Shown: in pieces, positions 1 through 64,000 of the stretch
Layout: every line of letters begins with the position of its first letter
Numbering within the stretch: the stretch's first letter is position 1
Assembly: GCA_002840305.1 (NCBI GenBank)
Contig: PHAI01000003.1
Location: forward strand, 6,908-70,907
Source of the DNA: Candidatus Falkowbacteria bacterium HGW-Falkowbacteria-1
GTDB taxonomy: Bacteria > Patescibacteriota > Patescibacteriia > Patescibacteriales > UBA12465
Length of the DNA: 64,000 bases
Reading direction: 5' to 3'
Program-made: the position numbers and the translations under genes
The notes under the pieces: generated by a model
Databases searched by the model: none
What the model saw: only the letters and a program-made list of their open reading frames with translations
Told to the model about the DNA's origin: nothing

Positions 1-329
1 GAGAAAATTTCTTCAAAGCGACTGATGATAACCCTATATATAGCCTGGGCCTTTACTCTTTCTTTTATGCTATATATGAATATTTCTCTATTTTTATCCG
101 GATTGCTCTTTTTGGGAATAAAAATATTTAAAGCTGGATCAATTTCCTTAAAACTTTTTATTTCTTCTATAATCTGCCAAATCAAATCGTTTAAAGTAAG
201 ATCAAAAGAAGGGATGTTCAAGCCATCCAATCCACTGTAAACATTATTTTTACCATCAAGATAAAAACCGCTCAAAACCTCGAGATAGGCTTCTTTTATG
301 TTTTTTGCTGATGTTATTTTATCAAACAT
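1..329 (-). CDS. Reverse transcriptase, N-terminal 109 aa only (gene runs off the left edge of the window)
   Basis: Absent from the supplied ORF track because it is truncated. Manual minus-strand translation from the ATG at 329..327 gives MFDKITSAKNIKEAYLEVLSGFYLDGKNNVYSGLDGLNIPSFDLTLNDLIWQIIEEIKSFKEIDPALNIFIPKKSNPDKNREIFIYSIKERVKAQAIYRVIISRFEEIF, with no stop before position 1. The GxDG segment followed by IPKK..R.I....KERVxAQA...FE resembles RT motifs 0 and 1 of group-II-like, DGR and defence RTs. The catalytic YxDD motif would lie outside the window. Confidence 0.6.
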   Translation of the reverse strand, partial: MFDKITSAKNIKEAYLEVLSGFYLDGKNNVYSGLDGLNIPSFDLTLNDLIWQIIEEIKSFKEIDPALNIFIPKKSNPDKNREIFIYSIKERVKAQAIYRVIISRFEEIF

Positions 330-338
330 TGAAATAAT

Positions 339-508
339 AAAAATTACCCTCAATATTCTCAGCGACAAAAATCACCAAGAATTAATTATAATTTTAATTG
401 ATACCCCCTCCACTTAATCGTGACATAACCAATTTTCATATCCGGTATTATCGGAATAGACAAAATAATTGATTTTTAATACCTAAAAAAGTTTTGAGGG
501 TAATTTTT
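339..508 (-). repeat. 15-bp perfect inverted repeat bracketing ~140 nt of non-coding sequence directly upstream of the RT start (candidate structured ncRNA or leader)
   Basis: aaaaattaccctcaa at 339-353 is the exact reverse complement of ttgagggtaattttt at 494-508. The proximal arm ends 10 nt before the RT ATG. All six frames of the enclosed segment contain stops. Confidence 0.7.
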
Positions 509-523
509 TAATTATCTGATTAG

Positions 524-552
524 ATTATAATAATAAGTAAGCAAAAAGTCAA
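524..552 (-). promoter_or_regulatory. Sigma70-type consensus promoter driving the IR-bracketed segment and the RT gene
   Basis: The minus strand reads TTGACT (552..547), a 17-nt spacer, then TATAAT (529..524). The predicted start lies ~10 nt upstream of the distal IR arm. Confidence 0.6.
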
Positions 553-617
553 AAAACAAGAATGTAATTTAGAATTAATTTAATATACTTTTAAAAACTT
601 TACTTTATAATTTCCGG

Positions 618-1481
618 ATGAAGCTCAATTGTAAGAAGAATAAAATAATACTTTTTGTCTCTACGTTATCGTTGTTATGCGTTTATTTTTTTTGGTCTTA
701 CTATTCATTTAGAGAAAATAGAAATTTAAAAGTTTATTTCCTCGACGTTGGGCAAGGCGACGCAATTTTTATCCAAACCCCCAATAAACAAAATATTATC
801 ATTGACATGGGAAGCGAAAAAGGAGTGAAAGAATTAAATAAAATAATTCCCTGGTGGAGCAAAAACATAGATATGGCAATTATAACTCACCCCCACGACG
901 ATCATATCGCTGGCTTTCCCTTACTCATCAAAAAATATAAAATAAAAAAAATAATCTTTACTGGGGCATCCTATTCTTCACCTCTATACCAAGAAGTGCT
1001 TAAAATTATTGATGAAAAAAATTTAAACCTGTTGATTCCTCAACCCGAACAAAATATAAAGATTGACGAAAATTGTTATTTAAAATTTCTATTCCCAATC
1101 GATAGCATGGCCGGGAAAGAAATGGAAAGCTTAAATAATTCCTCAATTGTTATTCAGCTTATATGTAAAAATTCAATATTTTTATTCACTGGGGACGCCG
1201 AAGAAGAAATTGAAAAGAAAATATTAGAAAAAAATTATGATTTAAAAAGCGACGTTTTAAAAGTTGGGCATCACGGATCAATTAGTTCTACTAATCAAGA
1301 ATTTCTAAACAAAATTGATCCAAAAATAGCCATAATAATGGTTGGAAAAAATAATAAATTTAATCACCCCAGCCTTAGAACAATTAATAAGCTAAAAAAA
1401 ATCGGAGCAGAAACCTTCCGCACCGATCTAAACGGTAATATTTTGATAATAAGCAATGGCGAGAAAATATACAAAAAATAA
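618..1481 (+). CDS. ComEC/Rec2-related metallo-beta-lactamase domain protein with an N-terminal membrane anchor (MBL domain only, no competence channel domain)
   Basis: Diagnostic segments are VYFLDVGQGDAIFIQTP, ITHPHDDHIAGF, LKVGHHGS and FNHP. A single hydrophobic helix sits at residues ~10-28. Confidence 0.85.
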   Translation: MKLNCKKNKIILFVSTLSLLCVYFFWSYYSFRENRNLKVYFLDVGQGDAIFIQTPNKQNIIIDMGSEKGVKELNKIIPWWSKNIDMAIITHPHDDHIAGFPLLIKKYKIKKIIFTGASYSSPLYQEVLKIIDEKNLNLLIPQPEQNIKIDENCYLKFLFPIDSMAGKEMESLNNSSIVIQLICKNSIFLFTGDAEEEIEKKILEKNYDLKSDVLKVGHHGSISSTNQEFLNKIDPKIAIIMVGKNNKFNHPSLRTINKLKKIGAETFRTDLNGNILIISNGEKIYKK

Positions 1482-1484
1482 ATA

Positions 1485-2765
1485 CTAACTAGAAAATATT
1501 TTGTTTGATAATAAATTTTTGGCCGTATCAACACTAATGACTCCCCTGTTTGCCAGATCTTTGATACTTCTCTCGAAGCTAATCATGCCTTCGCTAGATT
1601 GAGTTTCTAGAACGCTTTTTATCTGCGCTATTTTTTGTTCTCTTATTAAATTAGAAACAGCTGAATTATTAAGCAATACCTCTCTTACTGCCACTCTTCC
1701 ACCGTTAGTATCTGGGACTAAAACCTGTGAAATAACGGCTGACAAAATTAAAGACAACTGAGACTTGATTTGATTTTGTTGGTGTGGTGGAAAAATATCA
1801 ATAATTCTATCTATAGTTTGAGAAGCGCTACAAGTATGGAGCGTTGCTAAAACCAAATGACCGGTTTCGGCTAAGGTTACAGCCGTTGAAATAGTTTCCA
1901 AATCTCTCATTTCTCCAACCATGATAACATTTGGATCTTGCCTTAAGACATAGCGCAACCCACTCGCAAAAGACGGCATATCAGTTCCTAATTGTCTTTG
2001 ACTAATAATACTCTTTTTAGGACTAAAAACAAATTCTATGGGATCTTCGAACGTTATTATATTACAACTTCTATGACTATTTATATAATCTACCATAGCG
2101 GCTAAAGAGGTAGACTTTCCAGAGCCAGTTGGCCCAGTCAAAAGAATTAATCCTTGACTTAAATTTAATAAATCATAAACACGCCTAGGCATGTCCAACC
2201 CCTCCATCGTAGGAAGGTCTTCTTTGATAATTCTAGCTGTCATTTTTATATTTCCCTTCTCAAAAGATAGGTTGGTTCTAAATCTGAAATTTTCAAATTG
2301 ATAAGAAAAATCCAAATCTTTCTTTCTGTAAAATCTTTCTAATTGTTCGGCACCCAAAATATGTTTAATGGCTATTTGTAATTGCTTATTGGTAACTACT
2401 CTCAAGTCATAGGACTCCAACACGGAGTTAATCGAAGACGAAGGTTTCTTTAGGCTGTCACCGCTTACCAACTCATCATCTTCTGATAAAAAATATTTAT
2501 CAACGGAGTTACCAGTGTCTTCATAAGAGTCTTCGGCGACAGCATTAATTAATCCCTCCTGATTCAGAGTCGACTCAAGATTGTTGCTTTGTTCAAAACC
2601 GGGAATAGAAAAATTAGCATTATCTTTGAAGCCAGATTCGGGAATAAATTTATCAATAGAAACAAGAGTCCCATTTATTCTAATTATCGGACTCAAACCA
2701 TTCATTAAATGGATGTCAGAAGCCCCCTGGCTTACTGCAATTCTAAAAATTTCTTTTATATCCAT
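1485..2765 (-). CDS. pilT: Type IV pilus retraction ATPase PilT-like, with a ~90-aa acidic/Ser-rich insertion
   Basis: The N-terminus has ASDIHL..G..P..RINGTL. It carries Walker A GPTGSGKST, Asp box ITFEDPIEF, LRQDPNVIMVGEMRD and His box TGHLVLATLHT. Confidence 0.85.
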   Translation of the reverse strand: MDIKEIFRIAVSQGASDIHLMNGLSPIIRINGTLVSIDKFIPESGFKDNANFSIPGFEQSNNLESTLNQEGLINAVAEDSYEDTGNSVDKYFLSEDDELVSGDSLKKPSSSINSVLESYDLRVVTNKQLQIAIKHILGAEQLERFYRKKDLDFSYQFENFRFRTNLSFEKGNIKMTARIIKEDLPTMEGLDMPRRVYDLLNLSQGLILLTGPTGSGKSTSLAAMVDYINSHRSCNIITFEDPIEFVFSPKKSIISQRQLGTDMPSFASGLRYVLRQDPNVIMVGEMRDLETISTAVTLAETGHLVLATLHTCSASQTIDRIIDIFPPHQQNQIKSQLSLILSAVISQVLVPDTNGGRVAVREVLLNNSAVSNLIREQKIAQIKSVLETQSSEGMISFERSIKDLANRGVISVDTAKNLLSNKIFSS

Positions 2766-2778
2766 ATAGGTATATTGA

Positions 2779-3471
2779 TTACCAATTTTTTAATGTTAAG
2801 CCTTTTTCAGCGGCGTCAACTTGCGCTTCTTGCTTAGAACTACCAAATCCCATTGAAACCATTTCTTCTTCTAAAAACAAACCAACTGTAAATTTTTTAT
2901 CATGATCAGGACCCTCTTCTTTTAAAACCTTATAAACAGGGGTAATGCTGGCCTTTTCTTGTGATGATTCTTGAAATCTCGACTTGGGGTCCAAATAAGA
3001 TTTACTCTCTATTATATCTTTTAAATTAAAGACTATATTTTTAAACACGAAATCTTTTGATTTTTCGATACCTTGATCAAGATAAATGGCCCCTATTATA
3101 GCTTCGATCGAATTAGCCAAAATATATTGACGAGCTTTTGAATTTTTATCCTTGGCCTCGCCCTTAGAGAGGAGAATAAATTCTTCTACTCCCAAATCTT
3201 TAGCAACTTGATAAAGCATTTTAGAATTAACCAAGCTAGCTCGCCAATTAGTTAAGTCACCCTCTGGATTATTTGGGAAGTTTATAAAAAGATATTCTGT
3301 TATAATTATTTCGAGTACCGCATCTCCTAAAAACTCCAACCTCTCATTATGACCAAGATGAAAATCATGGTTCTCATTCAAATAAGATCTATGTATAAGA
3401 GCTTGCTGCAGTAAATTTTTGTTATCAAAAAAAACACCAATTTTCTCTTCCAAATCTTTTAGCTTTGACAT
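2779..3471 (-). CDS. rnc: Ribonuclease III
   Basis: The signature NERLEFLGDAVLE is present, with a C-terminal dsRBD (GPDHDKKF...GSSKQEAQVDAAEKGL). Confidence 0.95.
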   Translation of the reverse strand: MSKLKDLEEKIGVFFDNKNLLQQALIHRSYLNENHDFHLGHNERLEFLGDAVLEIIITEYLFINFPNNPEGDLTNWRASLVNSKMLYQVAKDLGVEEFILLSKGEAKDKNSKARQYILANSIEAIIGAIYLDQGIEKSKDFVFKNIVFNLKDIIESKSYLDPKSRFQESSQEKASITPVYKVLKEEGPDHDKKFTVGLFLEEEMVSMGFGSSKQEAQVDAAEKGLTLKNW

Positions 3472-3606
3472 AAAAAGAAAATTATAAATTTCAAATTTTA
3501 ACTAATTATTTTCTATTGTTAAAAAATAAACAAATTATACTTTAACAAAATTTAAAATTTGGAACTTATAATTTAAAATTAAAATATTAATAAAAATCTT
3601 AAAAAT

Positions 3607-4113
3607 TTATTTCTCCTCGCTCGCCACAACTGACTCTTCTTCTTTGTTTTCTTTTTTGTTCTCTTTTTTCTCAGAATTTTTCTCTCTCTTTAACTTTTCC
3701 TCTTCTGGCATATTTGAATAAACTGCGCCCAAAACTCCATTTATAAATTTTCCCGAAGCTTCTCCCCCAAAATTTTTAGCGACCTCAATAGCTTCATTAA
3801 TAGCAACTTTAGGGGGGACGCTAGAACCAACTGCCAGTTCATAAATACCCAAACGCAAAACATTTCTGTCCACAATGCTTATCTGTTCTATAGGCCATTC
3901 TGTTGCATATTTTTTTATATAAGAATCTATAAGCTCAATATTTTCAAGAACGCCATTGGCCAAAGAACTAGTAAATCCTTGATCATCAAAATCTGGAGCA
4001 AAATCATCAAAATTTTTGCTAATCACTTCTCCGATATTTTTTCGACCATCATTAAAATCCCACTCAAACAAAGACTGTATAGCGATTGTCCTTGATAAAT
4101 GCCTGTTAGCCAT
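3607..4113 (-). CDS. nusB: Transcription antitermination factor NusB with a K/E-rich C-terminal tail
   Basis: [20 protein letters not shown]... and [13 protein letters not shown]...[17 protein letters not shown] are typical of NusB. The start was moved to the internal Met at 4113 (track ORF starts at 4143). Confidence 0.85.
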
Positions 4114-4164
4114 AAGATTATCTTTAATTAAAACAAAGCACAAAAGTGCTTTATTTTTTATATT

Positions 4165-4362
4165 TTATTTCTTGTTTTTTACCTTATTTTCAACTTTTAA
4201 AACAGCTTTGCCCTTGTAAGTTCCACAGAAAGAACAGGCAATATGCGGCCTTACTGCTTGACCACATTTTGGACAAGAACCTAAGGTTTGTTTTTTTAAA
4301 GAATGGTGAGATCTTTGCTGTTTAGTAGATGAACTCGTTTTTCTCTTTTTTGGTACTGACAT
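4165..4362 (-). CDS. rpmF: 50S ribosomal protein L32
   Basis: The sequence is MSVPKKRKTSSSTKQQRSHHSL...CPKCGQ...HIACSFCGTYKGK, with the zinc-ribbon type CxxC...CxxC. Confidence 0.9.
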   Translation of the reverse strand: MSVPKKRKTSSSTKQQRSHHSLKKQTLGSCPKCGQAVRPHIACSFCGTYKGKAVLKVENKVKNKK

Positions 4363-4450
4363 AAATATGTTTAGTAAATTTATAAATTTAAATTTCTGAT
4401 TTTATATTATATTTTATAAAATTATTTGTCAATAAGAATGAATTCTAAAA

Positions 4451-6745
4451 CTACCTATAAATCAATATATTATGAAAACCAACGGCTATGGCCAACTCCG
4501 CATTAAATGAGATATCGATAGCTGACCATTGAGAAGCTTTGGCGGAAGAATCTACTGTCCACGAATCACCGAAGTCATCGGATACAAAGACTTCGCCATG
4601 AGACAATGCCATCATCTTTGATCCATCACCAGAAACAGAACAATAATACAACTCATTAATGTCCAAAGCATCGGAAGTGGTCCAACTCTCGCCGTAATCA
4701 TTTGAAATTTTAAGAGAGGTTCCAGCAGTAACCAAAATTCTTTGTCCATTATCAGACATCCCCACCCTGGCCATATTGGTATTTATTTGTCCGGCCGAAG
4801 TTTTAGCTTCCCAGGTTTGACCAAAGTCATTTGATATATAAACATAATCCCATCTAGCAACCGTTACCAGCGTTTGTCCGTTGGATGAAGACGCTATAGA
4901 AAACCACTCTCTTGAACCAACATCGGAATTTTCTGTCCAGTTTTGCCCATAGTCGGAAGAGGTATAAATATATCCGTTATAAACAACAGCCGCCAACTTA
5001 CTGCCATCAGCCGAAGAAGACACAGAGTACCAATTTCTTATCCCGGAAGAACTTTGTTCTGTCCAAGTTTGGCCTGAATCTGAAGACGTATAAATATAAC
5101 CACCTTCAACCACGGCTGATAAATAAGTTCCATCATCGGAAGAGCTTATGCCACGCCAATTTCTAGAACCAGCCGAAAATCTTTGAATCCAGGTTTCGCC
5201 ATAATCCGATGAAGTATAAATATATCCATTATAAACAGACGCCACTAATTTTTGCCCACTGCCAGAGGAAGAGGCAGTAAGCCAGGCTTTTCCGCCCACA
5301 TCCAATTTTTCTGACCAAGACTGACCAGCATCAGCGGAAACATTAATATATCCAGCGGTAGAAAAAATTTTTTGTCCATCATCAGAAAAGGCCACGCTAT
5401 TCCAGGCTCTAGTCCCGGTTGAAGTTTGAGCTGTCCAGGTTTGTCCATAATCGGAAGAAGTATAGGCATAATTATTATAAACCACAGCCACCATTCTTTG
5501 TCCATCATCAGAACAATCAACCGATCGCCAGGCTCTTGAAGATGCTCTCTGCGTCCAACTTCCACCAAAGTCATTTGAGACATAAATATATCCAGTAGAG
5601 GCCACTGCTACCAGTATTTGCCCGTTAGCCGAGGAGGCTATTGATCTCCAACCCCTGGATCCAGCCGAAACTCTTTCTGTCCAGTTTTGACCATAATCCG
5701 AAGAAGTATATATATAACCATAATTTTCAACAGCTGCTAAATTTTGTCCATCGGATGAAGAAGCTACTGAAAACCAAACCCTAGCACCAGAAGAAATTTG
5801 TTCAGTCCATGTCTGACCGTAGTCAGAAGATGTGTAGAGATAACCACCATTATAATCATTTTGATCAGCGGCCACCAGTCTCTGCCCATCGGATGAAGAA
5901 GCGACGGCGTACCAAAATCTTTTTCCAGCAGAAGTTTGTGCCGTCCAAGTTTGACCTGAATCAGAAGAAGTATGAATATAGCCACCACTATCAGTACCAT
6001 TATCAACCACGGCCAATCTCTGACCATCGGCCGAGGAAACAATTGAATACCAATAACCAAAGCCAATGGAACTATTTTCTGTCCAAGTTTGACCAGAATC
6101 AAAAGACCTATAAATATACCCACCACTAGGAGCGGCATACACTTTTGTACCGTCAGATGATGAGTTTATTGAACTCCAACCAAAATATGGCCAAGCCGGT
6201 CCGGACACATCTGAGCTAGCGACAATCCTCCAAGATTTTTCCTCTTCCTCGGCTTGATTCTCTTGATTACTATCAAAAGCAATTATTCCTCCGGGGGTCA
6301 TTTGTTTTGCTCCTTCTGGCATGTCTGATATTTGTTTGCCTGTACAGAAGTCTATGGTGTAACTAGCTCCACTATTTTGGGGTGTGTAGGTGTAAGTATT
6401 AGAAGCGGACAAACAGTCTCCGTCGGCAGGAGATGGAGCAATAGGAATGTTGTACATAAATACTTCTCCCGTAGAAGAAGATACTATAGAACCGCTTTCC
6501 CACTCTTCTGTCGTTGGATATCTACCATTTTCATTATAAAATAATTCTAAAGCGGTTTGAGTTTGTTTCATATCAGCTAAGCGCTTGCTATCGCGAGCTC
6601 TAGATCTGGCTTGTTGAAGGGCTACCACAGCTAAAGTAGCAAGAATTCCTATAATGGCTATTACTACTAATAATTCGATTAACGTAAAGCCACGTAAAAA
6701 CGCTTCGCGTTCACGTGGCAAGGCTTTTTGTTTTATTTTAAACAT
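4451..6745 (-). CDS. Type IV pilin-like protein (prepilin N-terminal methylation motif) fused to ~13 BNR/Asp-box repeats (beta-propeller)
   Basis: The leader ends ...[28 protein letters not shown]. It is followed by 13 copies of a ~43-aa unit containing SxDxGxTW (for example [14 protein letters not shown]). Confidence 0.8.
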
Positions 6746-6823
6746 AATTTTATAATTTAATTAATCATATTTATATATCTTTATTATAACAAAAAACCAA
6801 AAGAAAGACGCCTGCTAATTTTT

Positions 6824-8644
6824 TTATTTTTTGAACTCAACTATTCTTTCAAATTCATCTTTTTCGATTGTTTCCTTTTCCATCAAAACCTCGACTATCT
6901 TCTCCAAATAATTATTTTTTTCTTCCAATATTTTTTCTGCCCTCTTCTTCGAAATTTCAATAAAATTGGAAACTTCTTCATCGATTTGCTCGGCTACTTT
7001 TTCGCTATAATCGCGTTGTTCATGAATCTCTCTACCTAAAAAGATCATTTCTTCCTTCTCACCAAAAGTACGTGGCCCAAGTTTATCGCTCATTCCATAA
7101 TCGGTAATCAATCTTTTGGCGATACTCGTGGCCCTTCTTAAATCAGAAGTAGCGCCGGTTGTAACTTCTCCAAAAATCTTCTTTTCAGTTAAATGCCCAG
7201 CTAACAAAACTGCTATTTCGTCTAAGAAATAGTCCTTGCTATACATTCTCTTGTCAGCTGAAGGAAGTTTCAACGTATAACCTCCCGCCTGACCACGGGC
7301 AATAATAGAAATTTTGTGCACTGGATCGGTATTGGGTGAAAAATGAGCCACCAAGGCATGCCCAGCTTCATGATAAGCTGTAATCTTTTTTTCTTGATCG
7401 CTAATAACCCTACCTTTCCTTTCTGGGCCCATCATAACCTTTTCAATGGCTTCAAATAAATCTTCAGTATTTATAATTTTTTTGTTTTGTCTGGCCGCAA
7501 AGATCGCCGCTTCATTTAGAACATTGGCCAAATCAGCTCCGCTAAATCCCGGTGTTCTTTCGGCTATTAGTCTAATGCTTACATCTTTAGCTAAGGGCTT
7601 CTTTTTAACATGTACATTCAATATCTCCTCTCTATCTTTTAAGTCTGGTAAATCAATGACTACTTGACGATCAAATCTGCCGGGTCGAAGTAATGCTGGA
7701 TCTAAAACATCAGGACGATTAGTAGCGGCCACAACAATAATATTGACAGTTGGATCGAAGCCATCCATTTCAACTAATATTTGATTTAAAGTTTGTTCTC
7801 TTTCATCGTGAGATCCGCCCAAACCGGCCCCTCTTCTTCTGCCGACAGCATCAATTTCATCTATAAAAACTATGCAAGGTGAATTTTTCTTAGCTTTTTG
7901 AAAAAGAGATCTTACCCTAGAAGCACCAACTCCGACAAACATTTCTACAAATTCAGAACCAGAGATACTATAAAAAGGAACATTAGCTTCCCCCGCAACA
8001 GCCTTGGCCATTAAGGTTTTGCCGGTTCCCGGGCTACCCAAAAGTAAAACTCCTTTTGGAATTTTTGCTCCTAATTCATGAAATTTTTTAGGAAATTTCA
8101 AAAAATCAACTATCTCACTTAATTCCTGCTTAGCTTCTTTTGCCCCAGCGACGTCTTTAAAGGTCGTTTTATTTTTTTGATTATTGTCAAATTCTCTAGC
8201 CTGAGATTGACCGAACATCATAGCTTTGGAGTTGGCGCCGGAAACGCCTTTCATCATGAAATAAATAAAAACCACAACCAAAATAAAAGGTATTAAAAAT
8301 GGTAAAACTGACATCAAAACAACTTTGAAGCCATCATCCTCTTTGATGCTAATGTCCATTTTAGAAATCTTTTCAGAAGGAACTGAAAAATTGCTTAGCA
8401 AACTAGAAAGTGACTCCCCTTCTTCTTTTTTGACATTTTTTTTGTCCCCTGATTCCAAGACTATATTTAATTGATTGCCACTAACAGAAACGCTACTCAC
8501 TTTCTCGTCATTTATAAGAGAGATAAAGCTATTGATACCAATGGTTTCCGGGCTAACCGTTTTTTCTGAAAAAATACTAAACAAACTAGCAATAACTAAA
8601 AAAATAAATAAAAAAACTAAAAAATTTTTGGTCAATGATTTCAT
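6824..8644 (-). CDS. ftsH: ATP-dependent zinc metalloprotease FtsH
   Basis: There are two N-terminal TM helices. Motifs present are Walker A GSPGTGKT, Walker [32 protein letters not shown] and the zinc site HEAGHAL. Confidence 0.97.
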
Positions 8645-8732
8645 ATTATATAAAAATTTAATAAATTAAAAAAATTCGATAAAAATCGCTTATTTTTATT
8701 ATATAATATTTTTATTTTTAAAACAAATGTAT

Positions 8733-8767
8733 ACAAAAAAAGACGAAGTGTTTCTTCGTCTTTTTTG
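8733..8767 (-). terminator. Rho-independent terminator after rpsA (hairpin usable in both directions)
   Basis: The stem aaagacgaag / cttcgtcttt has a 5-nt loop and is flanked by an A-run upstream and a T-run downstream on the plus strand. Confidence 0.85.
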
Positions 8768-8773
8768 TCAGTA

Positions 8774-10024
8774 TTATTTTTTAGCTACCTTCTTGTTTGC
8801 CTTTTCCTCTTTAGTCTCTTCAATTTTTTCCGTATTATCCTCCTTCTCAATCTTTTCTACTTTTTTAATTTCAGCCTCTTCTTCTTTTTCCTCTTTTTTT
8901 TCTTCAACATCATCATCTTCTTTTTTCTTCTTTGTCTTTTTACCGTCCACTAATTTTAAACCCAAACGATGATCACTAGGAGAAATGGAAATAATTTCAA
9001 ATTCTTTTTCTTCCCCAATTTTAAACATCTCGGCAATCTTGTCTTTTGAATTAGCTCCCAATTGAGTAACGTGAGCTAAGCCATGAATTTCATCATCAAG
9101 TTTTACAAACAAACCAAAAGGATTTATTTTCAAAACTATTCCCTTTACAATTTGCCCAATGCTATATTTCTCAACTGCCTTTTTCCATGGATCTTCAACT
9201 ATTTTTTTAGCACTTAAAAATATCTTATTATTATCAAGATTCACGATTTCAGCTCTTATTTCATCTCCCACTTTATACATCTTGTCCAAAGAATCAATTC
9301 TCTGCCAAGCTAATTCGGAAATATGAACTAATCCTTCCATACCCTCACCAAAGCTGATAAAGACACCAAAATTAGTAACAGCTGAAATTTTACCATCAAC
9401 AACCATTCCTAATTTATACTTATCAATAATATGTTTTTGTTTCTTGTTCCAAACATCCTTTTCACTAAATATAATCTTGTCAGACTCTTCTCCCAAGTTT
9501 ATAACATTTACTTCCATTTCATTACCGACAAAAGATTTTAATTTCTCCAATATTTTTTGTTTATCACCACCACTAACTCTAGGATAATTCTCTGGTGATA
9601 ATTGAGATACCGGCAAAAATCCAGTAATTTGATTATGCTTAACAAGCAAGCCTCCCTTATTGGCATCCAAGACTTTAACCTTTATAAGTTCCTTGTCTTT
9701 CAAAGCCTGTTCTAATTTAGCCCAAGCCTTTTCTTGCCCAGCCTGTCTAAATGACAACTCTAATTCTCCCATTTCATTTTCCTCATCAATAACGGTTGCC
9801 TCAACTTCTGCTCCTGGTTTTAAGCTATCAAACTCATCGTCATCAAAATACAATTCAGGACCACGAACAATACCAGTGAAAACACCGTCAATATCAATTC
9901 TAACTTCTGATTTTGAAGCTGAAATTATTTTTCCAATAACAGTATCCCCTGTTTTTGGAATTTTTATTTCATCTTTCTCCAACAAACTTGCTAGCAAGCT
10001 ATTGTTTTCTTCGTTGATATTCAT
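8774..10024 (-). CDS. rpsA: 30S ribosomal protein S1 (four S1 domains) with a long K/E-rich C-terminal tail
   Basis: S1-domain segments repeat (G..V.G.I...........G..G..H.SE). The tail reads KKTKKKKEDDDVEEKKEEKEEEAEIKKVEKIEKED... Confidence 0.85.
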   Translation of the reverse strand: MNINEENNSLLASLLEKDEIKIPKTGDTVIGKIISASKSEVRIDIDGVFTGIVRGPELYFDDDEFDSLKPGAEVEATVIDEENEMGELELSFRQAGQEKAWAKLEQALKDKELIKVKVLDANKGGLLVKHNQITGFLPVSQLSPENYPRVSGGDKQKILEKLKSFVGNEMEVNVINLGEESDKIIFSEKDVWNKKQKHIIDKYKLGMVVDGKISAVTNFGVFISFGEGMEGLVHISELAWQRIDSLDKMYKVGDEIRAEIVNLDNNKIFLSAKKIVEDPWKKAVEKYSIGQIVKGIVLKINPFGLFVKLDDEIHGLAHVTQLGANSKDKIAEMFKIGEEKEFEIISISPSDHRLGLKLVDGKKTKKKKEDDDVEEKKEEKEEEAEIKKVEKIEKEDNTEKIEETKEEKANKKVAKK

Positions 10025-10210
10025 AATAATTATTTTTTTATCTGTAATTGGACCTAAAAGATTACAAACAAAAAAAGATTGAATTAACCTTGATCAATTT
10101 TAGATCAAAAGCCCCTTGGGCACCTAAAAACCAAGGATTTTTATAAAAGGCGCATATTAAATTTAAATTCTGTTTATATAATATATTATAATTTAAAAAA
10201 ATGCAAGAAC

Positions 10211-11476
10211 CTAAACCTTTAAATATTTCTTTAAATCAAATTTAAAATCATCCCCAATAACAGCTAAATTTAATCTGTCATTAGTAAAAATATTTTTTGA
10301 CACCCTCATTATGTCTTCTACTGAAACTTTTTTCATCTTTTTTAAAAATTCATCTGGTGATAAAAATTTGTCTGAAAATGGAAATTGGCGACCATACCAA
10401 GAAGTAAAATCATCAGTGCCCTCCAGTCCTAAAATCATTTTTCCTGACAGCAAATCCTTGGCCTTGGTTATTTCTTCCTTGGAAACCATCTCTGTTTTCA
10501 ATAGTTTATACTGATCCAAAATAACTTCCATTGATTCTTTAAGTTTATTTTTTGGAATTCCAGCTTGTACACTTATGTATCCACTATCACTATAAAATTC
10601 AGCGCCAGAATGAACATAATAAGCCAATCCCCCTCGTTCGCGAAGCTCGATAAACAAACGAGAACTCATCGATCCTCCTAAAATAATTGATAACAACTTT
10701 AAAATCATTTCATCTTTGTGCCCGGCAGGAAAAGACCTAAACCCAAGAGAAATTGTCATCTGATCAGTTTTTTTTCTCTTAACCTTGAAGCATGGTTCTT
10801 TCTGTTTTTCAACAACTTTTATTTTATTCTTATAATTGTTTTTCTTAATCCCAGCAAATTTTTCATTTAGCTCTTTCTTTATATTCTTTTCTTCAAAATC
10901 ACCAGCCACAAATAACCCCATACTCTTAACCCCGTATTGGCTAGAAAAATAATTCAAAAAATCTTTCCTCTGTAGCTTTAAAATATTTTCTTTAAAACCA
11001 ATAGTGTCCCATCCAGCCGGAGTATCTCCATAAAGACATCCCTCGAAAACATCTTCAATATACATCATTGGGTTATCTTCGTACATGTTCAGTTCTTCCA
11101 TAATTACACCCCTCTCTCTGTCTATTTCTTCTTGCTCAAACTTAGAATTAATAAGCATATCGCTCAAGATGTCTAATGCTATACCAAATTTTGCTTTTTG
11201 AGATTTAACATAATAACCAGTATATTCTTTGCCCGTGAAAGCATTGAACTCCGCACCAATAGAATCAAGTCCGCCAGAAATTTTTAAAGTTGTTGGCCTC
11301 TTTTTAGTGCCTTTAAAGAACATATGCTCCAAAAAATGAGACAGTCCAGAATTTTTTCTGTTTTCATATCTTGATCCAGTTTTATACATGGCCAAAACAG
11401 TGGCCGACTTAGCCTTAGGAATTTTTACCAAAAAAACAGGCAAAGAATTTTTTAAAATAATCTTTTTAAATTTCAT
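10211..11476 (-). CDS. M16 family (insulinase/pitrilysin-like) zinc peptidase
   Basis: The inverted zinc motif HFLEHMFFKGT (HxxEH) is present, and the length of ~420 aa is typical of the family. Confidence 0.9.
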   Translation of the reverse strand: MKFKKIILKNSLPVFLVKIPKAKSATVLAMYKTGSRYENRKNSGLSHFLEHMFFKGTKKRPTTLKISGGLDSIGAEFNAFTGKEYTGYYVKSQKAKFGIALDILSDMLINSKFEQEEIDRERGVIMEELNMYEDNPMMYIEDVFEGCLYGDTPAGWDTIGFKENILKLQRKDFLNYFSSQYGVKSMGLFVAGDFEEKNIKKELNEKFAGIKKNNYKNKIKVVEKQKEPCFKVKRKKTDQMTISLGFRSFPAGHKDEMILKLLSIILGGSMSSRLFIELRERGGLAYYVHSGAEFYSDSGYISVQAGIPKNKLKESMEVILDQYKLLKTEMVSKEEITKAKDLLSGKMILGLEGTDDFTSWYGRQFPFSDKFLSPDEFLKKMKKVSVEDIMRVSKNIFTNDRLNLAVIGDDFKFDLKKYLKV

Positions 11477-11595
11477 AGATTTAAAGTATAAAAAAAGTAT
11501 AAGAAAAATTTATCTTAATGATAACAAGTACATGATATAATAAAAAAAAATGAAAGTCCATTTCTTTCAAATAAACCAGTTATTAAATATTTGAT

Positions 11596-12312
11596 ATGTC
11601 TTACAAAATAAAAAATTCAAACATTATAGTCAACCGTAATAAAAAATACAGCATAACAACAGTACGAGACAGGGAAAAGAATGATAGGCCGAGAGAAAAA
11701 ATGTTGAGGCTCGGAGCCGAAACACTCTCTTCGCCCGAGCTTTTAGCTATTATTCTAAATACCGGAACAAAAAAAGAAGAAGTTATAAATATGGCCGATC
11801 GCATCCTCAAGGAATACGGAAAAAATTCGATTATCAATGAAAAAAACCCAAACAATCTTGAAAAAGAATTTGGTTTACCAATAGTAAAATCTTGCCAAAT
11901 AGTAGCCTGTTTTGAATTGGGAAAAAGATTTTTCAAAAAAGAAGGGCTTGAAACAACAACTATCAGGAATGCCAAACAGGCCTTTGACCATCTAAAAGAT
12001 ATGGGCAAACTGAATAAAGAACATTTTCGAGGTCTTTATTTAAACAGCAGATACAAACTAATTCATAGCGAAATAATATCCATGGGCACTCTTGATACTG
12101 GCATTATACATCCAAGAGAAGTTTTTAGACCAGCCCTAGAATATTCCTCTAGTGCCATAATTATAGCTCATAACCACCCATCAGGGATATTAAAAGCCAG
12201 TAGCGAAGATTTGGAAGTAAACAAAAAACTTAACGAAGCGGGAAGAATTTTGGGGATTGAAATTTTAGATCATTTAATCATTTCTAAAAATAAATTTGTA
12301 AGTTTACTATAA
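11596..12312 (+). CDS. radC: RadC-like JAB-domain protein
   Basis: The N-terminal HhH segment reads PREKMLRLGAETLSSPELLAIIL. The C-terminal JAMM motif is IIAHNHPSG...S.ED. Confidence 0.9.
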   Translation: MSYKIKNSNIIVNRNKKYSITTVRDREKNDRPREKMLRLGAETLSSPELLAIILNTGTKKEEVINMADRILKEYGKNSIINEKNPNNLEKEFGLPIVKSCQIVACFELGKRFFKKEGLETTTIRNAKQAFDHLKDMGKLNKEHFRGLYLNSRYKLIHSEIISMGTLDTGIIHPREVFRPALEYSSSAIIIAHNHPSGILKASSEDLEVNKKLNEAGRILGIEILDHLIISKNKFVSLL

Positions 12313-12548
12313 TGAATGAAAAAAAATATAAAATAAAAAATAATACTCTGATAATAAGAGATCGAAAAAGCGCCAAGACACACATCAAACAGGGCGATTA
12401 TTTTGGCACTATAGCTACCATTTTGAATCTTCTAAGCCAAGACAAATTTATAAAAAATACGAAAGAGCTCAAAAAATATCTAAAAAAAATAAGCAAAGAA
12501 CTTGAATATTTGCAAAAAAATTTTGACATAAAAAAAAGCCTTAAGTGA
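12312..12548 (+). CDS. Hypothetical small protein (start overlaps the radC stop, TAATG)
   Basis: This is an ORF only, with translational coupling to radC. No motif was recognised. Confidence 0.4.
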   Translation: MNEKKYKIKNNTLIIRDRKSAKTHIKQGDYFGTIATILNLLSQDKFIKNTKELKKYLKKISKELEYLQKNFDIKKSLK

Positions 12549-12562
12549 AATCCTAAGGCTTT
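12529..12562 (-). terminator. Rho-independent terminator for the 12595..13482 gene
   Basis: The 8-bp stem aagcctta / taaggctt is followed on the minus strand by T8. It overlaps the 3' end of the convergent small ORF. Confidence 0.8.
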
Positions 12563-12594
12563 ACGAAATATTTTGAAACGTTTAGCTGTAATGC

Positions 12595-13482
12595 CTAACG
12601 TTTTTGTTTTTCCAAAAAAGCTAAATGCGAATCAATCGCTTCGGCCAGCTCTATTGGATTAATTTTAGAAGGTGAAAAAACCGGACTCTTTCTGCTCCCT
12701 CGGCAAAACAATCTCCCATCAGGATGAGCAAACCATTTTTCTCCATCTCCGATTTCTTCGCCATGAGACAAAACAAATTGACGAACGAATCCATCATCAG
12801 CTTTAAAATCATCTCCCCTGGTTAAAATTCCCATATTAAATTCATCTACATAAATAACCGCTTTAAAACCATGCTTGTTTAAAAGACTGCTGTTTATGCG
12901 AACTTTGGGATTCCTGTTCAAGGCAACTTTACCGAAAACCTCAATTGATTTTTCAGTATTTTCTCTTTCCTTCCGAAATGAGACCTCCAGGTTTAAATAA
13001 TTATCGAGATTATCAAAAAATCTTGAACAAATCTCATGATCATTATACCTAGTGTGATAACCATGTAAAACGGTCAACAGGCCAACAAAAGAAAAAAAAG
13101 TTAACTTGTTTTTTTCAGGGACGTCCATGTCCCGCCAAAACTCAACCCCATCAGAATCGTGACCATCAATAAAGCGAGCCAAGGGACCCAAAACCTCTTT
13201 TTCCTCATTTTGAAGATAGGTTTTTTTAAAAAGAGCCATGAAACAAGATCCGGCTTTACCGTTTCTTCTTTTGTTACCCTTTATCCCTTTTCCACCAGCA
13301 TTAATGTCTAAAGCATAATCTCCCTTTTCCATTTCTTTGCCGTCCCAATTTGCAGGTTTAAAAATGATGTCGACCTCTTTTTCAGTTTTGCCCAAGATAA
13401 ACCTAAGCGTAAACCAAGCAGAAGCCGCCGCATCAATATCTACCGATATGTGCGTAAAGACTTTTGTCCTTTTTCCTTCCAT
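12595..13482 (-). CDS. Hypothetical protein, possibly a remote DHH/MYG1-like phosphoesterase
   Basis: This is a long clean ORF with its own terminator. THISVDIDAAAS, ALDINAGG and IDGHDSDG loosely resemble DHH motifs I-III, but the match is weak. Confidence 0.55.
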   Translation of the reverse strand: MEGKRTKVFTHISVDIDAAASAWFTLRFILGKTEKEVDIIFKPANWDGKEMEKGDYALDINAGGKGIKGNKRRNGKAGSCFMALFKKTYLQNEEKEVLGPLARFIDGHDSDGVEFWRDMDVPEKNKLTFFSFVGLLTVLHGYHTRYNDHEICSRFFDNLDNYLNLEVSFRKERENTEKSIEVFGKVALNRNPKVRINSSLLNKHGFKAVIYVDEFNMGILTRGDDFKADDGFVRQFVLSHGEEIGDGEKWFAHPDGRLFCRGSRKSPVFSPSKINPIELAEAIDSHLAFLEKQKR

Positions 13483-13729
13483 GATATATTATTTTTGTTT
13501 ATATTTTCAATGAACAACTCTTTTCAAGTCTAAAAAATACACTAAAAAACCGCTCATAAAAGAGCAACTGACTATTGTATCATATATTTAAAAAAATGTC
13601 AATACCAAAAAACAAAAACCAAGATTAACTCCTCCCTCACAATTGAATTATAATATAAAAAATGATACCATCTAAACAAAGACTGCAATAAAATATAGTT
13701 TTAACAATAAATTCTAAAGAATAAACATT

Positions 13730-16621
13730 ATGTCAGAAAAATTAATAATAATAGACGGCAATGCAATAATTCACAGAAGCTTTCACGCAATACCAACCAG
13801 TCTCCAAACAAAAGACGGCCTATTAACTAACGCCGCTTATGGTTTTGCAGCTTTTTTAATAAAAGCGTTGTCCGACATAAAACCTCAATATGCAGTACTG
13901 ACCCTGGATAGAAAAGAAGCAACATTTAGACACGAGAAATACAAAGAATATAAGGCCACCAGAGTAAAAGCGCCTCAAGAATTATATGACCAAATTCCAA
14001 TGGCCAAGGAAATAGCCTCGGCATTTGACATACCAATTTTTGAGTTAGCCGGATTCGAAGCCGATGATTTAATCGGTACAATAAGTAAAAAAATAAATGA
14101 AAAAAATCCTAAAATTGAAGTCATAATTATAACTGGAGACATGGACACCCTACAATTAGTAAATGAAAAAACCAAAGTTTATACTATGAGTAAAGGCTTG
14201 TCCGAGTCTATTCTATACAACGAAGAAAAAGTTTTAGAGAGATATAGTCTGAGACCAGAACAAATTGTAGATTTCAAAGCGTTAAAAGGTGATGCTAGCG
14301 ACAACATTCCAGGAGTTTCTGGCATAGGAGAAAAAACCGCTACCGATCTGTTGATAGAATTCGAAAATCTAGACAATATATACAAAAATATAAAAAGCCC
14401 AAAAATCAAAGAACGGACTAGAGAACTGTTAATCAGAGACAAAGAAGTGGCATATTTAAGCCAAGAACTAGCCACTATAGAGATAAATGCCCCAATAAAT
14501 CTAGACGTAGAAAAACTAAGAATAACAAATCTTGATAAAAATAAAATAAATCAAGTCTTCAGTAAACTAGAATTCAAGTCTTTGTTGTCCAGGGTACTAA
14601 ATTTAAACTTTATCAAAAACAAGGACAAAATGAGTAGCGAAATCGGGGAGGATGGCCTAATCCAAAAAACAGAAAACAAGTTTGAACGCAACAAAAAAGA
14701 CCTCAAGTACAAACTCATAAACAATGAAAAAAATTTTAAAAGCTTTATTGACAAAATAAAAAAAGAAAAAACATTTGCCATTGATACTGAAACGGATTCA
14801 CTCGACCCATTAAAGGCCAATTTATTAGGCCTCAGTTTCTCCTGGAAAAAAAACGAAGCCTACTTTATAAGCTTGAGATTAAAAAATAAAAATAATCTTT
14901 TAATAGAAAAAACAAAAACCCCGAGCCTCTTTGATAACGATAAAAACAAAATAAGCACAGAGAACAGCAACCCATGGTTAAAAGAATTAAAAAAAATAAT
15001 CGAGAACCAAGAAACTGAAAAAATAGGACACAACTTAAAATACGACCTACAAATTCTTCTTAATTATAACATTGAAATAAAAGGAAAAATATTTGACACG
15101 ATGATAGCGTCTTATCTTATTAACCCAGAAAACAGACAACATGGATTAGATTCTTTAAGCTTTTCAGAGCTCAATTGGGAAAAGATTAGTTCTGATGATT
15201 TATTAAAGGACAGCCCCTATAACCACGCCGCAACAGGCATAAGCGAAAAAACAAATAAAAAAGAAAAAATGTCTTTTGAACAAGTAGACATTGAAAAACT
15301 CTCTCTTTACTCCTGTGAAGACGCTGATTGCACTTTCAAATTGGGCGAAATTTTTAAAAAGAGACTAAAAGAAGAAAAACTAGAAAAAGTATTTAAAGAA
15401 ATAGAGATACCCTTGATAAAAATACTAGCGAACATGGAAAGAAACGGCATAACTCTTGATTTTAATTTTCTAGGAAAATTAGGAAAGTATTTAGACTCAG
15501 AAATAAAAAATACAAAAGAAAAAATATTCAAAGAGGCCAAAACTGAATTTAATATCAATTCCCCAAAACAACTAAAAGAAATTTTATACGAAAAAATGAA
15601 TCTAGATTCTAAGGGAATTAAAAAGACCAAAACTGGCCTTTCAACTGCCGCCGAAGAATTAGAAAAGATAAAGAATTTAAGTCCAATAGTCCCCCTAATC
15701 CAATATTATAGAGAGTTAAGTAAATTAAGTTCTACCTATGTTGAGTCTCTGCCCAAATTAATAAACAAAAACACCGGAAGAATACATACTAGTTTCAACC
15801 AGACAATTACAGCCACCGGACGCTTGTCTTCTTCCGACCCTAACTTACAGAATATTCCAACCAGAACTGACTTAGGTCAAAAAATAAGACAAGCATTTGT
15901 ATCTCCTGCCGGTTCTAAACTTTTAAGCATCGACTATTCACAAATAGAATTAAGAGTAATGGCTCATCTATCAGGAGATAAAAAACTAATAGAAGCTTTC
16001 AAAAATGACCAGGATATTCATCGTGCCACGGCAGCTTCTATTAACAATTTACCAGTAGACAAAATTGATTCTAAGCTTAGACATCAAGCAAAGGCCATTA
16101 ACTTCGGCATACTTTATGGCCAAGGCCCACATGGTTTAAGCCAAAATGCCGGAATATCCTATCAAGAGGCTAGAAACTTTATAGAAAAATATTTTCAAGT
16201 TTATTCTGGAGTTAAAAAATACACAGAAAAAATAATAGAAGACGCAAAAAAGAAAGGCTACACCGAAACAATGGCGGGAAGAAAAAGGTCAATACCAGAA
16301 ATAAACTCTAGCGAAATTATGAAAAAAAAGGCGGCAGAAAGAATGGCCATCAACAGCCCCATCCAAGGAGCTGCGGCAGATATCTTGAAAATGGCCATGA
16401 TAAAAATATATTCAGAAATAAAAGACAAACAAGACATAAAAATGCTTCTTCAGGTTCACGATGAGCTAATTTTTGAAATAAAAGAAGAAAAAATAAACGA
16501 CTACTATCTTCAAATAAAAGAAATAATGGAGAATATAGTTGAACTCAAAGTACCATTAACAGCAGAAGCTTATATCGGAAATAATTGGGGCCAAATGGAA
16601 AAAATAAAAAAGGCTTCATAA
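13730..16621 (+). CDS. polA: DNA polymerase I (5'-3' exonuclease, 3'-5' exonuclease-like and polymerase domains)
   Basis: The N-terminus has LIIIDGNAIIHRSFHA. Motif A is DYSQIELRVMAHLSGD, motif B is RHQAKAINFGILYG and motif C is QVHDELIFE. Confidence 0.97.
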   Translation: MSEKLIIIDGNAIIHRSFHAIPTSLQTKDGLLTNAAYGFAAFLIKALSDIKPQYAVLTLDRKEATFRHEKYKEYKATRVKAPQELYDQIPMAKEIASAFDIPIFELAGFEADDLIGTISKKINEKNPKIEVIIITGDMDTLQLVNEKTKVYTMSKGLSESILYNEEKVLERYSLRPEQIVDFKALKGDASDNIPGVSGIGEKTATDLLIEFENLDNIYKNIKSPKIKERTRELLIRDKEVAYLSQELATIEINAPINLDVEKLRITNLDKNKINQVFSKLEFKSLLSRVLNLNFIKNKDKMSSEIGEDGLIQKTENKFERNKKDLKYKLINNEKNFKSFIDKIKKEKTFAIDTETDSLDPLKANLLGLSFSWKKNEAYFISLRLKNKNNLLIEKTKTPSLFDNDKNKISTENSNPWLKELKKIIENQETEKIGHNLKYDLQILLNYNIEIKGKIFDTMIASYLINPENRQHGLDSLSFSELNWEKISSDDLLKDSPYNHAATGISEKTNKKEKMSFEQVDIEKLSLYSCEDADCTFKLGEIFKKRLKEEKLEKVFKEIEIPLIKILANMERNGITLDFNFLGKLGKYLDSEIKNTKEKIFKEAKTEFNINSPKQLKEILYEKMNLDSKGIKKTKTGLSTAAEELEKIKNLSPIVPLIQYYRELSKLSSTYVESLPKLINKNTGRIHTSFNQTITATGRLSSSDPNLQNIPTRTDLGQKIRQAFVSPAGSKLLSIDYSQIELRVMAHLSGDKKLIEAFKNDQDIHRATAASINNLPVDKIDSKLRHQAKAINFGILYGQGPHGLSQNAGISYQEARNFIEKYFQVYSGVKKYTEKIIEDAKKKGYTETMAGRKRSIPEINSSEIMKKKAAERMAINSPIQGAAADILKMAMIKIYSEIKDKQDIKMLLQVHDELIFEIKEEKINDYYLQIKEIMENIVELKVPLTAEAYIGNNWGQMEKIKKAS

Positions 16622-17170
16622 ATGAAACCTTAAAAAATTTTTTCCTTTAAATAACTTTAACCCCAGAATAATCAAAACTACTATAAAATAAACGAAAAAG
16701 AAAAGAATAAAGCTGAACAAAGCATAAATTGATCCGCACAAAAAGATAAGGACACAAACAATAAATATCAATATAAGAAAAAGTCTGTTCAAATTGTCAC
16801 CAATAAATTTGTACTTATCAATAAAAACATCCAGAACAAGATACAAAAAGATCAAAATGACCCACAAAAAAGGGTCGAGCCAACGCGAAATCGAATATTT
16901 CAGAAATGATAAAGAGGGAAAAACCTCTAAATCCTCTTGAGTCATACTTGGAACATCCCCTATTTTATAGTAATACAATAACCAAAAAAAACAGGGCCAA
17001 GACACAAAGAGGGCGGTTAATAGGAATTTTAGAAAAGAAAACCCGCTCCTAACTCTTTTCACTCCAATTCTTCTAATTAAAGAAATAAAGAAAATTCTAT
17101 TCTTTTCCTTGCTCAAAAACAAAGAAGAAAGAGATAGAATTAAAAACAAAAAAACAAATATTGTAATCAT
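16616..17170 (-). CDS. Hypothetical polytopic membrane protein
   Basis: The ORF has about 5 hydrophobic helices. It is convergent with polA and overlaps its end by 6 nt. Confidence 0.45.
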   Translation of the reverse strand: MITIFVFLFLILSLSSLFLSKEKNRIFFISLIRRIGVKRVRSGFSFLKFLLTALFVSWPCFFWLLYYYKIGDVPSMTQEDLEVFPSLSFLKYSISRWLDPFLWVILIFLYLVLDVFIDKYKFIGDNLNRLFLILIFIVCVLIFLCGSIYALFSFILFFFVYFIVVLIILGLKLFKGKNFLRFHL

Positions 17171-17280
17171 GGCAGAAACCTCCTCTTCTTTAGTTTTGTT
17201 TTATTTTTAATTTTAGTTTTCAAATAACTAATTTTAATATATACTAATACTATTAATAGAAAAAATCAAATTTAAAAAAT

Positions 17281-18600
17281 ATGAAAAATTTAGAAAATAA
17301 AAAAATAGCATTGTTAGGGCTAGGGATAGAAAACCAATCGCTTTTAAAGTTTTTACTTAAAAAAAATAAAGACTTAGACATAAGTATTTGCGACAAAAGA
17401 ACGAAAAGCGATTTAATAAAAATTTTGCAAAAAATAAATATTAAAAATTGGAAAAAAATAAAATTTCAAACAGAAAATAAATTTAATATAGAGCTAGATA
17501 AATTTAACATACTTTTCAGATCTCCTGGTTGGCCAATATTATGCCCAGGGATTCAAAAAGCAATAGAAAAAAACGTTGAACTTTCAAGTGCCATGAATTT
17601 GTTTTTCGAACTATGCCCTTCTAAAAACATAATTGGTGTAAGTGGTAGCAAGGGAAAAGGAACAACGGCCTCATTAATATATGAAATAATAAAAAACTCT
17701 GGAAAAAAATGTTTTTTAGGTGGGAACATAGGCATTGCTCCATTTGATTTTATTGAAAAAATAAAAAAGAATGATTTTGTCATCCTAGAACTTTCCAGTT
17801 TTCAATTAGAAGATTTAAATTATAGCCCCAAAATAGCCGTACTAAGCAATATCTTCAAGGAACATCTTTCCCCCGCCGATCCAAATAACCCAAATTTTCA
17901 CAAAAATTTTGAATCCTATACTGGAGCAAAAATGAATATCACCGCCAAACAAAGCAAAGGTGACTACCTGGTGGCCAACCAAAAAATAAAAATAATAGTT
18001 CAAAAATATAAAATAAAAAGTAAAATAATATATTTTACCAAATCAAAAAGTAAAAACATTTTAGCTGGTGACTTCAACAAGGAAAATATTGCTGCCGCCG
18101 AAAAGGTAGCTACACTTTTAAAAATAAATAAAAGTATAAGTCAAAAAACCATAAAAAATTTTAAAAATCTAGAACATCGCCTGGAATTAGTTAGAATTTT
18201 AAAGAACGTTACTTATTACGACAATAGCTTTTCTACCACCCCAGAAAGTACCATTGCTGATTTACAATCTTTTAAAAAAAATATAATACTACTAGCCGGT
18301 GGGTCTGACAAAGGCGCTAATTTTAAAAAACTGGCCAAAGAAATAAAAAAAAGAGTAAAATTAATTTTATTTTTCCCCGGCCAGGGATCGGAAAGAATGC
18401 ATAAAGAATTAAACAAAATTAATTTCCCAAAAAATAAAGTAAAAATGATAAATAGCATGACAGAAGCTGTAATTTCGGCCTATAAAAAATCACAAGAAAA
18501 AGATACAATATTGCTTTCAACAGCCTGCGCCAGCTTTGGAATCTTCAAAAATTACAAAGAAAGAGGAAATTTATTTAAAGATGAAGTTAAAAAATTATGA
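17281..18600 (+). CDS. murD: UDP-N-acetylmuramoylalanine--D-glutamate ligase
   Basis: The N-terminal Rossmann segment is KIALLGLGIENQS. Other Mur ligase features are the P-loop GVSGSKGKGTT, GGNIG and LEHRLELV. Confidence 0.85.
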   Translation: MKNLENKKIALLGLGIENQSLLKFLLKKNKDLDISICDKRTKSDLIKILQKINIKNWKKIKFQTENKFNIELDKFNILFRSPGWPILCPGIQKAIEKNVELSSAMNLFFELCPSKNIIGVSGSKGKGTTASLIYEIIKNSGKKCFLGGNIGIAPFDFIEKIKKNDFVILELSSFQLEDLNYSPKIAVLSNIFKEHLSPADPNNPNFHKNFESYTGAKMNITAKQSKGDYLVANQKIKIIVQKYKIKSKIIYFTKSKSKNILAGDFNKENIAAAEKVATLLKINKSISQKTIKNFKNLEHRLELVRILKNVTYYDNSFSTTPESTIADLQSFKKNIILLAGGSDKGANFKKLAKEIKKRVKLILFFPGQGSERMHKELNKINFPKNKVKMINSMTEAVISAYKKSQEKDTILLSTACASFGIFKNYKERGNLFKDEVKKL

Positions 18601-19616
18601 TTATCTTTCTATACGGCGAAAATGATTTTAGAATCAGCCAAAAATTAAACGAAATAAAAAATAAATTCATAAAAGATGTTGACCAAAATGGCCAAAATAT
18701 TTTTCAATTTGATGGTGAAAAAATTAAACTAGAAGATTTAAGCGCTCAAATAGGAACATCCTCTCTTTTTAGCTCCAAAAAGATGGTTATAATTTCTAAT
18801 CTAATAAAAAACAAACAAAAAGATTTTTCAAAAAGATTTTTAGAATACATTAAAAAAAATCATTTATCTGAGTCTTCTGAGATTCTTGTTTTCGTAGAAA
18901 AAAGCATCAGGAGTAAAGGAGAAAAAGGACTTTTAAAAAAAGTCGGAAACAGAGAAAATCCTTTAACTATAGCCGAAAAAACATTATTCAATTTTTTAAA
19001 AGAAGAAAAATATTCCCAAGAGTTAAAAAATTATACCAATTTAGAACTGGCAAATTTTATAAAAAAGGAATTTGATAACTACTCCCTAAAAATAGACAAC
19101 CCAAGCACCCAGCTATTAATAAACTTAACCGCCGGTGATCTCTGGACAATATTTAATGAAATAAAAAAAATAAGTAACCTAAAATTGTCTAACAAGGAAA
19201 ATAAAATAATAACAAAAAGCGAAATAGAGCAAAACGTATCCGCCAAATTTCAAGAAAATATATTTGCCTTTACCGATGCTATCAGTTCCAAAAATTCTAA
19301 AACAGCTCTTGATATTTTAGAAGAGCAATATTTATCAGGTTTAGAGGCGGAATATATACTCAGCATGATGATTAGACAATTTAAAATATTACTTCAAATC
19401 AGAGAAGCGCTAGATTTAAACTACGGTACCCAAAAAATGGTCTCAAATCTTAAACTTCATCCCTTTATAATTAGTAAAGGCATAAATCAGGCCAAAAACT
19501 TTAGCAAAGAGTTTTTAATAAAAATTATAAACAATCTAATAGACCTTGAACACCAAAGCAGAAAAAGCGATCCCAATCTAAAAGCCTCTTTAAATTTATT
19601 AATCATTAACATCTAA
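18597..19616 (+). CDS. holA: DNA polymerase III delta subunit
   Basis: The start MIIFLYGENDFRISQKLNEIK, the ~340-aa length and the helical C-terminal domain fit holA. The gene is coupled to murD through an ATGA overlap. Confidence 0.7.
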   Translation: MIIFLYGENDFRISQKLNEIKNKFIKDVDQNGQNIFQFDGEKIKLEDLSAQIGTSSLFSSKKMVIISNLIKNKQKDFSKRFLEYIKKNHLSESSEILVFVEKSIRSKGEKGLLKKVGNRENPLTIAEKTLFNFLKEEKYSQELKNYTNLELANFIKKEFDNYSLKIDNPSTQLLINLTAGDLWTIFNEIKKISNLKLSNKENKIITKSEIEQNVSAKFQENIFAFTDAISSKNSKTALDILEEQYLSGLEAEYILSMMIRQFKILLQIREALDLNYGTQKMVSNLKLHPFIISKGINQAKNFSKEFLIKIINNLIDLEHQSRKSDPNLKASLNLLIINI

Positions 19617-19704
19617 TTACCCTTGCGCTTTTTTTATTTATTTGTTATATTTGTTTTAAATAGATTTTAATTTTATCTGTTTTGTTTTTGTTGCTTTTAA
19701 AATA

Positions 19705-19718
19705 GGGCAATTAGCTCA
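19705..19718 (+). other. Orphan copy of the first 14 nt of tRNA-Ile, 100 bp upstream of the intact gene
   Basis: gggcaattagctca is identical to 19805-19818. It is followed by an unrelated hairpin, atcgcg-N14-cgcgat. Confidence 0.6.
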
Positions 19719-19804
19719 TCGCGCATAGTCTACGGCACGCGATTGTTAAAAAAACATGTTTTTAAAATTAAACATTGTATATTGCTAATTGTTAATTAAA
19801 TATC

Positions 19805-19878
19805 GGGCAATTAGCTCAGTTGGTTAGAGCGCAACACTGATAATGTTGAGGTCGGAGGTTCGAGTCCTCCATTGCCCA
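19805..19878 (+). tRNA. tRNA-Ile (GAT)
   Basis: The cloverleaf was folded by hand: acceptor gggcaat/attgccc, anticodon stem caaca/tgttg, loop ctGATaa and T arm ggagg-ttcgagt-cctcc. No CCA is encoded. Confidence 0.9.
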
Positions 19879-19893
19879 CGTCAGAATAAACAT

Positions 19894-19966
19894 AGCGGGG
19901 TAGAGCAGCTGGCAGCTCGCCAGGCCCATAACCTGGAGGCCGTGGGTTCGAGTCCCACCCCCGCAA
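19894..19966 (+). tRNA. tRNA-Met (CAT), initiator-like
   Basis: The sequence aligns position for position with the E. coli tRNA-fMet layout. It has an A11:U24 pair and a 1:72 mismatch (A:A). The anticodon loop is cCCATaa, with C at position 33. Confidence 0.85.
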
Positions 19967-19971
19967 CAATT

Positions 19972-20043
19972 GCCTCGGTAGCTCAGTGGTAGAGCAAAGG
20001 ATTGAAAATCCTTGTGTCGTCAGTTCAATTCTGACCCGGGGCA
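19972..20043 (+). tRNA. tRNA-Phe (GAA)
   Basis: Acceptor gcctcgg/ccggggc, anticodon arm aagga-ttGAAaa-tcctt, T arm gtcag-ttcaatt-ctgac. Confidence 0.9.
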
Positions 20044-20055
20044 CATTGGGATTTT

Positions 20056-20129
20056 CGGGGTGTGGCCCAGTTGGCTAGGGCGTCTGGTTTGGGACCAGAA
20101 GATCGTGGGTTCGAGTCCCACCACCCCGA
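20056..20129 (+). tRNA. tRNA-Pro (TGG)
   Basis: Acceptor cggggtg/caccccg, anticodon arm tctgg-ttTGGga-ccaga, T arm gtggg-ttcgagt-cccac. Confidence 0.9.
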
Positions 20130-20182
20130 CAGAAAAAATAATTAAGAGTTTAATAATAAACTTAATAACATAAATAAACAAT

Positions 20183-20440
20183 ATGCCAAATAAAAAATCA
20201 GCAAAAAAAGAATTAAGAAAAAGTGTAAAAAGAAATAAGGAAAATAATTCCTTAAAAAGCGGAGTTAGAACTTTAATCAAAAAAGCCAAAAAAGACATTG
20301 AAGGAAAAAATTCCGAAGCTAAAAAAGATTTCAACAAAGTCGTTCAAGCTATTGATAAAATGGCCAAGAAAGGTATTATCAAAAAAAATACCGCAGCCAG
20401 AAAAAAATCAAGATTACAAAAAAAAATTAACAAACTTTAA
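20183..20440 (+). CDS. rpsT: 30S ribosomal protein S20
   Basis: MPNKKSAKKELRKSVKRNKENNSLKS...KKGIIKKNTAARKKSRLQKK is typical of S20. Confidence 0.9.
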   Translation: MPNKKSAKKELRKSVKRNKENNSLKSGVRTLIKKAKKDIEGKNSEAKKDFNKVVQAIDKMAKKGIIKKNTAARKKSRLQKKINKL

Positions 20441-20512
20441 TTACCAACTAATTATTACCCACTCTTGGATCCTGGCTATTTATAAACCATTTCTCGGATT
20501 GGGACAAACAAA

Positions 20513-20887
20513 ATGTTAGAAAAAAAAGCAAAAGAAAAAATTATTAAAAAGTTTCAAACTCATCCAAACGACACTGGTTCTTCACAGGTTCAAATCGCTA
20601 TTTTAACAGCAGAAATCGAAGAACTCACAGAACATCTAAAAAAACACAAACATGACTTCTCTTCTAGACGTGGTTTACTTAGAAAAGTATCCGAAAGAAG
20701 AAGACTGTTAAAATATCTACAAAAAGAAGACCAAAAAGCTTTTCAAGACTTAGCTATAAAATTAAAATTAAAAATAGCTAACAAAATGATCCAAGAGGAA
20801 GAAGAAAAAGCCTTGAAAGAAAAGGAGTTAGAAAGAATGATAAAAGGTGAAACCGAAGATGAAGAAGAAACTGAAAAAGCTAAATAA
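20513..20887 (+). CDS. rpsO: 30S ribosomal protein S15 with a K/E-rich C-terminal extension
   Basis: The S15 core reads DTGSSQVQIAILTAEIEELTEHLKKHKHDFSSRRGLLRKVSERRRLLKYL. A ~35-aa charged tail follows it. Confidence 0.92.
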   Translation: MLEKKAKEKIIKKFQTHPNDTGSSQVQIAILTAEIEELTEHLKKHKHDFSSRRGLLRKVSERRRLLKYLQKEDQKAFQDLAIKLKLKIANKMIQEEEEKALKEKELERMIKGETEDEEETEKAK

Positions 20888-20919
20888 AAAGTTAGCTCTA
20901 GTTTAGAAAATAAAAACAT

Positions 20920-21417
20920 ATGATAAAACACAAAGAACAAAGAGTCGGAGTATTAATAGATGTATCAAACATGTACCATTCCGCTAAAAATTTGTTCGGG
21001 AAAAAAACAAACTTCAAAGAAATACTAAAACAAGCAGTCGCAGGCAGAAAACTTATTCGGGCGACTGCTTATGTTATAAAAACAGAAAAAGAAGAAGAGT
21101 TTCCATTTTTCGAGGCTTTAAGCCAGCAAGGCTTTGAAGTAAAAATGAAAGACTTACAAATATTTGCCGGAGGAGCAAAAAAGGCTAACTGGGACATTGG
21201 AATCGCCATTGATGCTGTAAAATTAGCTGATAAATTAGACGTCTTAGTAATAGTATCAGGGGACGGAGATTTTTTGCCTCTAATGTCTTACCTACAAAAC
21301 AATAAAGGATGTTTAGTGGAAGTAATGGCCTTTGGAAAAACAACATCAAATAAATTAATAGAAGAGGCTGACGATTTTATTGATTTAGGTAAAAATAAAG
21401 ATTTTTTAATAGACTAA
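20920..21417 (+). CDS. NYN-domain (LabA-like) putative RNase
   Basis: RVGVLIDVSNMYHS..., ANWDIGIAIDA and LVIVSGDGDFLPL are present. The gene is inserted between rpsO and pnp. Confidence 0.85.
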   Translation: MIKHKEQRVGVLIDVSNMYHSAKNLFGKKTNFKEILKQAVAGRKLIRATAYVIKTEKEEEFPFFEALSQQGFEVKMKDLQIFAGGAKKANWDIGIAIDAVKLADKLDVLVIVSGDGDFLPLMSYLQNNKGCLVEVMAFGKTTSNKLIEEADDFIDLGKNKDFLID

Positions 21418-21485
21418 TTTTTATTCTGTAAAACTGCCAAAAAAATTATTTAAAATAAAATGGCAGATTTTTATAATTAATTAAA

Positions 21486-21543
21486 TTTGGCCATTAAATA
21501 CAGAGGGCTGTACAAGATACAGTGCTTAAATTTAATGGCCAAA
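21486..21543 (+). promoter_or_regulatory. Long stem-loop in the pnp 5' leader
   Basis: The 14-bp perfect stem is tttggccattaaat (21486-21499) / atttaatggccaaa (21530-21543). It encloses a smaller ctgta/tacag hairpin and ends 10 nt before the pnp ATG. Confidence 0.6.
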
Positions 21544-21553
21544 AAATAAAACT

Positions 21554-23779
21554 ATGAATGAAGAGAAAAAAGTTTCCGGGAATTGGCTCGGAAGAGAATT
21601 AACAATTAAAACTGGCAGGTTGGCTAAACAAGCTGACGCCTCAGTTTTAGTCCAATATGGAGAAACCGTAGTTATGGCCACGGTTGTTCAATCCAAAACA
21701 GAGAGAGACGGAATTGATTTCTTCCCTCTCATGGTCGAACTTGAAGAAAAATTATATGCAGCCGGCATAATAAAGGGTTCTCGCTGGATAAAAAGAGAAG
21801 GTCGTCCAAGTGATCAATCAATACTCACAGGAAGAATGATAGACAGATCAATTAGACCTTTATTTAACGATGACGAAAGAAAAGATGTTCAAATCATCTT
21901 GACCGTACTATCTGTTGACGGTGAAAATGATCACGATATAGTCTCTCTTATAGCAGCCTCTGCCGTTTTAAGCATATCAGGGGTAGATTGGAGGGGGCCA
22001 ATTGGTGGAATCAGAGTGGCTCTTATCGAAAATAAATTAGTATTTAATCCAAATTATGAACAACAAGCTTTGAGCGAGTTGGATTTAATCGTGGTTGGTA
22101 CAGATAAAAAAGTAGTCATGATAGAGGCTGGAGCCAAAGAGATAAAAGAAGATTTGATGTTCGACGCCATAAAGATGGGACAAGAAAACTTACAAGAAGC
22201 TATAAATATTGTCAAAAAGTTCAAGAATGAGGTTGGCGTCAAAGAAAAAGAAGAAAGCAAAAAAATGGCCAGTCAAGAAGACGTCAAAAACAAAGAAAAA
22301 AAAGAGGAATTACTTAAAATTGGCGAAAATTGGCTTAATGAAAATATTAAAAATATTCTTTTTGAAAAAACATACTACACCAAAGGTGAGCGAAAAATGG
22401 CCGTTAGAATCATAAAAGAAGGTTTAAATGAATATTTATTTTCTCAAAATATTGAAAAACCGGACAGAGACTTTGTTGTAAAAAAGTTAGCCGAAAAAAT
22501 GATTGAAGCCGAAGTAACTAGAGGAATATTAGAAGAAAAAAGAAGAGTTGACGGAAGAGCCTTAAATGAAATACGAGAATTATCATCAGATACTGGAATA
22601 TTACCAAGGAGCCATGGAAATGGTCTCTTTAATCGCGGAGAAACACAAGTTCTATCAATAGTAACATTGGGATCTCCTGGTATGGAACAATCATTAGAAG
22701 GAATAGAAGGACAAAGCAAAAAAAGATATATGCATCATTACAACTTTCCACCATTTAGCGTGGGAGAGGCAAGCCCACTTAGAGGAACTGGCCGCAGAGA
22801 AATAGGCCACGGAGCTTTGGCAGAAAAAGCATTGATACCAGTTTTGCCAAAAAAAGAAGATTTTCCATATACTATCAGAGTTGTGAGCGAAACACTAGGG
22901 TCAAACGGTTCATCATCTATGGCTGCCACCTGTGGCTCAAGCTTAGCCTTAATGGACGCTGGTGTTCCAATAAAAAAACCAGTAGCCGGTATTGCCATGG
23001 GCCTAGCATCTAACGACGACATGAGTAAATGGGAAGTTTTAACCGATATACAAGACTTAGAAGATGGAAAAGGTGGCATGGATTTCAAAATAACTGGAAC
23101 CGACGAAGGATTAACAGCTATTCAGTTAGACACAAAAACCGACGGTCTAAGCGAAGAGATAATCAGAAAAACACTAACAGAGGGTAGAAATGCCTTAAAT
23201 AAAGTATTGGAATCAATAAAAAGCTCGCTACCAGAACCAAGAAAAGAAATGTCTCCTTATGCCCCAAGAATTATCAGCTTCCATGTTAATCCAGAAAAAA
23301 TTGGCTCAATTATTGGTCCCGGAGGAAAGATAATAAACAAAATAATAGAAGAGACTGAAGTAACAATAGATATAGAAGACGATGGGCTAGTAATGATTTG
23401 CTCAACTAACCAAGAAAACGCTCAAAGAGCAGAAAAGATGGTAAAAGATTTGGTTAGAGAGTTTGAAGCTGGAGAAATATTCACTGGCAAAGTGGTAAGA
23501 TTAATGGATTTCGGCGCTTTTGTCGAGATTGCTGGCGGACAAGACGGCATGGTACATGTTAGCGAACTAGCTCCCTACAGAATAGGGAAACCATCAGATT
23601 TTGTAAAAATAGGCGATGCTGTGCAAGTTAAGATAAAAGAGATAGATTCTCAAGGCAGAATAAACCTTACTATGAAAGGCTTGGAGGAAAATGAAATCCT
23701 ATGGAAAGATAAAAAAGGTGAATCCGCAGGAGATCAAAATGGCTTTAATCGAAAACCAAGCTTCAATAAAAAGTTCTAA
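21554..23779 (+). CDS. pnp: Polyribonucleotide nucleotidyltransferase (PNPase)
   Basis: It has two RNase PH domains, a KH domain (IGPGGKIINKI) and a C-terminal S1 domain (GKVVRLMDFGAFVEI...GMVHVSEL). Confidence 0.97.
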   Translation: MNEEKKVSGNWLGRELTIKTGRLAKQADASVLVQYGETVVMATVVQSKTERDGIDFFPLMVELEEKLYAAGIIKGSRWIKREGRPSDQSILTGRMIDRSIRPLFNDDERKDVQIILTVLSVDGENDHDIVSLIAASAVLSISGVDWRGPIGGIRVALIENKLVFNPNYEQQALSELDLIVVGTDKKVVMIEAGAKEIKEDLMFDAIKMGQENLQEAINIVKKFKNEVGVKEKEESKKMASQEDVKNKEKKEELLKIGENWLNENIKNILFEKTYYTKGERKMAVRIIKEGLNEYLFSQNIEKPDRDFVVKKLAEKMIEAEVTRGILEEKRRVDGRALNEIRELSSDTGILPRSHGNGLFNRGETQVLSIVTLGSPGMEQSLEGIEGQSKKRYMHHYNFPPFSVGEASPLRGTGRREIGHGALAEKALIPVLPKKEDFPYTIRVVSETLGSNGSSSMAATCGSSLALMDAGVPIKKPVAGIAMGLASNDDMSKWEVLTDIQDLEDGKGGMDFKITGTDEGLTAIQLDTKTDGLSEEIIRKTLTEGRNALNKVLESIKSSLPEPRKEMSPYAPRIISFHVNPEKIGSIIGPGGKIINKIIEETEVTIDIEDDGLVMICSTNQENAQRAEKMVKDLVREFEAGEIFTGKVVRLMDFGAFVEIAGGQDGMVHVSELAPYRIGKPSDFVKIGDAVQVKIKEIDSQGRINLTMKGLEENEILWKDKKGESAGDQNGFNRKPSFNKKF

Positions 23780-23782
23780 ATA

Positions 23783-23811
23783 TTGACTTTTGCAATTAAT
23801 TAGTATAATAT
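23783..23811 (+). promoter_or_regulatory. Candidate sigma70 promoter for rpsP
   Basis: TTGACT at 23783-23788 is followed by TATAAT at 15 nt or TAATAT at 17 nt. The choice of spacer is ambiguous. Confidence 0.5.
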
Positions 23812-23866
23812 AAAACAATTAATGATTAAATTCCTGTTTTTATAGGAATAACAATAATATAGATAT

Positions 23867-24310
23867 ATGTTAATGATTAAACTAGCCAAAGTAGGCAAAA
23901 CAAACAAAAAAGTTTTCAAAATCGTGATTTCAGAAAAAACCAAAGATCCTTACGGAAAAGCTTTGGAAATTCTTGGGTCTTACAACCCTTACAGCAAAGA
24001 ATTAAAAATAAAAGCTGATAGAGTTAAGCATTGGATATCTCAAGGTTCACAAATGACAGAGTCAGTCAACAACTTGTTTGTCGACAACAAAATCATTGAA
24101 GGAAAAAAGGTAAAAAATTCTAGACCAGGAACACCAAATAAAATAAAGCAGGCAAAAATTGAAAAAAAATCTGCCGCCGCTAAAGCCTTGATAGAAGAAA
24201 AAGAAAAGGCCAAAACAGAAGCCGAAGAAGCTAAAAACACCAAAGAAGCTGAAACAGTTAAAGAAGAAAAAGCTCCAGAAGAACCTAAGGCTCCAGAAGA
24301 TAAACAATAA
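23867..24310 (+). CDS. rpsP: 30S ribosomal protein S16 with a K/E/A-rich C-terminal extension
   Basis: The S16 core reads MLMIKLAKVGKTNKKVFKIVISEKTKDPYGKALEILGSYNPY. A ~60-aa charged tail follows it. Confidence 0.9.
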   Translation: MLMIKLAKVGKTNKKVFKIVISEKTKDPYGKALEILGSYNPYSKELKIKADRVKHWISQGSQMTESVNNLFVDNKIIEGKKVKNSRPGTPNKIKQAKIEKKSAAAKALIEEKEKAKTEAEEAKNTKEAETVKEEKAPEEPKAPEDKQ

Positions 24311-24456
24311 AGCTTCATTTGACTTTTGTAAAAAATAGGTTTAAAATTAGAACACGGATCAATCATTGATCTCACCGCTTAGGTGGTTAAAAATTAAGAA
24401 AATTCTTACAAATCTGCAAATATCAAAAAGCAATTTGCGAGAATAGAGCGACAACT

Positions 24457-24795
24457 ATGTCGGAAAATCAAGACAAGAAGTTTTTAGAAACAATCATCAC
24501 TGCTATTGTAGGCAAGCCAGAGGCTGTTTCAGTAGAAAGAACAGTTGATGAAAGAGGAGTTCTTTTGACATTGAAAATTGACCCTAGCGATATGGGTTTT
24601 GTAATCGGTCGCCGTGGACAAACAGCTCAAGCTATCAGAACTTTATTAAAAGTTGTTGGTGCCAGAAATAACTCTAGAGTAAATTTAAAGATTTACGACC
24701 CAAATGGAGGAGTTAGACCAGAAAGAACAGAAAGAACAGAAAGAAGAGATGAATCACCAATCGACACTTCAGCTATTGATGATTTAAAAATTTAG
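24457..24795 (+). CDS. KH-domain RNA-binding protein (YlqC/UPF0109-like)
   Basis: The sequence contains VSVERTVDERGVLLTLKIDPSDMGFVIGRRGQTAQAIRTLLKVVG. Its position between rpsP and trmD is the conserved one. Confidence 0.85.
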   Translation: MSENQDKKFLETIITAIVGKPEAVSVERTVDERGVLLTLKIDPSDMGFVIGRRGQTAQAIRTLLKVVGARNNSRVNLKIYDPNGGVRPERTERTERRDESPIDTSAIDDLKI

Positions 24796-24826
24796 TTCTT
24801 AACTAAAGTTAAATACAAAACAAAAA

Positions 24827-24850
24827 GCCACACATACGTGGTTTTTTGTT
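24827..24850 (+). terminator. Weak rho-independent terminator after the KH-protein gene
   Basis: A 5-bp stem (gccac/gtggt with one G-T pair) and a 6-nt loop are followed by tttttgttt. Confidence 0.45.
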
Positions 24851-24860
24851 TAGGTGCGAG

Positions 24861-25261
24861 TTTTACCATCTCGACCGAATAATGAGGAGCAAAGAGACAC
24901 CTCCTCTTTGTCACCTCCACCGAATGAGGAGCGCGGCAATATATCTCTTTGTCACCTCCACCGAATGAGGATCGCGGCAATATATCTCTTTGTCACCTCG
25001 ACCGAACGAGGAGCAAAGAGACGCCTCCCTTTTGTCACCTCGACCGAACGAGGAGCAAGGCGACGAGTAAGTGGAGAGGTCTAAAACATTGAGAAATAGA
25101 TCTCTCCGCTCGCAAGTTGCTCTGCAACTTTCTCGGTCGAGATGACAAAAAAGAAAAGCTCGGTCGAGATGACAAAAAAGAAAAGCTCGGTCGAGATGAC
25201 AAAAAATAAAAGCTCGGTCGAGATGACAAGGCCAACAAACTTTCTCAGTCGAAATAACAAA
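24861..25261. repeat. ~400-bp compound palindromic array of TTTGTCA(T/C)CTCGACCGA-head repeats between the KH-protein gene and trmD
   Basis: Five forward heads start at about 24861, 24906, 24947, 24988 and 25029, including 41-bp tandem units. Five reverse heads lie at 25132-25261, including 27-bp tandem units gaaaagctcggtcgagatgacaaaaaa. They surround a central ~120-bp full element at 25029-25148. Confidence 0.9.
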
Positions 25262-25280
25262 TTATTTAATTCACAACTTT

Positions 25281-25946
25281 ATGAAATTTAATATTATAAG
25301 CATCTTCCCCGAAATTTTTTCTTCATATTTTAACGAAGGAATAATGAAAAGAGCCATAGAGAAAAAAATTATTAAAATAAAAGCTCACAACTTACGTGAT
25401 TTTACGGATGATAAGCGCAAAACAGTAGACGACACAGTCTACGGCGGCGGAGCCGGAATGCTCTTAAAAATCGAGCCTCTTTATAAAGCTATAAAGAAGA
25501 TAGCTAAAAAAAGAAAAATAGCTGGACAAAAAATAATTTTATTATCTGCCAAGGGAAAGAAATGGGATCAACAAATGGCCAAAAAATATTCTAAATTAAA
25601 ATCTATAACTCTAATTTGCGGACGCTATGAAGGTGTCGATGAAAGAATAAAAAACTTTATCGACGAAGAGATATCCGTAGGCGACTATGTTTTAAGTGGC
25701 GGAGAAATCGGAGCGATGGTTATAGTAGACTCAGTAAGCAGATTGTTACCAAAAGTTTTAGGAAACAAAGAAAGCATAGAAGACGAATCTCATCAAAAAT
25801 CGGGTGAATTAGAGTACCCACAATATACTAAGCCCGCGACATTTAAAGCAGGCAAAAAAGAATATAAAGTACCCAAAGAATTAACGTCCGGAAATCACAA
25901 AGTAATAGAAGAGTGGAAAAAATCTCACAAAACAAAGACAGCTTAA
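25281..25946 (+). CDS. trmD: tRNA (guanine37-N1)-methyltransferase
   Basis: MKFNIISIFPEIF..., YGGGAGMLLKIEP, ICGRYEGVDERI and SVGDYVLSGGE are present. Confidence 0.95.
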   Translation: MKFNIISIFPEIFSSYFNEGIMKRAIEKKIIKIKAHNLRDFTDDKRKTVDDTVYGGGAGMLLKIEPLYKAIKKIAKKRKIAGQKIILLSAKGKKWDQQMAKKYSKLKSITLICGRYEGVDERIKNFIDEEISVGDYVLSGGEIGAMVIVDSVSRLLPKVLGNKESIEDESHQKSGELEYPQYTKPATFKAGKKEYKVPKELTSGNHKVIEEWKKSHKTKTA

Positions 25947-25977
25947 CACAATTTTTCTCATAAAAAATCAAGTAGCA

Positions 25978-26011
25978 CCAATAAAGGCCCAAAAAAATGG
26001 GCTTTTATTGG
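25978..26011 (+). terminator. Rho-independent terminator after trmD
   Basis: The 14-bp stem is ccaataaaggccca / tgggcttttattgg, with one G-T pair and an A6 loop. The T-rich 3' arm serves as the T-run. Confidence 0.7.
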
Positions 26012-26013
26012 TA

Positions 26014-26042
26014 TTGACATTTATTTGTTTATATGATATAAT
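26014..26042 (+). promoter_or_regulatory. Perfect sigma70 consensus promoter for the lipoprotein gene
   Basis: TTGACA (26014-26019), 17-nt spacer, TATAAT (26037-26042), with a TGn extended -10. Confidence 0.75.
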
Positions 26043-26119
26043 ACTAAGTTATGCGTTCTTTGACAAAAAGTTAATCAAGTTAATTATTAAGTTTGTCTTA
26101 CCCCTTTTCATCTCTACTG

Positions 26120-26129
26120 CCCCCCCCCC
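26120..26129. repeat. C10 homopolymer in the 5' UTR of the lipoprotein gene
   Basis: Ten consecutive C residues occur in an AT-rich genome. The tract lies between the promoter and the start codon and directly abuts a repeat-family unit. Confidence 0.95.
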
Positions 26130-26130
26130 A

Positions 26131-26171
26131 TTTTGTCATCTCAACCAAGTGGAGCAAACGTAGAGATCTAT
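26131..26171 (+). repeat. Short unit of the TTTGTCAT-head repeat family
   Basis: ttttgtcatctcaaccaagtggagcaaacgtagagatctat shares the head and the gagagatct tail with the other copies. Confidence 0.8.
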
Positions 26172-26224
26172 AAATTAGACCAATTTAATAATTAACTTGA
26201 TGTTTAACTTAAAAACAAATAAAA

Positions 26225-27493
26225 ATGAAAAGGAATAAACTTTCTTTCGCGGCCAATATCATATTGGCAATTGTATTATCGATTTCCTTCTTTGGATGTG
26301 AAAAAGATTATGACATGTTTGAACCCGAACAAGGAGTTCAGCCACCCTTAGGCACTATTAGTTTACACTACTCAGTATCAACACCAACCACAAAAAGCAC
26401 AACTAGCACTAAAAACAGTGGCGGTTCATTAACGTCTGGACAAACCATTTCTGGAGACAGCGCATATTACTTTTCCTTTTGGCTGGAACCAGCTGAAGGC
26501 GATAACATTGCCGATGGTATTTATCGAATAACAGATAACACCAACGGAGCAATAGTTTATGGCCCATCGGCTCAAGCTGAAAATGGAATTGATTTTCTTT
26601 TTCCACACAGCAGAAATTACACTTTGCGGGTTCAAGGAAATTATAACGGCACAGCCTTTGATTATGATAACATAACAGTTACTGTAACTGGAAGCGGAGG
26701 AGATGGTGATGACGACACAATACCCCCTACTTCACCGGTTAGACTTTATAATTTCAATATCAGTGGAAACAATGCTTCTGTGCAAGTTGCAATAAGCAAA
26801 AATGAGTATGCTGCACAAACAAGTTCAAATTGGTTCCATATTTATAGAGCCAACGGAACTGGTTTTGTAACAAATCAAACAGTTACTAGCGAAACTGACA
26901 GTGTTAGATTTACGCTGAATTTTTCAGCAACTACTAACACTTATGTAGAATTCAACGCCGCCTATCATGACGGCACAGCTGGAGGCATGTGGCTAACACC
27001 ATCGGCCGGAGAAAACCCAAGTATTTTATACTCGGGGAGTCAGGATATTCCATATAACAATTCTGGTTCATTTTTTGGCTTTAGATTGCACATAATATCT
27101 ACAAGTCAGGCAGAACTAAGAACTTATAGTGGAGTAACTGTCGCCACTCTCGGAACAACAACTAACGTTGATATCCCGGGAGAAAACGGAGATGGACCAG
27201 CCAATGGTTATACGGTAAGGTGGAGTGGTTACAAGCACTTCATTAAAACTGCTATAACCAGCCCAACTTTTCGATACAAAATCGGAACTAACGGTACTTG
27301 GACTTTCCTGTCCCTGACGCAAAATGTTAACCCTGAATATAGGGAATTAACTTTTCCAAACGGAACAACAGGAGAACTTCAATTCCAATGGGGTACTGGC
27401 AACACCAATACAACATTTGTTCCAGCAACAACAGAAATGTCTACCAGTATGTACTGGTCAACAACTCTGATGACCTTGGTTAAAAACATATAA
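26225..27493 (+). CDS. Putative lipoprotein, T/S/N/G-rich, function unknown
   Basis: The signal peptide ends in the lipobox-like ISFFGC, followed by the acidic run EKDYD. The gene is visibly more G+C-rich than its neighbours and has its own consensus promoter and strong terminator. Confidence 0.7.
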   Translation: MKRNKLSFAANIILAIVLSISFFGCEKDYDMFEPEQGVQPPLGTISLHYSVSTPTTKSTTSTKNSGGSLTSGQTISGDSAYYFSFWLEPAEGDNIADGIYRITDNTNGAIVYGPSAQAENGIDFLFPHSRNYTLRVQGNYNGTAFDYDNITVTVTGSGGDGDDDTIPPTSPVRLYNFNISGNNASVQVAISKNEYAAQTSSNWFHIYRANGTGFVTNQTVTSETDSVRFTLNFSATTNTYVEFNAAYHDGTAGGMWLTPSAGENPSILYSGSQDIPYNNSGSFFGFRLHIISTSQAELRTYSGVTVATLGTTTNVDIPGENGDGPANGYTVRWSGYKHFIKTAITSPTFRYKIGTNGTWTFLSLTQNVNPEYRELTFPNGTTGELQFQWGTGNTNTTFVPATTEMSTSMYWSTTLMTLVKNI

Positions 27494-27536
27494 GTTTAAC
27501 CCAAGCAAATACAAAGAAGACTGGCTCTTTCTAAAA

Positions 27537-27571
27537 AGCCCTTTGATTAATTTCAAAGGGCTCTTTTTTTA
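27537..27571 (+). terminator. Rho-independent terminator after the lipoprotein gene
   Basis: The 10-bp stem agccctttga / tcaaagggct has a 6-nt loop and is followed by a ctttttttt run. Confidence 0.85.
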
Positions 27572-27580
27572 TCCAATCCT

Positions 27581-27638
27581 CTTTGTCATCTCGACTGAGA
27601 AAGCTGTGAAGCAGCTTACGAATGGAGAGATCTATTTT
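27581..27638 (+). repeat. Half-element of the TTTGTCAT-head repeat family
   Basis: ctttgtcatctcgactgagaaagctgtgaagcagcttacgaatggagagatctatttt abuts the stop codon of the DHH phosphoesterase gene. Confidence 0.85.
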
Positions 27639-28689
27639 ACTGAATTTTAAATCTATTGTTCTCTTTTACAATTTTACCCTCAACCATAAACCCGGCCGCC
27701 TTTTTATGCCCTCCTCCGCCAAAATAAGAGGCTAAACAAGCAACATCTATGTCCTTGTCGCTAGATCCAACCCTTAAGCTTCCCTTTATTTTGCCGGGCT
27801 CTTCTTCTCTTAACAAAAGAACAACATTTGCCTCTGACAAACTGCTCATAAAAGCTACTATGTCCCCAAAAATATCAGAACTCAGATCTTGAGAAATGTT
27901 TCTGAATAAATTCAAGTCTTCATAGCTTAAAACCGAAAAAGCTATATTATATTTTTTATTTATCTTTAAATTATTAAGAGCTGTTCCCCAAATTTTCATT
28001 TCTAAAAAATTTTTATTTCTCCAGGTACTATTTAATAATTTCGGAAATTGCGCACCCAGGCTCATCATCTCAGAAGATATCTCCAAGGTTTTTTCATTCA
28101 CCGAAGAATATAAAAAATTACCAGTATCGGTTAATATTCCGGCCAAAATACAATTGGCCATATTACGATTTATTTCTAATTTGTTTTCTTTCAAAAAATA
28201 ATACAACAATTCAGTGGCAGAAGAAAGTTGAGTTTTTATTTCTATATTAGCATAAGTTTTAACTGGCAAATGATGATCTATTTCAACAATAAAAGTTTCC
28301 AGCATCAAATTTGCAGCAATGTGAATATTTTCGCTTATAAAAGTTCTCTCTATTGATCCACAATCAACTATAATAACTAAATCAAAATATTTTAAAAAAT
28401 CTTCTTTCGCTTTTATTCCTCCATTAAATTCATCCCCAACTCTTCCCAGTAGTTCGTCTTTGTCCGAAATTACATCCTCAAAATTAGGTAAATAATGATA
28501 ATCGTCGCCTTTCTTTTCAGCAAAGGCTATATATTTTTTATTATAAGTTTTTAAAACCTCTATCAAAACGCCCAAAGAGGAGATGGCGTCAACGTCAGGA
28601 TTGATATGTGATACTAAAAGAATTCTATCTGATGATAAAATTCTTTGCCAAACTTTATTAAATTTTTTTTTATCTAAATTTGAAATCAT
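27637..28689 (-). CDS. DHH/DHHA1 family phosphoesterase (NrnA-like oligoribonuclease/pAp phosphatase)
   Basis: LLVSHINPDVDAISSLG, VDCGS, IDHH and the C-terminal GGGGHKKAAGF are present. Confidence 0.85.
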   Translation of the reverse strand: MISNLDKKKFNKVWQRILSSDRILLVSHINPDVDAISSLGVLIEVLKTYNKKYIAFAEKKGDDYHYLPNFEDVISDKDELLGRVGDEFNGGIKAKEDFLKYFDLVIIVDCGSIERTFISENIHIAANLMLETFIVEIDHHLPVKTYANIEIKTQLSSATELLYYFLKENKLEINRNMANCILAGILTDTGNFLYSSVNEKTLEISSEMMSLGAQFPKLLNSTWRNKNFLEMKIWGTALNNLKINKKYNIAFSVLSYEDLNLFRNISQDLSSDIFGDIVAFMSSLSEANVVLLLREEEPGKIKGSLRVGSSDKDIDVACLASYFGGGGHKKAAGFMVEGKIVKENNRFKIQ

Positions 28690-29024
28690 ACATCCTCCTT
28701 CTCTATTTCTTCAAAAATATCGCCTATCTTCTTAACAGCTTTAAAGCTAGCATCTATCGCCCAAAAAAGTTTAGGAACCCTAACCAACCTAGCCTTGGTT
28801 TTTAAAATTTTTGACAAATGGCCAGATTTGGATCTAAGTCTTTTCAAAGCTGTGCCAGAAAAATTCTCAGGCAAAATAGAAACAAACACTTTAGCCGTAG
28901 ACAAATCGGACGAACAATGAACCTCGGAAATTGTAATTAAAAAATTTGGCGATTCTATTTCGCTAGTAATAATTTCCCCCAAATAGGATTTTATTATTTC
29001 ATTTAACTGATCAGCTTTGGCCAT
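28686..29024 (-). CDS. rbfA: Ribosome-binding factor A
   Basis: The sequence contains LNEIIKSYLGEII...ITISEVHCSSDLSTAKVFVSI. The ~112-aa size and the position downstream of infB fit rbfA. Confidence 0.8.
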   Translation of the reverse strand: MAKADQLNEIIKSYLGEIITSEIESPNFLITISEVHCSSDLSTAKVFVSILPENFSGTALKRLRSKSGHLSKILKTKARLVRVPKLFWAIDASFKAVKKIGDIFEEIEKEDV

Positions 29025-29124
29025 ATAATAATTTTAGATAAATTTATTAACTACAAAATTTTACAACGATTTGTTCAACAGACAAAGATACTGGAAAAGC
29101 TCTCCTAAAAATATAAACAAAAGA

Positions 29125-30471
29125 TTAACGAGAAATATAAATATATCCCCCAGACTGAACTATGAAAATTTTATTGTTACTTATAAAGCTAGCATTCCAA
29201 TAGGCCAAACCTAGATCCGTCTGTTCCTCCCAATTATTGCCATAATCACTAGAAAAATAAAAATACGCCCCTACCCCCGTGCCAAAAGTATCTCTGATGG
29301 CTAATATCTTTTTTCCGTCCGGAGACATTGCGACCCCCCTCCAACTATAAGCATTGTTCAAAGAAACAACATTACTCCAAGTTAACCCAGAGTCAGTGGA
29401 CAATAAAACATATGGACCATTTGATTGAGTGACAATAATTCTTGTCCCATCAAGCGAACAAGCCATATTCCGTCCATTCAAAAGACCGGTCTTAATCGCT
29501 GTCCAGGTTTCACCAAAATCATAAGAAGCGTAAATCGTAGAACCATTAGAGGCAAAAAGTTTTGATCCATCAAAAGAAGAGCATATTGATTGCCAGTTTC
29601 TTAATCCAGATGAAATTCTTTCTATCCATGTCACACCATAATCATTAGAAGTATAAATATAACTACCATTGGTTCCCGCAGCTACTAATTTTGAACCATC
29701 AGATGAAGACGCCAAAGCAGTCCACCATCTCAACCCGGCAGAAGTTTGTTCTGTCCACGTCGCACCAGAGTCAGGCGACGTATAAATATATCCGCTAATA
29801 CCAACTATGGCCGCTAATTTGGTGCCATCAGAAGAAGAGGCGACTCTCGTCCAATTTTTTGAACCAACCGAAGTTTGCGCCGTCCATGTCACTCCAGAAT
29901 CAGAAGAGGTATAAATATAACCAGTTGTAACGGAGGCCAATATTTTTGTACCATCAGCTGAAGAGGCTATTGAATTCCAATTTCTTGTAGTATCATTAAA
30001 CACTTCGTCCCACGATATTTTCCCGCAATCAATAGGTGATATTCCTCCAGGAGTAAGACATTTATCACCACTGCTCAAATCAGCCACCTGCTTACCTAAA
30101 CAAAATTTAATATTATAACTCGTATTATCATCAGTGGGAATATAAACATAATCGGCACCGCTAGAACAATCTCCGTCAGTTATATTTGGCGCAGAAGGAA
30201 TCTCATACATAAATACTACTCCGGTAGTGGAAGAGCCTATTATATTTTCATTCCACTCGTCAGTCGTGGGGTATCTGCTATTTTCATTAAAAAACAACTC
30301 TAAAGCTGTATGTATTTGCTTCATATCGGCTACTCTCTTGCTGTCTCTGGCCCGAGATCTGGCTTGTTGTAAAGCCACTACGGCAAGTGTTGCCAATATT
30401 CCAATAATAGCTATCACTACTAGAAGTTCTATGAGAGTAAAGGCTTTACGGGTTGTTATCTTTTTAAACAT
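29125..30471 (-). CDS. Type IV pilin-like protein fused to a 6-7-bladed BNR/Asp-box propeller (paralog of 4451..6745)
   Basis: The N-terminus ...[39 protein letters not shown] is nearly identical to that of the 764-aa paralog. Six SxDxGxTW-type repeats follow. Confidence 0.8.
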
Positions 30472-30505
30472 ACAAATATATTTTAATTATATAAATATTT
30501 ATATT

Positions 30506-30656
30506 CCTTTGTCATCTCGGCTGAGCTTCTCCCCTTTGTCATCTCGACCGAGAAAGTTGCAGAGCAACTTGTGAGCAGAGAGACCTATTTCTCAATGTTT
30601 TAGACCTCTCCGCTCACTTGTCGCCTTGCTCCTTATTCGGTCGAGGTGACACAAAG
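30506..30656. mobile_element. MITE-like ~123-bp element (30534-30656) plus an adjacent solo head (30506-30532) of the TTTGTCAT-head family
   Basis: The terminal inverted repeats are ctttgtcatctcgaccga ... tcggtcgaggtgacacaaag. The body is ~90 percent identical to the reverse complement of 25029-25148. It has no coding capacity and sits between the infB stop and the pilin start. Confidence 0.75.
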
Positions 30657-30668
30657 AGCTAACAAAAA

Positions 30669-32654
30669 TTAAGCAGAAATGTCATCTATTTCTTCCTCCT
30701 CCTCTTTATAAAAATGTAATATATCGTCAACTTGAACAAGCGGCTTACCTTCATATTTCAATCCACATTCTTGACCTTTCTCCACTTGATTAACATCTTG
30801 CTTACCGGCTTGAACTTTCTCTACCTTTCCCTTGTCAATAAATTCTTCACCCCTCCAGATTTCCACCAAAGAATTTGACTCTATCACTCCTTCTACAACC
30901 TTCCCCCCTACTATTTGTAGAGAATTTTCTGTTCTAAAAATAGCCAAAACCTTAACTCGACCCAAGTCTTTTCTTATCACCTGAGGTTTATAAATATTTT
31001 TCATCTCTAATTTTACATATTTAATCAAATCATAAATAATGCTAAAAACATTTACTTTAACATTTTTTTCCCTTATCAGATTTTCAGTTTGAGGCTGAAT
31101 CTTAACGTTAAAACCAATAATTTGAGCATTGGAATCCTCCGCCCTTTTAACATCACCCTCATTAACATTCCCTAACCCCTTATGCAAAATTTTAACTTTA
31201 ATTTTTTTAGTATTAATTTTCATTAACGATTCTTCGATAGCTTCAGCCGAGCCCAAAAAATCAGATTTAATTATTAGATTTAATTTACTTGAGTCGTCCT
31301 CGATTTCTATGTTTGATATTGTTTGATTTTCTGATTTATTTTTGGCAGTAATTTTTTTAACTCTAAGTTTTTCTCCCTCACCAACCTCCAAAACATCTCC
31401 AACTTCTGGCAACATTTTTAAACCTAAAACTCTAGCCGGAGTCGAAGGATCAGCCTCTTCGATTTCTTCTCCTCTATAATTTTTTAAAGATTTAACCTTT
31501 CCATAAATTACACCATTATAACAAAGTTGATCTCCAACTCTAAGTGTTCCATTTTGAACTAAAACTGTCGCCACTGGCCCAGCTCCTTTATCTATATTAG
31601 ATTCAACTACCGTTCCAACAGCCTTAGAGTCTGGATTAGCTTTTAAATTTGAAGCTTCCATTTCAGCACTTAAAAGCACCATATCTAAAATATCATCTAT
31701 TCCGGTCTTCTCCAAGGCTGAAACTGGAACGCAAACCGTCTTCCCTCCCCAGTCTTCTGGTATGATATTTAATTTGCTTGATAAATCTTGTTTAGTTTTA
31801 TTAATATCAGCATCTGGTTTATCTATTTTGTTTATAGCCACTATAAAAGGAATTTTAGAGGCCTCAATTATACGAAAAGCCTCAATAGTTTGAGGTTTAA
31901 CTCCATCGTCAGCCGCTACTACCAAAATAGCAATATCAGCCACCTTCGCTCCACGACTACGCATGGCAGTGAAAGCTTCATGACCCGGAGTATCTATAAA
32001 AGTTATTTTTTGATCCTTTCTGACAACCTGATAAGCGCCAATATGTTGCGTAATGCCACCCGACTCTCCTGCAACCACGTCAGTTGATCTAATAGCGTCA
32101 AGTAATTTAGTTTTACCATGGTCAACGTGCCCCATAACAACAATTATAGGAGGTCTATTTATAAGTTCTTCGTCTTTTTCTTTAGAAATAAGACCAGCCA
32201 ACTTTTCTTTTCCTCCACCCGATTTCATTTCTTCTTTACCCTCTTTTAATAAAACTTCTAGCCCCAAGCTGGAGCCGATAATAGAGGCTGTATCAAAATC
32301 TATCCTTTCATTCATGGAAACAAAAACACCATTTTTCATCAACTCCTTCAAAACTGTATTCACTGGCAAATCAGCTAGAACCGCTAATTCTTTGACGGTT
32401 ACAAATTTGTTTATTTCAATTTTTTTTATTTCTTTTTCAACTGCATCTTCCTGCTCACGCTTTAAAGCTTCTTCCGCAATTCTTTTTTTCTCAATCTGAG
32501 CAACAAAAATAGGCCAATTTTTAATAATTTTTTTAGCTATCATTTTGTCTACCTTGATAGCCTTTTGACCAATATTAAAACCCATTTGTGGCAATAAATG
32601 ACGCAATTCATAAGGAGAAACCTTCAATGCTCTGGCTAATTCAGTTAAATTCAT
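30669..32654 (-). CDS. infB: Translation initiation factor IF-2
   Basis: The G domain has GHVDHGKTKLLD, DTPGHEAF and NKID. The C-terminal IF-2 domains are present. Confidence 0.97.
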   Translation of the reverse strand: MNLTELARALKVSPYELRHLLPQMGFNIGQKAIKVDKMIAKKIIKNWPIFVAQIEKKRIAEEALKREQEDAVEKEIKKIEINKFVTVKELAVLADLPVNTVLKELMKNGVFVSMNERIDFDTASIIGSSLGLEVLLKEGKEEMKSGGGKEKLAGLISKEKDEELINRPPIIVVMGHVDHGKTKLLDAIRSTDVVAGESGGITQHIGAYQVVRKDQKITFIDTPGHEAFTAMRSRGAKVADIAILVVAADDGVKPQTIEAFRIIEASKIPFIVAINKIDKPDADINKTKQDLSSKLNIIPEDWGGKTVCVPVSALEKTGIDDILDMVLLSAEMEASNLKANPDSKAVGTVVESNIDKGAGPVATVLVQNGTLRVGDQLCYNGVIYGKVKSLKNYRGEEIEEADPSTPARVLGLKMLPEVGDVLEVGEGEKLRVKKITAKNKSENQTISNIEIEDDSSKLNLIIKSDFLGSAEAIEESLMKINTKKIKVKILHKGLGNVNEGDVKRAEDSNAQIIGFNVKIQPQTENLIREKNVKVNVFSIIYDLIKYVKLEMKNIYKPQVIRKDLGRVKVLAIFRTENSLQIVGGKVVEGVIESNSLVEIWRGEEFIDKGKVEKVQAGKQDVNQVEKGQECGLKYEGKPLVQVDDILHFYKEEEEEIDDISA

Positions 32655-32760
32655 GATTTTATTTATAAATTATAACAAAAACCGACTAATTTACTTTTAA
32701 TCTATATTTATATTATCTCATTTTCAGGCTTTAGTCAAACAATACTTTAAAAAATTGTAA

Positions 32761-32792
32761 CAAAAAAAGCCATATTTTAAAACATGGCTTTG
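32761..32792 (-). terminator. Rho-independent terminator after the 32816..33670 gene
   Basis: The stem aaagccat / atggcttt has a 10-nt loop and is followed on the minus strand by T7. Confidence 0.55.
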
Positions 32793-32815
32793 ACTTCATT
32801 TTTAATCTTATTTTC

Positions 32816-33670
32816 CTAAAAATCATAAAAAAACTTAGGAAAAAAGATATAAGGATCAATGTTAAATTCTACAAAAACGCCGCTTGTCATTTCGCCGTTA
32901 TCACCAAATCTTTTCTGATAACAAATCTTCAATAAATCAAATTTAGCTTTCTCAAACGAAATAGCCAAGCCAATAGAAGCTAATGGGTATTTGTTTATAG
33001 AAATTCCATTGTCTTTAATTCCAAGCCCTAAAGTAGGCGAAAAAGAAAAATTTTTAATTTTAGCCATCTGAAAAACATTAGTATTTAAATCAAGATTAAC
33101 ACTAAATTCAGAGGCATAAGGATTTTTATCTTTGAAATAAAAACCAGAAACAAAAAATTCGGTTTTTTTAAAAAAACGAGCATTGCGCCGATAAAACAAG
33201 TCAGCACTTAAAGAAAGACCGTATCTATCGATCCTCTTTGACGCCGGAATTCCAATTTCATCAATTTCAAAAAAAGTATGTTCATTAATAAAGGCAAAAG
33301 AAATTGTTCCTATTGGAATTTTAGCGGCCACTCCAATAATCATTTTATTCAAAATTCCCGACCGATAATAAAGCACACTATCAAGAGTTTCGAAGTAACC
33401 AATTTCACCCTTTAAGTTAGTAACAGTAGGCCCGAGGGGTAAGCCGCCAAAAAAAACTACAAAACCCCAAGAATTAAAATTACCAACGTTACTCCTAAGT
33501 AAACTTTGACCAAAATCATTATTATCAAAAACTTCAAACCATTGCATTTTAAAATCAATGCTAGTTTTGAGTTTAGTTGAATCAGAGGACAAGTATCTAT
33601 TACCATAAGTGTATTTGCTAATTGCAAACACATTAAAAATAATCAACAAAAACAAAATTTTTCTTTTCAT
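32816..33670 (-). CDS. Secreted hypothetical protein with beta-barrel (porin-like) sequence character
   Basis: It has an N-terminal signal peptide (MKRKILFLLIIFNVFAIS) and alternating hydrophobic/polar strands throughout. It is rich in aromatic residues and ends in a C-terminal Phe (..FFYDF). Confidence 0.55.
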   Translation of the reverse strand: MKRKILFLLIIFNVFAISKYTYGNRYLSSDSTKLKTSIDFKMQWFEVFDNNDFGQSLLRSNVGNFNSWGFVVFFGGLPLGPTVTNLKGEIGYFETLDSVLYYRSGILNKMIIGVAAKIPIGTISFAFINEHTFFEIDEIGIPASKRIDRYGLSLSADLFYRRNARFFKKTEFFVSGFYFKDKNPYASEFSVNLDLNTNVFQMAKIKNFSFSPTLGLGIKDNGISINKYPLASIGLAISFEKAKFDLLKICYQKRFGDNGEMTSGVFVEFNIDPYIFFPKFFYDF

Positions 33671-33812
33671 TATATTGATATTTTTCGTTAGATGTTAAGG
33701 AACATTACTAAATCGTGAAATTGTATCATATTTTTTAAAAAAAATCAACAAAAAAACACCAAACTTAAGAAGGTGTAATAATTAACGCGCGCGACTAACA
33801 AAACATACAAAA

Positions 33813-35372
33813 TCAACGAGCAAATTCGCACCCGCAATATTTCTGACGATAAAATTCTTTCGCCTTGGCTAATTCGTTAGATTTTTTATACAAATCAGCT
33901 TGATCAAAATCAAGTTTCAAAAAGCTTAAATCATGTTCAAAGGATAAACTGTCCCCAAATTCATTTATTTTTTTAGAATCTTTATAAGGGCTCACCAAAA
34001 GAGTAGTGTAAAAGTTTTTTATAGCCAAAACTTTAGCCTTCTTTGCTGTTTTTGACAATCTGTCATAATAACAAACAAAACAGCGAGCGCCTTTTTCCGG
34101 TTCAGATTCCAAGCCTTTAGCCTTCGATAACCAAGCGTCATGATTGTAAGGCTCTATCTCTAGTTTTAATTTATATTCTTCAGATATTTCTCTGACAAAT
34201 TTTAATCTTTTATTGTATTCCTCTAAAGAATCAATATTAGAATTATAGAAATATAAAGTTATATCAAAACTTTTTAAAAGAATCTCCGAAATTAAATAAG
34301 CCCCACAAGGAGCACAGCAAATATGAAGTAAAAGTTTTTCTTTTTTAAACTTCTTATTTCTATTTTCCAATAAATAAAACCCAATAATTAAGGCAAGCAT
34401 TAAAATAAGCAATCCCCCTAAGGCCAAAAATTTGCCCTTACTCTGTAAAAATAAACCAGTTAAACCAAAAAATCCCGAAACAAAATAGAAGAAAAGAACT
34501 GCTTGTTTTTGACTTAAACCCAAATCAATTAGACGATGATGCAGGTGTTTTCTATCTGAAGCCTTAAAAGGATTCTTACCAGAAATAATTCTTCTAACAA
34601 TAGTCCACAAAACATCTAAAGCCGGAAGACCAATAACTAAAAGCGCTATGGCAATTTTTCCACCAGAAATTATAGCCAAGACGCCTAAAATATAGCCCAA
34701 AAGCAATGATCCACTTTCTCCCAAAAATATTTTAGCTGGATTAAAATTGAAAACTAAAAAACCACAGAGAACTGTAAAAAACAAAAAGGACGCCAAGGCA
34801 ATATCTGGTTGGTAATACTTTGTACTAATAGTAAATAAAAAAATAACCAAAGCACCAATAGCCGAAACACCAGAGGCTAACCCATCCAAACCATCAAGTA
34901 ATTTGGTGGTATAGGTCATCCCCAAAAGCCATAAAAAAATTATAGCCGAACTTAAAAAAGTTGAAAAATAAATTAAATCACCAAAAGGATTACTAATTTT
35001 CTCAATATTTACACCTCCCAAAACAACCGCCATTGAGGCTAAAACGGGCCAAACAATTTGCCACTTAGCTGGCAAATTATATTTATCGTCCAAAAATCCA
35101 CCAACAACTATAAAGACGGCGCCAATAAAAAAACCAAACCAATGACTAGGCTCTAAATTGCCGGATAGAAGATCAGCTCTAAAAACAAATAAAGACAAAA
35201 AATAACTAAAAAAAATAGCCACTCCGCCTAAAAGAGGTGTAATTTTTTTGTGTATTTTCCTGTCTCCATCTGGATTATCAACGATATTAAATCGCAAGGC
35301 AATCTTTTTAATAATAACAGTAAAAATAACAGAAATAAGGAAAAAAGCTATAAAAATTTTAATATATAACAT
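33813..35372 (-). CDS. Fusion protein: polyprenyl-phosphate N-acetylhexosamine-1-phosphate transferase (MraY/WecA family) plus C-terminal QueH (DUF208) epoxyqueuosine reductase domain
   Basis: The N-terminal ~340 aa form a polytopic membrane domain with NIVDNPDGDRKIHKKITPLLGG. The C-terminal ~180 aa carry LLLHICCAPCG, GARCFVCY and YRQKYCGCEFA, typical of QueH. Confidence 0.8.
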   Translation of the reverse strand: MLYIKIFIAFFLISVIFTVIIKKIALRFNIVDNPDGDRKIHKKITPLLGGVAIFFSYFLSLFVFRADLLSGNLEPSHWFGFFIGAVFIVVGGFLDDKYNLPAKWQIVWPVLASMAVVLGGVNIEKISNPFGDLIYFSTFLSSAIIFLWLLGMTYTTKLLDGLDGLASGVSAIGALVIFLFTISTKYYQPDIALASFLFFTVLCGFLVFNFNPAKIFLGESGSLLLGYILGVLAIISGGKIAIALLVIGLPALDVLWTIVRRIISGKNPFKASDRKHLHHRLIDLGLSQKQAVLFFYFVSGFFGLTGLFLQSKGKFLALGGLLILMLALIIGFYLLENRNKKFKKEKLLLHICCAPCGAYLISEILLKSFDITLYFYNSNIDSLEEYNKRLKFVREISEEYKLKLEIEPYNHDAWLSKAKGLESEPEKGARCFVCYYDRLSKTAKKAKVLAIKNFYTTLLVSPYKDSKKINEFGDSLSFEHDLSFLKLDFDQADLYKKSNELAKAKEFYRQKYCGCEFAR

Positions 35373-35378
35373 AAGCTA

Positions 35379-35407
35379 TTGACTAAAAACTCAAAATCGT
35401 ATATAAT
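35379..35407 (+). promoter_or_regulatory. Consensus sigma70 promoter for the 79-aa ORF
   Basis: TTGACT (35379-35384), 17-nt spacer, TATAAT (35402-35407). Confidence 0.7.
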
Positions 35408-35440
35408 TAACGTGTTCTTTAACTAAAATATATATATTTT

Positions 35441-35680
35441 ATGGCAGCGACAACAATCGAAAAAGCTGTTCAACAGGCTCAAAGGACTGTTAGAATAGGT
35501 GATTCAGGATTGATCGAAAAAGATCATCAAGAGATGTTAGCAAGAGTTAAAAATGTGAGCGACCCGTTTTTAAAAAAAACGCAAATGTTACTACTAGAGC
35601 AAAACTATGTAGACAACAAAATCGCTTACAATAAGGCAAAAAAATTTCTTGACGAGTTCCGTGATCACCAAAGGTCATAA
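35441..35680 (+). CDS. Hypothetical small protein
   Basis: The ORF is bracketed by a consensus promoter and a strong terminator. No motif was recognised. Confidence 0.5.
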   Translation: MAATTIEKAVQQAQRTVRIGDSGLIEKDHQEMLARVKNVSDPFLKKTQMLLLEQNYVDNKIAYNKAKKFLDEFRDHQRS

Positions 35681-35699
35681 AAGAGCCTTTACAAGAAAC

Positions 35700-35728
35700 A
35701 GCCCTCATTCACAAGAGGGCTTTTTTTA
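35700..35728 (+). terminator. Rho-independent terminator after the 79-aa ORF
   Basis: The 7-bp stem agccctc / gagggct has an 8-nt loop and is followed by T7. Confidence 0.8.
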
Positions 35729-35729
35729 T

Positions 35730-38459
35730 TTAAATTTTTCTGCCCTTCTCAATTTCTATATTACCATTTTCATTAATAAAAATAGTGTCCCTTCTTTGCA
35801 ATTTTCCACCCAAAACCAAATTAGCAATTTCATTTTCAATTTTATCTTGGAGTAAACGACGAAGTGGTCTGGCACCAAATTTTGGATCATATCCCATCTC
35901 GGCTAATTTTAGTAATCCATCATCATCGTACATCAAAGAAACGCCCTTATCCTCTAATGACTTGGCAATTTTTTTAATCATTATTTTGGCAATAGAGAAA
36001 ACATTTTCTATGGTCAAGGGTTTAAAAACTATCAAACCGTCAAAACGATTTATAAGCTCCGGCCTCATTATTTTATTTAGATGTTCATCTATCAATTCTT
36101 GTTTAATAACAGCCATCTCAATCCCATCTTTAACAGCCTCTTGAATAAATAAGGCACCAGCATTAGAAGTGGCTATAATTATAGAGTTAGTAAAATTTAT
36201 AGTCCTACCCTGCCCATCAGTTAGGCGCCCATCATCTAGTATCTGTAAAAATAAATTTAAAATATCAGGGTGAGCCTTTTCTATTTCATCAAACAAAATT
36301 AAAGAAAAAGGTTTTTTTCTAACTGCTTCAGTTAAATATCCTAAAGTTCCGTCAACATCCCCTAGCATTTTTTTAACACTGTCAGAAAGCTGATATTCAC
36401 TCATGTCAAGGCGTATCATATATCTTTCATCTCCAAAATAAACCTCAGAAACTGACTTGGCCAATTCTGTTTTTCCAACACCGGTAGGCCCCATAAATAA
36501 GAAGCTAGCAATAGGCCTATTTCCTTCTCTGATTTGAGCCCTAGACCTTCTCAGGCTGCCAGAAACGGCCACTACAGCCTCTTCCTGGCCAATCATCCTC
36601 TCGTGTATCTTGCTCTCCAAATTTATCAATTTTTCACCCTCGGATTGACTAACCTGAGAAACTGGAATGCCGGTAGTGTCACTGACAATCTCGGCTATAT
36701 CCGATTTAGTACAAACTTGTTTGTTTGGATCCTTTTGAGCTAATTTTGAATTCCTAACCGCTACCGCCTTAATAATATTTACAGCTTTTTCTGGCAAAAA
36801 CTTATCATTGATATATTTACTAGATAAAGTGACGGCCTCTTCAAGGGATTGGTAGTCAAAATAAACTCCGTATTTATTTTCTATCCAAGCAATTTTGCTT
36901 TCAATCATACAAATAGAATCGTCAATATTCGGCTCCAATATTTTTATCGGCGCCATAACATCGGCTATCGCTCTTCCTTCTAAAAATTTAGAATAATTTT
37001 CAGTAGTAACAGAGGCTATACAATAAATATTTTGTCTACTCAAAGTTTCAGCCAAAACTTCAGATAATTCAAGACTTTCTTCTGAACCGGCTGTTATACC
37101 CATCAAGTTCTGAATATTTTCAATATACAAAACAATATTTTTTGATCTGCTTATCTCATTAATAATAGAAAGCATTCTTTCTTCGGCCTGAGTAGGAGAG
37201 GCTCCACTTATAAGACGAGAAAGGTCTAGTTCAACCAATCTTCTATCTTTTAAAAACGCAGGAACATTTTCCTTCACCATCAACTGAGCTAAGCCCTCAA
37301 CAACAGATCTCTTGCCAACTCCAACTGACCCGATGAGCAAAACTCCGCTTTGTTCACTTTCAAAGGCCTCAAAAATTTGTTTTATCTCTTTTTCTCTTGA
37401 AACACAAATCTCAAAATATCCATATTTGGCCATTGCGGTTAAATCTCTAGAAAAATAATCCAAAGTTGGGGTGGCTATGGCCGTATAAGATTTGTTCATA
37501 TTATTACCAGGCTTTAAACGGGCCATCTTTTTAAAAACCCGATAATTATCCATGATTTGTTCGTTTATTCTAAACCATTTGATTGCGTTTTGAATTTTAT
37601 TTTGAGAAATTTCTAGCTCATAAAGAATTTCCTGCAAAATAGGGTTTTTTTGGTAACAAAACAGAATAACATTCAGAACGCCAATGCTTTCCTGTTTATT
37701 AACATAAGCATCGTAAAAGGCCGACAATAAAATTTCCTGAACATTATCAGATAAAACTATATTTTTATTCTCATCTCTTTGAAGTTTTGGATTGTCTAAA
37801 TATTTTTTTAAAATTTCAAGCAATCTTGGAATATTAATGTTTAACCTAGAAAGTAAATTCTTAACTTTGGGCGAGCTAGTAAGAAGCCAAAAAAGATGAA
37901 GCGTCCCAAGTTCTTTTTGATTCAATTTTTTAGCTAAGAAATAAGAATCTTCCAAAATTAATAAAAGTTCCTCATTCAAAGAATTTGCTATATCAATTTT
38001 TACTAATTTTTGATAATCAATCCTTATATTTCTTTTGCTTTCTTTTATTTTTCTTATCTTTTTAAGCGATGCCTTCTTTTCGCTAATCCTATAAACGACA
38101 AACATATCAAAAAGCAAAGAAAACAAGAAAAAAGAAATAAAAACGGAACCATCCTTCCAAAAGTAAAAAGTTTCTAAATTGTCTATGTTTATAGTCTCTA
38201 CGTTTAAATAAATCCAATAAAGAAAAGACAAAAGGCCAGCTACAGCCAACAGATAAACAAACAAATCTATCAAGCGATTTATTTTCTTTTTAATTCTTCT
38301 AAGAAAAATAAGTGTGGCCCTGAAATCTAGGCCAAAAAACAAGACATGATTCAAAAAAACAACGGAAGTCTTCCCATTTTTTTGTTTAAAAAAATCGTCA
38401 ACATCAAAAGTGTTTTGATCGATAGGTTTGTTTTCTAAATTTTCTAAATTATTTAACAT
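35730..38459 (-). CDS. Membrane-anchored Clp/Hsp100-family AAA+ protein with a degenerate first ATPase module
   Basis: About 3 N-terminal TM helices precede Clp_N-like repeats. In D1 the Walker A reads GSVGVGKRS and the Walker B position reads LYIENIQ instead of hhhhDE. D2 is intact ([23 protein letters not shown]). No coiled-coil M domain and no IGF/IGL loop were seen. Confidence 0.85.
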   Translation of the reverse strand: MLNNLENLENKPIDQNTFDVDDFFKQKNGKTSVVFLNHVLFFGLDFRATLIFLRRIKKKINRLIDLFVYLLAVAGLLSFLYWIYLNVETINIDNLETFYFWKDGSVFISFFLFSLLFDMFVVYRISEKKASLKKIRKIKESKRNIRIDYQKLVKIDIANSLNEELLLILEDSYFLAKKLNQKELGTLHLFWLLTSSPKVKNLLSRLNINIPRLLEILKKYLDNPKLQRDENKNIVLSDNVQEILLSAFYDAYVNKQESIGVLNVILFCYQKNPILQEILYELEISQNKIQNAIKWFRINEQIMDNYRVFKKMARLKPGNNMNKSYTAIATPTLDYFSRDLTAMAKYGYFEICVSREKEIKQIFEAFESEQSGVLLIGSVGVGKRSVVEGLAQLMVKENVPAFLKDRRLVELDLSRLISGASPTQAEERMLSIINEISRSKNIVLYIENIQNLMGITAGSEESLELSEVLAETLSRQNIYCIASVTTENYSKFLEGRAIADVMAPIKILEPNIDDSICMIESKIAWIENKYGVYFDYQSLEEAVTLSSKYINDKFLPEKAVNIIKAVAVRNSKLAQKDPNKQVCTKSDIAEIVSDTTGIPVSQVSQSEGEKLINLESKIHERMIGQEEAVVAVSGSLRRSRAQIREGNRPIASFLFMGPTGVGKTELAKSVSEVYFGDERYMIRLDMSEYQLSDSVKKMLGDVDGTLGYLTEAVRKKPFSLILFDEIEKAHPDILNLFLQILDDGRLTDGQGRTINFTNSIIIATSNAGALFIQEAVKDGIEMAVIKQELIDEHLNKIMRPELINRFDGLIVFKPLTIENVFSIAKIMIKKIAKSLEDKGVSLMYDDDGLLKLAEMGYDPKFGARPLRRLLQDKIENEIANLVLGGKLQRRDTIFINENGNIEIEKGRKI

Positions 38460-38465
38460 AAATGA

Positions 38466-38831
38466 TTAAGTAAAAATACGAGTAACGAGAAGATAAACGA
38501 CAGTAACCGGAGCTAAAAGCCAAAAAATTATGGCGACTAATGATAACATTATAAAAAAAATAAAAGCAATGAATCTAAATATTATTTGAAAGATCCTAAC
38601 AAAAAAACTAATGGCCCGACCAGTAAAGTCTCTTTGCCCATACATCGGAGTAAACAAATTATTAATCCAGGCACCAGCACCAATAATAATCCACTGCTCA
38701 TTCAAAAAAGAAGCAACAGTCTTCAAGAAGCGCCAAAAACCGACGCTATACCACCATAAGGGGAAATAAACGATATCCCAAATAATACTGATTGATATTT
38801 TGCTTAAATAAAAGAAAAAATTGTTGTTCAT
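38466..38831 (-). CDS. Hypothetical small membrane protein (3-4 TM), immediately upstream of the membrane Clp paralog
   Basis: This is a hydrophobic ORF separated by a 6-nt gap from the downstream gene on the same strand. Confidence 0.55.
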   Translation of the reverse strand: MNNNFFFYLSKISISIIWDIVYFPLWWYSVGFWRFLKTVASFLNEQWIIIGAGAWINNLFTPMYGQRDFTGRAISFFVRIFQIIFRFIAFIFFIMLSLVAIIFWLLAPVTVVYLLVTRIFT

Positions 38832-38865
38832 ATTGATATAATAATAACAAATTATAATGTTTTTG

Positions 38866-38898
38866 GCAAAAAAATAGACTCTTTTACAAAGAATCTAT
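38866..38898 (-). terminator. Rho-independent terminator after clpB
   Basis: The ~10-bp stem (tagactcttt / aaagaatcta, one mismatch) is followed on the minus strand by T7. Confidence 0.6.
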
Positions 38899-38936
38899 TT
38901 TTTATCTTAAAAATTTTAATTATTTCAATATTAACC

Positions 38937-41597
38937 CTACCTAACGGATACCAATATATTATCTTTTGTGCCAATATCTATAGTAAGTCTATCTCCATCC
39001 TTTACCTTGCCCTCAACAATATTCAAGGCCAATTCGTCTAAAATCATGCTTTGGATAACTCTTTTAAGAGGTCGAGCGCCAAAACTAGAATCATACCCCT
39101 TGTCTGATAAATACTTTTTAACCTTAGCGCTAATTTTAATGGTAATATTTTTGTTCTTTAATCTTTTTTCAACTTTATTCAGCTCTAAATCAACTATCTT
39201 CTCCAAAGACTCTTTGCCTAAATTTTTAAAAATAACTATTTCATCAATTCTATTTAGAAATTCCAATTTAAAATAGTCTTTTAATATTCCATCTATTCTC
39301 TCTTTCATCTCGTCTTCTCTCAATTTAGTATTCTGCTCTTCATTTTGTCCGCCACCAAAACCGATAGAATATTGTTTTATAACTTCGTTTCCCAAATTTG
39401 AAGTCATAATTATAATAGTATTTTTAAAGTTAACTTTTCTGCCCTTAGAATCGGTTAAAATTCCGTCATCCAATATTTGAAGCAAGATGTTAAAGGTTTC
39501 AGGATGAGCCTTTTCTATTTCATCAAATAAAATAACACTATAAGGACGGCGACGAATTTGATCGGTAAGCTGACCACCTTCATCATGACCAATATACCCA
39601 GGAGGAGAACCTATGAGTTTAGCAACGCTATGTTTCTCCATAAACTCACTCATATCCAAACGAACCAAGGCATGCTCATCATTGAAAATAAAAGAAGCCA
39701 AAGACTTGGCTAGTTCAGTCTTACCAACGCCAGTAGGTCCAACGAACAAAAATGATCCAATTGGCTTTTTCTCTTCATTTATACCCGCCCGGCTACGACG
39801 AATGGCGTTAGATATGGCTTTTATAGCTTCCGTTTGACCAACTACTGTTTTTTCAAGCTCATCCTCAGCTCGAGACAATTTTTGAACTTCACTTTCAAGC
39901 ATCTTATTAACTGGAATACCGGTCCAACGAGCAACAACCTTGGCTATATCTTCTTCATCTACCTCTTCTTTTAAAATATGATGGCCCTTTTTTTGAATTT
40001 TTACTAATTCCTCTTGTTGTTTTTTAACCTCTTTTTCTAATTGAGGAATAAGTGAATATCTAAGTTCGGCAACCTTAGTTAAATCATCGCCACGACGCTC
40101 AATAATATCGGCTTCCATTTTTAATTCATCTATTTTTCTTTTGGATTGTCTAATCTTGGAAATTATTTCTTTTTCATTTTTCCAATGAATTTCTAATTGA
40201 TTAGCCTTTTCTTTTATTTCTTCCAACTCCTTATTTAATTTATTTTTTTTAACAGAATTGTTTTCTCTCTCATTAGCGCCCAATCCCGCTTTGACTATTT
40301 CCATTCTTTTTATTTCTCGCTTCATATTGTCTAATTCTTCTGGCATTGAGTCAATTTCCATTCGAAGTGCAGATGTAGCCTCGTCCATCAAATCAACAGC
40401 TTTATCTGGCAAAAAACGATCAGTAATATAACGGCTAGATAACTTAGCCGTTGAAACTAAAGCCTCATCGGTTATTCTAACTCCATGATGAACTTCATAT
40501 TTTTCTTTTATCCCTCTTAAAATAGAAACGGTATCTTCGATGCTAGGCTCCTCAACCATAATAGGCTGGAATCTTCTCTCTAGGGCGGCATCTTTTTCTA
40601 TATATCTTTGATATTCCTTGGTCGTTGTAGCGCCAATAGTTCTGATTTCTCCTCTAGCTAGAGCTGGTTTAAGCATATTTGAAGCATCCATTGATCCTTC
40701 ACTAGCGCCAGTTCCAACAAGGGTATGTAGCTCGTCTATAAATAAGATTACCTTTCCTTCTTGTGATTTTATAGTTTTTAAAACTGATTTTAGCCTATCT
40801 TCGAACTCACCTCTAAACTTTGCCCCAGCAACTAAGGCCCCTAAATCCAAGGAAACGATTTCTTTGTCCTTTAACATCTCGGGAACATCACCACTAACAA
40901 TTCTCTGCGCTAAACCTTCGACAATGGCCGTTTTACCGGTTCCAGCATTACCAATTAAGACTGGGTTATTTTTTGTACGACGAAGAAGAACCTGCATAAT
41001 ACGACGAATTTCGGTGTCACGACCAATTACGGGGTCTAGTTTTTCTTGTCGTGCCATCTCGGTCAAATTCACGGTATACTTCTCTAGAGTTCTAAATTTA
41101 TTTTCTGGATCTGGATCGTTTATTTTTTGGTTTCCTCTTAGCTCTTTCAATATATCCAAAATTTGTTGATAATCAATTTTAAAGCTCAATAAAATATCTT
41201 GAGCCGGTGATTTTACTCCAAGCAAAGCCAAAAAGATATGTTCAGTTGATATAAACTCATCTCCCATGCGATCTGCTTCTTTTTTAGATCGATCAAAAAT
41301 AGCAGCTACTTCACCAGTACCCTGAACAGATTGTACAGAATCAAAATCATTTCTAGGATTTGCCCCTCTTTGATTTTTAAATTTAGGCAATTTTTTTATT
41401 TCATTAATAGTATAATTTTCTATTAACTCTGGGTCTACTTTCAATTTATCCAAAATAACCCTAACCAAGCTCTCGCTTTGTTGGTTTAAAGCTAATAACA
41501 AATGAAGGCCCTCGATATATTGCTGACCAAAGTCAGTAGCAATTATTTGGGCATTTATAATCAACTCCTGTGATTTATTAGTAAATTTATTAAACAT
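38937..41597 (-). CDS. clpB: Chaperone disaggregase ClpB
   Basis: Clp_N repeats are present. D1 has GNAGTGKTA and ILFIDELH. A long coiled-coil middle domain follows. D2 has [12 protein letters not shown] and [10 protein letters not shown]. Confidence 0.95.
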
Positions 41598-41624
41598 AAT
41601 AATTTGAAATTAATTCTTTTTAAT

Positions 41625-41651
41625 TTAGCACTCCAGGCGCTTGACTGCTAA
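41625..41651. promoter_or_regulatory. CIRCE-like operator (HrcA-type inverted repeat) in the clpB leader
   Basis: TTAGCACTC-N9-GACTGCTAA differs at one position from the consensus TTAGCACTC-N9-GAGTGCTAA. It lies 28 bp upstream of the clpB ATG and directly downstream of the -10 box. Confidence 0.75.
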
Positions 41652-41652
41652 T

Positions 41653-41681
41653 ATTATAGGCCAATTATAAAGCGATGTCAA
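41653..41681 (-). promoter_or_regulatory. Perfect sigma70 consensus promoter for clpB
   Basis: The minus strand reads TTGACA (41681..41676), a 17-nt spacer, then TATAAT (41658..41653). Confidence 0.75.
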
Positions 41682-41684
41682 CTA

Positions 41685-41713
41685 TTGACTTTTTAAATTT
41701 TAAATGTTATAAA
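41685..41713 (+). promoter_or_regulatory. Divergent promoter for the 88-aa ORF
   Basis: TTGACT (41685-41690), 17-nt spacer, TATAAA (41708-41713). It stands back to back with the clpB promoter. Confidence 0.55.
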
Positions 41714-41736
41714 TAATGAGCACTAAAAAATAAAGA

Positions 41737-42003
41737 GTGAAAACAAACGAAAATCTAGGGCTAATAAGAGAAGCCCAAAAGCTCGTTGACGCCCATTATG
41801 ACAAAACAAAAGAGATGATAATGGATGAAAAAAAAATCAACGAAAAACATCTGAAGAAAAGGCTAGAAAGTTTCAAGGAAAAGCTCAAAAATGATATCGA
41901 CACTGATAAAATGAGTGATCTAGAAATCTATAAACTAGCCAGAAGCCTAGTAATAAAAAACATAAAAAAAGGCTTGACGCCTCTAGCGCAAAACCTTCTT
42001 TAA
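41737..42003 (+). CDS. Hypothetical small protein (GTG start)
   Basis: This is an ORF only, charged and helical in character. Confidence 0.4.
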   Translation: MKTNENLGLIREAQKLVDAHYDKTKEMIMDEKKINEKHLKKRLESFKEKLKNDIDTDKMSDLEIYKLARSLVIKNIKKGLTPLAQNLL

Positions 42004-42773
42004 TTAGAAGGTTTTTTTTGTGCCAACATTTTTTCGGATAAAAGAGTCAAGTCGGAATACATTTTAAATGCCCAATCGGCTATGTATTCCCTTTTCCCCT
42101 GAGGATCTTTTGGCGCTCTGCTTAAATCTATAAAAAGGCCATGCTTAAAAGGGAAACTGAAGTATTTTCTCAAGGACATAAGATTTCTAATTTTGTCAAC
42201 GGAGAGCCCTTTTCTGTCAGTCATTTTAGATTCCGCTTCCAGTCTATCATCTTCTGGAAAATCTTTATTAAAGTTAATATTAATTAAACGAATTAATATT
42301 TCTATATCAGAAATTAAAGTATTATGATAAGATCTGCGAAGACTATCGGCAGTTGAAGTAGCGCTTTGATATTGTTCTAAGCTGTCATGCATTTCTTTTT
42401 TTTGCAATTCTAAAACAGAAACTTGAGACAAATATTTTTTTATATCCTCCAGGACTCTAAAAAAATAATTTGATATAAAATCCTTTCTGTTGTTAATAAC
42501 CTTCCCCTCCTCTTCATTCTCGACTCCGGGCTTTAAACCAGCAGAACGAATCAATTCAATTGACTCAAAATACTTAGAAGAAGTTGGCCCCAAGTTTTCT
42601 TTTAAAAAATCTCTTTCCTTTTTGTTTTTATTATTCTTATTATATTCAACGATCTCTTCCTTTTCCTCCCGGCTCAATCCTTGCCGATAAATATCAGGGT
42701 TTTTATATAAATCACGAAAATGTTTTAATTCATTCATATTATTTATAATTAAATCTATTCTAAATAATAACAT
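42000..42773 (-). CDS. Hypothetical protein
   Basis: The clean 257-aa ORF may really start at the internal MNELKHF (42737). No motif was recognised. Confidence 0.55.
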   Translation of the reverse strand: MLLFRIDLIINNMNELKHFRDLYKNPDIYRQGLSREEKEEIVEYNKNNKNKKERDFLKENLGPTSSKYFESIELIRSAGLKPGVENEEEGKVINNRKDFISNYFFRVLEDIKKYLSQVSVLELQKKEMHDSLEQYQSATSTADSLRRSYHNTLISDIEILIRLININFNKDFPEDDRLEAESKMTDRKGLSVDKIRNLMSLRKYFSFPFKHGLFIDLSRAPKDPQGKREYIADWAFKMYSDLTLLSEKMLAQKKPSN

Positions 42774-42867
42774 ATTTACAAATACTTGTCAAAGGCCTTA
42801 TAGACAAATTCGAGGAATTAAACTCATGCCCTAAAGAACTGGGAATTATTAAACTGATTCGCCGTCA

Positions 42868-42896
42868 TTGACATTTTGTTCTAAGTATGATATAAT
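42868..42896 (+). promoter_or_regulatory. Perfect sigma70 consensus promoter for the 107-aa ORF
   Basis: TTGACA (42868-42873), 17-nt spacer, TATAAT (42891-42896), with a TGn extended -10. Confidence 0.75.
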
Positions 42897-42935
42897 ATTA
42901 ATGTTGAATTTCAGTTTAACTTAACACCTTAACAA

Positions 42936-43259
42936 ATGAACGGAGATTTAGTTGTTTTCGGGGGAGAAGAGGCTATATGCTATTTCAACCTCCAACCAAT
43001 CGAAGGTCGATGGTATGTAGATGTTATATTCATCGAAAGCAAAATCGGTGACCTAAGAATCCATACTGTTCCTTGGGCCGAAATAAAATTTATCGGTGAT
43101 AAAGATAACAAAAAGAAATGGGGATATATGCAAGCGCATATCGCCTCTCTAAGAAGAGCCAGAAAAATAAAGGATGTTTACGTTCGTGTTACTGAGGGAA
43201 TAAAAAACCTACTAACAGTAGAAATACTCACAGAGAATCTTCTCTGGGGCATGAACTAA
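42936..43259 (+). CDS. Hypothetical protein
   Basis: The ORF is bracketed by a consensus promoter and a bidirectional terminator. Confidence 0.5.
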   Translation: MNGDLVVFGGEEAICYFNLQPIEGRWYVDVIFIESKIGDLRIHTVPWAEIKFIGDKDNKKKWGYMQAHIASLRRARKIKDVYVRVTEGIKNLLTVEILTENLLWGMN

Positions 43260-43276
43260 AAAATCAAAAAACAAAA

Positions 43277-43305
43277 AAGCGGAAAAAATTCCGCTTCTTT
43301 TTTTA
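43277..43305. terminator. Bidirectional rho-independent terminator between the 107-aa ORF and radA
   Basis: The 8-bp stem aagcggaa / ttccgctt has an A4 loop, with an A-run upstream and a T-run downstream. Confidence 0.8.
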
Positions 43306-43327
43306 TCCTAAAGCATATTGCTTAAAA

Positions 43328-44740
43328 CTATTTATTCTCTTTGTTGGGAAAAACTATTTTAATTGCTTCACTTAAATTTTTTACAAATACAAAATTCAAC
43401 TTTTTAAAATTTTCTTTTAGCCTGTTTTTCTCTAGCTGACTTAAAAAATCGCCCAACAAAACTTCCGAAAAGCCCATCTTTTCAGCCTCTCTAAGCCGCA
43501 TATCAAGATAGGAAACTGGCCTAAGCTCTCCTCCCAAACCAAGCTCGCCCAAAATAACCATTTTACCTAATATCTCTTTATTTAAAAAAGAAGAGGCTAT
43601 TGAAAGGCAAACCGCTAAATCCAAGGCTGGATCGCTAGCCCTAAATCCACCAACAATATTTAAAATAATATCTTGATTCATTAAATCCAGTTTTTGTTTT
43701 TTGGAAATAACAGCCGATAAAACTTGCAAACGATTTAAGTCAAAACCAGAAGATTTCCTTTGCGGATAGCCAAAAACGGTTTTACTAACCAAGGCCTGAA
43801 CATTTATTAAAAATGGTCTGTTCCCCTCTATAACACACGAAAAAGTTGAACCCGGAAAAAAATGAGACAAATCACTGTCCAAAAAAATAGAACTAGGATT
43901 TTTTACTTCTTCAAAACCGGAGCCGGTCATTTCCAAAACACCAATTTCATTAACACTACCAAAACGATTTTTAGCTGACCTAAGAATTGAATAAGCACCT
44001 CGTCCATCGTTTTCCAAATACAAAACCACATCGACTATATGTTCCAATGATTTTGGTCCAGCAATTTGACCATCTTTAGTAATATGACCAATCAAAAAAA
44101 CCGGAATATCATATTTTTTGGCCAATTCCATAAACTTAATAGCAATAGTTCTGATCTGGCTTATTCCACCTGCCTCACCAGGAATCAATGTTGAATATAT
44201 AGTTTGAATAGAGTCAACAATCAAAAAATCTGGCCTAGCTTTTACGGCCGTAGAGATTATTTTTTCCAAATTTGTCTCACCTATAAACTTAAATGATTTT
44301 AAGTCACACTTTAGCCTTTCCAGTCTTAGCTTAAGTTGCCCGGCAGACTCTTCTCCCGATATATACAAAACCTGAGAAAATTTTTTATTATTTTTAATAA
44401 TTTTATCGGCCACTTGTGCTAACAATGTTGATTTTCCGGCACCAGGTTCACCACTAAGCAAAATCAAAGAACCAGAAATCAACCCTCCTCCCAACACTCT
44501 ATCAATTTCAGAAATATTTGATTTAAAACGCTCGGCTTTAAAATTAGAAACATTCTCTAAATCAACAATATCTGCCGATATTACCCTCGACAAAATATCA
44601 CCTTCCGCCTTCTTTCTTAAATCTTGGATATCCTCATTTAACGTTCCCCACTGGCCACACTCTAAACAACGCCCACTCCATTTTGGAAATTGGGCGCCGC
44701 AATTTTTACACTCGTATATTGTTTTTATTTTATCAACCAT
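43328..44740 (-). CDS. radA: DNA repair protein RadA/Sms
   Basis: It has the zinc ribbon CKNCGAQFPKWSGRCLECGQWG, Walker A GEPGAGKST, the KNRFG motif and a Lon-like C-terminal domain. Confidence 0.95.
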   Translation of the reverse strand: MVDKIKTIYECKNCGAQFPKWSGRCLECGQWGTLNEDIQDLRKKAEGDILSRVISADIVDLENVSNFKAERFKSNISEIDRVLGGGLISGSLILLSGEPGAGKSTLLAQVADKIIKNNKKFSQVLYISGEESAGQLKLRLERLKCDLKSFKFIGETNLEKIISTAVKARPDFLIVDSIQTIYSTLIPGEAGGISQIRTIAIKFMELAKKYDIPVFLIGHITKDGQIAGPKSLEHIVDVVLYLENDGRGAYSILRSAKNRFGSVNEIGVLEMTGSGFEEVKNPSSIFLDSDLSHFFPGSTFSCVIEGNRPFLINVQALVSKTVFGYPQRKSSGFDLNRLQVLSAVISKKQKLDLMNQDIILNIVGGFRASDPALDLAVCLSIASSFLNKEILGKMVILGELGLGGELRPVSYLDMRLREAEKMGFSEVLLGDFLSQLEKNRLKENFKKLNFVFVKNLSEAIKIVFPNKENK

Positions 44741-44743
44741 AAA

Positions 44744-45598
44744 TTATTTTATACTATCAAGTTCGTTTTCAACAATTTGATCCAATTCTGATTCGCTCAT
44801 ACTACCTATAAAATCTTTATTATTTACATAAAGAAGAGGAACGCCGGATATTCCCAAGTTTTCAGCTTCTTTAACATTTTCAAAAATCAAATTATCAACA
44901 CTGCTTCCCTCCATACAATCCGAAAAACTCTTAAGATTTAAATTAGCTTTTTCTGCCAAATTTAAAAACAACTCATTTTTTAAGCTTTTAAAACTATCCC
45001 TCTCTTTATAGAGAGAGTCACTGTAATCCCAAAAACTACCTTGATGTTGAGCACAACGAGCAGCTCTGGCTGCCTGATAAGAAAAATCATCAAAATTTGT
45101 CAAATCAGGGTAGTCCTTCCAAACAACAACTATCTCATCTTTATACTTTTCATAAATATTTTTAATAATTTTTTCTTGCTCAAAACAGAAAGAACAATCA
45201 AAATCAGAGAAATAAAATAACTTTAACTTCTTAGATGATTTCTCTCCTAAAAAAGGATCGTTATTATTATCGACAGGGTTACTTTGAGAAACCTCCTTTA
45301 CTCCTTTGGAATCAACAAATGGGTCATTTGTCGGACTAATCTTTTCAACTGCTTCCGATCGAAGAAGACTAAGCTCAACCATGTCCTTAGCCGAAAACAA
45401 AGAATTTTTAAAATAGGCTATAGAAAAAATCAAAACCAAAAACATCAAAGAAGAAACCAAAACAAAGACAACTCCAAAATAATCTTTTTTTAATCTTGGA
45501 CTACTTTTTTTAATTTTAATTTCTTTATTTTCTTGTTCGTTACGACTTTTACGTTGACGAGGACTACTTGTTTTTTTACTCTTTATACTTTTATTCAT
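44744..45598 (-). CDS. Membrane-anchored DsbA-family thiol:disulfide oxidoreductase
   Basis: One TM helix precedes a thioredoxin fold with the CSFC active site (FSDFDCSFCFEQE). The C-terminal region GISGVPLLYVN contains the cis-Pro. Confidence 0.8.
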   Translation of the reverse strand: MNKSIKSKKTSSPRQRKSRNEQENKEIKIKKSSPRLKKDYFGVVFVLVSSLMFLVLIFSIAYFKNSLFSAKDMVELSLLRSEAVEKISPTNDPFVDSKGVKEVSQSNPVDNNNDPFLGEKSSKKLKLFYFSDFDCSFCFEQEKIIKNIYEKYKDEIVVVWKDYPDLTNFDDFSYQAARAARCAQHQGSFWDYSDSLYKERDSFKSLKNELFLNLAEKANLNLKSFSDCMEGSSVDNLIFENVKEAENLGISGVPLLYVNNKDFIGSMSESELDQIVENELDSIK

Positions 45599-45618
45599 AA
45601 AATTATATTAAATTAATA

Positions 45619-46239
45619 TTATTTCCAAACAGCGCTATCAACTAACCACTCCCCGCCTTCATCAATATAAGTAATCAAAATATCTTGATTAAAAGTCGTT
45701 TCCTCTCCACTGCCCTTATTTTCAAATCTCTGTAGAGATACTAAAACATCAACAGATCCGCTTTCTGGGGAAAAATTTTCAATTTGAGCGCCAACAAAAG
45801 CCTTTGAAGTTATGCCGTAATAGCTACCAGAATAATCTGAATTGTTTTTTAAATCTCTTACGTAAGAATCAGCCCAGGATTTCATTTCTTTGGTCATTGA
45901 GCTCGTTAAATCGGAAACATTTTCATAATTACTTTGGTTGGAATAAGACCCAAATCTTTCAGCAAATGAAGTTGCCATTTTTTTAAAATCATCTTCGTCC
46001 CAAACTCTAGAGCTCTCTAGCTTTTCGTCAAAAGTATAAATAATTTTATTTTTTTGACTTTCAACCATTTCATTAAATTCCTCCTCTGGAGTCTTGGTAG
46101 TCTCCTTAACCGACGGTCCTTTTGTAAAAGGCAATCTCTTGTTTTTAGAAAAAAACAAAAAATAAACCACTAAGGCCAACAACACTATAAAAAGAAAAAT
46201 TAGAATTTTTTTTATTTTTTTACCATCTTGATCTTTCAT
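45619..46239 (-). CDS. Bitopic membrane protein in the T4SS-like operon (position and topology compatible with a VirB8/PrgL-type component)
   Basis: A single N-terminal TM helix precedes a ~170-aa extracytoplasmic domain. The gene lies directly downstream of the VirB4-like gene. The assignment rests on context only. Confidence 0.45.
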   Translation of the reverse strand: MKDQDGKKIKKILIFLFIVLLALVVYFLFFSKNKRLPFTKGPSVKETTKTPEEEFNEMVESQKNKIIYTFDEKLESSRVWDEDDFKKMATSFAERFGSYSNQSNYENVSDLTSSMTKEMKSWADSYVRDLKNNSDYSGSYYGITSKAFVGAQIENFSPESGSVDVLVSLQRFENKGSGEETTFNQDILITYIDEGGEWLVDSAVWK

Positions 46240-46263
46240 ATTTTTTATATAAATTTTAAAATT

Positions 46264-48159
46264 TTATTTTTGTTCTTGTTGACTACGAGCGAACTCTTTT
46301 TTAGCCTCTTCTTGCTCCAATAACTGTCTAGGATCTGATGTTATTAGCTGATCTTCACTGTATGAAGCCACCACCTTAATAGCTACGTGCTTATTACCGG
46401 CGAAAAATATCCCCTCTCCAACTCCACATTCTAAAAGCAAAAATTTTTCTCCTTCAGTCAACATAAAAGTTTTTTGAACCAAATCAATAGCGGCCGGGGA
46501 TTGCTTCAACAAAATCTGCAAAGAAGAGTTAGTAACAATAGCCTTTCCATAAGGTGATGTTAAAAAATCATTTACATCCTGCGTAATCGTGGTTACTCCT
46601 AAATAATACTTACGACATCTCTTAACTAGGGCAAATATAAATTTAGCACTATCTTCATTTTGCATCATCCACCAAGCCTCATCAATAATTAAAACCCTTC
46701 TCTTGGTCTCGCTCCTAACAACGTTCCAAATATAATTAATAATGGTATAAATAGCCATTGGACGAAGTTCATCTTCCAAATCTCTAACCGAAAAACAAAC
46801 TAATTGATTGTTCATTTCAACGTTAGTCGGATTATTCAAAATTCCAGAGAAAGTACCTTCGGTATATTTTTTTAATCTTTGCCCAATATCTGAACCACCT
46901 TCCATTCCGTCTAGAACTTGTTGGAAATCAGACAGAGTCGGAGGATCTATTTGGGACAAATCAGAATCAGGAGTAATATCTTTTTTAGCATAAGTTTCAA
47001 GGAGTGCCCTGTCAACTATAGAATCCTCATCATAATTCAAAGCACCAACCATTAAACGCACCAATCCCTTCAAAGTTATAACAGCACTTCTAATAATATC
47101 CTTCGGCTTTACTTCGCCACCTATTCCTCTTGGTAAATCAAACGGATTTATTTTATTTTCACTGGATAAAGAAATATTAATGTAAGTTCCACCAACGGCA
47201 TCAGACAAATGTTTATATTCGTATTCAGGATCAATAACTATAACATCAGAACCCATCATCAAGGATCTTAAAACTTCTAATTTTATACAATAACTTTTTC
47301 CAGCTCCAGAGGTAGCAAACACCACGGAATTAGCATTTTGCAAACTAAATCTATCAAACAAAATTAAACTGTTATTGTGCCTATTTATTCCATACAAAAC
47401 CCCTCTGTCACTGGTTAGTTCACTGGATATAAACGGGAAAGAAGAGGCTATAGGAGACGAATTCATATTAAAAGTAATATAAAGATCGTCGTTACCCAAT
47501 GGCAAACAAGAATTAAAAGCTTGTTCTGCTTGATAAAATGCTCTCTTGGAATAAACAAGACGAGAACCAAAAACATCCTCTACTTGATCGGACAACCTAT
47601 CTAACTCTTCCAAATTATCAGCATGAATAGTAATATACAAAGCAAATTGAAAAAATTTTTCAGTCCCCTGAGTAAGAGAATCTCTTAAGAATTCAATATC
47701 GCGAAGAGCGGTTTCTCTAAGTGGGTCTCTGGGAGCACCTTTTTCAGAATCTGACATAATTTGAGCCTCCAAATTTCCAACCCTGCTCTTTAATTGTTTC
47801 AAAATAATTGCACTTTTCACTGGGTAAAAAAACATTGAGACATCAAAACACTCGTTTAAATTTATAATCGGGGCAAACCAACCAACGCTTATATATCTAG
47901 GGTAAGTTATAACAAAAATAGTTCTCAAAAACTTTTGACCCAAAACCAAATAAGTAGGATTAACTTTAAAGCTGGCAGGAGAAATTAAATCTCTAACCGA
48001 AAGCATACCCCTTAATAGAGTTTTTTCCTCTTCTATAAGCTCCCTGGTTATATTGATGTCTTCTTCTTTAACACCAACCCTTTGAAGCTCTTCTTCAATG
48101 ATTCCTTTCTTCTTCTTTTTTGAATCAAGTTCTAGTCTTTGGCTTTTTAAATCTATCAT
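46264..48159 (-). CDS. virB4: VirB4/TraE-family type IV secretion ATPase
   Basis: Walker A is ATSGAGKSY and Walker B is VLIIDEAWWMM. The N-terminal region YPRYISVGWFAPIINL...FDVSMFFYPV is typical of Gram-positive-type VirB4. Confidence 0.88.
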   Translation of the reverse strand: MIDLKSQRLELDSKKKKKGIIEEELQRVGVKEEDINITRELIEEEKTLLRGMLSVRDLISPASFKVNPTYLVLGQKFLRTIFVITYPRYISVGWFAPIINLNECFDVSMFFYPVKSAIILKQLKSRVGNLEAQIMSDSEKGAPRDPLRETALRDIEFLRDSLTQGTEKFFQFALYITIHADNLEELDRLSDQVEDVFGSRLVYSKRAFYQAEQAFNSCLPLGNDDLYITFNMNSSPIASSFPFISSELTSDRGVLYGINRHNNSLILFDRFSLQNANSVVFATSGAGKSYCIKLEVLRSLMMGSDVIVIDPEYEYKHLSDAVGGTYINISLSSENKINPFDLPRGIGGEVKPKDIIRSAVITLKGLVRLMVGALNYDEDSIVDRALLETYAKKDITPDSDLSQIDPPTLSDFQQVLDGMEGGSDIGQRLKKYTEGTFSGILNNPTNVEMNNQLVCFSVRDLEDELRPMAIYTIINYIWNVVRSETKRRVLIIDEAWWMMQNEDSAKFIFALVKRCRKYYLGVTTITQDVNDFLTSPYGKAIVTNSSLQILLKQSPAAIDLVQKTFMLTEGEKFLLLECGVGEGIFFAGNKHVAIKVVASYSEDQLITSDPRQLLEQEEAKKEFARSQQEQK

Positions 48160-48176
48160 ATTTGAAAAAAATTATT

Positions 48177-48851
48177 TTACAATTCTACCTGCAATTTTCT
48201 AACATCTGCGAGCAACTGATTTTGGGCCGTCTCTGGATTATATGAATTATAGTAAAGCTCTATCAACTCTTGCGTGTTTAATTGTTTGACGTCAACACCC
48301 AAAGAAAGTAAGGCCGAGCTTATACTGTCAACTCTTCTAGACAAGGATTCCTTGTATTTTAAAAACTTAGTTTCTTTTAACTTAAAAATTGTCGCTGGTT
48401 TAAATGCCTCCGCCAACAAAGAGAAAAAACCTTTTCTTTTGTCAGAAAATGGGCTAAATGAAACAACAACAAAAAACTTTTTATTCATGATTTTTCCGAT
48501 AGAAACTAGTTCTTTTATATATTCAATATATTCAGCTGTCTGAATCTTCAATAATCTATTGGTCTGTTCTCTTTCTTTTATTTTTAAATGATCTAAATAA
48601 TTTTGAATATTCAAATCTCTAGACTGAACAACTATTTGAATAGGGGTATTTATGTTGTTTAAAAAACTTATATAAGATGAAATTATAGCGTTTTGTTCAT
48701 CTTCACTTTTTAAGGCAAAATTAATACTAGAGACTGACAAAACAGCCCTAAGTGTTCCATCTCTCATAACAACCGTATCATATTTTATCTCTGAGATGTC
48801 TAGATATTGTTGTGTTGATGGCGCCTGGTTTTTACCTTTCTTTTCGGCCAT
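48177..48851 (-). CDS. Hypothetical protein of the T4SS-like operon
   Basis: The ORF sits between the PrgI-like and VirB4-like genes. Only a weak resemblance to the non-ATPase N-terminal regions of VirB4-type proteins was noted. Confidence 0.5.
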   Translation of the reverse strand: MAEKKGKNQAPSTQQYLDISEIKYDTVVMRDGTLRAVLSVSSINFALKSEDEQNAIISSYISFLNNINTPIQIVVQSRDLNIQNYLDHLKIKEREQTNRLLKIQTAEYIEYIKELVSIGKIMNKKFFVVVSFSPFSDKRKGFFSLLAEAFKPATIFKLKETKFLKYKESLSRRVDSISSALLSLGVDVKQLNTQELIELYYNSYNPETAQNQLLADVRKLQVEL

Positions 48852-48951
48852 AATTTATATAAAATTTAATAATATTTAATTTGATAGATTCATGCATCCG
48901 CCCTAATTAATCAAAATATAGTCAGATAAACCGAAATAACAAGGGAAAAAA

Positions 48952-49404
48952 CTAAAAGTCTACTTCATCCGATACGAGCTTATCGCTATCTTCGCCTTTA
49001 TACCTTCCCTTAGTATCAACCACTAAGGACAACTTGGACAATTTAGCTTGATTTAAGTATTTCTCTTGGGTTACTATATTTTCATATTTAAACTCCTTTT
49101 CTTCTTTGTTTTCAACGCCAGAGTCTTTATGATTCCAAACTCTAAGCCCCGGTTTCTTAAAAGTCTGCACTAAATTTAAAATAAAATAATGAAAGGGCCT
49201 CCCGTTAATCTTTAAAAAGGCGAATGTTCCAGAAACTGCAAAAATAAAAACACTAACTAAAACAAAACCAGTAAAATCAAGAGTCTTAAAAGCAAGAAAC
49301 ATGAAAAGAGCCGCTCCCAAAAAAATAAGAAACTGTCTAGCGGTAATAGGCCCGATAATTTTGGGCTCAACATCTATGAATTGTGGGACGGTAAATTGTT
49401 GCAT
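48952..49404 (-). CDS. PrgI-family (VirB3-like) small membrane protein
   Basis: MQQFTVPQFIDVEPKIIGPITARQFLIFLGAALFMFLAF is followed by a second TM helix. This is the pattern recalled for PrgI-family proteins next to VirB4. Confidence 0.65.
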   Translation of the reverse strand: MQQFTVPQFIDVEPKIIGPITARQFLIFLGAALFMFLAFKTLDFTGFVLVSVFIFAVSGTFAFLKINGRPFHYFILNLVQTFKKPGLRVWNHKDSGVENKEEKEFKYENIVTQEKYLNQAKLSKLSLVVDTKGRYKGEDSDKLVSDEVDF

Positions 49405-49409
49405 AAAAA

Positions 49410-50996
49410 CTAAAATCTTAAAGTCTTGTTGAACTCAAGTATAGCATCTAACTCTTCTTTGCTCAAATAATCTTTGCCATAACTTTTGAGCTCTGAGATT
49501 ATTTGGTCTACTCCAACACCCCTGTCTCCAGCATTTAAAAATATTTTTAAATAAAGCTTGTGGATTGAACTTTGACGCCAAGCTTTTATTCCTTCTAACA
49601 TCTTACCATAATCAAGACCCTCTAATGTTTTAATCTTTTCTCCAATCTTCGCCAAAGCCTCCTTGGGTTCCTTCGCCAAACGTCTAAAGTTGACTAAATC
49701 CAAATAACGGATTTCATCAATTGGCCCCATTATCTTCATTTTTTTGACATCTGACATTTTTATTTTACCGGTAGCAGAGTCTATATCAGCTATCTTTTTT
49801 GGTATATTCAAGGGTATAAACACGCCTTCTGCTTTTTTATTTTTTTCATCAACTACAATTTTGTCATTCACTATTTCTTTAGCAACGACAGGAACAACGG
49901 GAACGACAGGAACAGCGGGAACTTCAGCAATAATAGGTGGTTTCGTAATCACGGGAGCTTCAACCGCCGGTATCTCTTTTATTTCTTCTTGCTTTAAATC
50001 TTTTTCTACAGCGGGTTCGCTTTTTGGCATATTGGAAACAAGAACTTCTTTTTTATTCGAAATTACGGCCGGATGTAACGGAGGCAAAATATTTTCGGGC
50101 TCAGAAGCCTCTATCATCTTTAATTCGTTTTTGCCATAAGAGACTCCATGGCTCAATCTATTTATTTTGTCTAAAACATCTCTGTCTACGCTTGAACTGC
50201 TTTTCACTTCTTCATATTCCTCTTTTTGCAAAGAAGCGGCTATCATAAAAACATTGCTAATCATCTGATCGGCCAAAGAGAATCCGCCCATCTCTTTTGA
50301 TTTGGAAAAAATTTTTCTTATTTCTATTTTATCTTTAAGTCCTCTTAGATATTTTATAAGCAAATCTAAAAATTGTTTGCTTTTATCATCTTCGTTAAAC
50401 TTTAAATTTAAAATTTTTATTATTTCATTAGCTTGATTTTTTACCTTGTCTACATGATCATCCTTTAAATAGTTGCCCAAGATTTCCTGCTCTTTTATAT
50501 AAGGTTCACTGTTTAAATTGTCCACGTCCTCTCTAATCTCTCCTGCTTTGTCATCTCGACCAAGCAAGCCATGCTTCTCCTCCTTGTCATCTCGACCAAG
50601 CAAGCCATGCTTCTCCTCCTTGTCATCTCGACCAAGCAAGCCATGCTTCTCCTCCTTGTCATCTCGACCAAGCAAGCTCTGCTTGCGAGTGGAGAGATCT
50701 ATTTCACTTTTATCGATTTTAAAACCTAAATAATCAGCTATTTTAGAAAAAATTTTGTTTTTTAAATCTTTAGCTAATTGTTCTGACTTTTCTTGATTTA
50801 AATTTAATTCAGTAAAAAATATTAAGGGCAAACTTTCAATATTTATTTCTTTTATAACCACTCTCATAACAATAGAGGCTAGCTCAACGTTATATTCTTG
50901 TTCTATTTTTTCTATAGCCTTAACGGCTTCATCGCTGTCAACAGCCATCTTTATGTCGTCACTTAAGTTATTAAATTTATCCAAGTAATCAAACAT
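49410..50996 (-). CDS. Hypothetical protein of the T4SS-like operon containing an in-frame (LLGRDDKEEKHG)x3.5 repeat and a PV-rich linker
   Basis: This is a clean 528-aa ORF. The repeat is encoded by the 36-bp tandem copies of the interspersed repeat family. Confidence 0.55.
   Translation of the reverse strand: MFDYLDKFNNLSDDIKMAVDSDEAVKAIEKIEQEYNVELASIVMRVVIKEINIESLPLIFFTELNLNQEKSEQLAKDLKNKIFSKIADYLGFKIDKSEIDLSTRKQSLLGRDDKEEKHGLLGRDDKEEKHGLLGRDDKEEKHGLLGRDDKAGEIREDVDNLNSEPYIKEQEILGNYLKDDHVDKVKNQANEIIKILNLKFNEDDKSKQFLDLLIKYLRGLKDKIEIRKIFSKSKEMGGFSLADQMISNVFMIAASLQKEEYEEVKSSSSVDRDVLDKINRLSHGVSYGKNELKMIEASEPENILPPLHPAVISNKKEVLVSNMPKSEPAVEKDLKQEEIKEIPAVEAPVITKPPIIAEVPAVPVVPVVPVVAKEIVNDKIVVDEKNKKAEGVFIPLNIPKKIADIDSATGKIKMSDVKKMKIMGPIDEIRYLDLVNFRRLAKEPKEALAKIGEKIKTLEGLDYGKMLEGIKAWRQSSIHKLYLKIFLNAGDRGVGVDQIISELKSYGKDYLSKEELDAILEFNKTLRF
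50546..50707. repeat. Three 36-bp tandem units plus one full unit of the TTTGTCAT-head repeat family, located inside a CDS and in frame
   Basis: The units cttgtcatctcgaccaagcaagccatgcttctcctc lie at 50546, 50582 and 50618. The terminal unit ...caagctctgcttgcgagtggagagatctatttcac spans 50654-50707. On the minus strand they translate as EIDLSTRKQSLLGRDDK(EEKHGLLGRDDK)n. Confidence 0.9.
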
Positions 50997-51011
50997 AATA
51001 TAGTAATTATT

Positions 51012-52193
51012 TTATTTTGTTTTTTTAAGTTTTTTAATTTCGTTTTCGATGGCTTTTCTCTCTAAGTTTTTACCAGAATATTTACCAAGCATTAATTCTA
51101 ATTCTTTTATTTTTTCAATATCTGTCGTATTATTTTCAAACTTTTTTGTCTGTTCTGTTTTTATATTTTCATATGAAATTTTTAAACTACCGCCAACTAA
51201 CGATTCGCTTGGCCTTATCTCCTTCTCCTTGTCTTTTTGCTTTAAGGCTTCTTGGGAAAAAGAGGCCTTTCTAAGCTTCGCCATGCTATCATCTGAATAA
51301 ACGCTATCTTTATCTACAGGAATAATTTCCCATTCTTCCATCGGAATATTTTTCATTGAATCTGGGAAAAAAATCAAGTTTCTATAAAGTCTTAAGGTTT
51401 TTCTGACTAATTTTCTCTCGTCATTATCAATACTCAAACAATTAATTGAACTGGTTAAATATTTGGCCAAAATTATATTATTAAAAAGATCACTACCGTT
51501 TTCTTTTACAAAACTTTTTACCCAATTAGCAATAGTTGGGTCTTCTTTTTTACCTTCTATAATCAATAAATTTTTCGTTAATTTTTCTTGATTTATCAAA
51601 AAAGCTCTGGTAAATTTACTCAAAGAATCACTTTTATTTATAAGTAAATAGAGTAGAGATCCGTTTACTTTCTGAGAAGCCGAAGGATCATTGTTTTCTA
51701 AAATTTCTACCAAATTTTTCTCCAAAAAATAGGCAGACATTCTTTCTTCTTCATTTTCATCAAAATCATTTTCAAATCCTTCTAAAAAATCACCAAGATT
51801 ATCAAAATTTTCATCATCAATCAGGTCGTTAAAATCATCAATATACTTTTTGTAAACATCTACCTGCCCTTTGTATTTCTTTATTTCTTCTTCTACCTTA
51901 AAATCTATAAATGGACCAACAGGTAAAAATAATTTTCCCAAGAAATCGCAAACAAAATTGTTTGAATCGTTTTTATTAATAATTTTGTCAGAAATATTCT
52001 TGTATAATTTTTCGATCTGGAAATCAAAAATAAAAAAATCAATTAAAATATCATGGACTAAATCTAACTCAAGATTATATTTATCCGCTAACTCTTCTAT
52101 AATTTTAGAATTTATATCTGAAGAAAAATAAATATTTACCTCTTCTGGTAAGGATTTTAGTTTCTGCAAAAATTGTAAACTTTTATTTTCCAT
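51012..52193 (-). CDS. Hypothetical protein of the T4SS-like operon
   Basis: This is a clean 393-aa ORF. Its N-terminal ~70 aa weakly resemble the N-terminus of the 528-aa neighbour (L-[SP]-[DE]-[DE]...SD...YN[LV]EL). Confidence 0.55.
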   Translation of the reverse strand: MENKSLQFLQKLKSLPEEVNIYFSSDINSKIIEELADKYNLELDLVHDILIDFFIFDFQIEKLYKNISDKIINKNDSNNFVCDFLGKLFLPVGPFIDFKVEEEIKKYKGQVDVYKKYIDDFNDLIDDENFDNLGDFLEGFENDFDENEEERMSAYFLEKNLVEILENNDPSASQKVNGSLLYLLINKSDSLSKFTRAFLINQEKLTKNLLIIEGKKEDPTIANWVKSFVKENGSDLFNNIILAKYLTSSINCLSIDNDERKLVRKTLRLYRNLIFFPDSMKNIPMEEWEIIPVDKDSVYSDDSMAKLRKASFSQEALKQKDKEKEIRPSESLVGGSLKISYENIKTEQTKKFENNTTDIEKIKELELMLGKYSGKNLERKAIENEIKKLKKTK

Positions 52194-52233
52194 ATTTATT
52201 AAAAATATAATCTTTTATCACAAACAATCAAAA

Positions 52234-54966
52234 TTAACTCTTAATACTCTGGGCGATTGAATCCAACATTGCCTTGTGAGCATTACTTGTATTGAACTGC
52301 ATATTTTTTGTAATCATATTCATCTCCGCCCTAAACTCCTCATTTTTGCCAGCGTTAACCAAGTCTCTATACTTGGATAAACTACCTGATTCTTGAAAAA
52401 ATTGTTTAAGACTTTTTAACCCATCGATTGAAGAAGTCAAATCTTGCATTTGATTAAGATTGGCTTTCTCTAAATACTGTGCCTTCTCGTTTGTTCCCTC
52501 CAAAGGAGAAAGGTCATTGTTGATAGCTGCTAATTTAGTGCGAGCATTAGGAGTCCCGGACGCTTTCAAAGCTACTTTTAGCTGTGCTCTCTTTTCTGTT
52601 GTTTGTCCATCATATACACCCTTAAAATTCTTGTCAGTCATCGTTTTTGACAGTTCCGGCATAATCAAATTAAGAGATTCTTGATCATCAATATTGGCTA
52701 TTTTTATAGTACCATTAACAACTCCACTGACAATTTTCTTCTGAACTTTTTCGTGTTTGTCTTTGGTGTCTTGGCTCCGACTATCACCCCCCGCCGTAGA
52801 ATGAAGCTCGGTAAATGATTGGGTTAAATTTTGATAATTATTATTTAAAACTCCGTCTAATTGGTTTTTTACCTTTCCGTCATGTTTATAGGAATCTCTA
52901 ATTTCACTACTTTTGACACTAGCCTCTTCTTGAGACAGCTCCCCTCTTTCCATCAAAGTCATGGTAGCAGCTGTTCTTTCATGCCCAGTCAAAGAATAAT
53001 CATTCATTTTCTTTCTAATATCTTCTTCTCGTTCGTCTTTCATTTTTTCCTTATATTTTCCAATTTGAGAACTATTATGATTGGATGCAATATCCAAAGC
53101 GCCCTCTCCGGCATGTTTAAGCTTGTGTCTGCCCGTCGCACCTGCAACACCACCAATAATGGCTCCTGGGATTCCTCCGCCTAAAAGAGCCCCTGTCATA
53201 GCGCCCGCAGCAACAGTGCCCCATTTTCCAACCTGTTCTGATCTTTTTCTTTTTTTAGCTATTTCCTTTTGACCTAACTCTATCTCTTCACTCTTAGATT
53301 TAATCTCTTTAGTTTTGGCCATCACCGCCCCTTCTCTCTCAGACTTAAATTTATCTTTTCCTGTTCTAACTTCATCAATATTAGACACCTTTTCGCCAGT
53401 TACCTCGCCATAAGTATTAATAATGGACTTTTCCTTTTCTTGTATCTTTTGGGAATACTCCTTATCCGTTCTCTTGGCATCAGCTTGTAATAAAGATATT
53501 TGTTTAGGGTCCTTTTCTCTCTCGAGCTTTCGCTCAAATTCTTTTCTATTTTCTTGTTGTTTGGTCTTTAGGCCGTCCACAACTTTTATTTCACCATCGA
53601 TGTCAAACTTCGCCAATTCTTCCCTTCTAGCACTTAGAGCCTCTTTCTCTCCCACTTTATTTTTTATCACATCTTCCTTTCTCTTAATTTGTTTGTCAGA
53701 CAAGCCACCTATTGCTTTCAACTGATTACCGACAAATCCTCCGGCTTGTTGAAAAGGCTTGGCTACGCCTTTCTTGAGCTTACCTTCCATTTTCATCAAT
53801 GAACCAGCGTCTCTCTGAGCTAACTCAGATCTTTTAGTCTCTTTCTGTTGTTTATAGGCTTTAATAGCATTCTCAGCTCTTTCAACACCACTGGCTCTTT
53901 TTGCTCCTTTTATAGCGCCGTCTCCCATTTTTTGTAAACTGGCCATACCTTTCCCCGCTATTTTTCCAGCCGCTCCACCCATTTCTTGAGCAATCATAAG
54001 ACCACCTAAAAGCATGCCTATGGAAATAATAAATTTGGTTATATTCTCAGAACTTCCAGCTTCAGTTATGGTCGCGGAATCAGAACCGCCAGCGACCTCT
54101 TCTCCACCTGGATTGTCTCTTTTCATTTTAACAATATCACTACTTCCCTCAACACCCCCCAAAGACGCAAAAGACAGCCAAATAAAAAAGGCCAAAACTG
54201 GACCGACTATTAAATTTTTAGAAAAATCAGACCACCATCTCTGAGAATAGGACTGTCCTTGAGGAAATGAGGCTAATAAATAGGCCAAAGGGGACAAAAC
54301 AACATAAATCCAAATCATTATAATCCTCATGGCCAACATGACAAGCATTGTCAAAATAACTACCACCGAAATTATAGAAAATATTAAAGCTAAAATTATT
54401 GAACCTAAAATTGTCCAGCCGGTTACATCCTCTGAGCTACCTTGATCGAAGCTAAGAATTTTTGTTACTCCAAGCATTTCCGTTAAGTTTCCGCCAGCCA
54501 TATCCTTAAAAGCATTTACGAAGGTAAGCATTACTATCTGAGCAACGTCTATGAAGGCACCACAAATTAATTTAGAAAAATTAATTAAAACCGCCATCAA
54601 AAGCAATTTCGGCAACCAAGTTTTTAAATTATATTGTTCTACTCTTAAAATAGTTGCAAAAGCAATAATCAACAGAATCAAAATAAAAAACATATTGCAA
54701 AGATCCCTGACTAAGGCCCAACCAATCTTCACCGCGTTTGAATCTATGAAGCTATTGTATTGAGCAATACCAATCAACACATTCATTAACACTAAAAGTA
54801 TTTTCCCTAATATCCAAATAATTGGATAAAGCACCCAGCCCAAGACAGTAGCAATGGTTTCGCCGACTCCTGCATGAACCAAATTGGGAAATAAAAAAAT
54901 AATCCCAACTAAAAGAATGGGAGCTAAACTTATAAATATTTTTTTATTTTTTGTAAAAAATTTCAT
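52234..54966 (-). CDS. VirB6/TrbL-like polytopic membrane protein with a ~600-aa charged coiled-coil C-terminal extension
   Basis: The start was reassigned to Met28 (MKFFTKNKKIFISLAPILLVGIIFLFPNLVHA, a signal-like segment). It has about 6-7 TM helices, and the LVRDLCNMFFILILLIIAF region is typical of TrbL/VirB6-type proteins. Confidence 0.6.
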   Translation of the reverse strand: MKFFTKNKKIFISLAPILLVGIIFLFPNLVHAGVGETIATVLGWVLYPIIWILGKILLVLMNVLIGIAQYNSFIDSNAVKIGWALVRDLCNMFFILILLIIAFATILRVEQYNLKTWLPKLLLMAVLINFSKLICGAFIDVAQIVMLTFVNAFKDMAGGNLTEMLGVTKILSFDQGSSEDVTGWTILGSIILALIFSIISVVVILTMLVMLAMRIIMIWIYVVLSPLAYLLASFPQGQSYSQRWWSDFSKNLIVGPVLAFFIWLSFASLGGVEGSSDIVKMKRDNPGGEEVAGGSDSATITEAGSSENITKFIISIGMLLGGLMIAQEMGGAAGKIAGKGMASLQKMGDGAIKGAKRASGVERAENAIKAYKQQKETKRSELAQRDAGSLMKMEGKLKKGVAKPFQQAGGFVGNQLKAIGGLSDKQIKRKEDVIKNKVGEKEALSARREELAKFDIDGEIKVVDGLKTKQQENRKEFERKLEREKDPKQISLLQADAKRTDKEYSQKIQEKEKSIINTYGEVTGEKVSNIDEVRTGKDKFKSEREGAVMAKTKEIKSKSEEIELGQKEIAKKRKRSEQVGKWGTVAAGAMTGALLGGGIPGAIIGGVAGATGRHKLKHAGEGALDIASNHNSSQIGKYKEKMKDEREEDIRKKMNDYSLTGHERTAATMTLMERGELSQEEASVKSSEIRDSYKHDGKVKNQLDGVLNNNYQNLTQSFTELHSTAGGDSRSQDTKDKHEKVQKKIVSGVVNGTIKIANIDDQESLNLIMPELSKTMTDKNFKGVYDGQTTEKRAQLKVALKASGTPNARTKLAAINNDLSPLEGTNEKAQYLEKANLNQMQDLTSSIDGLKSLKQFFQESGSLSKYRDLVNAGKNEEFRAEMNMITKNMQFNTSNAHKAMLDSIAQSIKS

Positions 54967-55003
54967 TTGAAAATAATGATATTTAGTAAAAGCTCTTTGC
55001 GAA

Positions 55004-55993
55004 TTAGAACCAACTTGAAATATAATCCCAGGCAAGATATGCCGCAAGAAAGAACGATATTGGTGGAGTTAACAAAAAAACCGCAAAAGCTATGATTATC
55101 AGAAAAAAGTGCAAAAAACAACAACATCCAGTAGCGCCCGTCTCCACTATGCCCAACTTATTCCCCATTTCTTCAGCAATCTTCGGCGATGTTTGCTTCA
55201 ACTCTTTCGGCGCCCATTCATGCCCTAATTTACAAAAAAACTTTGGGGAAATCATTCCTAAAAAAACATGAATATAAACCCAAAAAGCTGATAAAGTAAA
55301 AGTCGGTACTATATTTAACCAAGCGTCTTTTAAAAATTGGTCAAAAAATTCTTTCATGTCCGGTTTCGGAGATTCATCTTTCTTCAGTACGCTCGCATCC
55401 TTAGTCTTTAATTCTTTTTTGCTATTTTTATCTTTCTTTTTATCTTGACCCAATCTTTCGGCCATCTTGTTTTCATCTGTATTATCTTTATTGCTGTCAC
55501 CACCGCTTTGGTTATTATTCCCATTACTTCCATTTTCCGAATTGTCACCACCCTTCTTTCTGTTGTGACCGCTATCAACCGGCAAGGTTTGTTGTGGTTT
55601 TATTGGGGCACGCCCCTCATTTCTAATTGCTTGTTTATCTCTATTTAAATCATCGGCCAAACCAAGCTCTTTTTTTATATCTCTCGGTTTTTCAGTCTTA
55701 TTATTAATATCTGGAATTTCTTTATTTTCAAAATTCTGTTGATTCCCTGGATTTTGATGACTTCCTGGTTTTTCGAAATTCTTTTGGCTCACCGAGCTAC
55801 CCATGTCATTTCCACTAACGCTCTTATTTAAATCTTGCATTACAGAATTTTTTGAACTCATTTTATCGGAGTTCAATTGCTCTTTTAAGTCCTCTTCTGT
55901 AAACTTTTTTTTGGCCTGTTCTTCGATGTCCCTTTCTAATGTACTCGCCATTTCTTCTTTATTTTGAACTTGTTCTTTGATTTCTCCGGCCAT
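55004..55993 (-). CDS. Hypothetical membrane protein: disordered N/G/K/D-rich N-terminus and 3 C-terminal TM helices with a CCC motif
   Basis: The start was reassigned to Met11 (MAGEIKEQ). It is the first gene of the operon after metG. Confidence 0.5.
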   Translation of the reverse strand: MAGEIKEQVQNKEEMASTLERDIEEQAKKKFTEEDLKEQLNSDKMSSKNSVMQDLNKSVSGNDMGSSVSQKNFEKPGSHQNPGNQQNFENKEIPDINNKTEKPRDIKKELGLADDLNRDKQAIRNEGRAPIKPQQTLPVDSGHNRKKGGDNSENGSNGNNNQSGGDSNKDNTDENKMAERLGQDKKKDKNSKKELKTKDASVLKKDESPKPDMKEFFDQFLKDAWLNIVPTFTLSAFWVYIHVFLGMISPKFFCKLGHEWAPKELKQTSPKIAEEMGNKLGIVETGATGCCCFLHFFLIIIAFAVFLLTPPISFFLAAYLAWDYISSWF

Positions 55994-56083
55994 AAAATAA
56001 AGATAATAATAAAACAATGGCAAAACAAAAACTGTTTATTCTCTGCCTATATTATACAATAAAAAAAATATTTTGCCAACATT

Positions 56084-57739
56084 TTAAGATTCTATCTTTT
56101 CTAATTGTTTTTCAATTTCTTCCGGCTCAATTTTTTTATATAAAACTTCTAAATCACCCACTTTTAAAACCCCTTTTTCCGGGTATTGCCATTTCAGGTC
56201 TTTCGAGTTCATGCCCAGGCTGTGACAAATTTTAGCCGAAGTTTTTGGTAAAAAAGGATTAAACAAAACGGCCAAAGATTTTATGGCTTGACCAAAAACA
56301 GCCAAGTCAACAGCAGCTTTGTCTGGATTGGTTTTAATACTAGTCCAAGGGGCTGATTCATTTAGAAAACGATTACCATCTTCCACTATTTTGAAAATTG
56401 AACGCAAAGCTTTTTTAAAATTGCCATTTTCAATTTCTTCACCAACAAGTAAAAACGTTTTTTCAATTTGATCCAAAAATTCGGTTGATTTTTCTTCAAT
56501 TTTTTCGGGGTATTTCAAGCCCTCAGGAAAATTTTTCTTAATAAAAGATAGGGTCCTAAAAACAAAATTACCAAAATTTCCTATTAATTCATTATTGGTT
56601 TTAGCCATAAAGTCATGCCAAGAAAAATTGGCGTCAGCTGTTTCTGGCCCGCTGGAAATCAAATAATATCTCAAAGTTTCGGAGTCAAAATCACGCAAAA
56701 AATCGTTTAACCAAACGGCATGATGGCGACTCTTGGAAAACTGCTTACCCTCAAGGTTCAAGTATTCGGTTGAAAAAATTCTATCGGGTAAATGTAAACC
56801 GCCATAAGACATGAGTATCATCGGCAAAATAATTGAATGAAAAGGAATATTGTCTTTTCCATGAAAATAAAAATGAAGAGCATTTTTGTTTTGCCAAAAT
56901 TCCTGCCATTTGTTTTCGTCCCCCGTTTCCTTGGCCCATTCTTTGCTAGCTGACAAGTAACCCAAAACAGCTTCAAACCAAACATAAATTCTCTTTGTTT
57001 CATAACCTTCAAGCGGAATAGGAACGCCCCACTGAGTATCGCGAGTAATAGCCCTGTCTAATAATCCCCGGCTAACGAATTCTAAGGAAAAATTCTTGGC
57101 ATTCTGTCTCCAATTTGAACTTTTAGAAATAAAAGACAAAATTTCCTTTTGCCAAGCCGAAAGTTTTAAGAAAAAATGTTCAGAAGGTCTCCATTCAGGA
57201 GTACCTCCGCAAGTTTTACATTTTGGATTAATAAGATTTTTAGTATCCATTAAATTACCGCAATTATCACATTGGTCCCCGCGGGCAGAAGAAAAATGAC
57301 AAATAGGACATTCACCTTCTATATACCTGTCCGGTAAAAACCTTTGACAATTTGAACAATATGGCAATTCCTCTTCTTTTATATAAATTTGGCCATCCTT
57401 ATAAAGTTTTAAAAAAATTTCTTGAACGGTTTGATAATGATTTTCAGTACTAGTTTTAGTATAATTATCATAAGAGAAAGACAAACCATTCAAAAAATTA
57501 TCGCTAAATTCTTTGTGATATTTTTCAGCTATTTCCGAGGGGTGAACGCCTTGTTTATCTGCCTCAACCGCTATTGGCGTACCGTGACAATCGCTTCCAG
57601 AAACAAATAAAACATCATCGCCTTTTAAGCGAAAATATCTAGCACAAACATCGCTACCAATAAGACCGGCAACATGACCAAGATGGAGAGAACCATTGGC
57701 ATAAGGCCAAGCAGTGGCAATAAGGATTTTTTTATTCAT
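56084..57739 (-). CDS. metG: Methionine--tRNA ligase
   Basis: The class I motifs are HLGH (PYANGSLHLGHVAG) and KFSKS. Zinc knuckles CSNC...CPIC and CDNC...CKTC are present. Confidence 0.97.
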   Translation of the reverse strand: MNKKILIATAWPYANGSLHLGHVAGLIGSDVCARYFRLKGDDVLFVSGSDCHGTPIAVEADKQGVHPSEIAEKYHKEFSDNFLNGLSFSYDNYTKTSTENHYQTVQEIFLKLYKDGQIYIKEEELPYCSNCQRFLPDRYIEGECPICHFSSARGDQCDNCGNLMDTKNLINPKCKTCGGTPEWRPSEHFFLKLSAWQKEILSFISKSSNWRQNAKNFSLEFVSRGLLDRAITRDTQWGVPIPLEGYETKRIYVWFEAVLGYLSASKEWAKETGDENKWQEFWQNKNALHFYFHGKDNIPFHSIILPMILMSYGGLHLPDRIFSTEYLNLEGKQFSKSRHHAVWLNDFLRDFDSETLRYYLISSGPETADANFSWHDFMAKTNNELIGNFGNFVFRTLSFIKKNFPEGLKYPEKIEEKSTEFLDQIEKTFLLVGEEIENGNFKKALRSIFKIVEDGNRFLNESAPWTSIKTNPDKAAVDLAVFGQAIKSLAVLFNPFLPKTSAKICHSLGMNSKDLKWQYPEKGVLKVGDLEVLYKKIEPEEIEKQLEKIES

Positions 57740-57956
57740 ATTTAAACAGTTTAATGGTTAATATGCTCTTATCATATCATTTTGACTTTATAAAATCAAA
57801 TAATATTGATTTATTTTTTATTTAATTTTAGCTTATTAAGGAAGCCGTAAAATAATATTCCGTCTTTATCACTGTCACATTGTTTTCCTCAACATTCCAA
57901 AATTTTTTTCTTATTATTTCTGAGATTACCTTTTCTTTGTTGTTCTATTGCCTCTA

Positions 57957-58365
57957 CTTTGTCATTCCCGCGAGCCACGTTCTACGTGGCGAAAGCGGGA
58001 ATCCATTCAAAAAAACATGAAAAACCATAATTACTATATATACATATTAGCAAGTAAGAAAAACGGCACGCTATACATAGGGGTGACTAATGGTTTATTT
58101 AAAAGAACACTTCAACACAAACTAAAAGAAAACAAGAAAGGCTTTACCTCAAAATATAACGTTAATAAATTGGTTTATTATGAAAATTACAAGTATATCA
58201 AAGGCGCCATAGCGAGAGAAAAATGTTTAAAAAAATGGAAAAGAAAATGGAAATTAGAATTAATAGAAAAAGAAAATCCAACTTGGCTAGATCTGTTTGA
58301 AGACATGAGTTAGGTCTGACTTCCCGCTTTCGCCACGTAGAACGTGGCTCGCGGGAATGACAAAG
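57957..58365 (+). mobile_element. 409-bp unit: 45-bp perfect terminal inverted repeats flanking a GIY-YIG nuclease gene
   Basis: 57957-58001 (ctttgtcattcccgcgagccacgttctacgtggcgaaagcgggaa) is the exact reverse complement of 58321-58365. Each arm is itself a nested hairpin, with outer stem ttcccgc/gcgggaa and inner stem gccacg/cgtggc. The ctttgtcat heads point outward. Confidence 0.8.
58017..58313 (+). CDS. GIY-YIG nuclease family protein (UPF0213/COG2827 type, 98 aa)
   Basis: The sequence is YYIYILASKKNGTLYIGVTNGLFKRTLQHK...KLVYYENY....AIAREKCLKKWKRKWK. The start was moved to Met24 of the track ORF, whose 5' extension merely translates the left inverted repeat. Confidence 0.9.
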   Translation: MKNHNYYIYILASKKNGTLYIGVTNGLFKRTLQHKLKENKKGFTSKYNVNKLVYYENYKYIKGAIAREKCLKKWKRKWKLELIEKENPTWLDLFEDMS

Positions 58366-58373
58366 GGGTCTGG

Positions 58374-58401
58374 TCCTCGTTTTCACGAGGATGACAAAAA
58401 A
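58374..58401 (-). repeat. Mini-unit of the repeat family (TTTTTTGTCAT head plus a 6-bp hairpin)
   Basis: On the plus strand tcctcgttttcacgaggatgacaaaaaa contains the stem tcctcg/cgagga. The head is in reverse orientation, directly outside the right TIR. Confidence 0.65.
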
Positions 58402-58402
58402 T

Positions 58403-58440
58403 GAGAAAAATAAAAAACCCGTTGACTGATCAACGGGTTA
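58403..58440 (-). terminator. Rho-independent terminator after the T9SS-CTD protein gene
   Basis: The 10-bp stem aacccgttga / tcaacgggtt has a 4-nt loop. A T-rich run follows on the minus strand. Confidence 0.85.
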
Positions 58441-58461
58441 TTTTGAAAGCATGGGCGCTTT

Positions 58462-59700
58462 CTATTTTTTTATAAATTTTTTCGAAGCAATACCCTCGGA
58501 TGTGTTTACTTTTAATATATACATCCCAGTAGGCAAAGCAGAAATATCTACCTCTGAATTATCTTCAAAAAAATTAGAGGACATAATCTGGGCGCCAATT
58601 ACATTGTAAATAGCTACAGATTTTTGACCACGAACAGGAAAATTAATCGATAAACGATCAACGGCTGGATTAGGATAAACTGCCATTTTTGAACTAATAT
58701 CAATTTGATCAACGGATGTTAATCCGGTGAGTTCAAAAAGAGCTCCACCAAGATTGCAGAATAAAGCTCTGTTGCTGTATTTATCGTAATATCCACTTAG
58801 CACCTTGGGCTCATTCCAATCCATGTAAAGGACATCAGATTCTCCAGTACTAACTTTTATATGCTTAACTCCACTCTCTCCGTAAATAAAAACATTTTCA
58901 TTGTTTGTACAAATTATACCAGAATTAAACATCCAATGATCTTCGCTAGTGTAAGAATAAATCTTAGTCATCTGAGAAGAAGAGTCGTCCCAGCGATAAA
59001 CATCACCTCCATAAGTTAAAATGAAAAAAATGTTTTTATCGTTAGACCATATTCTCGTAACAGATCCTCTATCTAAGTCAAAGGAATATAAATCTACCAG
59101 CTCGCTTCCATTATAACGAAGAAGCTTGTTTTCGGACAGAACGTCTTGAGACACAGCGTTTTCCGATAAAATAAGCACATTATTTTCACTTTTAACATAC
59201 ATGTCCATAAAGGACACGTCTTGTCTCTCGGCAATTTTCGCACCACTACTTGCGCCATCCCAAAGATACAAATGAGCTTTATTGTCGTCGTTTGTTCTTT
59301 TATGGGTACAAACATAAATCTTATTTTCCGCTAAAACAAAACTTTTAGCAACAAAAGTCATTGCAGTAGCAAAAAAATCAAAATTAGTAATGGTATTATT
59401 CCAAACATAACCTTTCGCGCTCGTGTGATGAGCAACAAAGGCCGTACCGTCAGCCTTTTTTATTCCATGTATGCGACCGGTGCCTTGAGAAATTGGTTGA
59501 TTAATATAATGCCAAGTAGCACCATCAAAATAAATTGGGCCATTGCTCATGGTTGAAGCCCAAATTTTTCCATCCAATAAAAACAAATTATTAAACCCAG
59601 CATAATCTTGGTTATGGCTAATCATTTCTAGACCAAAATTTTGACCAAAAACACTAAAGCCAAATAGAATGCTAAACAAAAAAGATACTAGTTTTTTCAT
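58462..59700 (-). CDS. Secreted protein with a T9SS-type (Por) C-terminal sorting domain
   Basis: The signal peptide ends ..GFSVFG/QNF. The last ~75 aa, VYPNPAVDRLSINF...VAIYNVIGAQI...ISALPTGMYILKVNTSEGIASKKFIKK, match the recalled type A T9SS CTD pattern. A strong AGGAGG SD is present. Confidence 0.8.
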   Translation of the reverse strand: MKKLVSFLFSILFGFSVFGQNFGLEMISHNQDYAGFNNLFLLDGKIWASTMSNGPIYFDGATWHYINQPISQGTGRIHGIKKADGTAFVAHHTSAKGYVWNNTITNFDFFATAMTFVAKSFVLAENKIYVCTHKRTNDDNKAHLYLWDGASSGAKIAERQDVSFMDMYVKSENNVLILSENAVSQDVLSENKLLRYNGSELVDLYSFDLDRGSVTRIWSNDKNIFFILTYGGDVYRWDDSSSQMTKIYSYTSEDHWMFNSGIICTNNENVFIYGESGVKHIKVSTGESDVLYMDWNEPKVLSGYYDKYSNRALFCNLGGALFELTGLTSVDQIDISSKMAVYPNPAVDRLSINFPVRGQKSVAIYNVIGAQIMSSNFFEDNSEVDISALPTGMYILKVNTSEGIASKKFIKK

Positions 59701-59755
59701 GGTTTTTCCTCCTATTTTAATTTAAAATTTTAACGTACATTTTTATTAACCTTCA

Positions 59756-59784
59756 ATTATAATACTTAAAAACAATTTTGTCAA
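59756..59784 (-). promoter_or_regulatory. Perfect sigma70 consensus promoter for the T9SS-CTD protein gene
   Basis: The minus strand reads TTGACA (59784..59779), a 17-nt spacer, then TATAAT (59761..59756). Confidence 0.75.
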
Positions 59785-59805
59785 TAGGGTTAGATATTAA
59801 ATAAT

Positions 59806-62800
59806 CTAAGGAGTTGGGGGGCAATAGAACAAAGCACCTGCAAAATAGGGTGAACCACAACTTGAGCAAGACGCGGCATCTAAAGTTGTGCCTTCACAAC
59901 AAGTTTTACATGGATTAGCGCCTCCATTAAAGCCAGCTATACCCGAACATCTATAAAAACCCCAATTATCCTTAACTTTTATAGCGATTATATAGTTGCC
60001 AGGAGTCAAAAAGCGAATTAATTTGTGTGGATCACTAGCATTTGGTTTGTTGTCTAAACCATTTACAATTATTGAAGAAGTGTCATCCCATTCGTCACCA
60101 GTTTTCTTTATTTTTATTGCCAATTCTTTTATTGGAGCTTGTTCTTTGTCAACTATAGTATTAAAAGATATTGTATAAAAACCGGCCACGGCCACGGCGT
60201 AAACATTGCTATTGGTTTCGGTTTGGCTTAAATCACCATTAGGACCACTGATTTTTATATTTTTAATTTCAGGATAAACCGAACAAATACCATTATTATA
60301 ATTAGTTCTTGGGGGGCAACCAGTATTACCCGTAGGAGTGTTGCAAGCCGGAGCTGATGAAGGGCCATCTTTTAAATGCGAATAATTATCGGCACCGATT
60401 AAGCTAGCAAAAATATACTTTAAAGCATTTCTGACACTTGTCACGGGAAAATCACTGTATTTTTTATACTTAGTCGTCTGTGATGTTGAAGTTGAAAACA
60501 TAACTTCACCATTAGCATTATAATACAAAAGCTCACAGGCATTATAAGTGGTAGTACTTGATCCTGGTCTAATGGTTCTAGCGCTGGTGCAAGAATATGG
60601 TAAACCATAATAAGGGTAATTCGTATCATTGGTATAATTTACGAAGACAGTAATGCCAGGCACTGAACCACTATTAATATTTACGGCGCCAAAGGGAGGG
60701 CTATAGGAACCAAGACTGCCAGAACTATTAAGTTTGTAATATTGAAAATAAACAGGCAAGGAAGAATTATAAGCATAAAGACTAGAGGTGGTTACTTTTA
60801 ATCTGTCGGCCCAAGGAGTTGTCCCCTGGATAAGGGAAGAACACTTAGGAATATAATCAGAAAGATTCATTAAGCAAGCTCCAGTAGAATTTCCGGTACA
60901 AATAGTTGCGGAGCACTGTCCGGTAGAACTGCCCTTTGGGAACCATTTCTGATCACCCTCTACTGTTGAAAGAGCATTACACTCTGCCTGAGAATAATTA
61001 TAAACCAAAAGTTTTACACCCTTTTCAGTCTCTATGCCAGCGTTTAGCGAGCCGTTATATTTGTGCCAGCTGCTAGTACCATAATCCTTAAAACACATAT
61101 AATTCTCCACACTACTGTTCGTATAACATGACGTGTGAGAATTAACGTAACAAAGATTTCTGCCACTCTGATTACATACTCTCGTATCATAAATATTGCC
61201 ATAGTCGGTAAAACAAGACGCACCATTGTCCCAACAATAAGCGCCATTCTGATCCCAACAATAAAAGTGAGCAACACTCTGTACTGACACCGATGCCGTC
61301 ACTAGCCTATCACCCGTGTCAGGATCTTCAATGCACCAACATTGTTTCACCCAATCATTGTCAAGCCCAGATCTACAATTATTATAAATTTCTCTAACCG
61401 CGCCATCTACGTTTTTTGTAGAAACATAGCCACTTGTAGTCGGACAATTGCTGCAAGTCCTATCTTCTGCTTGGCCTTTAGTCCCCTCGGCCATGATATG
61501 AACATTATCAATAAAGGTCTGTCTAAATTCTACGAGATCAAAGTCAGCGTCCATTTGAGCACAATATACAGGTTTTGGACCGGTACTTGCAAAACCAGTA
61601 AAGGAAGAAGACAAATTATCAGACCCACTACCAAGAACAGCGTCAACTGGATACCACAACAAACAAACATTTTCGTTGGCAGGATCTTTCTGCAAGCAAT
61701 ATCCCTCCCATCCTTGTTCTACAAATCCATAACCTCCAGCATCACTAGAGCAAGAAACGCTATCCTGCTTCGGATACAAACGACAAATAGGAGAAATATA
61801 ATTAGAATCAGAAACCTTTAACGCTGGGCTTACCTTTATATCGTCAAAATATAACCAACCGTTATCAACCCACTCAGCGTCTCCTGGTTGTAACGCTATT
61901 TTAAATCCCTTTACCCAACTAACACCAGTAGTGAACTTAAAGGTAACTCTTTGCCAGTCTTTTCTACCCAAATCAACTCTAAATTCCGCTCCTGCTTCTT
62001 CTGTGTTGTCGTTTTTTACTCCAATAACCTTGGCCACAACTTGAGTAGGGGTGGCACCCGATTGCAATTGAAAATTAGCGGCATTGACCAAAAAGTTTAA
62101 ATAATAATCAGTGTTAGTAGAGGCTAAAGTGGGAGAGACCGTTGTCCATCGCCATTTACATAAAGTTCCACCGACTCTAATAAATTTAAAATTAGAAGGT
62201 GAGGGATAAACGGGGATAATTGATAAAGCGTTTTCATCTTTCAAATCCGAAGCCTTGGAAACAAGGCAAGAAGTCGTAGGAGTTGATGGCGTGCCACTCG
62301 ATGTCTCCTTTCTTTGCCAATCACCCAAAGAACTGTCATCTTCAAAGTCATAAGGACCAAAGACGGACGCCCCTTCTTGCGTCATGCTGTCAAAATAATA
62401 ATTATTTAGCAGAGAATAACCACTAATATTAGCATCTTTAGCTGACTCAAAAGACCTATCCCCAACTGGAGATTTAATAAAATTAAGACAATTACCACTA
62501 GAATCCATTGAGGTACACTGACCTATCTGTAAACAAACATTTTTATCTTTACCCGCCTCATCCTTTTCGGTCATATAAGAGTAGCAAGAAAGCCATTTCC
62601 CACAAACCCTGTCTGGAGCTACCTTAATAATTTGATTAGCATCTTTATAGTCTCCATCATTAGCAGGAGTCGGAGAAGAATAATTTTTTGAATCATAACG
62701 AAAGCCAACAAAATTCGGATAACCACTGTTTGCGACGGTTCTTTCATTAAATAAAACACAACCATTATTAAAGTTGGCGCTACTACAAGTATTAAAATCA

Positions 62801-64000
62801 AGGTCGCCACTAAGTTTATAGTCAACTATAGCCTCTCTCCATTCTATGGAGATATTATTAACATTTGATCCATGATTTATTTTTATCGTTGAACTACAAT
62901 TGTCTTCGCCATTATCACCAGAATAAAAAATTATTTTTTTGTCTTTATTATCTAAAATGTATCCATTTGTTGCAGCTGTAAATTCCAAGGAATTGGAAGG
63001 GTCAATCCTATAAACACCATTTCCGCAATTTATCTTCACCTCAGCCAGTCCATTATATTTAATAATATATAATTTATTTTTTTCAATAAAATAATTGTTC
63101 TGTCTAAAATAATAACTAGAGCTAGTCGGATCGCAAGATATGACTCCAGTACTACTAATGGAACAACTAGAGGTAGGTAATTCGTACCCGGCCGCGTTAA
63201 CTATATTCCATCCGTCAAAATAACGACCATCTTCATCAATATCAGAAAACTCGGGATTTAAAATAAGATTAGGATTAAAAGAGCTCTCTGGATCGATATA
63301 TTCTGTACAACCAGAATCATTTATCGGACAAAGACCGGCCCAATTCACATAATCATAACCAACACTTGGCTGTCTAATTTCTGATCCGTCATTCCCTATC
63401 GTTTTTAAACTATCTGTAGGGCAAATATAGTTGGTATTATCGAGTTTACAAACCTTATCGCCGCTACAATCAGAATCTGAACTACAAGGATTCGGAGCGT
63501 CGAGAGCAGAAGTTCCGTCTACTTGAACTGAAACTTCATCAACGCATCTCTTTATTTTTTTAGCATACCATTGATCATTATTGAATTGACAAATATTGTC
63601 CATTGGATCTTTAAAATAACTAAGACCAGAGTCAGAATTCCAAGAGTTGCAGCCAATAGCCCCCTCTTCACAAAGAATATTCTGATATTTGTCTGGGTTG
63701 TTTTTAACATAAACGTTCTGATATAAATAACTAGCAGTAGAAGAATATATATTAGAAGTAGCTTTACCCAACAAAGAACAACCTTTGTCAGCTGAGTTAC
63801 AAAGCTTTCCCTGGTCATAAACAACTAAAGAAAATTTATCAGCCGGAATCTCTAAACAATCATCTTCGCCGACACAAGAAGTTAAAGAAGTATTCAACTC
63901 TCCAGCAACAAAGATGCTCTTGTCCTTAGGTGTATAATTGTTAGTATCTACCATTAATTCGCAACCAACAGCCGAAGAATCACATAATTTAGAAAACTGT
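59806..64000 (-). CDS. Giant Cys-rich secreted/surface protein (more than 1397 aa; the N-terminus lies beyond the right edge of the window)
   Basis: The reading frame stays open upstream of the track Met at 63954 (..QFSKLCDSSAVGCELMVDTNNY..) to position 64000. The protein has dozens of Cys residues, N/S/T/G/Y/D-rich composition and almost no K-rich segments. A PKD/Ig-like segment lies near the C-terminus. The gene is more G+C-rich than the housekeeping genes. Confidence 0.8.
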   Translation of the reverse strand, partial: QFSKLCDSSAVGCELMVDTNNYTPKDKSIFVAGELNTSLTSCVGEDDCLEIPADKFSLVVYDQGKLCNSADKGCSLLGKATSNIYSSTASYLYQNVYVKNNPDKYQNILCEEGAIGCNSWNSDSGLSYFKDPMDNICQFNNDQWYAKKIKRCVDEVSVQVDGTSALDAPNPCSSDSDCSGDKVCKLDNTNYICPTDSLKTIGNDGSEIRQPSVGYDYVNWAGLCPINDSGCTEYIDPESSFNPNLILNPEFSDIDEDGRYFDGWNIVNAAGYELPTSSCSISSTGVISCDPTSSSYYFRQNNYFIEKNKLYIIKYNGLAEVKINCGNGVYRIDPSNSLEFTAATNGYILDNKDKKIIFYSGDNGEDNCSSTIKINHGSNVNNISIEWREAIVDYKLSGDLDFNTCSSANFNNGCVLFNERTVANSGYPNFVGFRYDSKNYSSPTPANDGDYKDANQIIKVAPDRVCGKWLSCYSYMTEKDEAGKDKNVCLQIGQCTSMDSSGNCLNFIKSPVGDRSFESAKDANISGYSLLNNYYFDSMTQEGASVFGPYDFEDDSSLGDWQRKETSSGTPSTPTTSCLVSKASDLKDENALSIIPVYPSPSNFKFIRVGGTLCKWRWTTVSPTLASTNTDYYLNFLVNAANFQLQSGATPTQVVAKVIGVKNDNTEEAGAEFRVDLGRKDWQRVTFKFTTGVSWVKGFKIALQPGDAEWVDNGWLYFDDIKVSPALKVSDSNYISPICRLYPKQDSVSCSSDAGGYGFVEQGWEGYCLQKDPANENVCLLWYPVDAVLGSGSDNLSSSFTGFASTGPKPVYCAQMDADFDLVEFRQTFIDNVHIMAEGTKGQAEDRTCSNCPTTSGYVSTKNVDGAVREIYNNCRSGLDNDWVKQCWCIEDPDTGDRLVTASVSVQSVAHFYCWDQNGAYCWDNGASCFTDYGNIYDTRVCNQSGRNLCYVNSHTSCYTNSSVENYMCFKDYGTSSWHKYNGSLNAGIETEKGVKLLVYNYSQAECNALSTVEGDQKWFPKGSSTGQCSATICTGNSTGACLMNLSDYIPKCSSLIQGTTPWADRLKVTTSSLYAYNSSLPVYFQYYKLNSSGSLGSYSPPFGAVNINSGSVPGITVFVNYTNDTNYPYYGLPYSCTSARTIRPGSSTTTYNACELLYYNANGEVMFSTSTSQTTKYKKYSDFPVTSVRNALKYIFASLIGADNYSHLKDGPSSAPACNTPTGNTGCPPRTNYNNGICSVYPEIKNIKISGPNGDLSQTETNSNVYAVAVAGFYTISFNTIVDKEQAPIKELAIKIKKTGDEWDDTSSIIVNGLDNKPNASDPHKLIRFLTPGNYIIAIKVKDNWGFYRCSGIAGFNGGANPCKTCCEGTTLDAASCSSCGSPYFAGALFYCPPTP

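What the first reader, a model, noticed from the sequence alone, without database searches (positions are those of the whole stretch)
1..552. Edge-truncated reverse transcriptase with a promoter-driven, inverted-repeat-bracketed non-coding RNA candidate
Seen in sequence:
- An unannotated minus-strand ORF (329..1) has RT motif 0/1-like sequence.
- Directly upstream, a 15-bp perfect inverted repeat (339-353 and 494-508) encloses 140 nt with stops in all six frames.
- A TTGACT-N17-TATAAT promoter (552..524) would start transcription ~10 nt before the distal arm.

Established knowledge: retrons place an IR-bounded msr-msd RNA just upstream of the RT. Several defence RTs (DRT/UG classes) and DGRs also use a cognate non-coding template next to the RT.

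Inference: this is a stand-alone RT with its own template or guide RNA, possibly a defence or diversification system. Its effector or target genes would lie beyond the window edge.
Basis: partly seen in the sequence, partly recalled or inferred. Interest (0 to 1): 0.75.

Follow-up and report, generated by a model that had tools for sequence, protein, structure and literature searches.

The report
New reverse transcriptase–RNA system in CPR bacteria
The window edge cuts through a previously undescribed four-part operon of tiny "candidate phyla radiation" bacteria: a folded non-coding RNA, a reverse transcriptase related to those of group II introns, and two membrane proteins, which together resemble the RNA-guided reverse-transcriptase immune systems of other bacteria.

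Summary
All three observations are real: an RT N-terminus (329..1), a perfect 15-bp inverted repeat (339-353/494-508) and an 11/12 sigma-70 promoter (552..524). 

The full locus was recovered from the source contig (Candidatus Falkowbacteria HGW-1). It reads: promoter, ~180-nt RNA, 406-aa RT (CVU82_03210), 566-aa ABC-exporter-fold protein, 403-aa membrane-anchored tandem PLD. The three ORFs overlap.

The cassette is syntenic in about 57 Patescibacteria loci, with RT identity from 64% down to 34%. A complete second copy lies in the same genome.

The inverted repeat is the closing helix (P1) of a conserved, pseudoknotted RNA. In the model-fitted alignment, 34 of 36 modelled pairs show compensatory changes. 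The RNA matches no Rfam family.

The RT is closest to group II intron RTs (GsI-IIC) and has an invariant VGDD active site. It is not a retron, a DGR or an intron fragment.

The ABC partner keeps Walker A and the Walker B Asp but lacks every hydrolysis motif. The PLD is Nuc/Zucchini-like and predicted to face outward.

Most likely function (inferred, about 0.45): an RNA-templated, DRT-like defence module with membrane effectors. No published description was found.

The parts
1..329 (-). [quoted passage not shown] The rest lies beyond the window's left edge.
   Evidence: Identity to L001 9712..8492 is shown. The family alignment is A2.
334..513 (-). Structured non-coding RNA of about 180 nt, a new family with no Rfam match.
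   Evidence: Covariance model R1 hits here at 83 bits, E=6e-20. Homologous RNAs lie 5' of the RT in most of the related loci. Rfam gives nothing credible.
496..509 (-).
   Evidence: All 14 P1 pairs show compensatory changes across the family.
338..351 (-). It ends 9 nt before the RT AUG.
491..495 (-). Conserved single-stranded AAAAC junction directly 3' of the P1 5' arm.
   Evidence: Conserved in all clades in alignments A6 and A10.
477..483 (-). Pseudoknot 5' strand, GGUAUUA.
   Evidence: It pairs with 444-450. In the structure-blind MAFFT alignment, 6 of the 7 pairs show compensatory changes, in 1-12 sequences each. In the fitted alignment 95% of cells are paired.
427..474 (-). P3: a long irregular hairpin. 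Its 7-nt apical loop (444-450, UAAUACC) is the pseudoknot 3' strand.
   Evidence: 32 of 40 family members fold this segment on their own into a hairpin that presents exactly that loop.
383..404 (-). Junction between the variable hairpin P4 and hairpin P5. Family consensus is CCUCAUUGGAUUUAAUYAAU. It is the longest conserved single-stranded element and a candidate template or protein-contact site (inference).
   Evidence: The test for a DRT10-like A-B-A' repeat was negative. These boundaries were set by eye.
355..382 (-). P5: an 11-12-bp 3' hairpin, followed by AUU and then the P1 3' arm.
   Evidence: 10 of 11 pairs show compensatory changes. The hairpin is also found by RNAalifold on the MAFFT alignment.
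524..552 (-). Sigma-70-type promoter TTGACT-N17-TATAAT that would drive the RNA-RT operon.
   Evidence: 11 of 12 matches. It is conserved in position in L005, L006 and L007.

Best explanation
Window 1-552 is the 5' end of a four-part operon restricted to Patescibacteria (CPR). The order is: own promoter, a ~180-nt pseudoknotted non-coding RNA, a 406-aa group II intron-like RT with a VGDD active site, a 566-aa ABC-exporter-fold half-transporter that lacks its ATP-hydrolysis motifs, and a 403-aa protein with one N-terminal membrane helix and two PLD domains of the Nuc/NucT/Zucchini type, predicted to face outward.

Shown: the anatomy, the conservation of the cassette, the RNA structure, and the family affinities of the three proteins.

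Inferred mechanism: the RT binds the RNA transcribed just ahead of its own ORF and copies part of it into cDNA, as the non-coding-RNA-dependent DRT2, DRT9 and DRT10 systems do. The resulting RNP, or its cDNA, then controls the two translationally coupled membrane proteins. The ABC-like protein would act as a nucleotide- or ligand-gated exporter-fold effector rather than a pump, with the PLD as a nuclease. The most likely biological role is defence against phages or other mobile DNA by abortive infection.

Rough probabilities: anatomy and RNA-RT partnership above 0.9; RNA used as template about 0.55; defence role about 0.45.
For: Source contig and operon.

Conservation: RT, ABC and PLD are syntenic in all of about 57 loci that have enough flank, with RT identity from 64% to 34%. 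ORFs overlap in 56 of 57 (RT to ABC) and 57 of 57 (ABC to PLD) loci. A full second cassette with its own RNA lies about 100 kb away in the same genome.

RNA: the covariance model finds it 5' of the RT, including in loci that were not in the seed alignment. On the fitted alignment 86% of cells are paired, against 38-48% in the slid controls; 34 of 36 pairs have compensatory changes; 0 of 500 shuffles reach the observed values. Helices 3 and 5 are also supported on a structure-blind MAFFT alignment. The pseudoknot loop is presented in 32 of 40 members. Tandem RNA copies occur in L005, L013 and L021. In L009 the RNA is separated from the RT by two genes. Both observations argue that the RNA is a functional unit of its own.

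RT: profile against PDB gives GsI-IIC 5e-33 and Cas6-RT-Cas1 5e-29, against retron Ec86 2e-6. The AF2 model has pLDDT 92.7, and the top Foldseek hits are full-length GsI-IIC, then G2L4 and DRT9. D146, D231 and D232 are invariant.

ABC partner: both the transmembrane domain and the nucleotide-binding domain match type IV exporters. An invariant D-N replaces D-E, and the LSGGQ, Q-loop and H-loop motifs are absent. The family is found only in this cassette.

PLD partner: matches Zucchini/MitoPLD, NucT and Nuc, and the defence PLD models DrmC, DpdK and PbeA. An N-terminal TM helix is present in 53 of 53 homologues, with an N-in charge bias in 47 of 53.

Distribution: the family is small and sharply delimited. 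All but one of the source-given organism names are Patescibacteria lineages or unclassified bacteria; the exception is P0146, labelled Sphaerochaetaceae. Up to two divergent cassettes occur per genome.

Working precedent: DRT10, which combines a non-coding RNA, an RT and a membrane SLATT effector (PMC12632851).
Against: There is no experimental or expression data, and no cDNA product is known. No template segment could be identified; the A-B-A' test was negative.

The RT is not a member-level match to any UG/DRT model. The best is UG26 at about 127 bits, the same as the generic and group II models.

The cassettes do not sit in recognisable defence islands. In the window's clade the cassette is vertically conserved between a ComEC-like MBL gene and the 23S rRNA gene.

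A PLD domain facing outward is an odd place for a nuclease that should kill an infected cell or cut injected DNA.

Pilin-like genes recur directly upstream in a subset of loci, which hints at a cell-surface role.

Only one homologue was found in IMG/VR, so there is no link to mobile elements.
Confidence: 0.5

Rival explanations
1. The same four-part module serves a cellular function special to episymbiotic CPR bacteria rather than defence. Candidates are cell-surface biology, DNA uptake and nucleotide scavenging, or lipid remodelling. The exporter-fold protein and the outward-facing PLD (a nuclease or phospholipid-headgroup enzyme) would act at the envelope, and the RT-RNA particle would supply or regulate a nucleic-acid component.
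For: The PLD domains are predicted to lie outside the cell. The nearest ABC structures include the lipid flippases MsbA, ABCB4 and PglK. Pilin-like genes lie directly upstream on the same strand in L009, L016, L062, L065 and L067, and in L009 the RNA sits inside a pilin gene cluster. In the window the neighbours are a ComEC-C-like MBL protein, a PilB/T-type ATPase and a 764-aa pilin-like protein. Synteny is stable next to rRNA and housekeeping genes in the window's clade. Two cassettes are kept in a very small genome.
Against: The family is small: about 80 clusters at 90% identity among 5.8 billion proteins, and 57 loci among 185,579 species genomes. That is too patchy for a core function. Most loci, about 40 of 55, have no pilin gene within 6 kb. 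An ABC fold without hydrolysis motifs cannot pump. No known envelope pathway needs an RT.
Confidence: 0.25
2. The RNA is only a cis-acting 5' leader that controls expression of the RT operon, for example by RT autoregulation as group II intron proteins do at DIVa. It is not a template, and the RT acts on other nucleic acids, as G2L4 does in DNA repair.
For: The P1 3' arm ends 4-31 nt before the RT start codon (by eye from the alignments) and is purine-rich. No terminator separates the RNA from the RT. The RT's closest relatives bind their own mRNA leader (group II IEPs; established knowledge) or need no dedicated RNA (G2L4). No template signature was found.
Against: This genome hardly uses Shine-Dalgarno sequences: only 2 of 35 long ORFs have one. 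Sequestering an SD is therefore an unlikely purpose for P1. Tandem RNA copies behind one promoter (L005, L013, L021) and an RNA separated from the RT by two pilin genes (L009) do not fit a simple leader. A 180-260-nt five-helix pseudoknotted RNA conserved down to 34% RT identity is more than a translational operator needs.
Confidence: 0.15
3. It is a retron: the IR-bracketed RNA is msr-msd, and the RT makes branched msDNA from a 2'-OH of a guanosine next to the IR.
For: The layout is retron-like: promoter, IR-closed RNA, then RT on one strand with accessory genes downstream. Some sources label homologues 'retron-type reverse transcriptase'.
Against: Retron RT models barely match: PADLOC RT_II-A at E=1.5e-5 and 22 bits, and PDB Ec86 at 2e-6 against 5e-33 for group II RTs. 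The nucleotides after the P1 5' arm are a conserved AAAAC, with no conserved G.
Confidence: 0.03
4. It is a diversity-generating retroelement (the RNA being the template repeat), or a decayed group II intron.
For: DGRs are the commonest RTs in CPR genomes (PMC8632793). The RT fold also resembles the DGR RT (8ub7, 7e-14). The RT is closest to intron-encoded RTs.
Against: No VR-like copy was found at 85% or more identity at non-A positions over 40 nt, in the window, L001, L009 or L062. The RNA is a conserved structured molecule, not a copy of coding sequence. The cassette holds no Avd-like gene; its only partners are the ABC-like and PLD genes. No group II intron RNA was detected in any Rfam search. 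The flanks leave no room for ribozyme domains.
Confidence: 0.03

Closest known systems
DRT10 (UG17 RT + ncRNA + SLATT membrane protein); also DRT9 (UG28) and DRT2 (UG2)
   Same: A free-standing RT is encoded next to a dedicated, multi-helix non-coding RNA closed by a long stem. In DRT10 there is also a membrane-protein partner. The RT here has detectable homology to UG17 (E=4.5e-28) and Drt9 (E=9e-19) and to the DRT9 structure. In those systems the RNA is the cDNA template (PMC12632851).
   Different: The RT is not a member of UG17, UG28 or UG2 by score and is closer to group II intron RTs. The RNA is a different family with a pseudoknot. The partners are an ABC-exporter-fold protein and a PLD, not SLATT. 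No A-B-A' template pattern was found. The hosts are CPR bacteria, and defence has not been tested.
Group II intron-encoded RTs (e.g. GsI-IIC RT) and free-standing group II-like (G2L) RTs such as G2L4
   Same: These are the best sequence and fold matches over the whole length, aligning over about 415 columns with the 415-419-residue GsI-IIC chains. Like G2L RTs, this RT has no intron RNA.
   Different: The active site is VGDD rather than YADD or YIDD. The RT has a dedicated non-intron structured RNA and two obligate membrane partners. G2L4 has no known RNA partner (from memory of that work; only its title and abstract were seen).
Retrons
   Same: The gene order is promoter, inverted-repeat-closed RNA, RT, effector genes.
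   Different: The RT is not of the retron clade. No conserved branching G follows the 5' arm. The RNA architecture (pseudoknot, five helices) is unlike msr-msd.
UG26 (unclassified UG/Abi class 2 group)
   Same: It is the best UG-specific HMM hit (E=2e-37, 127 bits).
   Different: The score equals that of the generic and group II models, so it does not reach member level. Published UG26 has 35 members and is sometimes linked to a Vsr-like endonuclease, with no ABC, PLD or RNA reported (PMC9226505).

Membership tests
Reverse transcriptase (RVT_1 superfamily) | RT fingers/palm motifs with the catalytic Asp triad | tested here: met
   Pfam RVT_1 at 2.8e-13, above its cutoff. D146, D231 and D232 are invariant in 38 sequences. 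The AF2 model matches RT structures. Motif C reads VGDD, not YxDD.
Group II-like (G2L) free-standing RT | Closest relatives are group II intron RTs | tested here: met
   TIGR04416 at 2e-36, though at 126 bits it is below the 300-bit equivalog cutoff. PDB profile gives GsI-IIC 5e-33. Foldseek gives GsI-IIC TM 0.73-0.78. The next database relatives are maturase-domain proteins.
Group II-like (G2L) free-standing RT | No intron ribozyme RNA around the ORF | tested here: met
   No group II intron family in the Rfam scans. The upstream gap is 288 nt, and the downstream gene overlaps the RT.
Mobile group II intron | Ribozyme domains I-VI flanking the ORF in domain IV | tested here: not met
   There is no space on either side of the ORF.
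Retron | RT of the retron clade | tested here: not met
   The only retron RT hit is RT_II-A at E=1.5e-5. Ec86 scores 2e-6 against 5e-33 for group II RTs.
Retron | msr-msd closed by a1/a2 inverted repeats upstream of the RT | tested here: inconclusive
   An IR-closed RNA lies upstream, but its internal architecture is unlike msr-msd.
Retron | Conserved branching guanosine at the end of the 5' repeat arm | tested here: not met
   A conserved AAAAC follows the arm, with no conserved G.
Retron | Production of msDNA | not testable with these tools
   This needs a culture or heterologous expression.
Diversity-generating retroelement | TR/VR repeat pair with adenine-specific differences | tested here: not met
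   No non-self match in the window (64 kb), L001, L009 or L062. The rest of the genome was not searched.
Diversity-generating retroelement | Avd accessory protein or a variable target protein next to the RT | tested here: not met
   The conserved neighbours are the ABC-like and PLD proteins only.
UG/Abi defence-associated RTs (DRT class 2: UG2, UG17, UG26, UG28...) | Member-level match to a UG group model | tested here: inconclusive
   All 38 members hit UG26, UG17, UG4 and Drt9, but at E of about 1e-39 or weaker. That is no better than the generic RT and group II models. No phylogeny with reference sets was possible.
UG/Abi defence-associated RTs (DRT class 2) | Dedicated structured ncRNA next to the RT | tested here: met
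UG/Abi defence-associated RTs (DRT class 2) | RNA-templated cDNA synthesis and phage defence | not testable with these tools
   No experimental data exist. No defence-island context was seen in the loci inspected.
ABC exporter (type IV fold) | Six-helix transmembrane domain plus nucleotide-binding domain | tested here: met
   The PDB profile hits both domains. The AF2 model matches BmrCD, MsbA, HlyB and TM287/288 over their full length.
ABC exporter (type IV fold) | Catalytic motifs: Walker B Glu, LSGGQ signature, Q-loop Gln, H-loop His | tested here: not met
   D-N is invariant in place of D-E, and the other three motifs are absent by my reading of the family consensus against the canonical motifs. 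Walker A GK(T/S) and the Walker B Asp are kept.
PLD superfamily (Nuc/NucT/Zucchini branch) | Two HxK(x)4D...GSxN motifs forming one active site | tested here: met
   PLDc_2 at 5.8e-30 with two matched stretches. Motif 1 is MHHKFxIID...GSYNFT. Motif 2 is the variant HxH(x)4D...GTNNWS, with H349, H351 and D356 invariant. PDB hits are Zucchini/MitoPLD, NucT and Nuc.

The most novel reading that the evidence does not exclude
The RT-RNA particle is wired to an ATPase-dead ABC-exporter fold and an outward-facing nuclease-type PLD to do something no known RT system does. One possibility is a cDNA- or nucleotide-gated membrane conduit. Another is an RT-dependent envelope or DNA-uptake function tied to the episymbiotic lifestyle of CPR bacteria. 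In either case it would not be a variant of abortive-infection defence. This would be a new functional class of domesticated RT, derived directly from a group II intron RT that acquired a new, non-ribozyme RNA partner.
Probability: 0.25. Interest if true: 0.9.

Novelty: new variant of a known kind. Interest (0 to 1): 0.8.

Why it matters
Domesticated bacterial RTs with dedicated non-coding RNAs (retrons, DRT2, DRT9, DRT10) have recently revealed unexpected biochemistry, including de novo gene synthesis, homopolymer synthesis and telomerase-like repeat synthesis.

This locus adds a lineage that branches next to group II intron RTs rather than inside the UG/Abi or retron clades. It has its own pseudoknotted RNA family, absent from Rfam. 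Its two partner proteins, a hydrolysis-dead ABC-exporter fold and a membrane-anchored tandem PLD, were not found with an RT in the literature I could search.

It is confined to CPR/Patescibacteria. Little is known about immunity or RT biology in these organisms beyond DGRs, and their tiny genomes nevertheless keep up to two copies.

The system is compact, about 4.3 kb, and fully defined in sequence. It can therefore be synthesised and tested directly for RNA binding, cDNA products, toxicity and defence.

Tried and rejected
Searches that found nothing:
- Exact-match scans of genome contigs and metagenome contigs with the first 50 nt of the window gave 0 hits.
- The word-index protein search with the 109-aa fragment gave 0 hits. 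The locus was instead recovered through the neighbouring MBL protein.
- Rfam gave no credible match for the window RNA or for two divergent homologues, and only rRNAs in L001, L005 and L062.

Hypotheses rejected:
- Retron: the HMM and PDB scores are too weak, and there is no branching G.
- DGR: the adenine-tolerant TR/VR scan found only self-hits.
- Group II intron fragment: no ribozyme RNA and no room for one.
- Telomerase/DRT10-like A-B-A' template in the P4-P5 junction. A first shuffle test looked mildly positive (3.85 against 3.44). Two permutation tests that keep column composition gave no excess.
- P1 as a Shine-Dalgarno sequestering helix: only 2 of 35 long ORFs in the window have an SD within 30 nt of the start.
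- Phage origin: one IMG/VR hit only.

Left unresolved:
- Pilin association is real in a subset of loci but absent from most, so it remains a lead.
- Stem P3 was not formally modelled in a second covariance model. Its support is per-sequence folding and noisy column counts.
- Literature searches for this cassette (UG26/UG17, CPR, Patescibacteria, Falkowbacteria, Magasanikbacteria, PLD/ABC/ncRNA) returned no description.
Full report
OBSERVATION

The minus-strand ORF 329..1 is open for 109 codons. It matches RT models at the N-terminal region: PADLOC RT at E=1.3e-7 and the group II RT/maturase model at 7.9e-5.

The 15-bp perfect inverted repeat 339-353/494-508 is present, with 140 nt between the arms. 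Only 4 of 2000 dinucleotide shuffles of the intergenic region reach that length. The transcript folds with z = -3.5. No ORF above 39 aa lies in 330-617.

TTGACT-N17-TATAAT at 552..524 is the best promoter-like site in the first 1.6 kb, at 11 of 12 matches. The number of weaker sites there is at chance level.

RECOVERING THE WHOLE LOCUS

Exact-match scans with the window's first 50 nt found nothing, and the 109-aa fragment had no word-index hits. The neighbouring 287-aa MBL protein (window 618-1481) led to the source contig, ENA k141_93771 of 568 kb, whose sequence is 100% identical to the window over 620 nt. The organism is Candidatus Falkowbacteria bacterium HGW-Falkowbacteria-1, and the RT is CVU82_03210.

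On the minus strand the operon continues past the window edge. It holds the RT (406 aa), a 566-aa protein and a 403-aa protein. Each ORF overlaps the next. The 23S, 5S and 16S rRNA genes follow on the same strand.

THE RT

The full protein passes Pfam RVT_1 (2.8e-13). It scores about equally on PADLOC's generic RT model (7.8e-39), UG26 (2.3e-37), an RT-Cas1 model (7e-31), UG17 (4.5e-28) and NCBIfam's group II RT/maturase model (2e-36, at 126 bits against a 300-bit cutoff). Retron models barely register. All 38 aligned family members behave the same way.

A family profile searched against PDB sequences ranks group II intron RTs first (GsI-IIC 5e-33), then Cas6-RT-Cas1. DRT9 (2.5e-13), DRT2 (8e-12), G2L4 (4e-9) and retron Ec86 (2e-6) follow well behind.

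An AlphaFold2 model with pLDDT 92.7 superposes on full-length GsI-IIC RT (TM 0.73-0.78). The next best matches are G2L4, DRT9 and the DGR RT.

The family alignment shows invariant D146, D231 and D232. It also shows an invariant R-V-G-D-D where group II RTs have R-Y-A-D-D (the group II motif is from established knowledge).

The family is small and sharply bounded. There are 79 clusters at 90% identity. The source-given names are Patescibacteria lineages or unclassified bacteria. E-values drop from 1e-63 straight to 1e-21, where ordinary maturase-domain intron proteins begin. In the 50%-identity representative library, the 109-aa fragment finds 48 proteins.

CONSERVATION OF THE CASSETTE

A scan of one genome per species found 57 loci. 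In every locus with enough flank, tblastn finds the 566-aa and 403-aa homologues directly downstream of the RT. This holds from 64% down to 34% RT identity.

In the most distant locus (L061, 28% identity) the two partner genes sit upstream on the other strand. ORFs overlap in 56 of 57 and 57 of 57 cases, which implies translational coupling.

The same Falkowbacteria contig carries a second complete cassette about 100 kb away, with 47% RT identity. Two other MAGs also contribute two loci each.

Only one homologue was found in IMG/VR.

THE RNA

Simple IR searches upstream of the homologous RTs already showed a long-range repeat at the same place with different sequences. MAFFT alignments revealed blocks of conservation. 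RNAalifold on that structure-blind alignment recovered part of P1, a 7-bp helix and an 8-bp 3' hairpin, and 19 of the 21 predicted pairs showed compensatory changes.

A covariance model built from 29 sequences found the RNA immediately 5' of the RT in nearly all close loci and in many distant loci that were not in the seed. The window hit is 334-513 on the minus strand (83 bits, E=6e-20) and is the only one in the 64-kb window. The paralogous cassette has its own copy at 127 bits.

On the model-fitted alignment of 40 sequences, 86% of cells pair, against 38-48% when partners are slid by 1-3 columns. Compensatory changes occur at 34 of 36 pairs. None of 500 shuffles reaches the observed values. 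The fitted alignment leans towards the model, so the MAFFT result is the independent support.

The segment between the 7-bp helix strands folds, in 32 of 40 sequences taken singly, into a long hairpin. Its 7-nt apical loop is exactly the 3' strand of that helix. The helix is therefore a loop-to-single-strand pseudoknot.

The architecture, 5' to 3', is:
- conserved AAAAC
- small hairpin P2
- pseudoknot strand
- long hairpin P3, whose loop is the other pseudoknot strand
- variable hairpin P4
- conserved junction CCUCAUUGGAUUUAAUYAAU
- hairpin P5
- CUU
- P1 3' arm

Window coordinates are given under 'parts'.

No credible Rfam 15 match exists for the window RNA or for two divergent homologues.

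A -10 element lies 8-27 nt upstream of the RNA in most loci. The full TTGACT/TATA(A/C)T promoter is conserved in position in the window's clade.

Three loci carry two RNA copies in tandem, and in L005 these sit behind one promoter. In L009 the RNA is separated from the RT by two pilin-like genes.

THE TWO PARTNER PROTEINS

The 566-aa protein hits Pfam ABC_tran only weakly. A family profile matches both the transmembrane domain (TM288, MsbA) and the nucleotide-binding domain (PCAT1) of type IV ABC exporters. An AF2 model with pLDDT 81.7 aligns over its full length to BmrCD, MsbA, HlyB, TM287/288, TAP, PCAT1 and PglK.

Walker A GK(T/S) and the Walker B Asp are conserved. The catalytic Glu is an invariant Asn. 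By my reading of the family consensus against the canonical motifs, the LSGGQ signature, the Q-loop Gln and the H-loop His are all missing. The family occurs only in this cassette: 34 clusters, with the next hit at E=5e-7.

The 403-aa protein has two PLDc_2 domains (5.8e-30). It resembles Zucchini/MitoPLD, NucT and Nuc, and the defence PLDs DrmC, DpdK and PbeA. Its first motif is canonical HxK(x)4D...GSxN. Its second is HxH(x)4D...GTNNWS in all members.

All 53 full-length homologues have one N-terminal hydrophobic helix. In 47 of them the charge bias places the PLD domains outside the cell.

WHAT IT IS NOT

Retron: the RT is outside the retron clade, and a conserved AAAAC rather than a G follows the 5' arm.

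DGR: an adenine-tolerant scan found no VR in the window, L001, L009 or L062. The RNA is a conserved structure rather than a copy of coding sequence, and there is no Avd.

Group II intron: no ribozyme RNA, and no room for one.

SD-sequestering leader: unlikely, because only 2 of 35 long ORFs in the window have an SD-like motif.

Telomerase/DRT10-style template: a few members have a 5-nt direct repeat with period 13-14 in the P4-P5 junction, but permutation tests show no excess.

HOW IT MOST LIKELY WORKS

Shown: a promoter-proximal, structured, pseudoknotted RNA and an intact group II-like RT co-occur at every level of divergence sampled. Both are locked to two translationally coupled membrane proteins.

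Inferred: the RT binds this RNA and reverse-transcribes part of it, as the working ncRNA-RT systems DRT2, DRT9 and DRT10 do (PMC12632851; PMC9226505). The RNP or its cDNA then controls the exporter-fold protein and the PLD as effectors. The exporter-fold protein cannot hydrolyse ATP by the usual mechanism, so it probably acts as a gated membrane element.

Defence by abortive infection is the best-fitting role (about 0.45). The reasons are the family's patchy distribution, its paralogous diversification, the nuclease-type PLD and the precedents.

Against this reading are the outward-facing PLD, the lack of defence-island context, vertical conservation next to rRNA genes in one clade, and recurrent pilin genes upstream. 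These keep a non-defence envelope or DNA-uptake role alive (about 0.25). A purely cis-regulatory RNA is a further possibility (about 0.15).

NOVELTY

I found no description of this RT family, its RNA or the RT-ABC-PLD combination in the searchable literature or in Pfam, NCBIfam, PADLOC or Rfam. It belongs to a known kind, a domesticated RT with a dedicated ncRNA and effector genes, but it is a new variant in lineage, RNA and partners.

Noticed in passing
L001 190-5227 (left of the window; minus strand) and L005 10468-13218: The rRNA genes follow the PLD gene on the same strand in the unusual order 23S (5227..2214), 5S (2085..1972), 16S (1751..190). In sister locus L005 the 23S gene also starts about 390 nt after the PLD gene. 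In this clade the cassette therefore sits directly upstream of the rRNA genes.
   Followed up: partly
L009 2794-5992; L016, L062 5786-6817, L065 6289-7803, L067 7397-7798; window 4451-6745: Type IV pilin-like genes (GFTLIE motif / PF07963) lie directly upstream on the same strand as the RNA-RT cassette in a subset of loci. In a motif scan, 17 hits were upstream on the same strand, against 1 downstream and 1 upstream on the opposite strand. About 40 of 55 loci have none within 6 kb. No background pilin density was computed.
   Followed up: partly
L009 2794-3798, 4070-5065, 5093-5992: Three paralogous pilin-like genes share nearly identical N-terminal regions of about 150 aa and have divergent C-terminal domains. 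The ncRNA copy (3805-3983) lies between the first and second gene. An adenine-tolerant comparison of the RNA with these genes found no TR/VR relation.
   Followed up: partly
L005 5603-5779 + 5788-5997; L013 5632-5801 + 5808-5999; L021 5519-5704 + 5822-6000: Two tandem copies of the ncRNA lie ahead of one RT gene. In L005 only the upstream copy has the promoter. The copies differ in the P4-P5 junction.
   Followed up: partly
window, 35 long ORFs across 618-63954: Only 2 of 35 long ORFs have a Shine-Dalgarno-like motif within 30 nt of the start codon. This genome seems to initiate translation largely without SD pairing.
   Followed up: partly
window 4451-6745 (-): A 764-aa protein has a type IV pilin N-terminus followed by about a dozen repeats of a motif like [13 protein letters not shown] (Asp-box/BNR-like). 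It has no Pfam annotation on record.
   Followed up: no
window 618-1481 (+): The divergently transcribed neighbour is a membrane-anchored MBL-fold protein that looks ComEC C-terminal-like (my reading). It has a weak precomputed hit to the anti-defence family Anti-Pycsar_Apyc1 (PF23023). It is conserved next to the cassette only in the closest clade, L005-L008.
   Followed up: no
L006, L007, L009, L012 and many other loci (record titles); P0146: Many MAG records that carry the cassette are titled 'uncultured Gammaproteobacteria bacterium', and one ABC-like homologue is labelled Sphaerochaetaceae. Their cassette genes otherwise occur in Patescibacteria-labelled records. These are probably placeholder or mis-binned labels.
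   Followed up: no
L062 11491-13371: Downstream of the paralogous cassette lies a TraG/VirD4-like coupling protein (TrwB_AAD_bind). Upstream lie the anaerobic ribonucleotide reductase genes.
   Followed up: no

Follow-up and report, generated by a model that had tools for sequence, protein, structure and literature searches.

In-frame TGTC-tagged palindromic repeats in a predicted linker of a T4SS-cluster protein from Candidatus Falkowbacteria

The window (the whole 64,000-nt stretch of DNA that was analysed) carries a T4SS-like gene cluster in which genes for PrgI-family, TraC-like and VirB4/TraG-type ATPase proteins lie downstream of a gene for a 528-aa protein (Table 1). No Pfam match was obtained for the 528-aa, 393-aa and 937-aa neighbouring proteins, and a Foldseek search of the AlphaFold2 model of the 528-aa protein against the PDB gave no match at E ≤0.001. 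In this model a low-confidence linker (the first, about residues 101-174; pLDDT 37-61 over residues 101-170) joins two confident helical domains (pLDDT >90), and it is within this linker that a block of repeated DNA is read. In a 15-homolog alignment the orthologs are single collinear ORFs sharing the same three conserved regions.

Table 1. Positions of the repeat units and of the genes associated with them in the window.
Feature	Position	Strand	Description
T4SS-like genes downstream of the 528-aa gene	46264..49404	-	
VirB4/TraG-type P-loop ATPase gene	46264-48159	-	
TraC-like gene	48177-48851	-	
PrgI-family gene	48952-49404	-	
528-aa host gene	49410..50996	-	CPR-specific, all-helical, three-domain protein in T4SS-like cluster
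Three 36-bp head-only units	50548..50656	+	5' pyrimidine tract, TGTCATCTCGACC, then AAGCAAGCCATGCTT; minus-strand reading (EEKHGLLGRDDK)x3
Full unit	50657..50707	+	Tag and head TGTC-AT-CTCGACC (50657-50669); inner hairpin AAGCAAGC/TCT/GCTTGC (50670-50686); 3' clamp TGGAGAGATCT (50690-50700); tail ATTTCAC to 50707; minus-strand translation EIDLSTRKQSLLGRDDK
Intergenic doublet	24863..25229	both	Head arrays on both outer sides
Doublet, plus-strand part		+	4 heads (period 41) and full unit 25033-25082
Doublet, minus-strand part		-	Full unit 25096-25147 and 3 heads (period 27, to 25229)
Single degenerate unit	26134..26175	+	TGTCATCTCAACC...GTAGAGATCT
Single full unit	27577..27654	+	Between convergent genes
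Inverted pair	30509..30657		Head and full unit 30537-30586 (+) facing full unit 30602-30651 (-)
Sister-family unit	57957..58365	+	Perfect 45-nt inverted repeat of a TGTC-tagged REP bracketing the GIY-YIG gene; copies 57957-58001 and 58321-58365, TGTC-AT-TCCCGC...GCGGGA-AT-CCA
GIY-YIG nuclease gene	58017-58313		98 aa

As the initial annotation had described, the 528-aa ORF contains an interspersed palindromic repeat as three 36-bp units and one full unit, here placed at 50548-50707. Tandem Repeats Finder reports the array as 50539-50684 (period 36, 4.0 copies, 96% matches, score 262), and the strictly 36-periodic stretch is 50548-50677, or 130 bp. The head TGTCATCTCGACC occurs at 50549, 50585, 50621 and 50657, a full unit extending from the fourth head only, and the period equals the spacing of two TGCTT microhomologies, at 50644 and 50680. 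The outer bounds of the inserted DNA are uncertain, as likeness to other copies continues to about 50727 and positions 50529-50545 resemble the leftover clamp of an oppositely oriented partner unit. The minus-strand ORF (49410-50996) is free of stop codons across the block, ...KSEIDLSTRKQSLLGRDDK(EEKHGLLGRDDK)x3AGEIRED..., which bears out the earlier claim of an open frame, and from this frame the block would be translated as residues 98-150 (IDLSTRKQS-LLGRDDK-(EEKHGLLGRDDK)x3), 12 codons per period giving a 12-residue peptide repeat. A unit length divisible by three, also claimed earlier, holds for this array and not for the family, since periods of 27 and 41 are seen in the window's other head arrays.

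The element is of REP type and TGTC-tagged, with the organization TGTC-AT-CTCGACC / variable hairpin / GGAGAG-AT-CT, and its family is also present at 24863-25229, 26134, 27584 and 30510-30657. Its 14-mer core, with ≤2 mismatches allowed, matches the window 18 times against 0.12 expected from shuffles, an approximately 150-fold over-representation that none of 100 shuffles reached. The pair at 30509..30657 is a 90% inverted copy of 25030-25176, and the DHH-family gene (27637-28689, minus strand) has its stop codon inside the tail of the unit at 27577..27654. In units 25033 and 30651 the outer stem is kept by one compensatory double change (ATCTC..GAGAT to ACCTC..GAGGT), and the inner hairpin varies yet stays palindromic (GCAAGC/GCTTGC, AAGTTGC/GCAACTT, AAGCTG/CAGCTT). 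RNA folds of single units are not significantly more stable than those of shuffles (z of -1.5 to +0.7), thus the case for a hairpin is drawn from comparison between copies; among distinct variants of the 15-45 nt variable segment, 20% contain a perfect stem of ≥5 bp, against 3.5% of shuffles. Scanning the whole window at Rfam gathering thresholds returned four tRNAs only, and Rfam E-value scans of 24700-30800 and 50400-50850 returned only sub-threshold chance matches.

Beyond the window, the element is found in Acidobacteriaceae, Prevotella, Riflebacteria, Thermomicrobiales and other CPR/Patescibacteria contigs; a metagenome scan gave at least 120 loci, from which 110 non-redundant full units were obtained among the matches listed, on contigs of 31-67% GC. 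These distributions bear on whether the block could instead be a native tandem repeat of the protein, its intergenic copies being gene-derived or chance look-alikes. A period divisible by three and a peptide plausible as a low-complexity linker would suit such an origin, but the core is strongly over-represented in the window, full units with both clamps stand in non-coding contexts of unrelated phyla and the orthologs lack the block, so that on these sequence comparisons the idea is effectively refuted.

An array of RNA guides, CRISPR-like or TIGR-like, was also considered on account of the 36-bp period, the CPR host and the partly palindromic units, as one report (PMC12045711) gives TIGR RNAs as 36 nt long and TIGR-Tas systems as coming from parasitic bacteria. 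It was rejected and has a negligible probability: the units are identical within the array and leave no variable spacers, same-family arrays have periods of 27 and 41, the 36-bp array sits inside a conserved ORF, Rfam holds no matching family, and no Tas or Cas gene was noticed among the ORFs examined.

Head-only units preceding one full unit are seen again at 25229-25096 (minus strand), 24863-25082 and 30510-30586 and in five metagenome contigs (L076, L037, L180, L144 and L263). As a universal rule this pattern was rejected, as a same-family head lies ≤120 nt upstream in only 6 of the 110 units listed; any TGTCAT is found upstream of 19 and downstream of 8 of these 110 units among the matches listed. 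The architecture is common in this genome and a minority feature elsewhere.

Orthologs at ≤61% identity have no LLGRDDK block at the site and carry a variable charged linker instead (15-homolog alignment), and GRDDK- or NDK-type motifs occur in only two (P0001 and P0002) among 120 homologs. This absence, together with the placement of the block in a low-confidence linker by AlphaFold2, favours the earlier proposal that a mobile palindromic repeat has entered a protein linker. In the P0002 ortholog, at 61% identity, the corresponding position shows a weak match to the element that looks decayed, thus the in-gene insertion may be older than its fresh-looking repeats suggest, with later homogenisation. 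As a rule, linkers of the 528-aa family are hypervariable, in sequence as well as in length. At the in-gene copy neither a target-site duplication nor a clean empty site was found, and neither is to be had because the linker is unalignable between orthologs.

Two clear intragenic copies are present in other metagenome contigs (L136 and L232), in the same strand and frame (..GRDDK), making 2 of the 110 units among the matches listed that lie clearly deep in real ORFs; several other apparent cases were set aside, the element lying in a 5' leader or the frame being a long one without stops in high-GC sequence. In L232 the ORF with the insertion adjoins a PrgI gene and encodes a distant homolog of the 528-aa protein (E = 9e-16); its element occupies the second linker rather than the first, the insertion being independent of that in the window. 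The direct interaction between the repeats and the T4SS operon that had been suggested is probably incidental, although there is this independent insertion in a distant homolog.

The alternative that the insertion fused or disrupted an ancestral gene, as the initial annotation allowed, found no support. A gene split into a pseudogene, or into two products (an N-terminal domain and a re-initiated C-terminal protein), might be read from the Shine-Dalgarno-like AAGGAGG, 6 nt and ATG on the coding strand of each 36-bp unit, but the repeat ATG is out of frame and its short ORF ends just beyond the array. Wherever the gene is present in the JGI and ENA assemblies its main frame is open throughout, orthologs conserve all three domains in collinear order, and the coding strand of the block has no promoter-like or terminator-like site. 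A split gene is thus highly improbable, and the 528-aa gene is, as judged from these alignments, intact and neither fused nor disrupted.

The number of units differs between near-identical assemblies, in agreement with the earlier prediction of a variable copy number, the comparison being made at assembly level. Contig L001 is 99.98% identical to the window over 21.5 kb, with a single 72-bp gap in the array; it has 2 LLGRDDK units where the window has 4, a difference of exactly two units. The intergenic 27-bp head array differs by one unit in two of four other assemblies, and the 41-bp array is invariant. ERZ27239241 combines 2 units in the gene with a full 27-bp array, ERZ27239243 combines 2 units with a 27-bp array one unit shorter, and in ERZ27239242 the 27-bp array is likewise one unit shorter.

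As the 2- and 4-unit assemblies came from different pipelines, the apparent polymorphism could be an artefact in which an assembler collapsed or expanded the repeat and all real genomes share one unit number. Units 1-3 are identical, the 130-bp periodic tract is close to k = 141 (the ENA contigs have MEGAHIT-style k141 names), and two Logan contigs (L248 and L250) stop 104 nt upstream of trmD, within the 27-bp array, all of which speak for an artefact. Against this, the three ENA assemblies show differing combinations of arrays, the 130-bp tract falls short of k = 141 and is in principle resolvable, and the insertion itself is found in every assembly; an artefact in the unit number is therefore considered unlikely, albeit the most serious of the competing explanations for the array.

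Among known repeats, the closest are the CGTC/TGTC-tagged REPs, a superfamily that includes Neisseria dRS3 and Rickettsia RPE-4 and RPE-6 (Di Nocera, De Gregorio & Rocco 2013, PMC3733652). Intragenic members are known, in frame in ORFs, single or grouped and encoding 20-80 residues (PMC3733652). The element shares with them the unpaired (C/T)GTC tag followed by a stem that opens with A-T: TGTC opens each of the window's 17 heads (the 110 metagenome units among the matches listed do so by construction of the search pattern), and the stem opens with a paired A-T (TGTC-AT-CTC...GAG-AT-CT), the AC...GT variant being compensatory. The short 3' tail, for which the superfamily consensus is CCA, reads ...GAGAT-CTA in the in-gene family and ...GGGAAT-CCA in the sister family. 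Like these REPs, the element is multicopy, multi-phylum and mostly intergenic, with inverted dimers by the 3' ends of genes; four of five family loci in the 64 kb are intergenic, and two are inverted doublets.

In structure the two differ, as families CGTC-1 to CGTC-4 have a simple 8-9 bp stem and a 4-5 nt loop, whereas the element here is bipartite, with a 5-bp outer stem (ATCTC/GAGAT), an internal loop and an inner hairpin that is optional and hypervariable. On account of the short outer stem and long variable segment, the element falls outside families 1-4 by their definition, although it would work like a CGTC REP. Head-only tandem arrays 5' of the full unit, a host from the CPR (not among the phyla reported in PMC3733652) and a GIY-YIG gene bracketed by REPs are further differences, no dedicated enzyme or transposase gene having been reported for CGTC/TGTC REPs in 2013 (PMC3733652).

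Rickettsia palindromic elements (RPEs) are described, in the account of Ogata et al. (2000, Science 290:347) given in PMC10969869, as selfish palindromic repeats found in frame in Rickettsia coding genes. The parallel lies in a reduced-genome host and in a palindromic repeat inserted in frame into a conserved ORF, orthologs lacking the repeat; RPEs are read through, as the block here would be, and are considered compatible with the fold owing to their surface or linker position. RPE-1-type elements, as described, are set apart by a length of about 100-150 bp, restriction to Rickettsia and an unrelated sequence; the unit here, of about 45-50 bp, is found in many phyla and is arranged in tandem, in a number that differs between assemblies. 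The linker insertion in a CPR bacterium is thus a new example of a process already known from Rickettsia.

The REPIN-RAYT system (Bertels & Rainey 2011, PMC3116915; bioRxiv 10.1101/2021.07.10.451892) offers a second parallel, in inverted REP doublets as the repeated unit, a single protein-coding gene bracketed by REPs, largely vertical inheritance and singletons as decayed doublets. Neisseria REPINs, with the master sequence ATTCCCGCGCAGGCGGGAATC (dRS3 type), are linked to a Group 2 RAYT (bioRxiv 10.1101/2021.07.10.451892). Unlike that system, the element has a TGTC rather than a GTAG tag, and no RAYT was found in the window. ERIC, BOX, Correia and cyanobacterial MITEs are small non-autonomous repeats that can form in-frame ORF fusions or insertions (PMC10969869); the unit here differs in being a single tagged hairpin with no recognisable combination of terminal inverted repeats and target-site duplication, although inverted ends are present in the doublets and in the GIY-YIG unit.

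The GIY-YIG unit at 57957..58365, at whose ends no target-site duplication was recognisable, points to a candidate partner enzyme. In a survey of neighbours covering about 230 element-selected loci (about 1.75 Mb), GIY-YIG was the sole recurrent real gene family ≤500 nt from element heads (13 loci, 11 distinct), and inward-facing tags stood on both flanks at 9 of 16 GIY-YIG matches in element-selected loci, against a background of 2.8%. The same bracketing is seen in CPR loci picked by the GIY-YIG protein alone, and extends to Neisseria, Azospirillum (between sufB and sufC), Sinorhizobium, Aeromonas and Planktothrix. The REP family changes by host and the GIY-YIG gene stays 45-57% identical; in Neisseria, Azospirillum and Aeromonas, the flanking repeats are CGTC-tagged relatives.

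We tentatively propose that TGTC/CGTC REPs are partnered with this nuclease of about 95-100 aa, and that REP-GIY-YIG-REP could be the autonomous or 'master' form, of which solo units, head arrays and in-frame copies such as that in the 528-aa gene would be non-autonomous products, by analogy with REPtrons and REPIN-RAYT; this remains short of an even chance. The gene may instead be a mere passenger or a homing gene that targets REPs, or a RAYT-like Y1 transposase may be the actual mobiliser. For the latter, tblastn with E. coli RayT gave no match in the window and, across about 1.75 Mb of element loci, picked out a single marginal neighbour (L196), which against Pfam Y1_Tnp has E = 1.3e-4, just under the cut-off; a Y1-transposase-like neighbour is thus seen at 1 and GIY-YIG at 13 of about 230 loci. 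None of the literature searched mentions GIY-YIG together with 'repetitive extragenic palindromic' or YhbQ, or gives the core sequence of the element in a relevant context, which is not proof of novelty.

Taken together, the block is best read as an in-frame cluster of TGTC-tagged REPs in the first, predicted disordered linker of an otherwise intact, conserved CPR protein, a reading to which we give a probability of about 0.8. Insertion, or gene conversion from a copy elsewhere, would have brought the element here. Its survival would be owed to the added length, which is divisible by three, and to the strand and frame in which it is read, giving a hydrophilic, charged peptide (..GRDDKEEK..) that suits a flexible linker. 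Units of 36 bp may then grow and shrink by replication slippage or unequal recombination, so that the protein would be made with a linker of variable length, with a functional effect that is probably neutral. More speculatively, the spread of the family may have been aided by the small GIY-YIG nuclease that TGTC REPs bracket.

In one of its two readings the initial annotation had the repeat exapted as a linker with copy number free to vary; the linker position and the variable number stand, and exaptation is unproven, as tolerance of an insertion in a disordered linker accounts for all the data. An adaptive form of the proposal, in which the locus is of contingency type and the unit number tunes the linker length or surface of a secretion-apparatus protein, could draw on the difference in number between near-identical assemblies, on the same element being gained independently by a distant homolog in its other linker, and on the hydrophilic frame shared by 3 of 3 intragenic copies seen. 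The intergenic head arrays, however, vary alike without a coding role, linkers of this family are hypervariable in any case, and purifying selection against hydrophobic or Cys-containing frames would equally lead to a shared frame; adaptive exaptation is accordingly judged improbable, and a tolerated, probably neutral insertion is preferred.

Selfish DNA inside protein-coding genes, classically a phenomenon of Rickettsia, is hereby extended to the ultra-small CPR/Patescibacteria, in which an early stage of the process is on view, in that the repeats are perfect and near-identical assemblies have different numbers of units, giving a concrete route by which disordered linkers acquire new sequence. 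The element is not private to this lineage, being a modular REP of pan-phylum occurrence whose clamp is conserved and whose hairpin is hypervariable, and its architecture of head array then full unit constrains models of repeat multiplication. Such arrays are also a hazard for annotation, as they break or collapse short-read assemblies and yield spurious small ORFs (VISTE.., SSRP.., VEMT.., GRDDK..). The GIY-YIG bracketing provides a testable candidate for what, if anything, mobilises CGTC-type REPs, a question open since 2013.

The repeat array inside the 528-aa gene of the T4SS-like cluster (ORF 49410-50996, - strand) reads as a cluster of palindromic repeats (REPs) that sits in frame in a disordered linker while the secretion-cluster gene itself is intact, which bears out the initial annotation in its main proposal of a mobile palindromic repeat within a protein linker. 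Tandem Repeats Finder reports a 36-bp unit in 4.0 copies with 96% matches over 50539-50684, perfect periodicity being confined to 130 bp (50548-50677). Mapping of the heads, that is, the TGTC tag plus the 5' part of the element, resolves the three 36-bp units and one full unit that had been described; in units 1-3 the head is followed only by a pyrimidine tract and a short pseudo-hairpin, AAGCA-AGCCA-TGCTT. The element and the host gene occupy opposite strands, and the host frame is, as claimed, open without a stop across the whole block, with residues 98-150 of the protein reading IDLSTRKQSLLGRDDK(EEKHGLLGRDDK)x3. Five of the six frames are open over the head; that of the host gene (GRDDK) is the hydrophilic, charged one, and the others encode VISTE, CHLD, SSRP or VEMT. 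Every 36-bp unit also holds AAGGAGG-N6-ATG on the coding (-) strand (50548-50690), a Shine-Dalgarno-like sequence and start codon that are out of the host frame, yield only a short ORF (MACLVEMTRRRS...) and might lead to ribosome pausing or false gene calls; no promoter-like or terminator-like sites were found on this strand of the block.

The host gene lies immediately upstream of PrgI-family, TraC-like and VirB4/TraG-type ATPase genes, and its homologs with a source name are from Patescibacteria (CPR). No Pfam domain was found in the protein. An AlphaFold2 model built on an 84-sequence alignment has three confident helical regions (residues 1-100, ~175-282 and ~415-528; pLDDT mostly >90) parted by two low-confidence linkers, the first of which contains the repeat-encoded residues (pLDDT 37-61); no fold match to the model was found in the PDB. 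In the alignment, a conserved ...DYLG closes the N-terminal region, and the linker that follows is variable in both length and sequence throughout the orthologs. The LLGRDDK block is absent from all orthologs of 61% identity or less. As every ortholog is a single collinear ORF, the host gene is intact and unfused, and the suggestion that the insertion had fused or broken an ancestral gene is set aside.

The number of units in the block appears to vary. An ortholog of 504 aa (P0001, from ENA assemblies) lies in a 21.5-kb locus 99.98% identical to the window, and within the gene the sole difference is a clean 72-bp gap, equal to two units. The intergenic 27-bp head array upstream of trmD (25132-25229; contigs L245 and L247) differs by exactly one unit in two of four other, otherwise identical assemblies; the adjoining 41-bp array (24884-25064) shows no variation. 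Collapse of tandem repeats during assembly may lie behind these differences, as they are seen only between assemblies and Logan contigs break inside the arrays, but the ENA assemblies carry different combinations of the two array states, which argues for real variation. Of the proposal that copy number is free to vary, the two-unit difference stands, as a comparison of assemblies. Two Logan short-read contigs from the same organism (L248, L250) end 104 nt upstream of trmD, within the 27-bp array; head arrays break assemblies. TGCTT microhomologies occur at 50644, in the 5' pyrimidine tract, and at 50680, in the 3' arm of the inner hairpin, and their spacing equals the 36-bp period, the signature expected if the unit was first duplicated by a slippage-type step, as the sequence suggests.

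Over the whole window, the 14-nt core of the family gives 18 matches (at most 2 mismatches) against 0.12 expected. Head-only units, each a head with 11-23 nt of pyrimidine-rich filler and with periods of 27, 36 and 41, stand one to four in number on the tag side of four of the seven full units in this genome. This order, heads first and then a single full unit, is also seen in Prevotella (L076), another CPR genome (L037) and metagenome contigs L144 and L180, as well as on both sides of a GIY-YIG gene on a Planktothrix plasmid; it is a minority feature among the metagenome matches listed.

Features of the repeat family, its sister family and the REPs flanking GIY-YIG genes, and a tRNA cluster of the window (window coordinates unless a replicon is named)
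Feature	Position	Strand	Sequence or remark
Unit starts in the block	50549, 50585, 50621, 50657	+	each TGTCATCTCGACC
Unit 4, full element	to 50707	+	inner hairpin AAGCAAGC/TCT/GCTTGC, then 3' clamp TGGAGAGATCT, tail ATTTCAC
Full units outside the block (four loci)	24863-25229, 26134, 27584, 30510-30657		all intergenic
Sister family	57957-58001, 58321-58365		TGTC-AT-TCCCGC...GCGGGA-AT-CCA
GIY-YIG flanks, N. gonorrhoeae			dRS3
GIY-YIG flanks, A. lipoferum 4B plasmid AZO_p3 (L261)	255018-256293		CGTCATCCCCGCG CGTC REP dimers on each side, between sufB and sufC
GIY-YIG flanks, S. meliloti, Aeromonas, Planktothrix			host-specific REP families
GIY-YIG, Planktothrix agardhii plasmid NZ_LR882964.1 (L263)	18341-19613		TGTCATTCTGAG REPs on both sides, mirror-image arrays (three heads + full unit)
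Four clustered tRNA genes	19805-20129	+	

Two 147-nt doublets (25030-25176 and 30508-30654), 90% complementary and inverted, lie 5.3 kb apart with trmD, a 422-aa ORF, a DHH phosphoesterase gene, rbfA and a pilin-like gene between them; the pair is a ready inversion substrate, and no inversion was found in the near-identical genome. Within 27634-27654, the DHH-family gene (27637-28689, - strand) has its stop codon in the tail of the REP unit at 27584, 4 nt past the clamp, and its last few codons overlap a stretch that resembles other copies (repeat family D7, to 27654); the end of this ORF appears to be supplied by the repeat. Separately, two paralogous repeat proteins (4700-6700 and 29125-30471) both have internal repeats of ~126 bp (families D1-D5), and their genes have in common a 190-nt stretch of 75% identity (6500-6689 and 30253-30442); the protein at 29125-30471 has a type IV pilin-like N-terminus and faint BNR/sortilin-type Pfam matches.

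Each full unit consists of an unpaired TGTC tag, a short outer stem starting from A-T (ATCTC...GAGAT), an internal loop, a variable inner hairpin that differs in sequence among copies with the palindrome kept, the clamp and a short tail. A compensatory double change to ACCTC...GAGGT in units 25033 and 30651 counts as a single event because both belong to one duplicated 147-nt doublet. In the definition of CGTC REPs, the CGTC tag is frequently replaced by TGTC, the stem opens with A-T, the tail is short, and copies form inverted dimers and at times lie inside genes (PMC3733652), and Neisseria dRS3 and Rickettsia RPE-4/6 belong to the same tagged superfamily (Di Nocera et al. 2013, PMC3733652). 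By its layout the block element matches this working definition; however, the four described CGTC families have an 8-9 bp stem and a 4-5 nt loop, from which it departs, and it is therefore treated as working like a CGTC REP outside those four families. The sister family in the window is nearer to the dRS3/CGTC-1 type than the block element is. No Rfam family matched the repeat regions of the window.

The repeat family is shared with other genomes and is not private to the Falkowbacteria window. Scanning for the exact core, with each species represented by one genome, found clustered copies (TTGTCATCTCGACCGRAGCG..AGTGGAGAGATCT) in Acidobacteriaceae, where they are arranged as inverted doublets, Prevotella, Riflebacteria, Thermomicrobiales and another Patescibacteria genome, and in metagenome contigs a scan with a two-anchor pattern found at least 120 loci. 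Among the matches listed are 110 non-redundant units, whose contigs have 31-67% GC and whose inner segments fall into 91 distinct variants. Of these distinct variants, 20% contain a perfect inner stem of at least 5 bp versus 3.5% of shuffles, and the share is 41% for those of at least 24 nt. The element is thus a conserved clamp round a hypervariable, optional hairpin.

Clearly deep inside real ORFs are 2 of the 110 units among the matches listed (L136, L232), both in the strand and frame of the block (...GRDDK). The L232 ORF (2330-3883, 517 aa), on another CPR contig and upstream of a PrgI gene, encodes a distant homolog of the 528-aa protein (C-terminal domain 32% identity, E = 9e-16; middle domain E = 5e-6). 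Its element (~3170-3290), a full unit with one more head, lies in frame in the second linker and is an insertion independent of that in the window. In the ortholog P0002 (61% identity; L003 5255-5560), the linker has at the same position a weak match that looks decayed, GA-CTC-CCAC...GGGCGGGAATGATAA, and after it several GAATGACAAAGGTGAAG motifs that the block frame translates as NDKGE, which is only suggestive of an older insertion or of a second strike at the same spot. Together with the block, these cases show TGTC elements settling more than once in the long disordered linkers of this protein family, whether through tolerance or use.

The sister family brackets a gene for a 98-aa GIY-YIG nuclease (58017-58313; Pfam E = 1.8e-13), with perfect 45-nt inverted TGTC REPs on both sides (57957-58365). 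Within the loci selected by the element pattern, tblastn found 16 GIY-YIG homologs among the matches listed, nine of which carry, within 300 nt on each side, tags that face inward, versus 2.8% of random segments from the same loci; some of them (L171, L146) have the exact TGTCATCTCGAC family. When all ORFs of at least 70 aa within 500 nt of heads were clustered without bias, GIY-YIG formed the largest cluster (13 loci, 11 distinct, among the matches listed), the next-largest being the repeat's own translations or ordinary housekeeping genes. When loci were fetched by the protein alone, three further CPR contexts (L254, L255-257, L258) proved to contain clean REP-gene-REP units. A plasmid collection that includes some mislabelled chromosomes yielded 22 records with homologs, mainly from the known CGTC REP hosts Rhizobium, Sinorhizobium, Shinella, Neisseria and Azospirillum, and five of six loci inspected (N. 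gonorrhoeae, A. lipoferum, S. meliloti, Aeromonas and Planktothrix) have tagged REPs on both flanks. The Planktothrix gene neighbours an MmeI-type restriction-modification gene and DISARM drmA. Homologs with TGTC/CGTC REP flanks span CPR, Acidobacteria, Neisseria, Azospirillum, Sinorhizobium, Aeromonas and Planktothrix; the gene is 45-57% identical across hosts, and the flanking REP family differs by host.

The bracketing of the GIY-YIG gene by REPs is an observed association, and a search of the papers available found none that connects GIY-YIG with REPs. The gene may encode a partner enzyme for a superfamily whose CGTC members seem to be without a dedicated transposase (PMC3733652). In later work, Neisseria dRS3-type REPINs were tied to a Group 2 RAYT, a Y1-type transposase paired with REPs (bioRxiv 10.1101/2021.07.10.451892). 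A rival mobiliser is likewise pointed to by L196 (1-1000), the only Y1 neighbour among the element-selected loci listed, in which a transposase-like gene of Y1 (IS200/RAYT-like) type (Pfam Y1_Tnp E = 1.3e-4) lies between a head on its upstream side and a full TGTCATCTCGAC element on its downstream side, both reversed, and is preceded by an 18-nt unit in ~10 tandem copies. Because of this neighbour and the RAYT link, the GIY-YIG protein could be the mobiliser, a structure-specific nickase in copy turnover, or a homing or passenger gene living in REPs. A small cluster of transposase-like ORFs (MNILAMDLGKSK...), presumably of the IS110 family, lies within 500 nt of heads in L188 and two other element-selected loci and may reflect REP-targeting insertion sequences.

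Taken by itself, the in-gene cluster is a variant, newly found in this host group, of a known phenomenon represented by intragenic CGTC/GTAG REPs and Rickettsia palindromic elements (RPEs). What makes it more interesting is that the family is pan-phylum, that heads form arrays, that a distant homolog has an independent insertion and that the window also holds the GIY-YIG association.

Follow-up and report, generated by a model that had tools for sequence, protein, structure and literature searches.

A 64-kb stretch of DNA from a Falkowbacteria genome (hereafter the window) contains a small GIY-YIG nuclease gene placed between two inverted arms, and this arrangement raises the question of what the gene and its arms represent, and whether the nuclease is the partner of further repeats that carry the same head elsewhere in the window. 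The earlier note on this DNA had proposed such a partnership, in the manner of REP elements and RAYT enzymes or of MITEs and an autonomous element.

Comparison is possible with the Ssn family of single-domain GIY-YIG nucleases (~94 aa, CDD cd10448; Chenal et al. 2025, Nat Commun 16:2388, PMC11893778). The Ssn enzymes of N. meningitidis, N. elongata, N. wadsworthii and Wolbachia bind a hairpin repeat solely as single-stranded DNA and cut a few nucleotides upstream of this repeat, while SsnA was reported neither to cut duplex DNA nor to bind RNA (PMC11893778). The target repeat, termed NTS (CGTCATTCCCGCGMAVGCGGGAATCYRG), has been generalised as Ssn-related motifs (SRM), which are present near 71% of Ssn homologues and on both sides in 42% (PMC11893778). 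Within the repeat, cutting depends most on the three bases (GTC) located 5' of the palindrome, and binding on the C that adjoins it on the 3' side; the identity of the loop is dispensable and loop extensions are tolerated, but SsnA is inactive on an altered stem sequence even where pairing is kept, and mutation of Y6, Y17 or E64 abolished its cleavage activity (PMC11893778). In N. meningitidis, SRM-bearing DNA transforms less because of Ssn, this being the sole role that has been shown experimentally (PMC11893778). The distribution of the family over bacterial phyla has already been reported, and an analogy with IS and REP/RAYT systems was drawn, as a hypothesis, in the Discussion of the same paper (PMC11893778); our literature search retrieved no later paper that settles this analogy for Ssn.

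The cassette and its arms

The cassette and the hairpin that adjoins it comprise the following features:

57957..58001, + strand: left arm, SRM/NTS-type hairpin repeat with its head on the + strand, cTTTGTC-ATTCCCGC-[GAGCCACGTTCTACGTGGCGAAA]-GCGGGAAT-CC
58017..58313, + strand: ssn gene, intact ORF of 98 aa, single-domain GIY-YIG nuclease of the Ssn family by homology
58321..58365, - strand: right arm, the 45 nt of the left arm again, with the head on the - strand
58370..58398, - strand: small canonical SRM hairpin, TTTGTCA-TCCTCGT-GAAA-ACGAGGA-CCAG, adjoining the right arm

The earlier description of a 98-aa GIY-YIG ORF between exact reverse-complement 45-bp arms, each a nested hairpin with a head at its outer end, was borne out in every particular. 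The arms (57957-58001 and 58321-58365) are 100% complementary with 319 nt between them, and about 3e-18 such arm pairs would be expected by chance in the 64-kb window. Both fold as nested hairpins, with an outer stem ATTCCCGC/GCGGGAAT and an inner stem GCCACGT/ACGTGGC (-15.8 and -15.5 kcal/mol as single-stranded DNA; z-scores -4.9 and -4.5, respectively), and the head CTTTGTCAT forms the outer end of either arm. The loop of the left arm measures 23 nt and forms its own 7-bp hairpin inside a canonical NTS stem. Hairpins with the ATTCCCGC stem have two copies only in the 64-kb window.

Read by eye, the NTS core GTC-ATTCCCGC...GCGGGAAT-C (CGTCATTCCCGCG..CGCGGGAATC) is present in the arms. When the arms are examined as oriented hairpins (5' GTC, ATTCCCGCG-type palindrome, 3' C), the left arm conforms fully while the right arm is without the 3' C: GCGGGAA is followed there by GTC rather than TCC, so that the stem lacks its outermost A-T pair and the palindrome its adjoining 3' C. 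The right arm may be a poor Ssn site because it is without the 3' C that is most critical for SsnA binding.

Applied strictly, the published SRM search pattern gave a single match in the 64-kb window, at 58370-58396 (0.04 expected from shuffles). The hairpin at 58370-58398 folds at -7.1 kcal/mol (z -3.5), and the intrinsic terminator of the neighbouring Por_Secre_tail gene stands directly beyond it. The strict pattern, which allows loops of up to 5 nt, matches neither 45-nt arm, their loop being 23 nt; upon relaxation of the loop limit from 5 to 30 nt, the left arm also matches (57960-58006), while the right arm fails at its 3' flank only. Within 500 bp of the gene, SRM are consequently found on the 3' side only with the published pattern, and at the 5' arm too with the 30-nt loop limit.

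No target-site duplication was found outside the arms, the flanks (...tattgcctcta on the left, gggtctggtcc... on the right) containing no direct repeat. The arms are not followed by a T-run, and an Rfam scan of the window at gathering threshold identified four tRNAs only and nothing on the arms. Locus L003, considered as a strain with a 28-nt deletion, was rejected, the difference being a run of N.

The encoded nuclease

Comparison of the 98-aa protein with Pfam identified the GIY-YIG family PF01541 (E 1.8e-13, residues 5-80) and no other Pfam family, in keeping with the single-domain make-up and the length (roughly 90-150 aa) of Ssn proteins. A 94-aa N. gonorrhoeae orthologue (L005 1489-1773, from N. 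gonorrhoeae chromosomes mislabelled as plasmids in PLSDB) was employed as a stand-in for meningococcal SsnA; this ORF possesses Y6, Y17 and E64 as reported for SsnA and has canonical NTS copies around it. In the BLASTP comparison, the window protein is 54% identical to this orthologue over 90 of its 94 residues (92% coverage, E 2e-34), where E < 1e-10 and a query cover of >=75% are asked of an SsnA homologue, and its residues Y9, Y20 and E68 align with Y6, Y17 and E64 of SsnA, respectively. An alignment of 15 sequences revealed Y9, Y20, R30, H34, E68 and N87 to be invariant.

The closest relatives of the window nuclease, and likewise those of the neighbouring MetRS, are all from Patescibacteria. 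Searches of PADLOC and PHROGs with the 98-aa protein returned no match, leaving membership of a known defence or phage family unsupported, and no NCBIfam family model scored above threshold, the group I intron endonuclease model TIGR01453 reaching 16.7 bits against a cut-off of 56. Among solved structures, a sequence search retrieved no relative of the protein at E up to 1. The exact protein was found at one locus only, which provides no evidence of multiple copies, and the 64-kb window holds one GIY-YIG gene.

Architecture in other genomes

A genome scan with one genome per species yielded 80 loci whose proteins are 54-72% identical to the window protein, and these span many phyla including Patescibacteria, Bacteroidota, Planctomycetota, Chloroflexota, Pseudomonadota, Omnitrophota and Verrucomicrobiota. 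Together with four others, 84 loci with the gene were analysed, 83 of them with an orientation call, and hairpins were detected as GTCW with a stem of >=6 nt that begins no more than 2 nt after it and encloses a loop no longer than 110 nt. Hairpin density was 4.03/kb at <=400 bp from the gene and 0.67/kb at >1 kb, a six-fold difference. The nearest hairpins were arranged heads-outward at 45 of the 83 loci, heads-inward at 2, in tandem at 14 and on one side at 18, and were absent at 4; the heads-outward arrangement thus accounts for 45/61 two-sided loci as compared to a random expectation of 25% (p = 2e-15). The earlier note had asked whether GIY-YIG genes are always flanked in this manner; relatives of the window gene usually are, with a six-fold enrichment at <=400 bp and heads-outward inverted pairs at 45/83 loci.

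The commonest flanking stem is ATTCCCG(C), and CC follows the stem in 78/92 arms, which lie at a median distance from the gene match of 28 nt upstream and 20 nt downstream. The loop exceeds 5 nt in 18/92 arms, which are therefore missed by the published SRM pattern. The window cassette is a typical member of this family with an atypically long loop.

Stems differ between paralogues. In L038, each of three ssn paralogues has a private stem on both of its sides (ATCCCGGC, ATCCCGTA and ATTCCCGC), and the two paralogues of L042 likewise have private stems (ATTCT...AGAAT and ATTCCCGC/ATGCCCGC). The stem of the orthologous cassette in L012, ATCCCAGC/GCTGGGAT, is two compensated pairs apart from the window stem, and one hairpin copy of L012 has the same nested loop as the window arm. 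Such a correspondence between gene and stem agrees with the paired specificities that the Ssn paper puts forward.

Gain and loss at the metG junction

The synteny of a giant protein, the Por_Secre_tail gene and metG is kept in relatives of the window, and the Por_Secre_tail/metG junction was compared among these:

Window, reference MetRS: cassette present, 722-nt intergenic region
L012, MetRS 78% identical to window: cassette present on the same strand, Ssn 71% identical to window
L009/L010, MetRS 88% identical to window: cassette absent, 134-nt intergenic region
L011, MetRS 78% identical to window and 92% to L012: cassette absent, 116-nt intergenic region

Among close relatives, the gene and its arms were gained or lost together as one block, and at this junction the cassette was either lost twice or gained twice at one site. 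The presence/absence polymorphism that the earlier note had envisaged was accordingly seen, both at the orthologous metG site and for repeat clusters. Between genomes at 78-92% protein identity, the intergenic DNA has diverged too far for an alignment of filled with empty sites to map the insertion boundaries to the arm ends. The MetRS protein is the same in L013 as in L012, while a 41-nt hairpin unit has 5 copies in L013 and 4 in L012.

Two further candidates were set aside: a TTTTTCTT duplication in L012, considered as a possible insertion mark, is too T-rich to trust, and Planktothrix plasmids, considered as a clean empty site, exhibit a replacement instead (ssn vs a PIN pair).

Other head repeats in the window

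The motif TTTGTCAT has 15 occurrences in the 64-kb window against 4.1 expected, and 15 was reached in 0/100 shuffles. Heads are present at every coordinate at which the earlier note had placed a head followed by a hairpin, but the recurrence of the hairpin held in part only, as several heads are truncated and without a 3' arm, the ATCTC units fold weakly and the stems differ. The units are as follows:

24861..25261, both strands: repeat cluster in the khpA/trmD intergenic region, GTCAY head as in the arms, stems different
heads at 24909, 24950, 24991 and 25033, + strand: four ACCTC-stem units in the khpA/trmD cluster
head at 25147, - strand: full ATCTC-stem unit in the khpA/trmD cluster
25174, 25201 and 25228, - strand: three truncated heads in the khpA/trmD cluster
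26131..26171, + strand: single degenerate ATCTC-stem unit, its fold no better than shuffles
27581..27640, + strand: single ATCTC-stem unit directly after an intrinsic terminator, absent in L217 and L218
30506..30657: truncated head, ATCTC-stem unit (+ strand) and ACCTC-stem unit (- strand)
50546..50707, + strand: three truncated heads (36-nt period), then a full ATCTC-stem unit

About 20 GTCAY-head units of other stem classes are present in the window. A GTC...AT-C head and tail is common to all stem classes, while the stems of the ATCTC/ACCTC repeats (ATCTCGACCGAG...GGAGAGAT, ACCTCGACCGAA... and ACCTCG...CGAGG) differ from that of the gene-flanking arms; units of the ATCTC type fold weakly (z -1 to -1.7). 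Truncated heads without a 3' arm occur at 25174, 25201, 25228, 30510 and 50549-50621, and where they stand in tandem they are always on the head side of a full unit. The ATCTC and ACCTC units of 30506..30657 form a ~120-nt heads-outward composite without an ORF, which is 90% identical (147 nt) to the composite at 25030-25176 in inverse orientation, and such ORF-less heads-outward two-hairpin composites (25030-25154 and 30535-30654) were also observed in Planktothrix.

The repeats are located between housekeeping genes (khpA/trmD, a 422-aa gene/DHH gene and a pilin-like gene/infB), and several of the repeats immediately follow terminators. An exception to the intergenic location is the array at 50546-50707, which forms an in-frame part of a 528-aa ORF on the - strand, where it encodes (GRDDKEEKHGLL)x4; orthologues of this ORF possess an unrelated linker in place of the array. 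The khpA/trmD intergenic region measures 485 nt in the window and 128 and 62 nt in the sister contigs L217 and L218, which are without the cluster. In line with the earlier proposal, under which relatives that lack the gene should also lack the repeats, the gene-less sister contigs are without them, no head of this kind being found in the 45 kb sampled from L217, L218, L009 and L011.

The repeats and the ssn gene therefore co-occur in the window lineage. This co-occurrence does not make the window gene the partner of the repeats, because there is one GIY-YIG gene in the window, SsnA loses activity on an altered stem, paralogues possess private stems, and ATCTC-type hairpins stand heads-outward around a 97-aa ssn paralogue in L090, which shares 45% identity with the window protein. 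Scanning of metagenomes for the ATCTC-type head revealed a GIY-YIG gene near 1/80 among the matches listed, at a distance of 3.6 kb; the contig of the window was not among these matches, and the count has no bearing on a partnership. The ATCTC/ACCTC repeats are SRM-like elements of other stem classes and most likely represent another Ssn specificity class, the gene of which would be located elsewhere in the genome or have been lost. The claim that the window gene serves the ATCTC/ACCTC repeats (24.8-30.7 kb and 50.5 kb) is consequently unsupported, in view of the differing stems, the private stems of paralogues and the ATCTC pair at the L090 paralogue.

Discussion

Based on the homology of the protein and the form of its flanking repeats, we conclude that the locus is very probably an Ssn/SRM pair, in which an ssn gene has its cognate hairpin repeat on both sides, this repeat being an NTS with an enlarged, self-pairing loop. 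The Ssn/SRM locus of Falkowbacteria is thus of a kind already characterised since March 2025, and the remark in the earlier note that its author was aware of no characterisation of such a system is superseded by that publication (PMC11893778). The suggestion of a small GIY-YIG nuclease as a REP/RAYT-like partner is retained in so far as Ssn is a dedicated partner of hairpin repeats, namely SRM, and is unsupported as regards the window gene and the ATCTC/ACCTC repeats.

By homology with the Neisseria and Wolbachia enzymes, the repeat would fold where DNA is made single-stranded, be it in replication, repair, DNA uptake or conjugation, whereupon the Ssn protein would bind the stem along with its flanking bases (5' GTC and 3' C) and would nick the folded strand at a distance of a few nucleotides on the 5' side of the hairpin. 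The complementary strand, duplex DNA and RNA would not be acted upon. The left arm is expected to be subject to the same activity and the right arm, without the 3' C, to be a weaker site. Since the arms are heads-outward, a cut is predicted on each strand just outside the cassette.

An Ssn/SRM pair may at the same time be a domesticated host system rather than a mobile element, in which case Ssn would restrict or trim incoming or exposed single-stranded DNA at SRM, with the hairpins acting in autoregulation or as local members of a host-maintained set. This is quite possible, if short of an even chance: restriction of single-stranded DNA is the only role experimentally shown (in natural transformation of N. 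meningitidis), and the repeats lie between housekeeping genes (khpA, trmD, rbfA, infB, metG) and directly after terminators, but such a system leaves unexplained the heads-outward bias, the per-paralogue stems on both sides, the block-wise gain and loss between close relatives, and the truncated-head arrays and in-frame array within a gene. A host role is compatible with the Ssn/SRM assignment and not exclusive of it. A selfish, gain/loss-prone cassette that seeds hairpin copies would likewise fit the data, with its movement hypothetically catalysed by Ssn itself. It is conceivable, although we consider it rather doubtful, that Ssn cassettes are true autonomous mobile elements, making up a class of transposons in which a GIY-YIG nuclease specific to single strands drives movement. 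Their non-autonomous copies and footprints would be the solo hairpins, the ORF-less two-hairpin composites and the arrays of truncated heads, and sites immediately downstream of terminator T-runs would be preferred for insertion. The preponderance of heads-outward over heads-inward pairs (45 vs 2), the paralogue-specific arms, the gain and loss of blocks and the clusters missing in sister genomes all fit such elements. The arms are perfectly identical beside a diverged gene, and identity across phyla is high, both of which speak for a selfish or gain/loss-prone cassette, while the presence of one cleavable site per strand with heads-outward arms speaks against a classical transposon, as it departs from the same-strand excision geometry of IS200/IS605.

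The strongest form of this idea, in which the GIY-YIG protein is the transposase of an autonomous transposon and all TTTGTCAT-head repeats including the ATCTC/ACCTC classes are MITE-like derivatives, appears improbable. In its favour, inverted heads-outward arms prevail in genomes of many phyla, relatives differ in whether the cassette occupies an orthologous site, ORF-less heads-outward composites exist (25030-25154, 30535-30654 and in Planktothrix), and sister genomes without the gene at this site are also without repeat clusters (0 heads in 45 kb); moreover, the GTC...ATC head and tail is common to all classes, and proteins that are 54-72% identical over many phyla suggest horizontal spread. 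Against this, the arm ends are without a target-site duplication, a single locus yielded the exact protein and the insertion boundaries are unmappable to the arm ends. The other classes have different stems, and SsnA activity is lost upon a change of stem sequence that preserves pairing; L038 and L042 exhibit paralogue-specific stems, and the ATCTC-type pair of L090 stands beside a different paralogue. Ssn, in addition, cuts one strand orientation only, and GIY-YIG enzymes are without known strand transfer. A transposase role of the gene, as implied by the autonomous-element reading of the earlier note, is therefore unsupported, there being no target-site duplication and no known case of transposition by such a system. 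To our knowledge, strand-transfer activity has not been described for any GIY-YIG enzyme.

It is very unlikely that the arms act as RNA, whether as terminators, attenuators or REP-like stabilisers of mRNA, with a nuclease as their coincidental neighbour. The hairpins are indeed stable and clusters adjoin terminators, but no T-run follows the arms, Rfam provides no match, SsnA binds the DNA form and not RNA, and the same hairpins with a strand-specific head are found beside relatives in 80 genomes with six-fold enrichment. More improbable still is a free-standing GIY-YIG homing endonuclease that cleaves both strands of an empty allele and has inverted repeats beside it only incidentally. The GIY-YIG domain, the weak sub-threshold NCBIfam match to a group I intron endonuclease (16.7 bits vs 56) and the presence/absence of the gene at one site would agree with homing; the whole protein, however, comprises 98 aa and is without a DNA-binding domain, PHROG and PADLOC matches are lacking, the closest characterised relatives leave duplex DNA uncut, and the flanking hairpins are systematically conserved.

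The assignment as an Ssn/SRM pair opens no new category, and rather adds a locus from Patescibacteria to a nuclease family that entered the literature one year ago and of which just four enzymes have been tested. About a fifth of gene-flanking hairpins (18/92) have long or nested loops and are invisible to the published search pattern. The dominance of heads-outward arms, together with the per-paralogue stems, sharpens the question of cassette movement, and the presence/absence of cassettes and repeat clusters in close relatives provides concrete loci for tests of mobility. Each new gene-hairpin pair is furthermore a candidate single-stranded-DNA cutting tool of new specificity.

Among known systems, SsnA/NTS of N. 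meningitidis (PMC11893778) is the one with which the window locus shares a single-domain GIY-YIG protein of ~95 aa (54% identity), the catalytic residues, an identical hairpin core (GTC-ATTCCCGC...GCGGGAAT-C) and the location of hairpins on both sides of the gene. It differs in that the loop is 4 nt in Neisseria and 23 nt and self-pairing in the window, and in that the window arms are a perfect 45-nt heads-outward pair, whereas the nearest gonococcal copies are heads-inward. The window member, known from sequence alone, is hosted by a Patescibacteria (Falkowbacteria) genome of roughly 0.57 Mb, and adds other stem classes, truncated-head arrays and an in-frame array nearby. With REP/RAYT systems (IS200/IS605-type Y1/HUH), the locus has in common a dedicated small nuclease gene flanked by hairpin repeats that are recognised as single-stranded DNA, the repeats being intergenic and both dispersed and clustered (BIME-like). 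The fold of the window protein, however, is GIY-YIG, which is unrelated to HUH/Y1 and is the only domain found; Ssn is not known to form a covalent intermediate or to transfer strands, and the arms are inverted with one cleavable site per strand.

MITEs and autonomous TIR transposons (e.g. Correia elements) similarly possess terminal inverted repeats around a gene or around nothing and exhibit insertion polymorphism between relatives, but the window cassette has neither a target-site duplication nor a DDE transposase, its ends are themselves hairpins, and neighbouring copies vary in orientation. Homing endonucleases of the I-TevI type share with the window gene the GIY-YIG catalytic domain and presence/absence at a site, and differ from it in that the window gene is without a DNA-binding domain, intron or phage context and its Ssn relatives leave duplex DNA uncut.

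Placement of the repeats at terminators and intergenic sites

Repeat clusters, and likewise the ssn cassette, start no more than a few bases away from the T-run that ends an intrinsic terminator, as listed here for the window and for L012, a relative with matching gene order:

Window 24829-24861: start adjacent to the T-run of an intrinsic terminator
Window 27540-27581: start adjacent to the T-run of an intrinsic terminator
Window 58398-58443: start adjacent to the T-run of an intrinsic terminator
L012 9040-9120: start adjacent to the T-run of an intrinsic terminator

In sister genomes the terminator is kept and the repeats are missing. This placement could reflect either a target preference or positions at which the repeats are merely tolerated.

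Hairpin units also build a 147-nt inverted repeat (window 25030-25176 against 30508-30654; 90% identity) that flanks a 5.3-kb block encompassing trmD, a gene for a 422-aa protein, a DHH phosphoesterase gene, rbfA and the gene of a pilin-like BNR protein. The inverted repeat represents a repeat cluster present at two intergenic sites rather than a composite transposon. The relative L218 has neither the pilin-like gene (window 29125-30471) nor an adjoining repeat cluster between rbfA and infB, and a stretch paralogous to this gene, 75% identical, lies at window 6412-6689.

Truncated units and the in-frame array

Truncated units, each made up of the head plus only the initial 12-25 nt of a hairpin, recur in tandem with a period of 23-36 nt. 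In both the Falkowbacteria window and a Planktothrix agardhii plasmid (L214), they invariably share the orientation of a full unit and are located on its head side:

Window 25159-25229, minus strand: tandem truncated units, head side of a full unit
Window 30508-30534, plus strand: truncated unit, head side of a full unit
Window 50548-50655, plus strand: tandem truncated units, head side of a full unit
L214 2191-2260 and 2860-2890: truncated units, Planktothrix agardhii plasmid

Such arrays could have been left behind by cleavage and repair immediately 5' of the hairpin.

The hairpin-repeat array at 50546-50707 lies in frame within an ORF of 528 aa (49410-50996, minus strand), in which it codes for four copies of GRDDKEEKHGLL. 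The protein belongs to a type IV secretion-like gene cluster, and its orthologues in the relatives L012 and L011 carry an unrelated linker of similar length where the array sits. Genes for PrgI-like, TraC-like and TraG/VirB4-like proteins make up part of this neighbourhood (window 48952-56000, and L001/L012).

Orientation and surroundings of the cassette

In a 661-nt contig (L004; ENA ERZ27239240 k141_169266), compared with window 57957-58555, the cassette is bordered on both sides by the window's right flank, in the order reverse complement of 58366-58555, arm, gene, arm, 58366-58427. Either a fraction of the population has the cassette inverted via the 45-nt arms, or the contig arose at the inverted repeat as a fold-back chimera or an assembly artefact.

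The synteny of the giant protein (>2,700 aa) and the Por_Secre_tail protein is conserved among relatives. Upstream of ssn, L012 (9689-9840) has four tandem 41-nt hairpin copies and the relative L013 five, a difference of exactly one unit between two assemblies that encode an identical MetRS protein.

Comparison with Planktothrix and Neisseria

Of two Planktothrix plasmids (L214, P. agardhii No.66 p1; L216, PCC7805 p1), one carries ssn together with hairpins of the ATTCT/ATCCT stem type, flanked by a restriction-modification gene of the MmeI type and by drmA, which encodes the DISARM helicase; the matching place in the other strain holds three tandem hairpin composites and a PIN-domain gene pair, without ssn. 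The SsnA orthologue used for comparison came from mislabelled PLSDB records, NZ_CP119140.1 and NZ_CP119142.1, which are two 2.17-Mb Neisseria gonorrhoeae chromosomes entered as plasmids.
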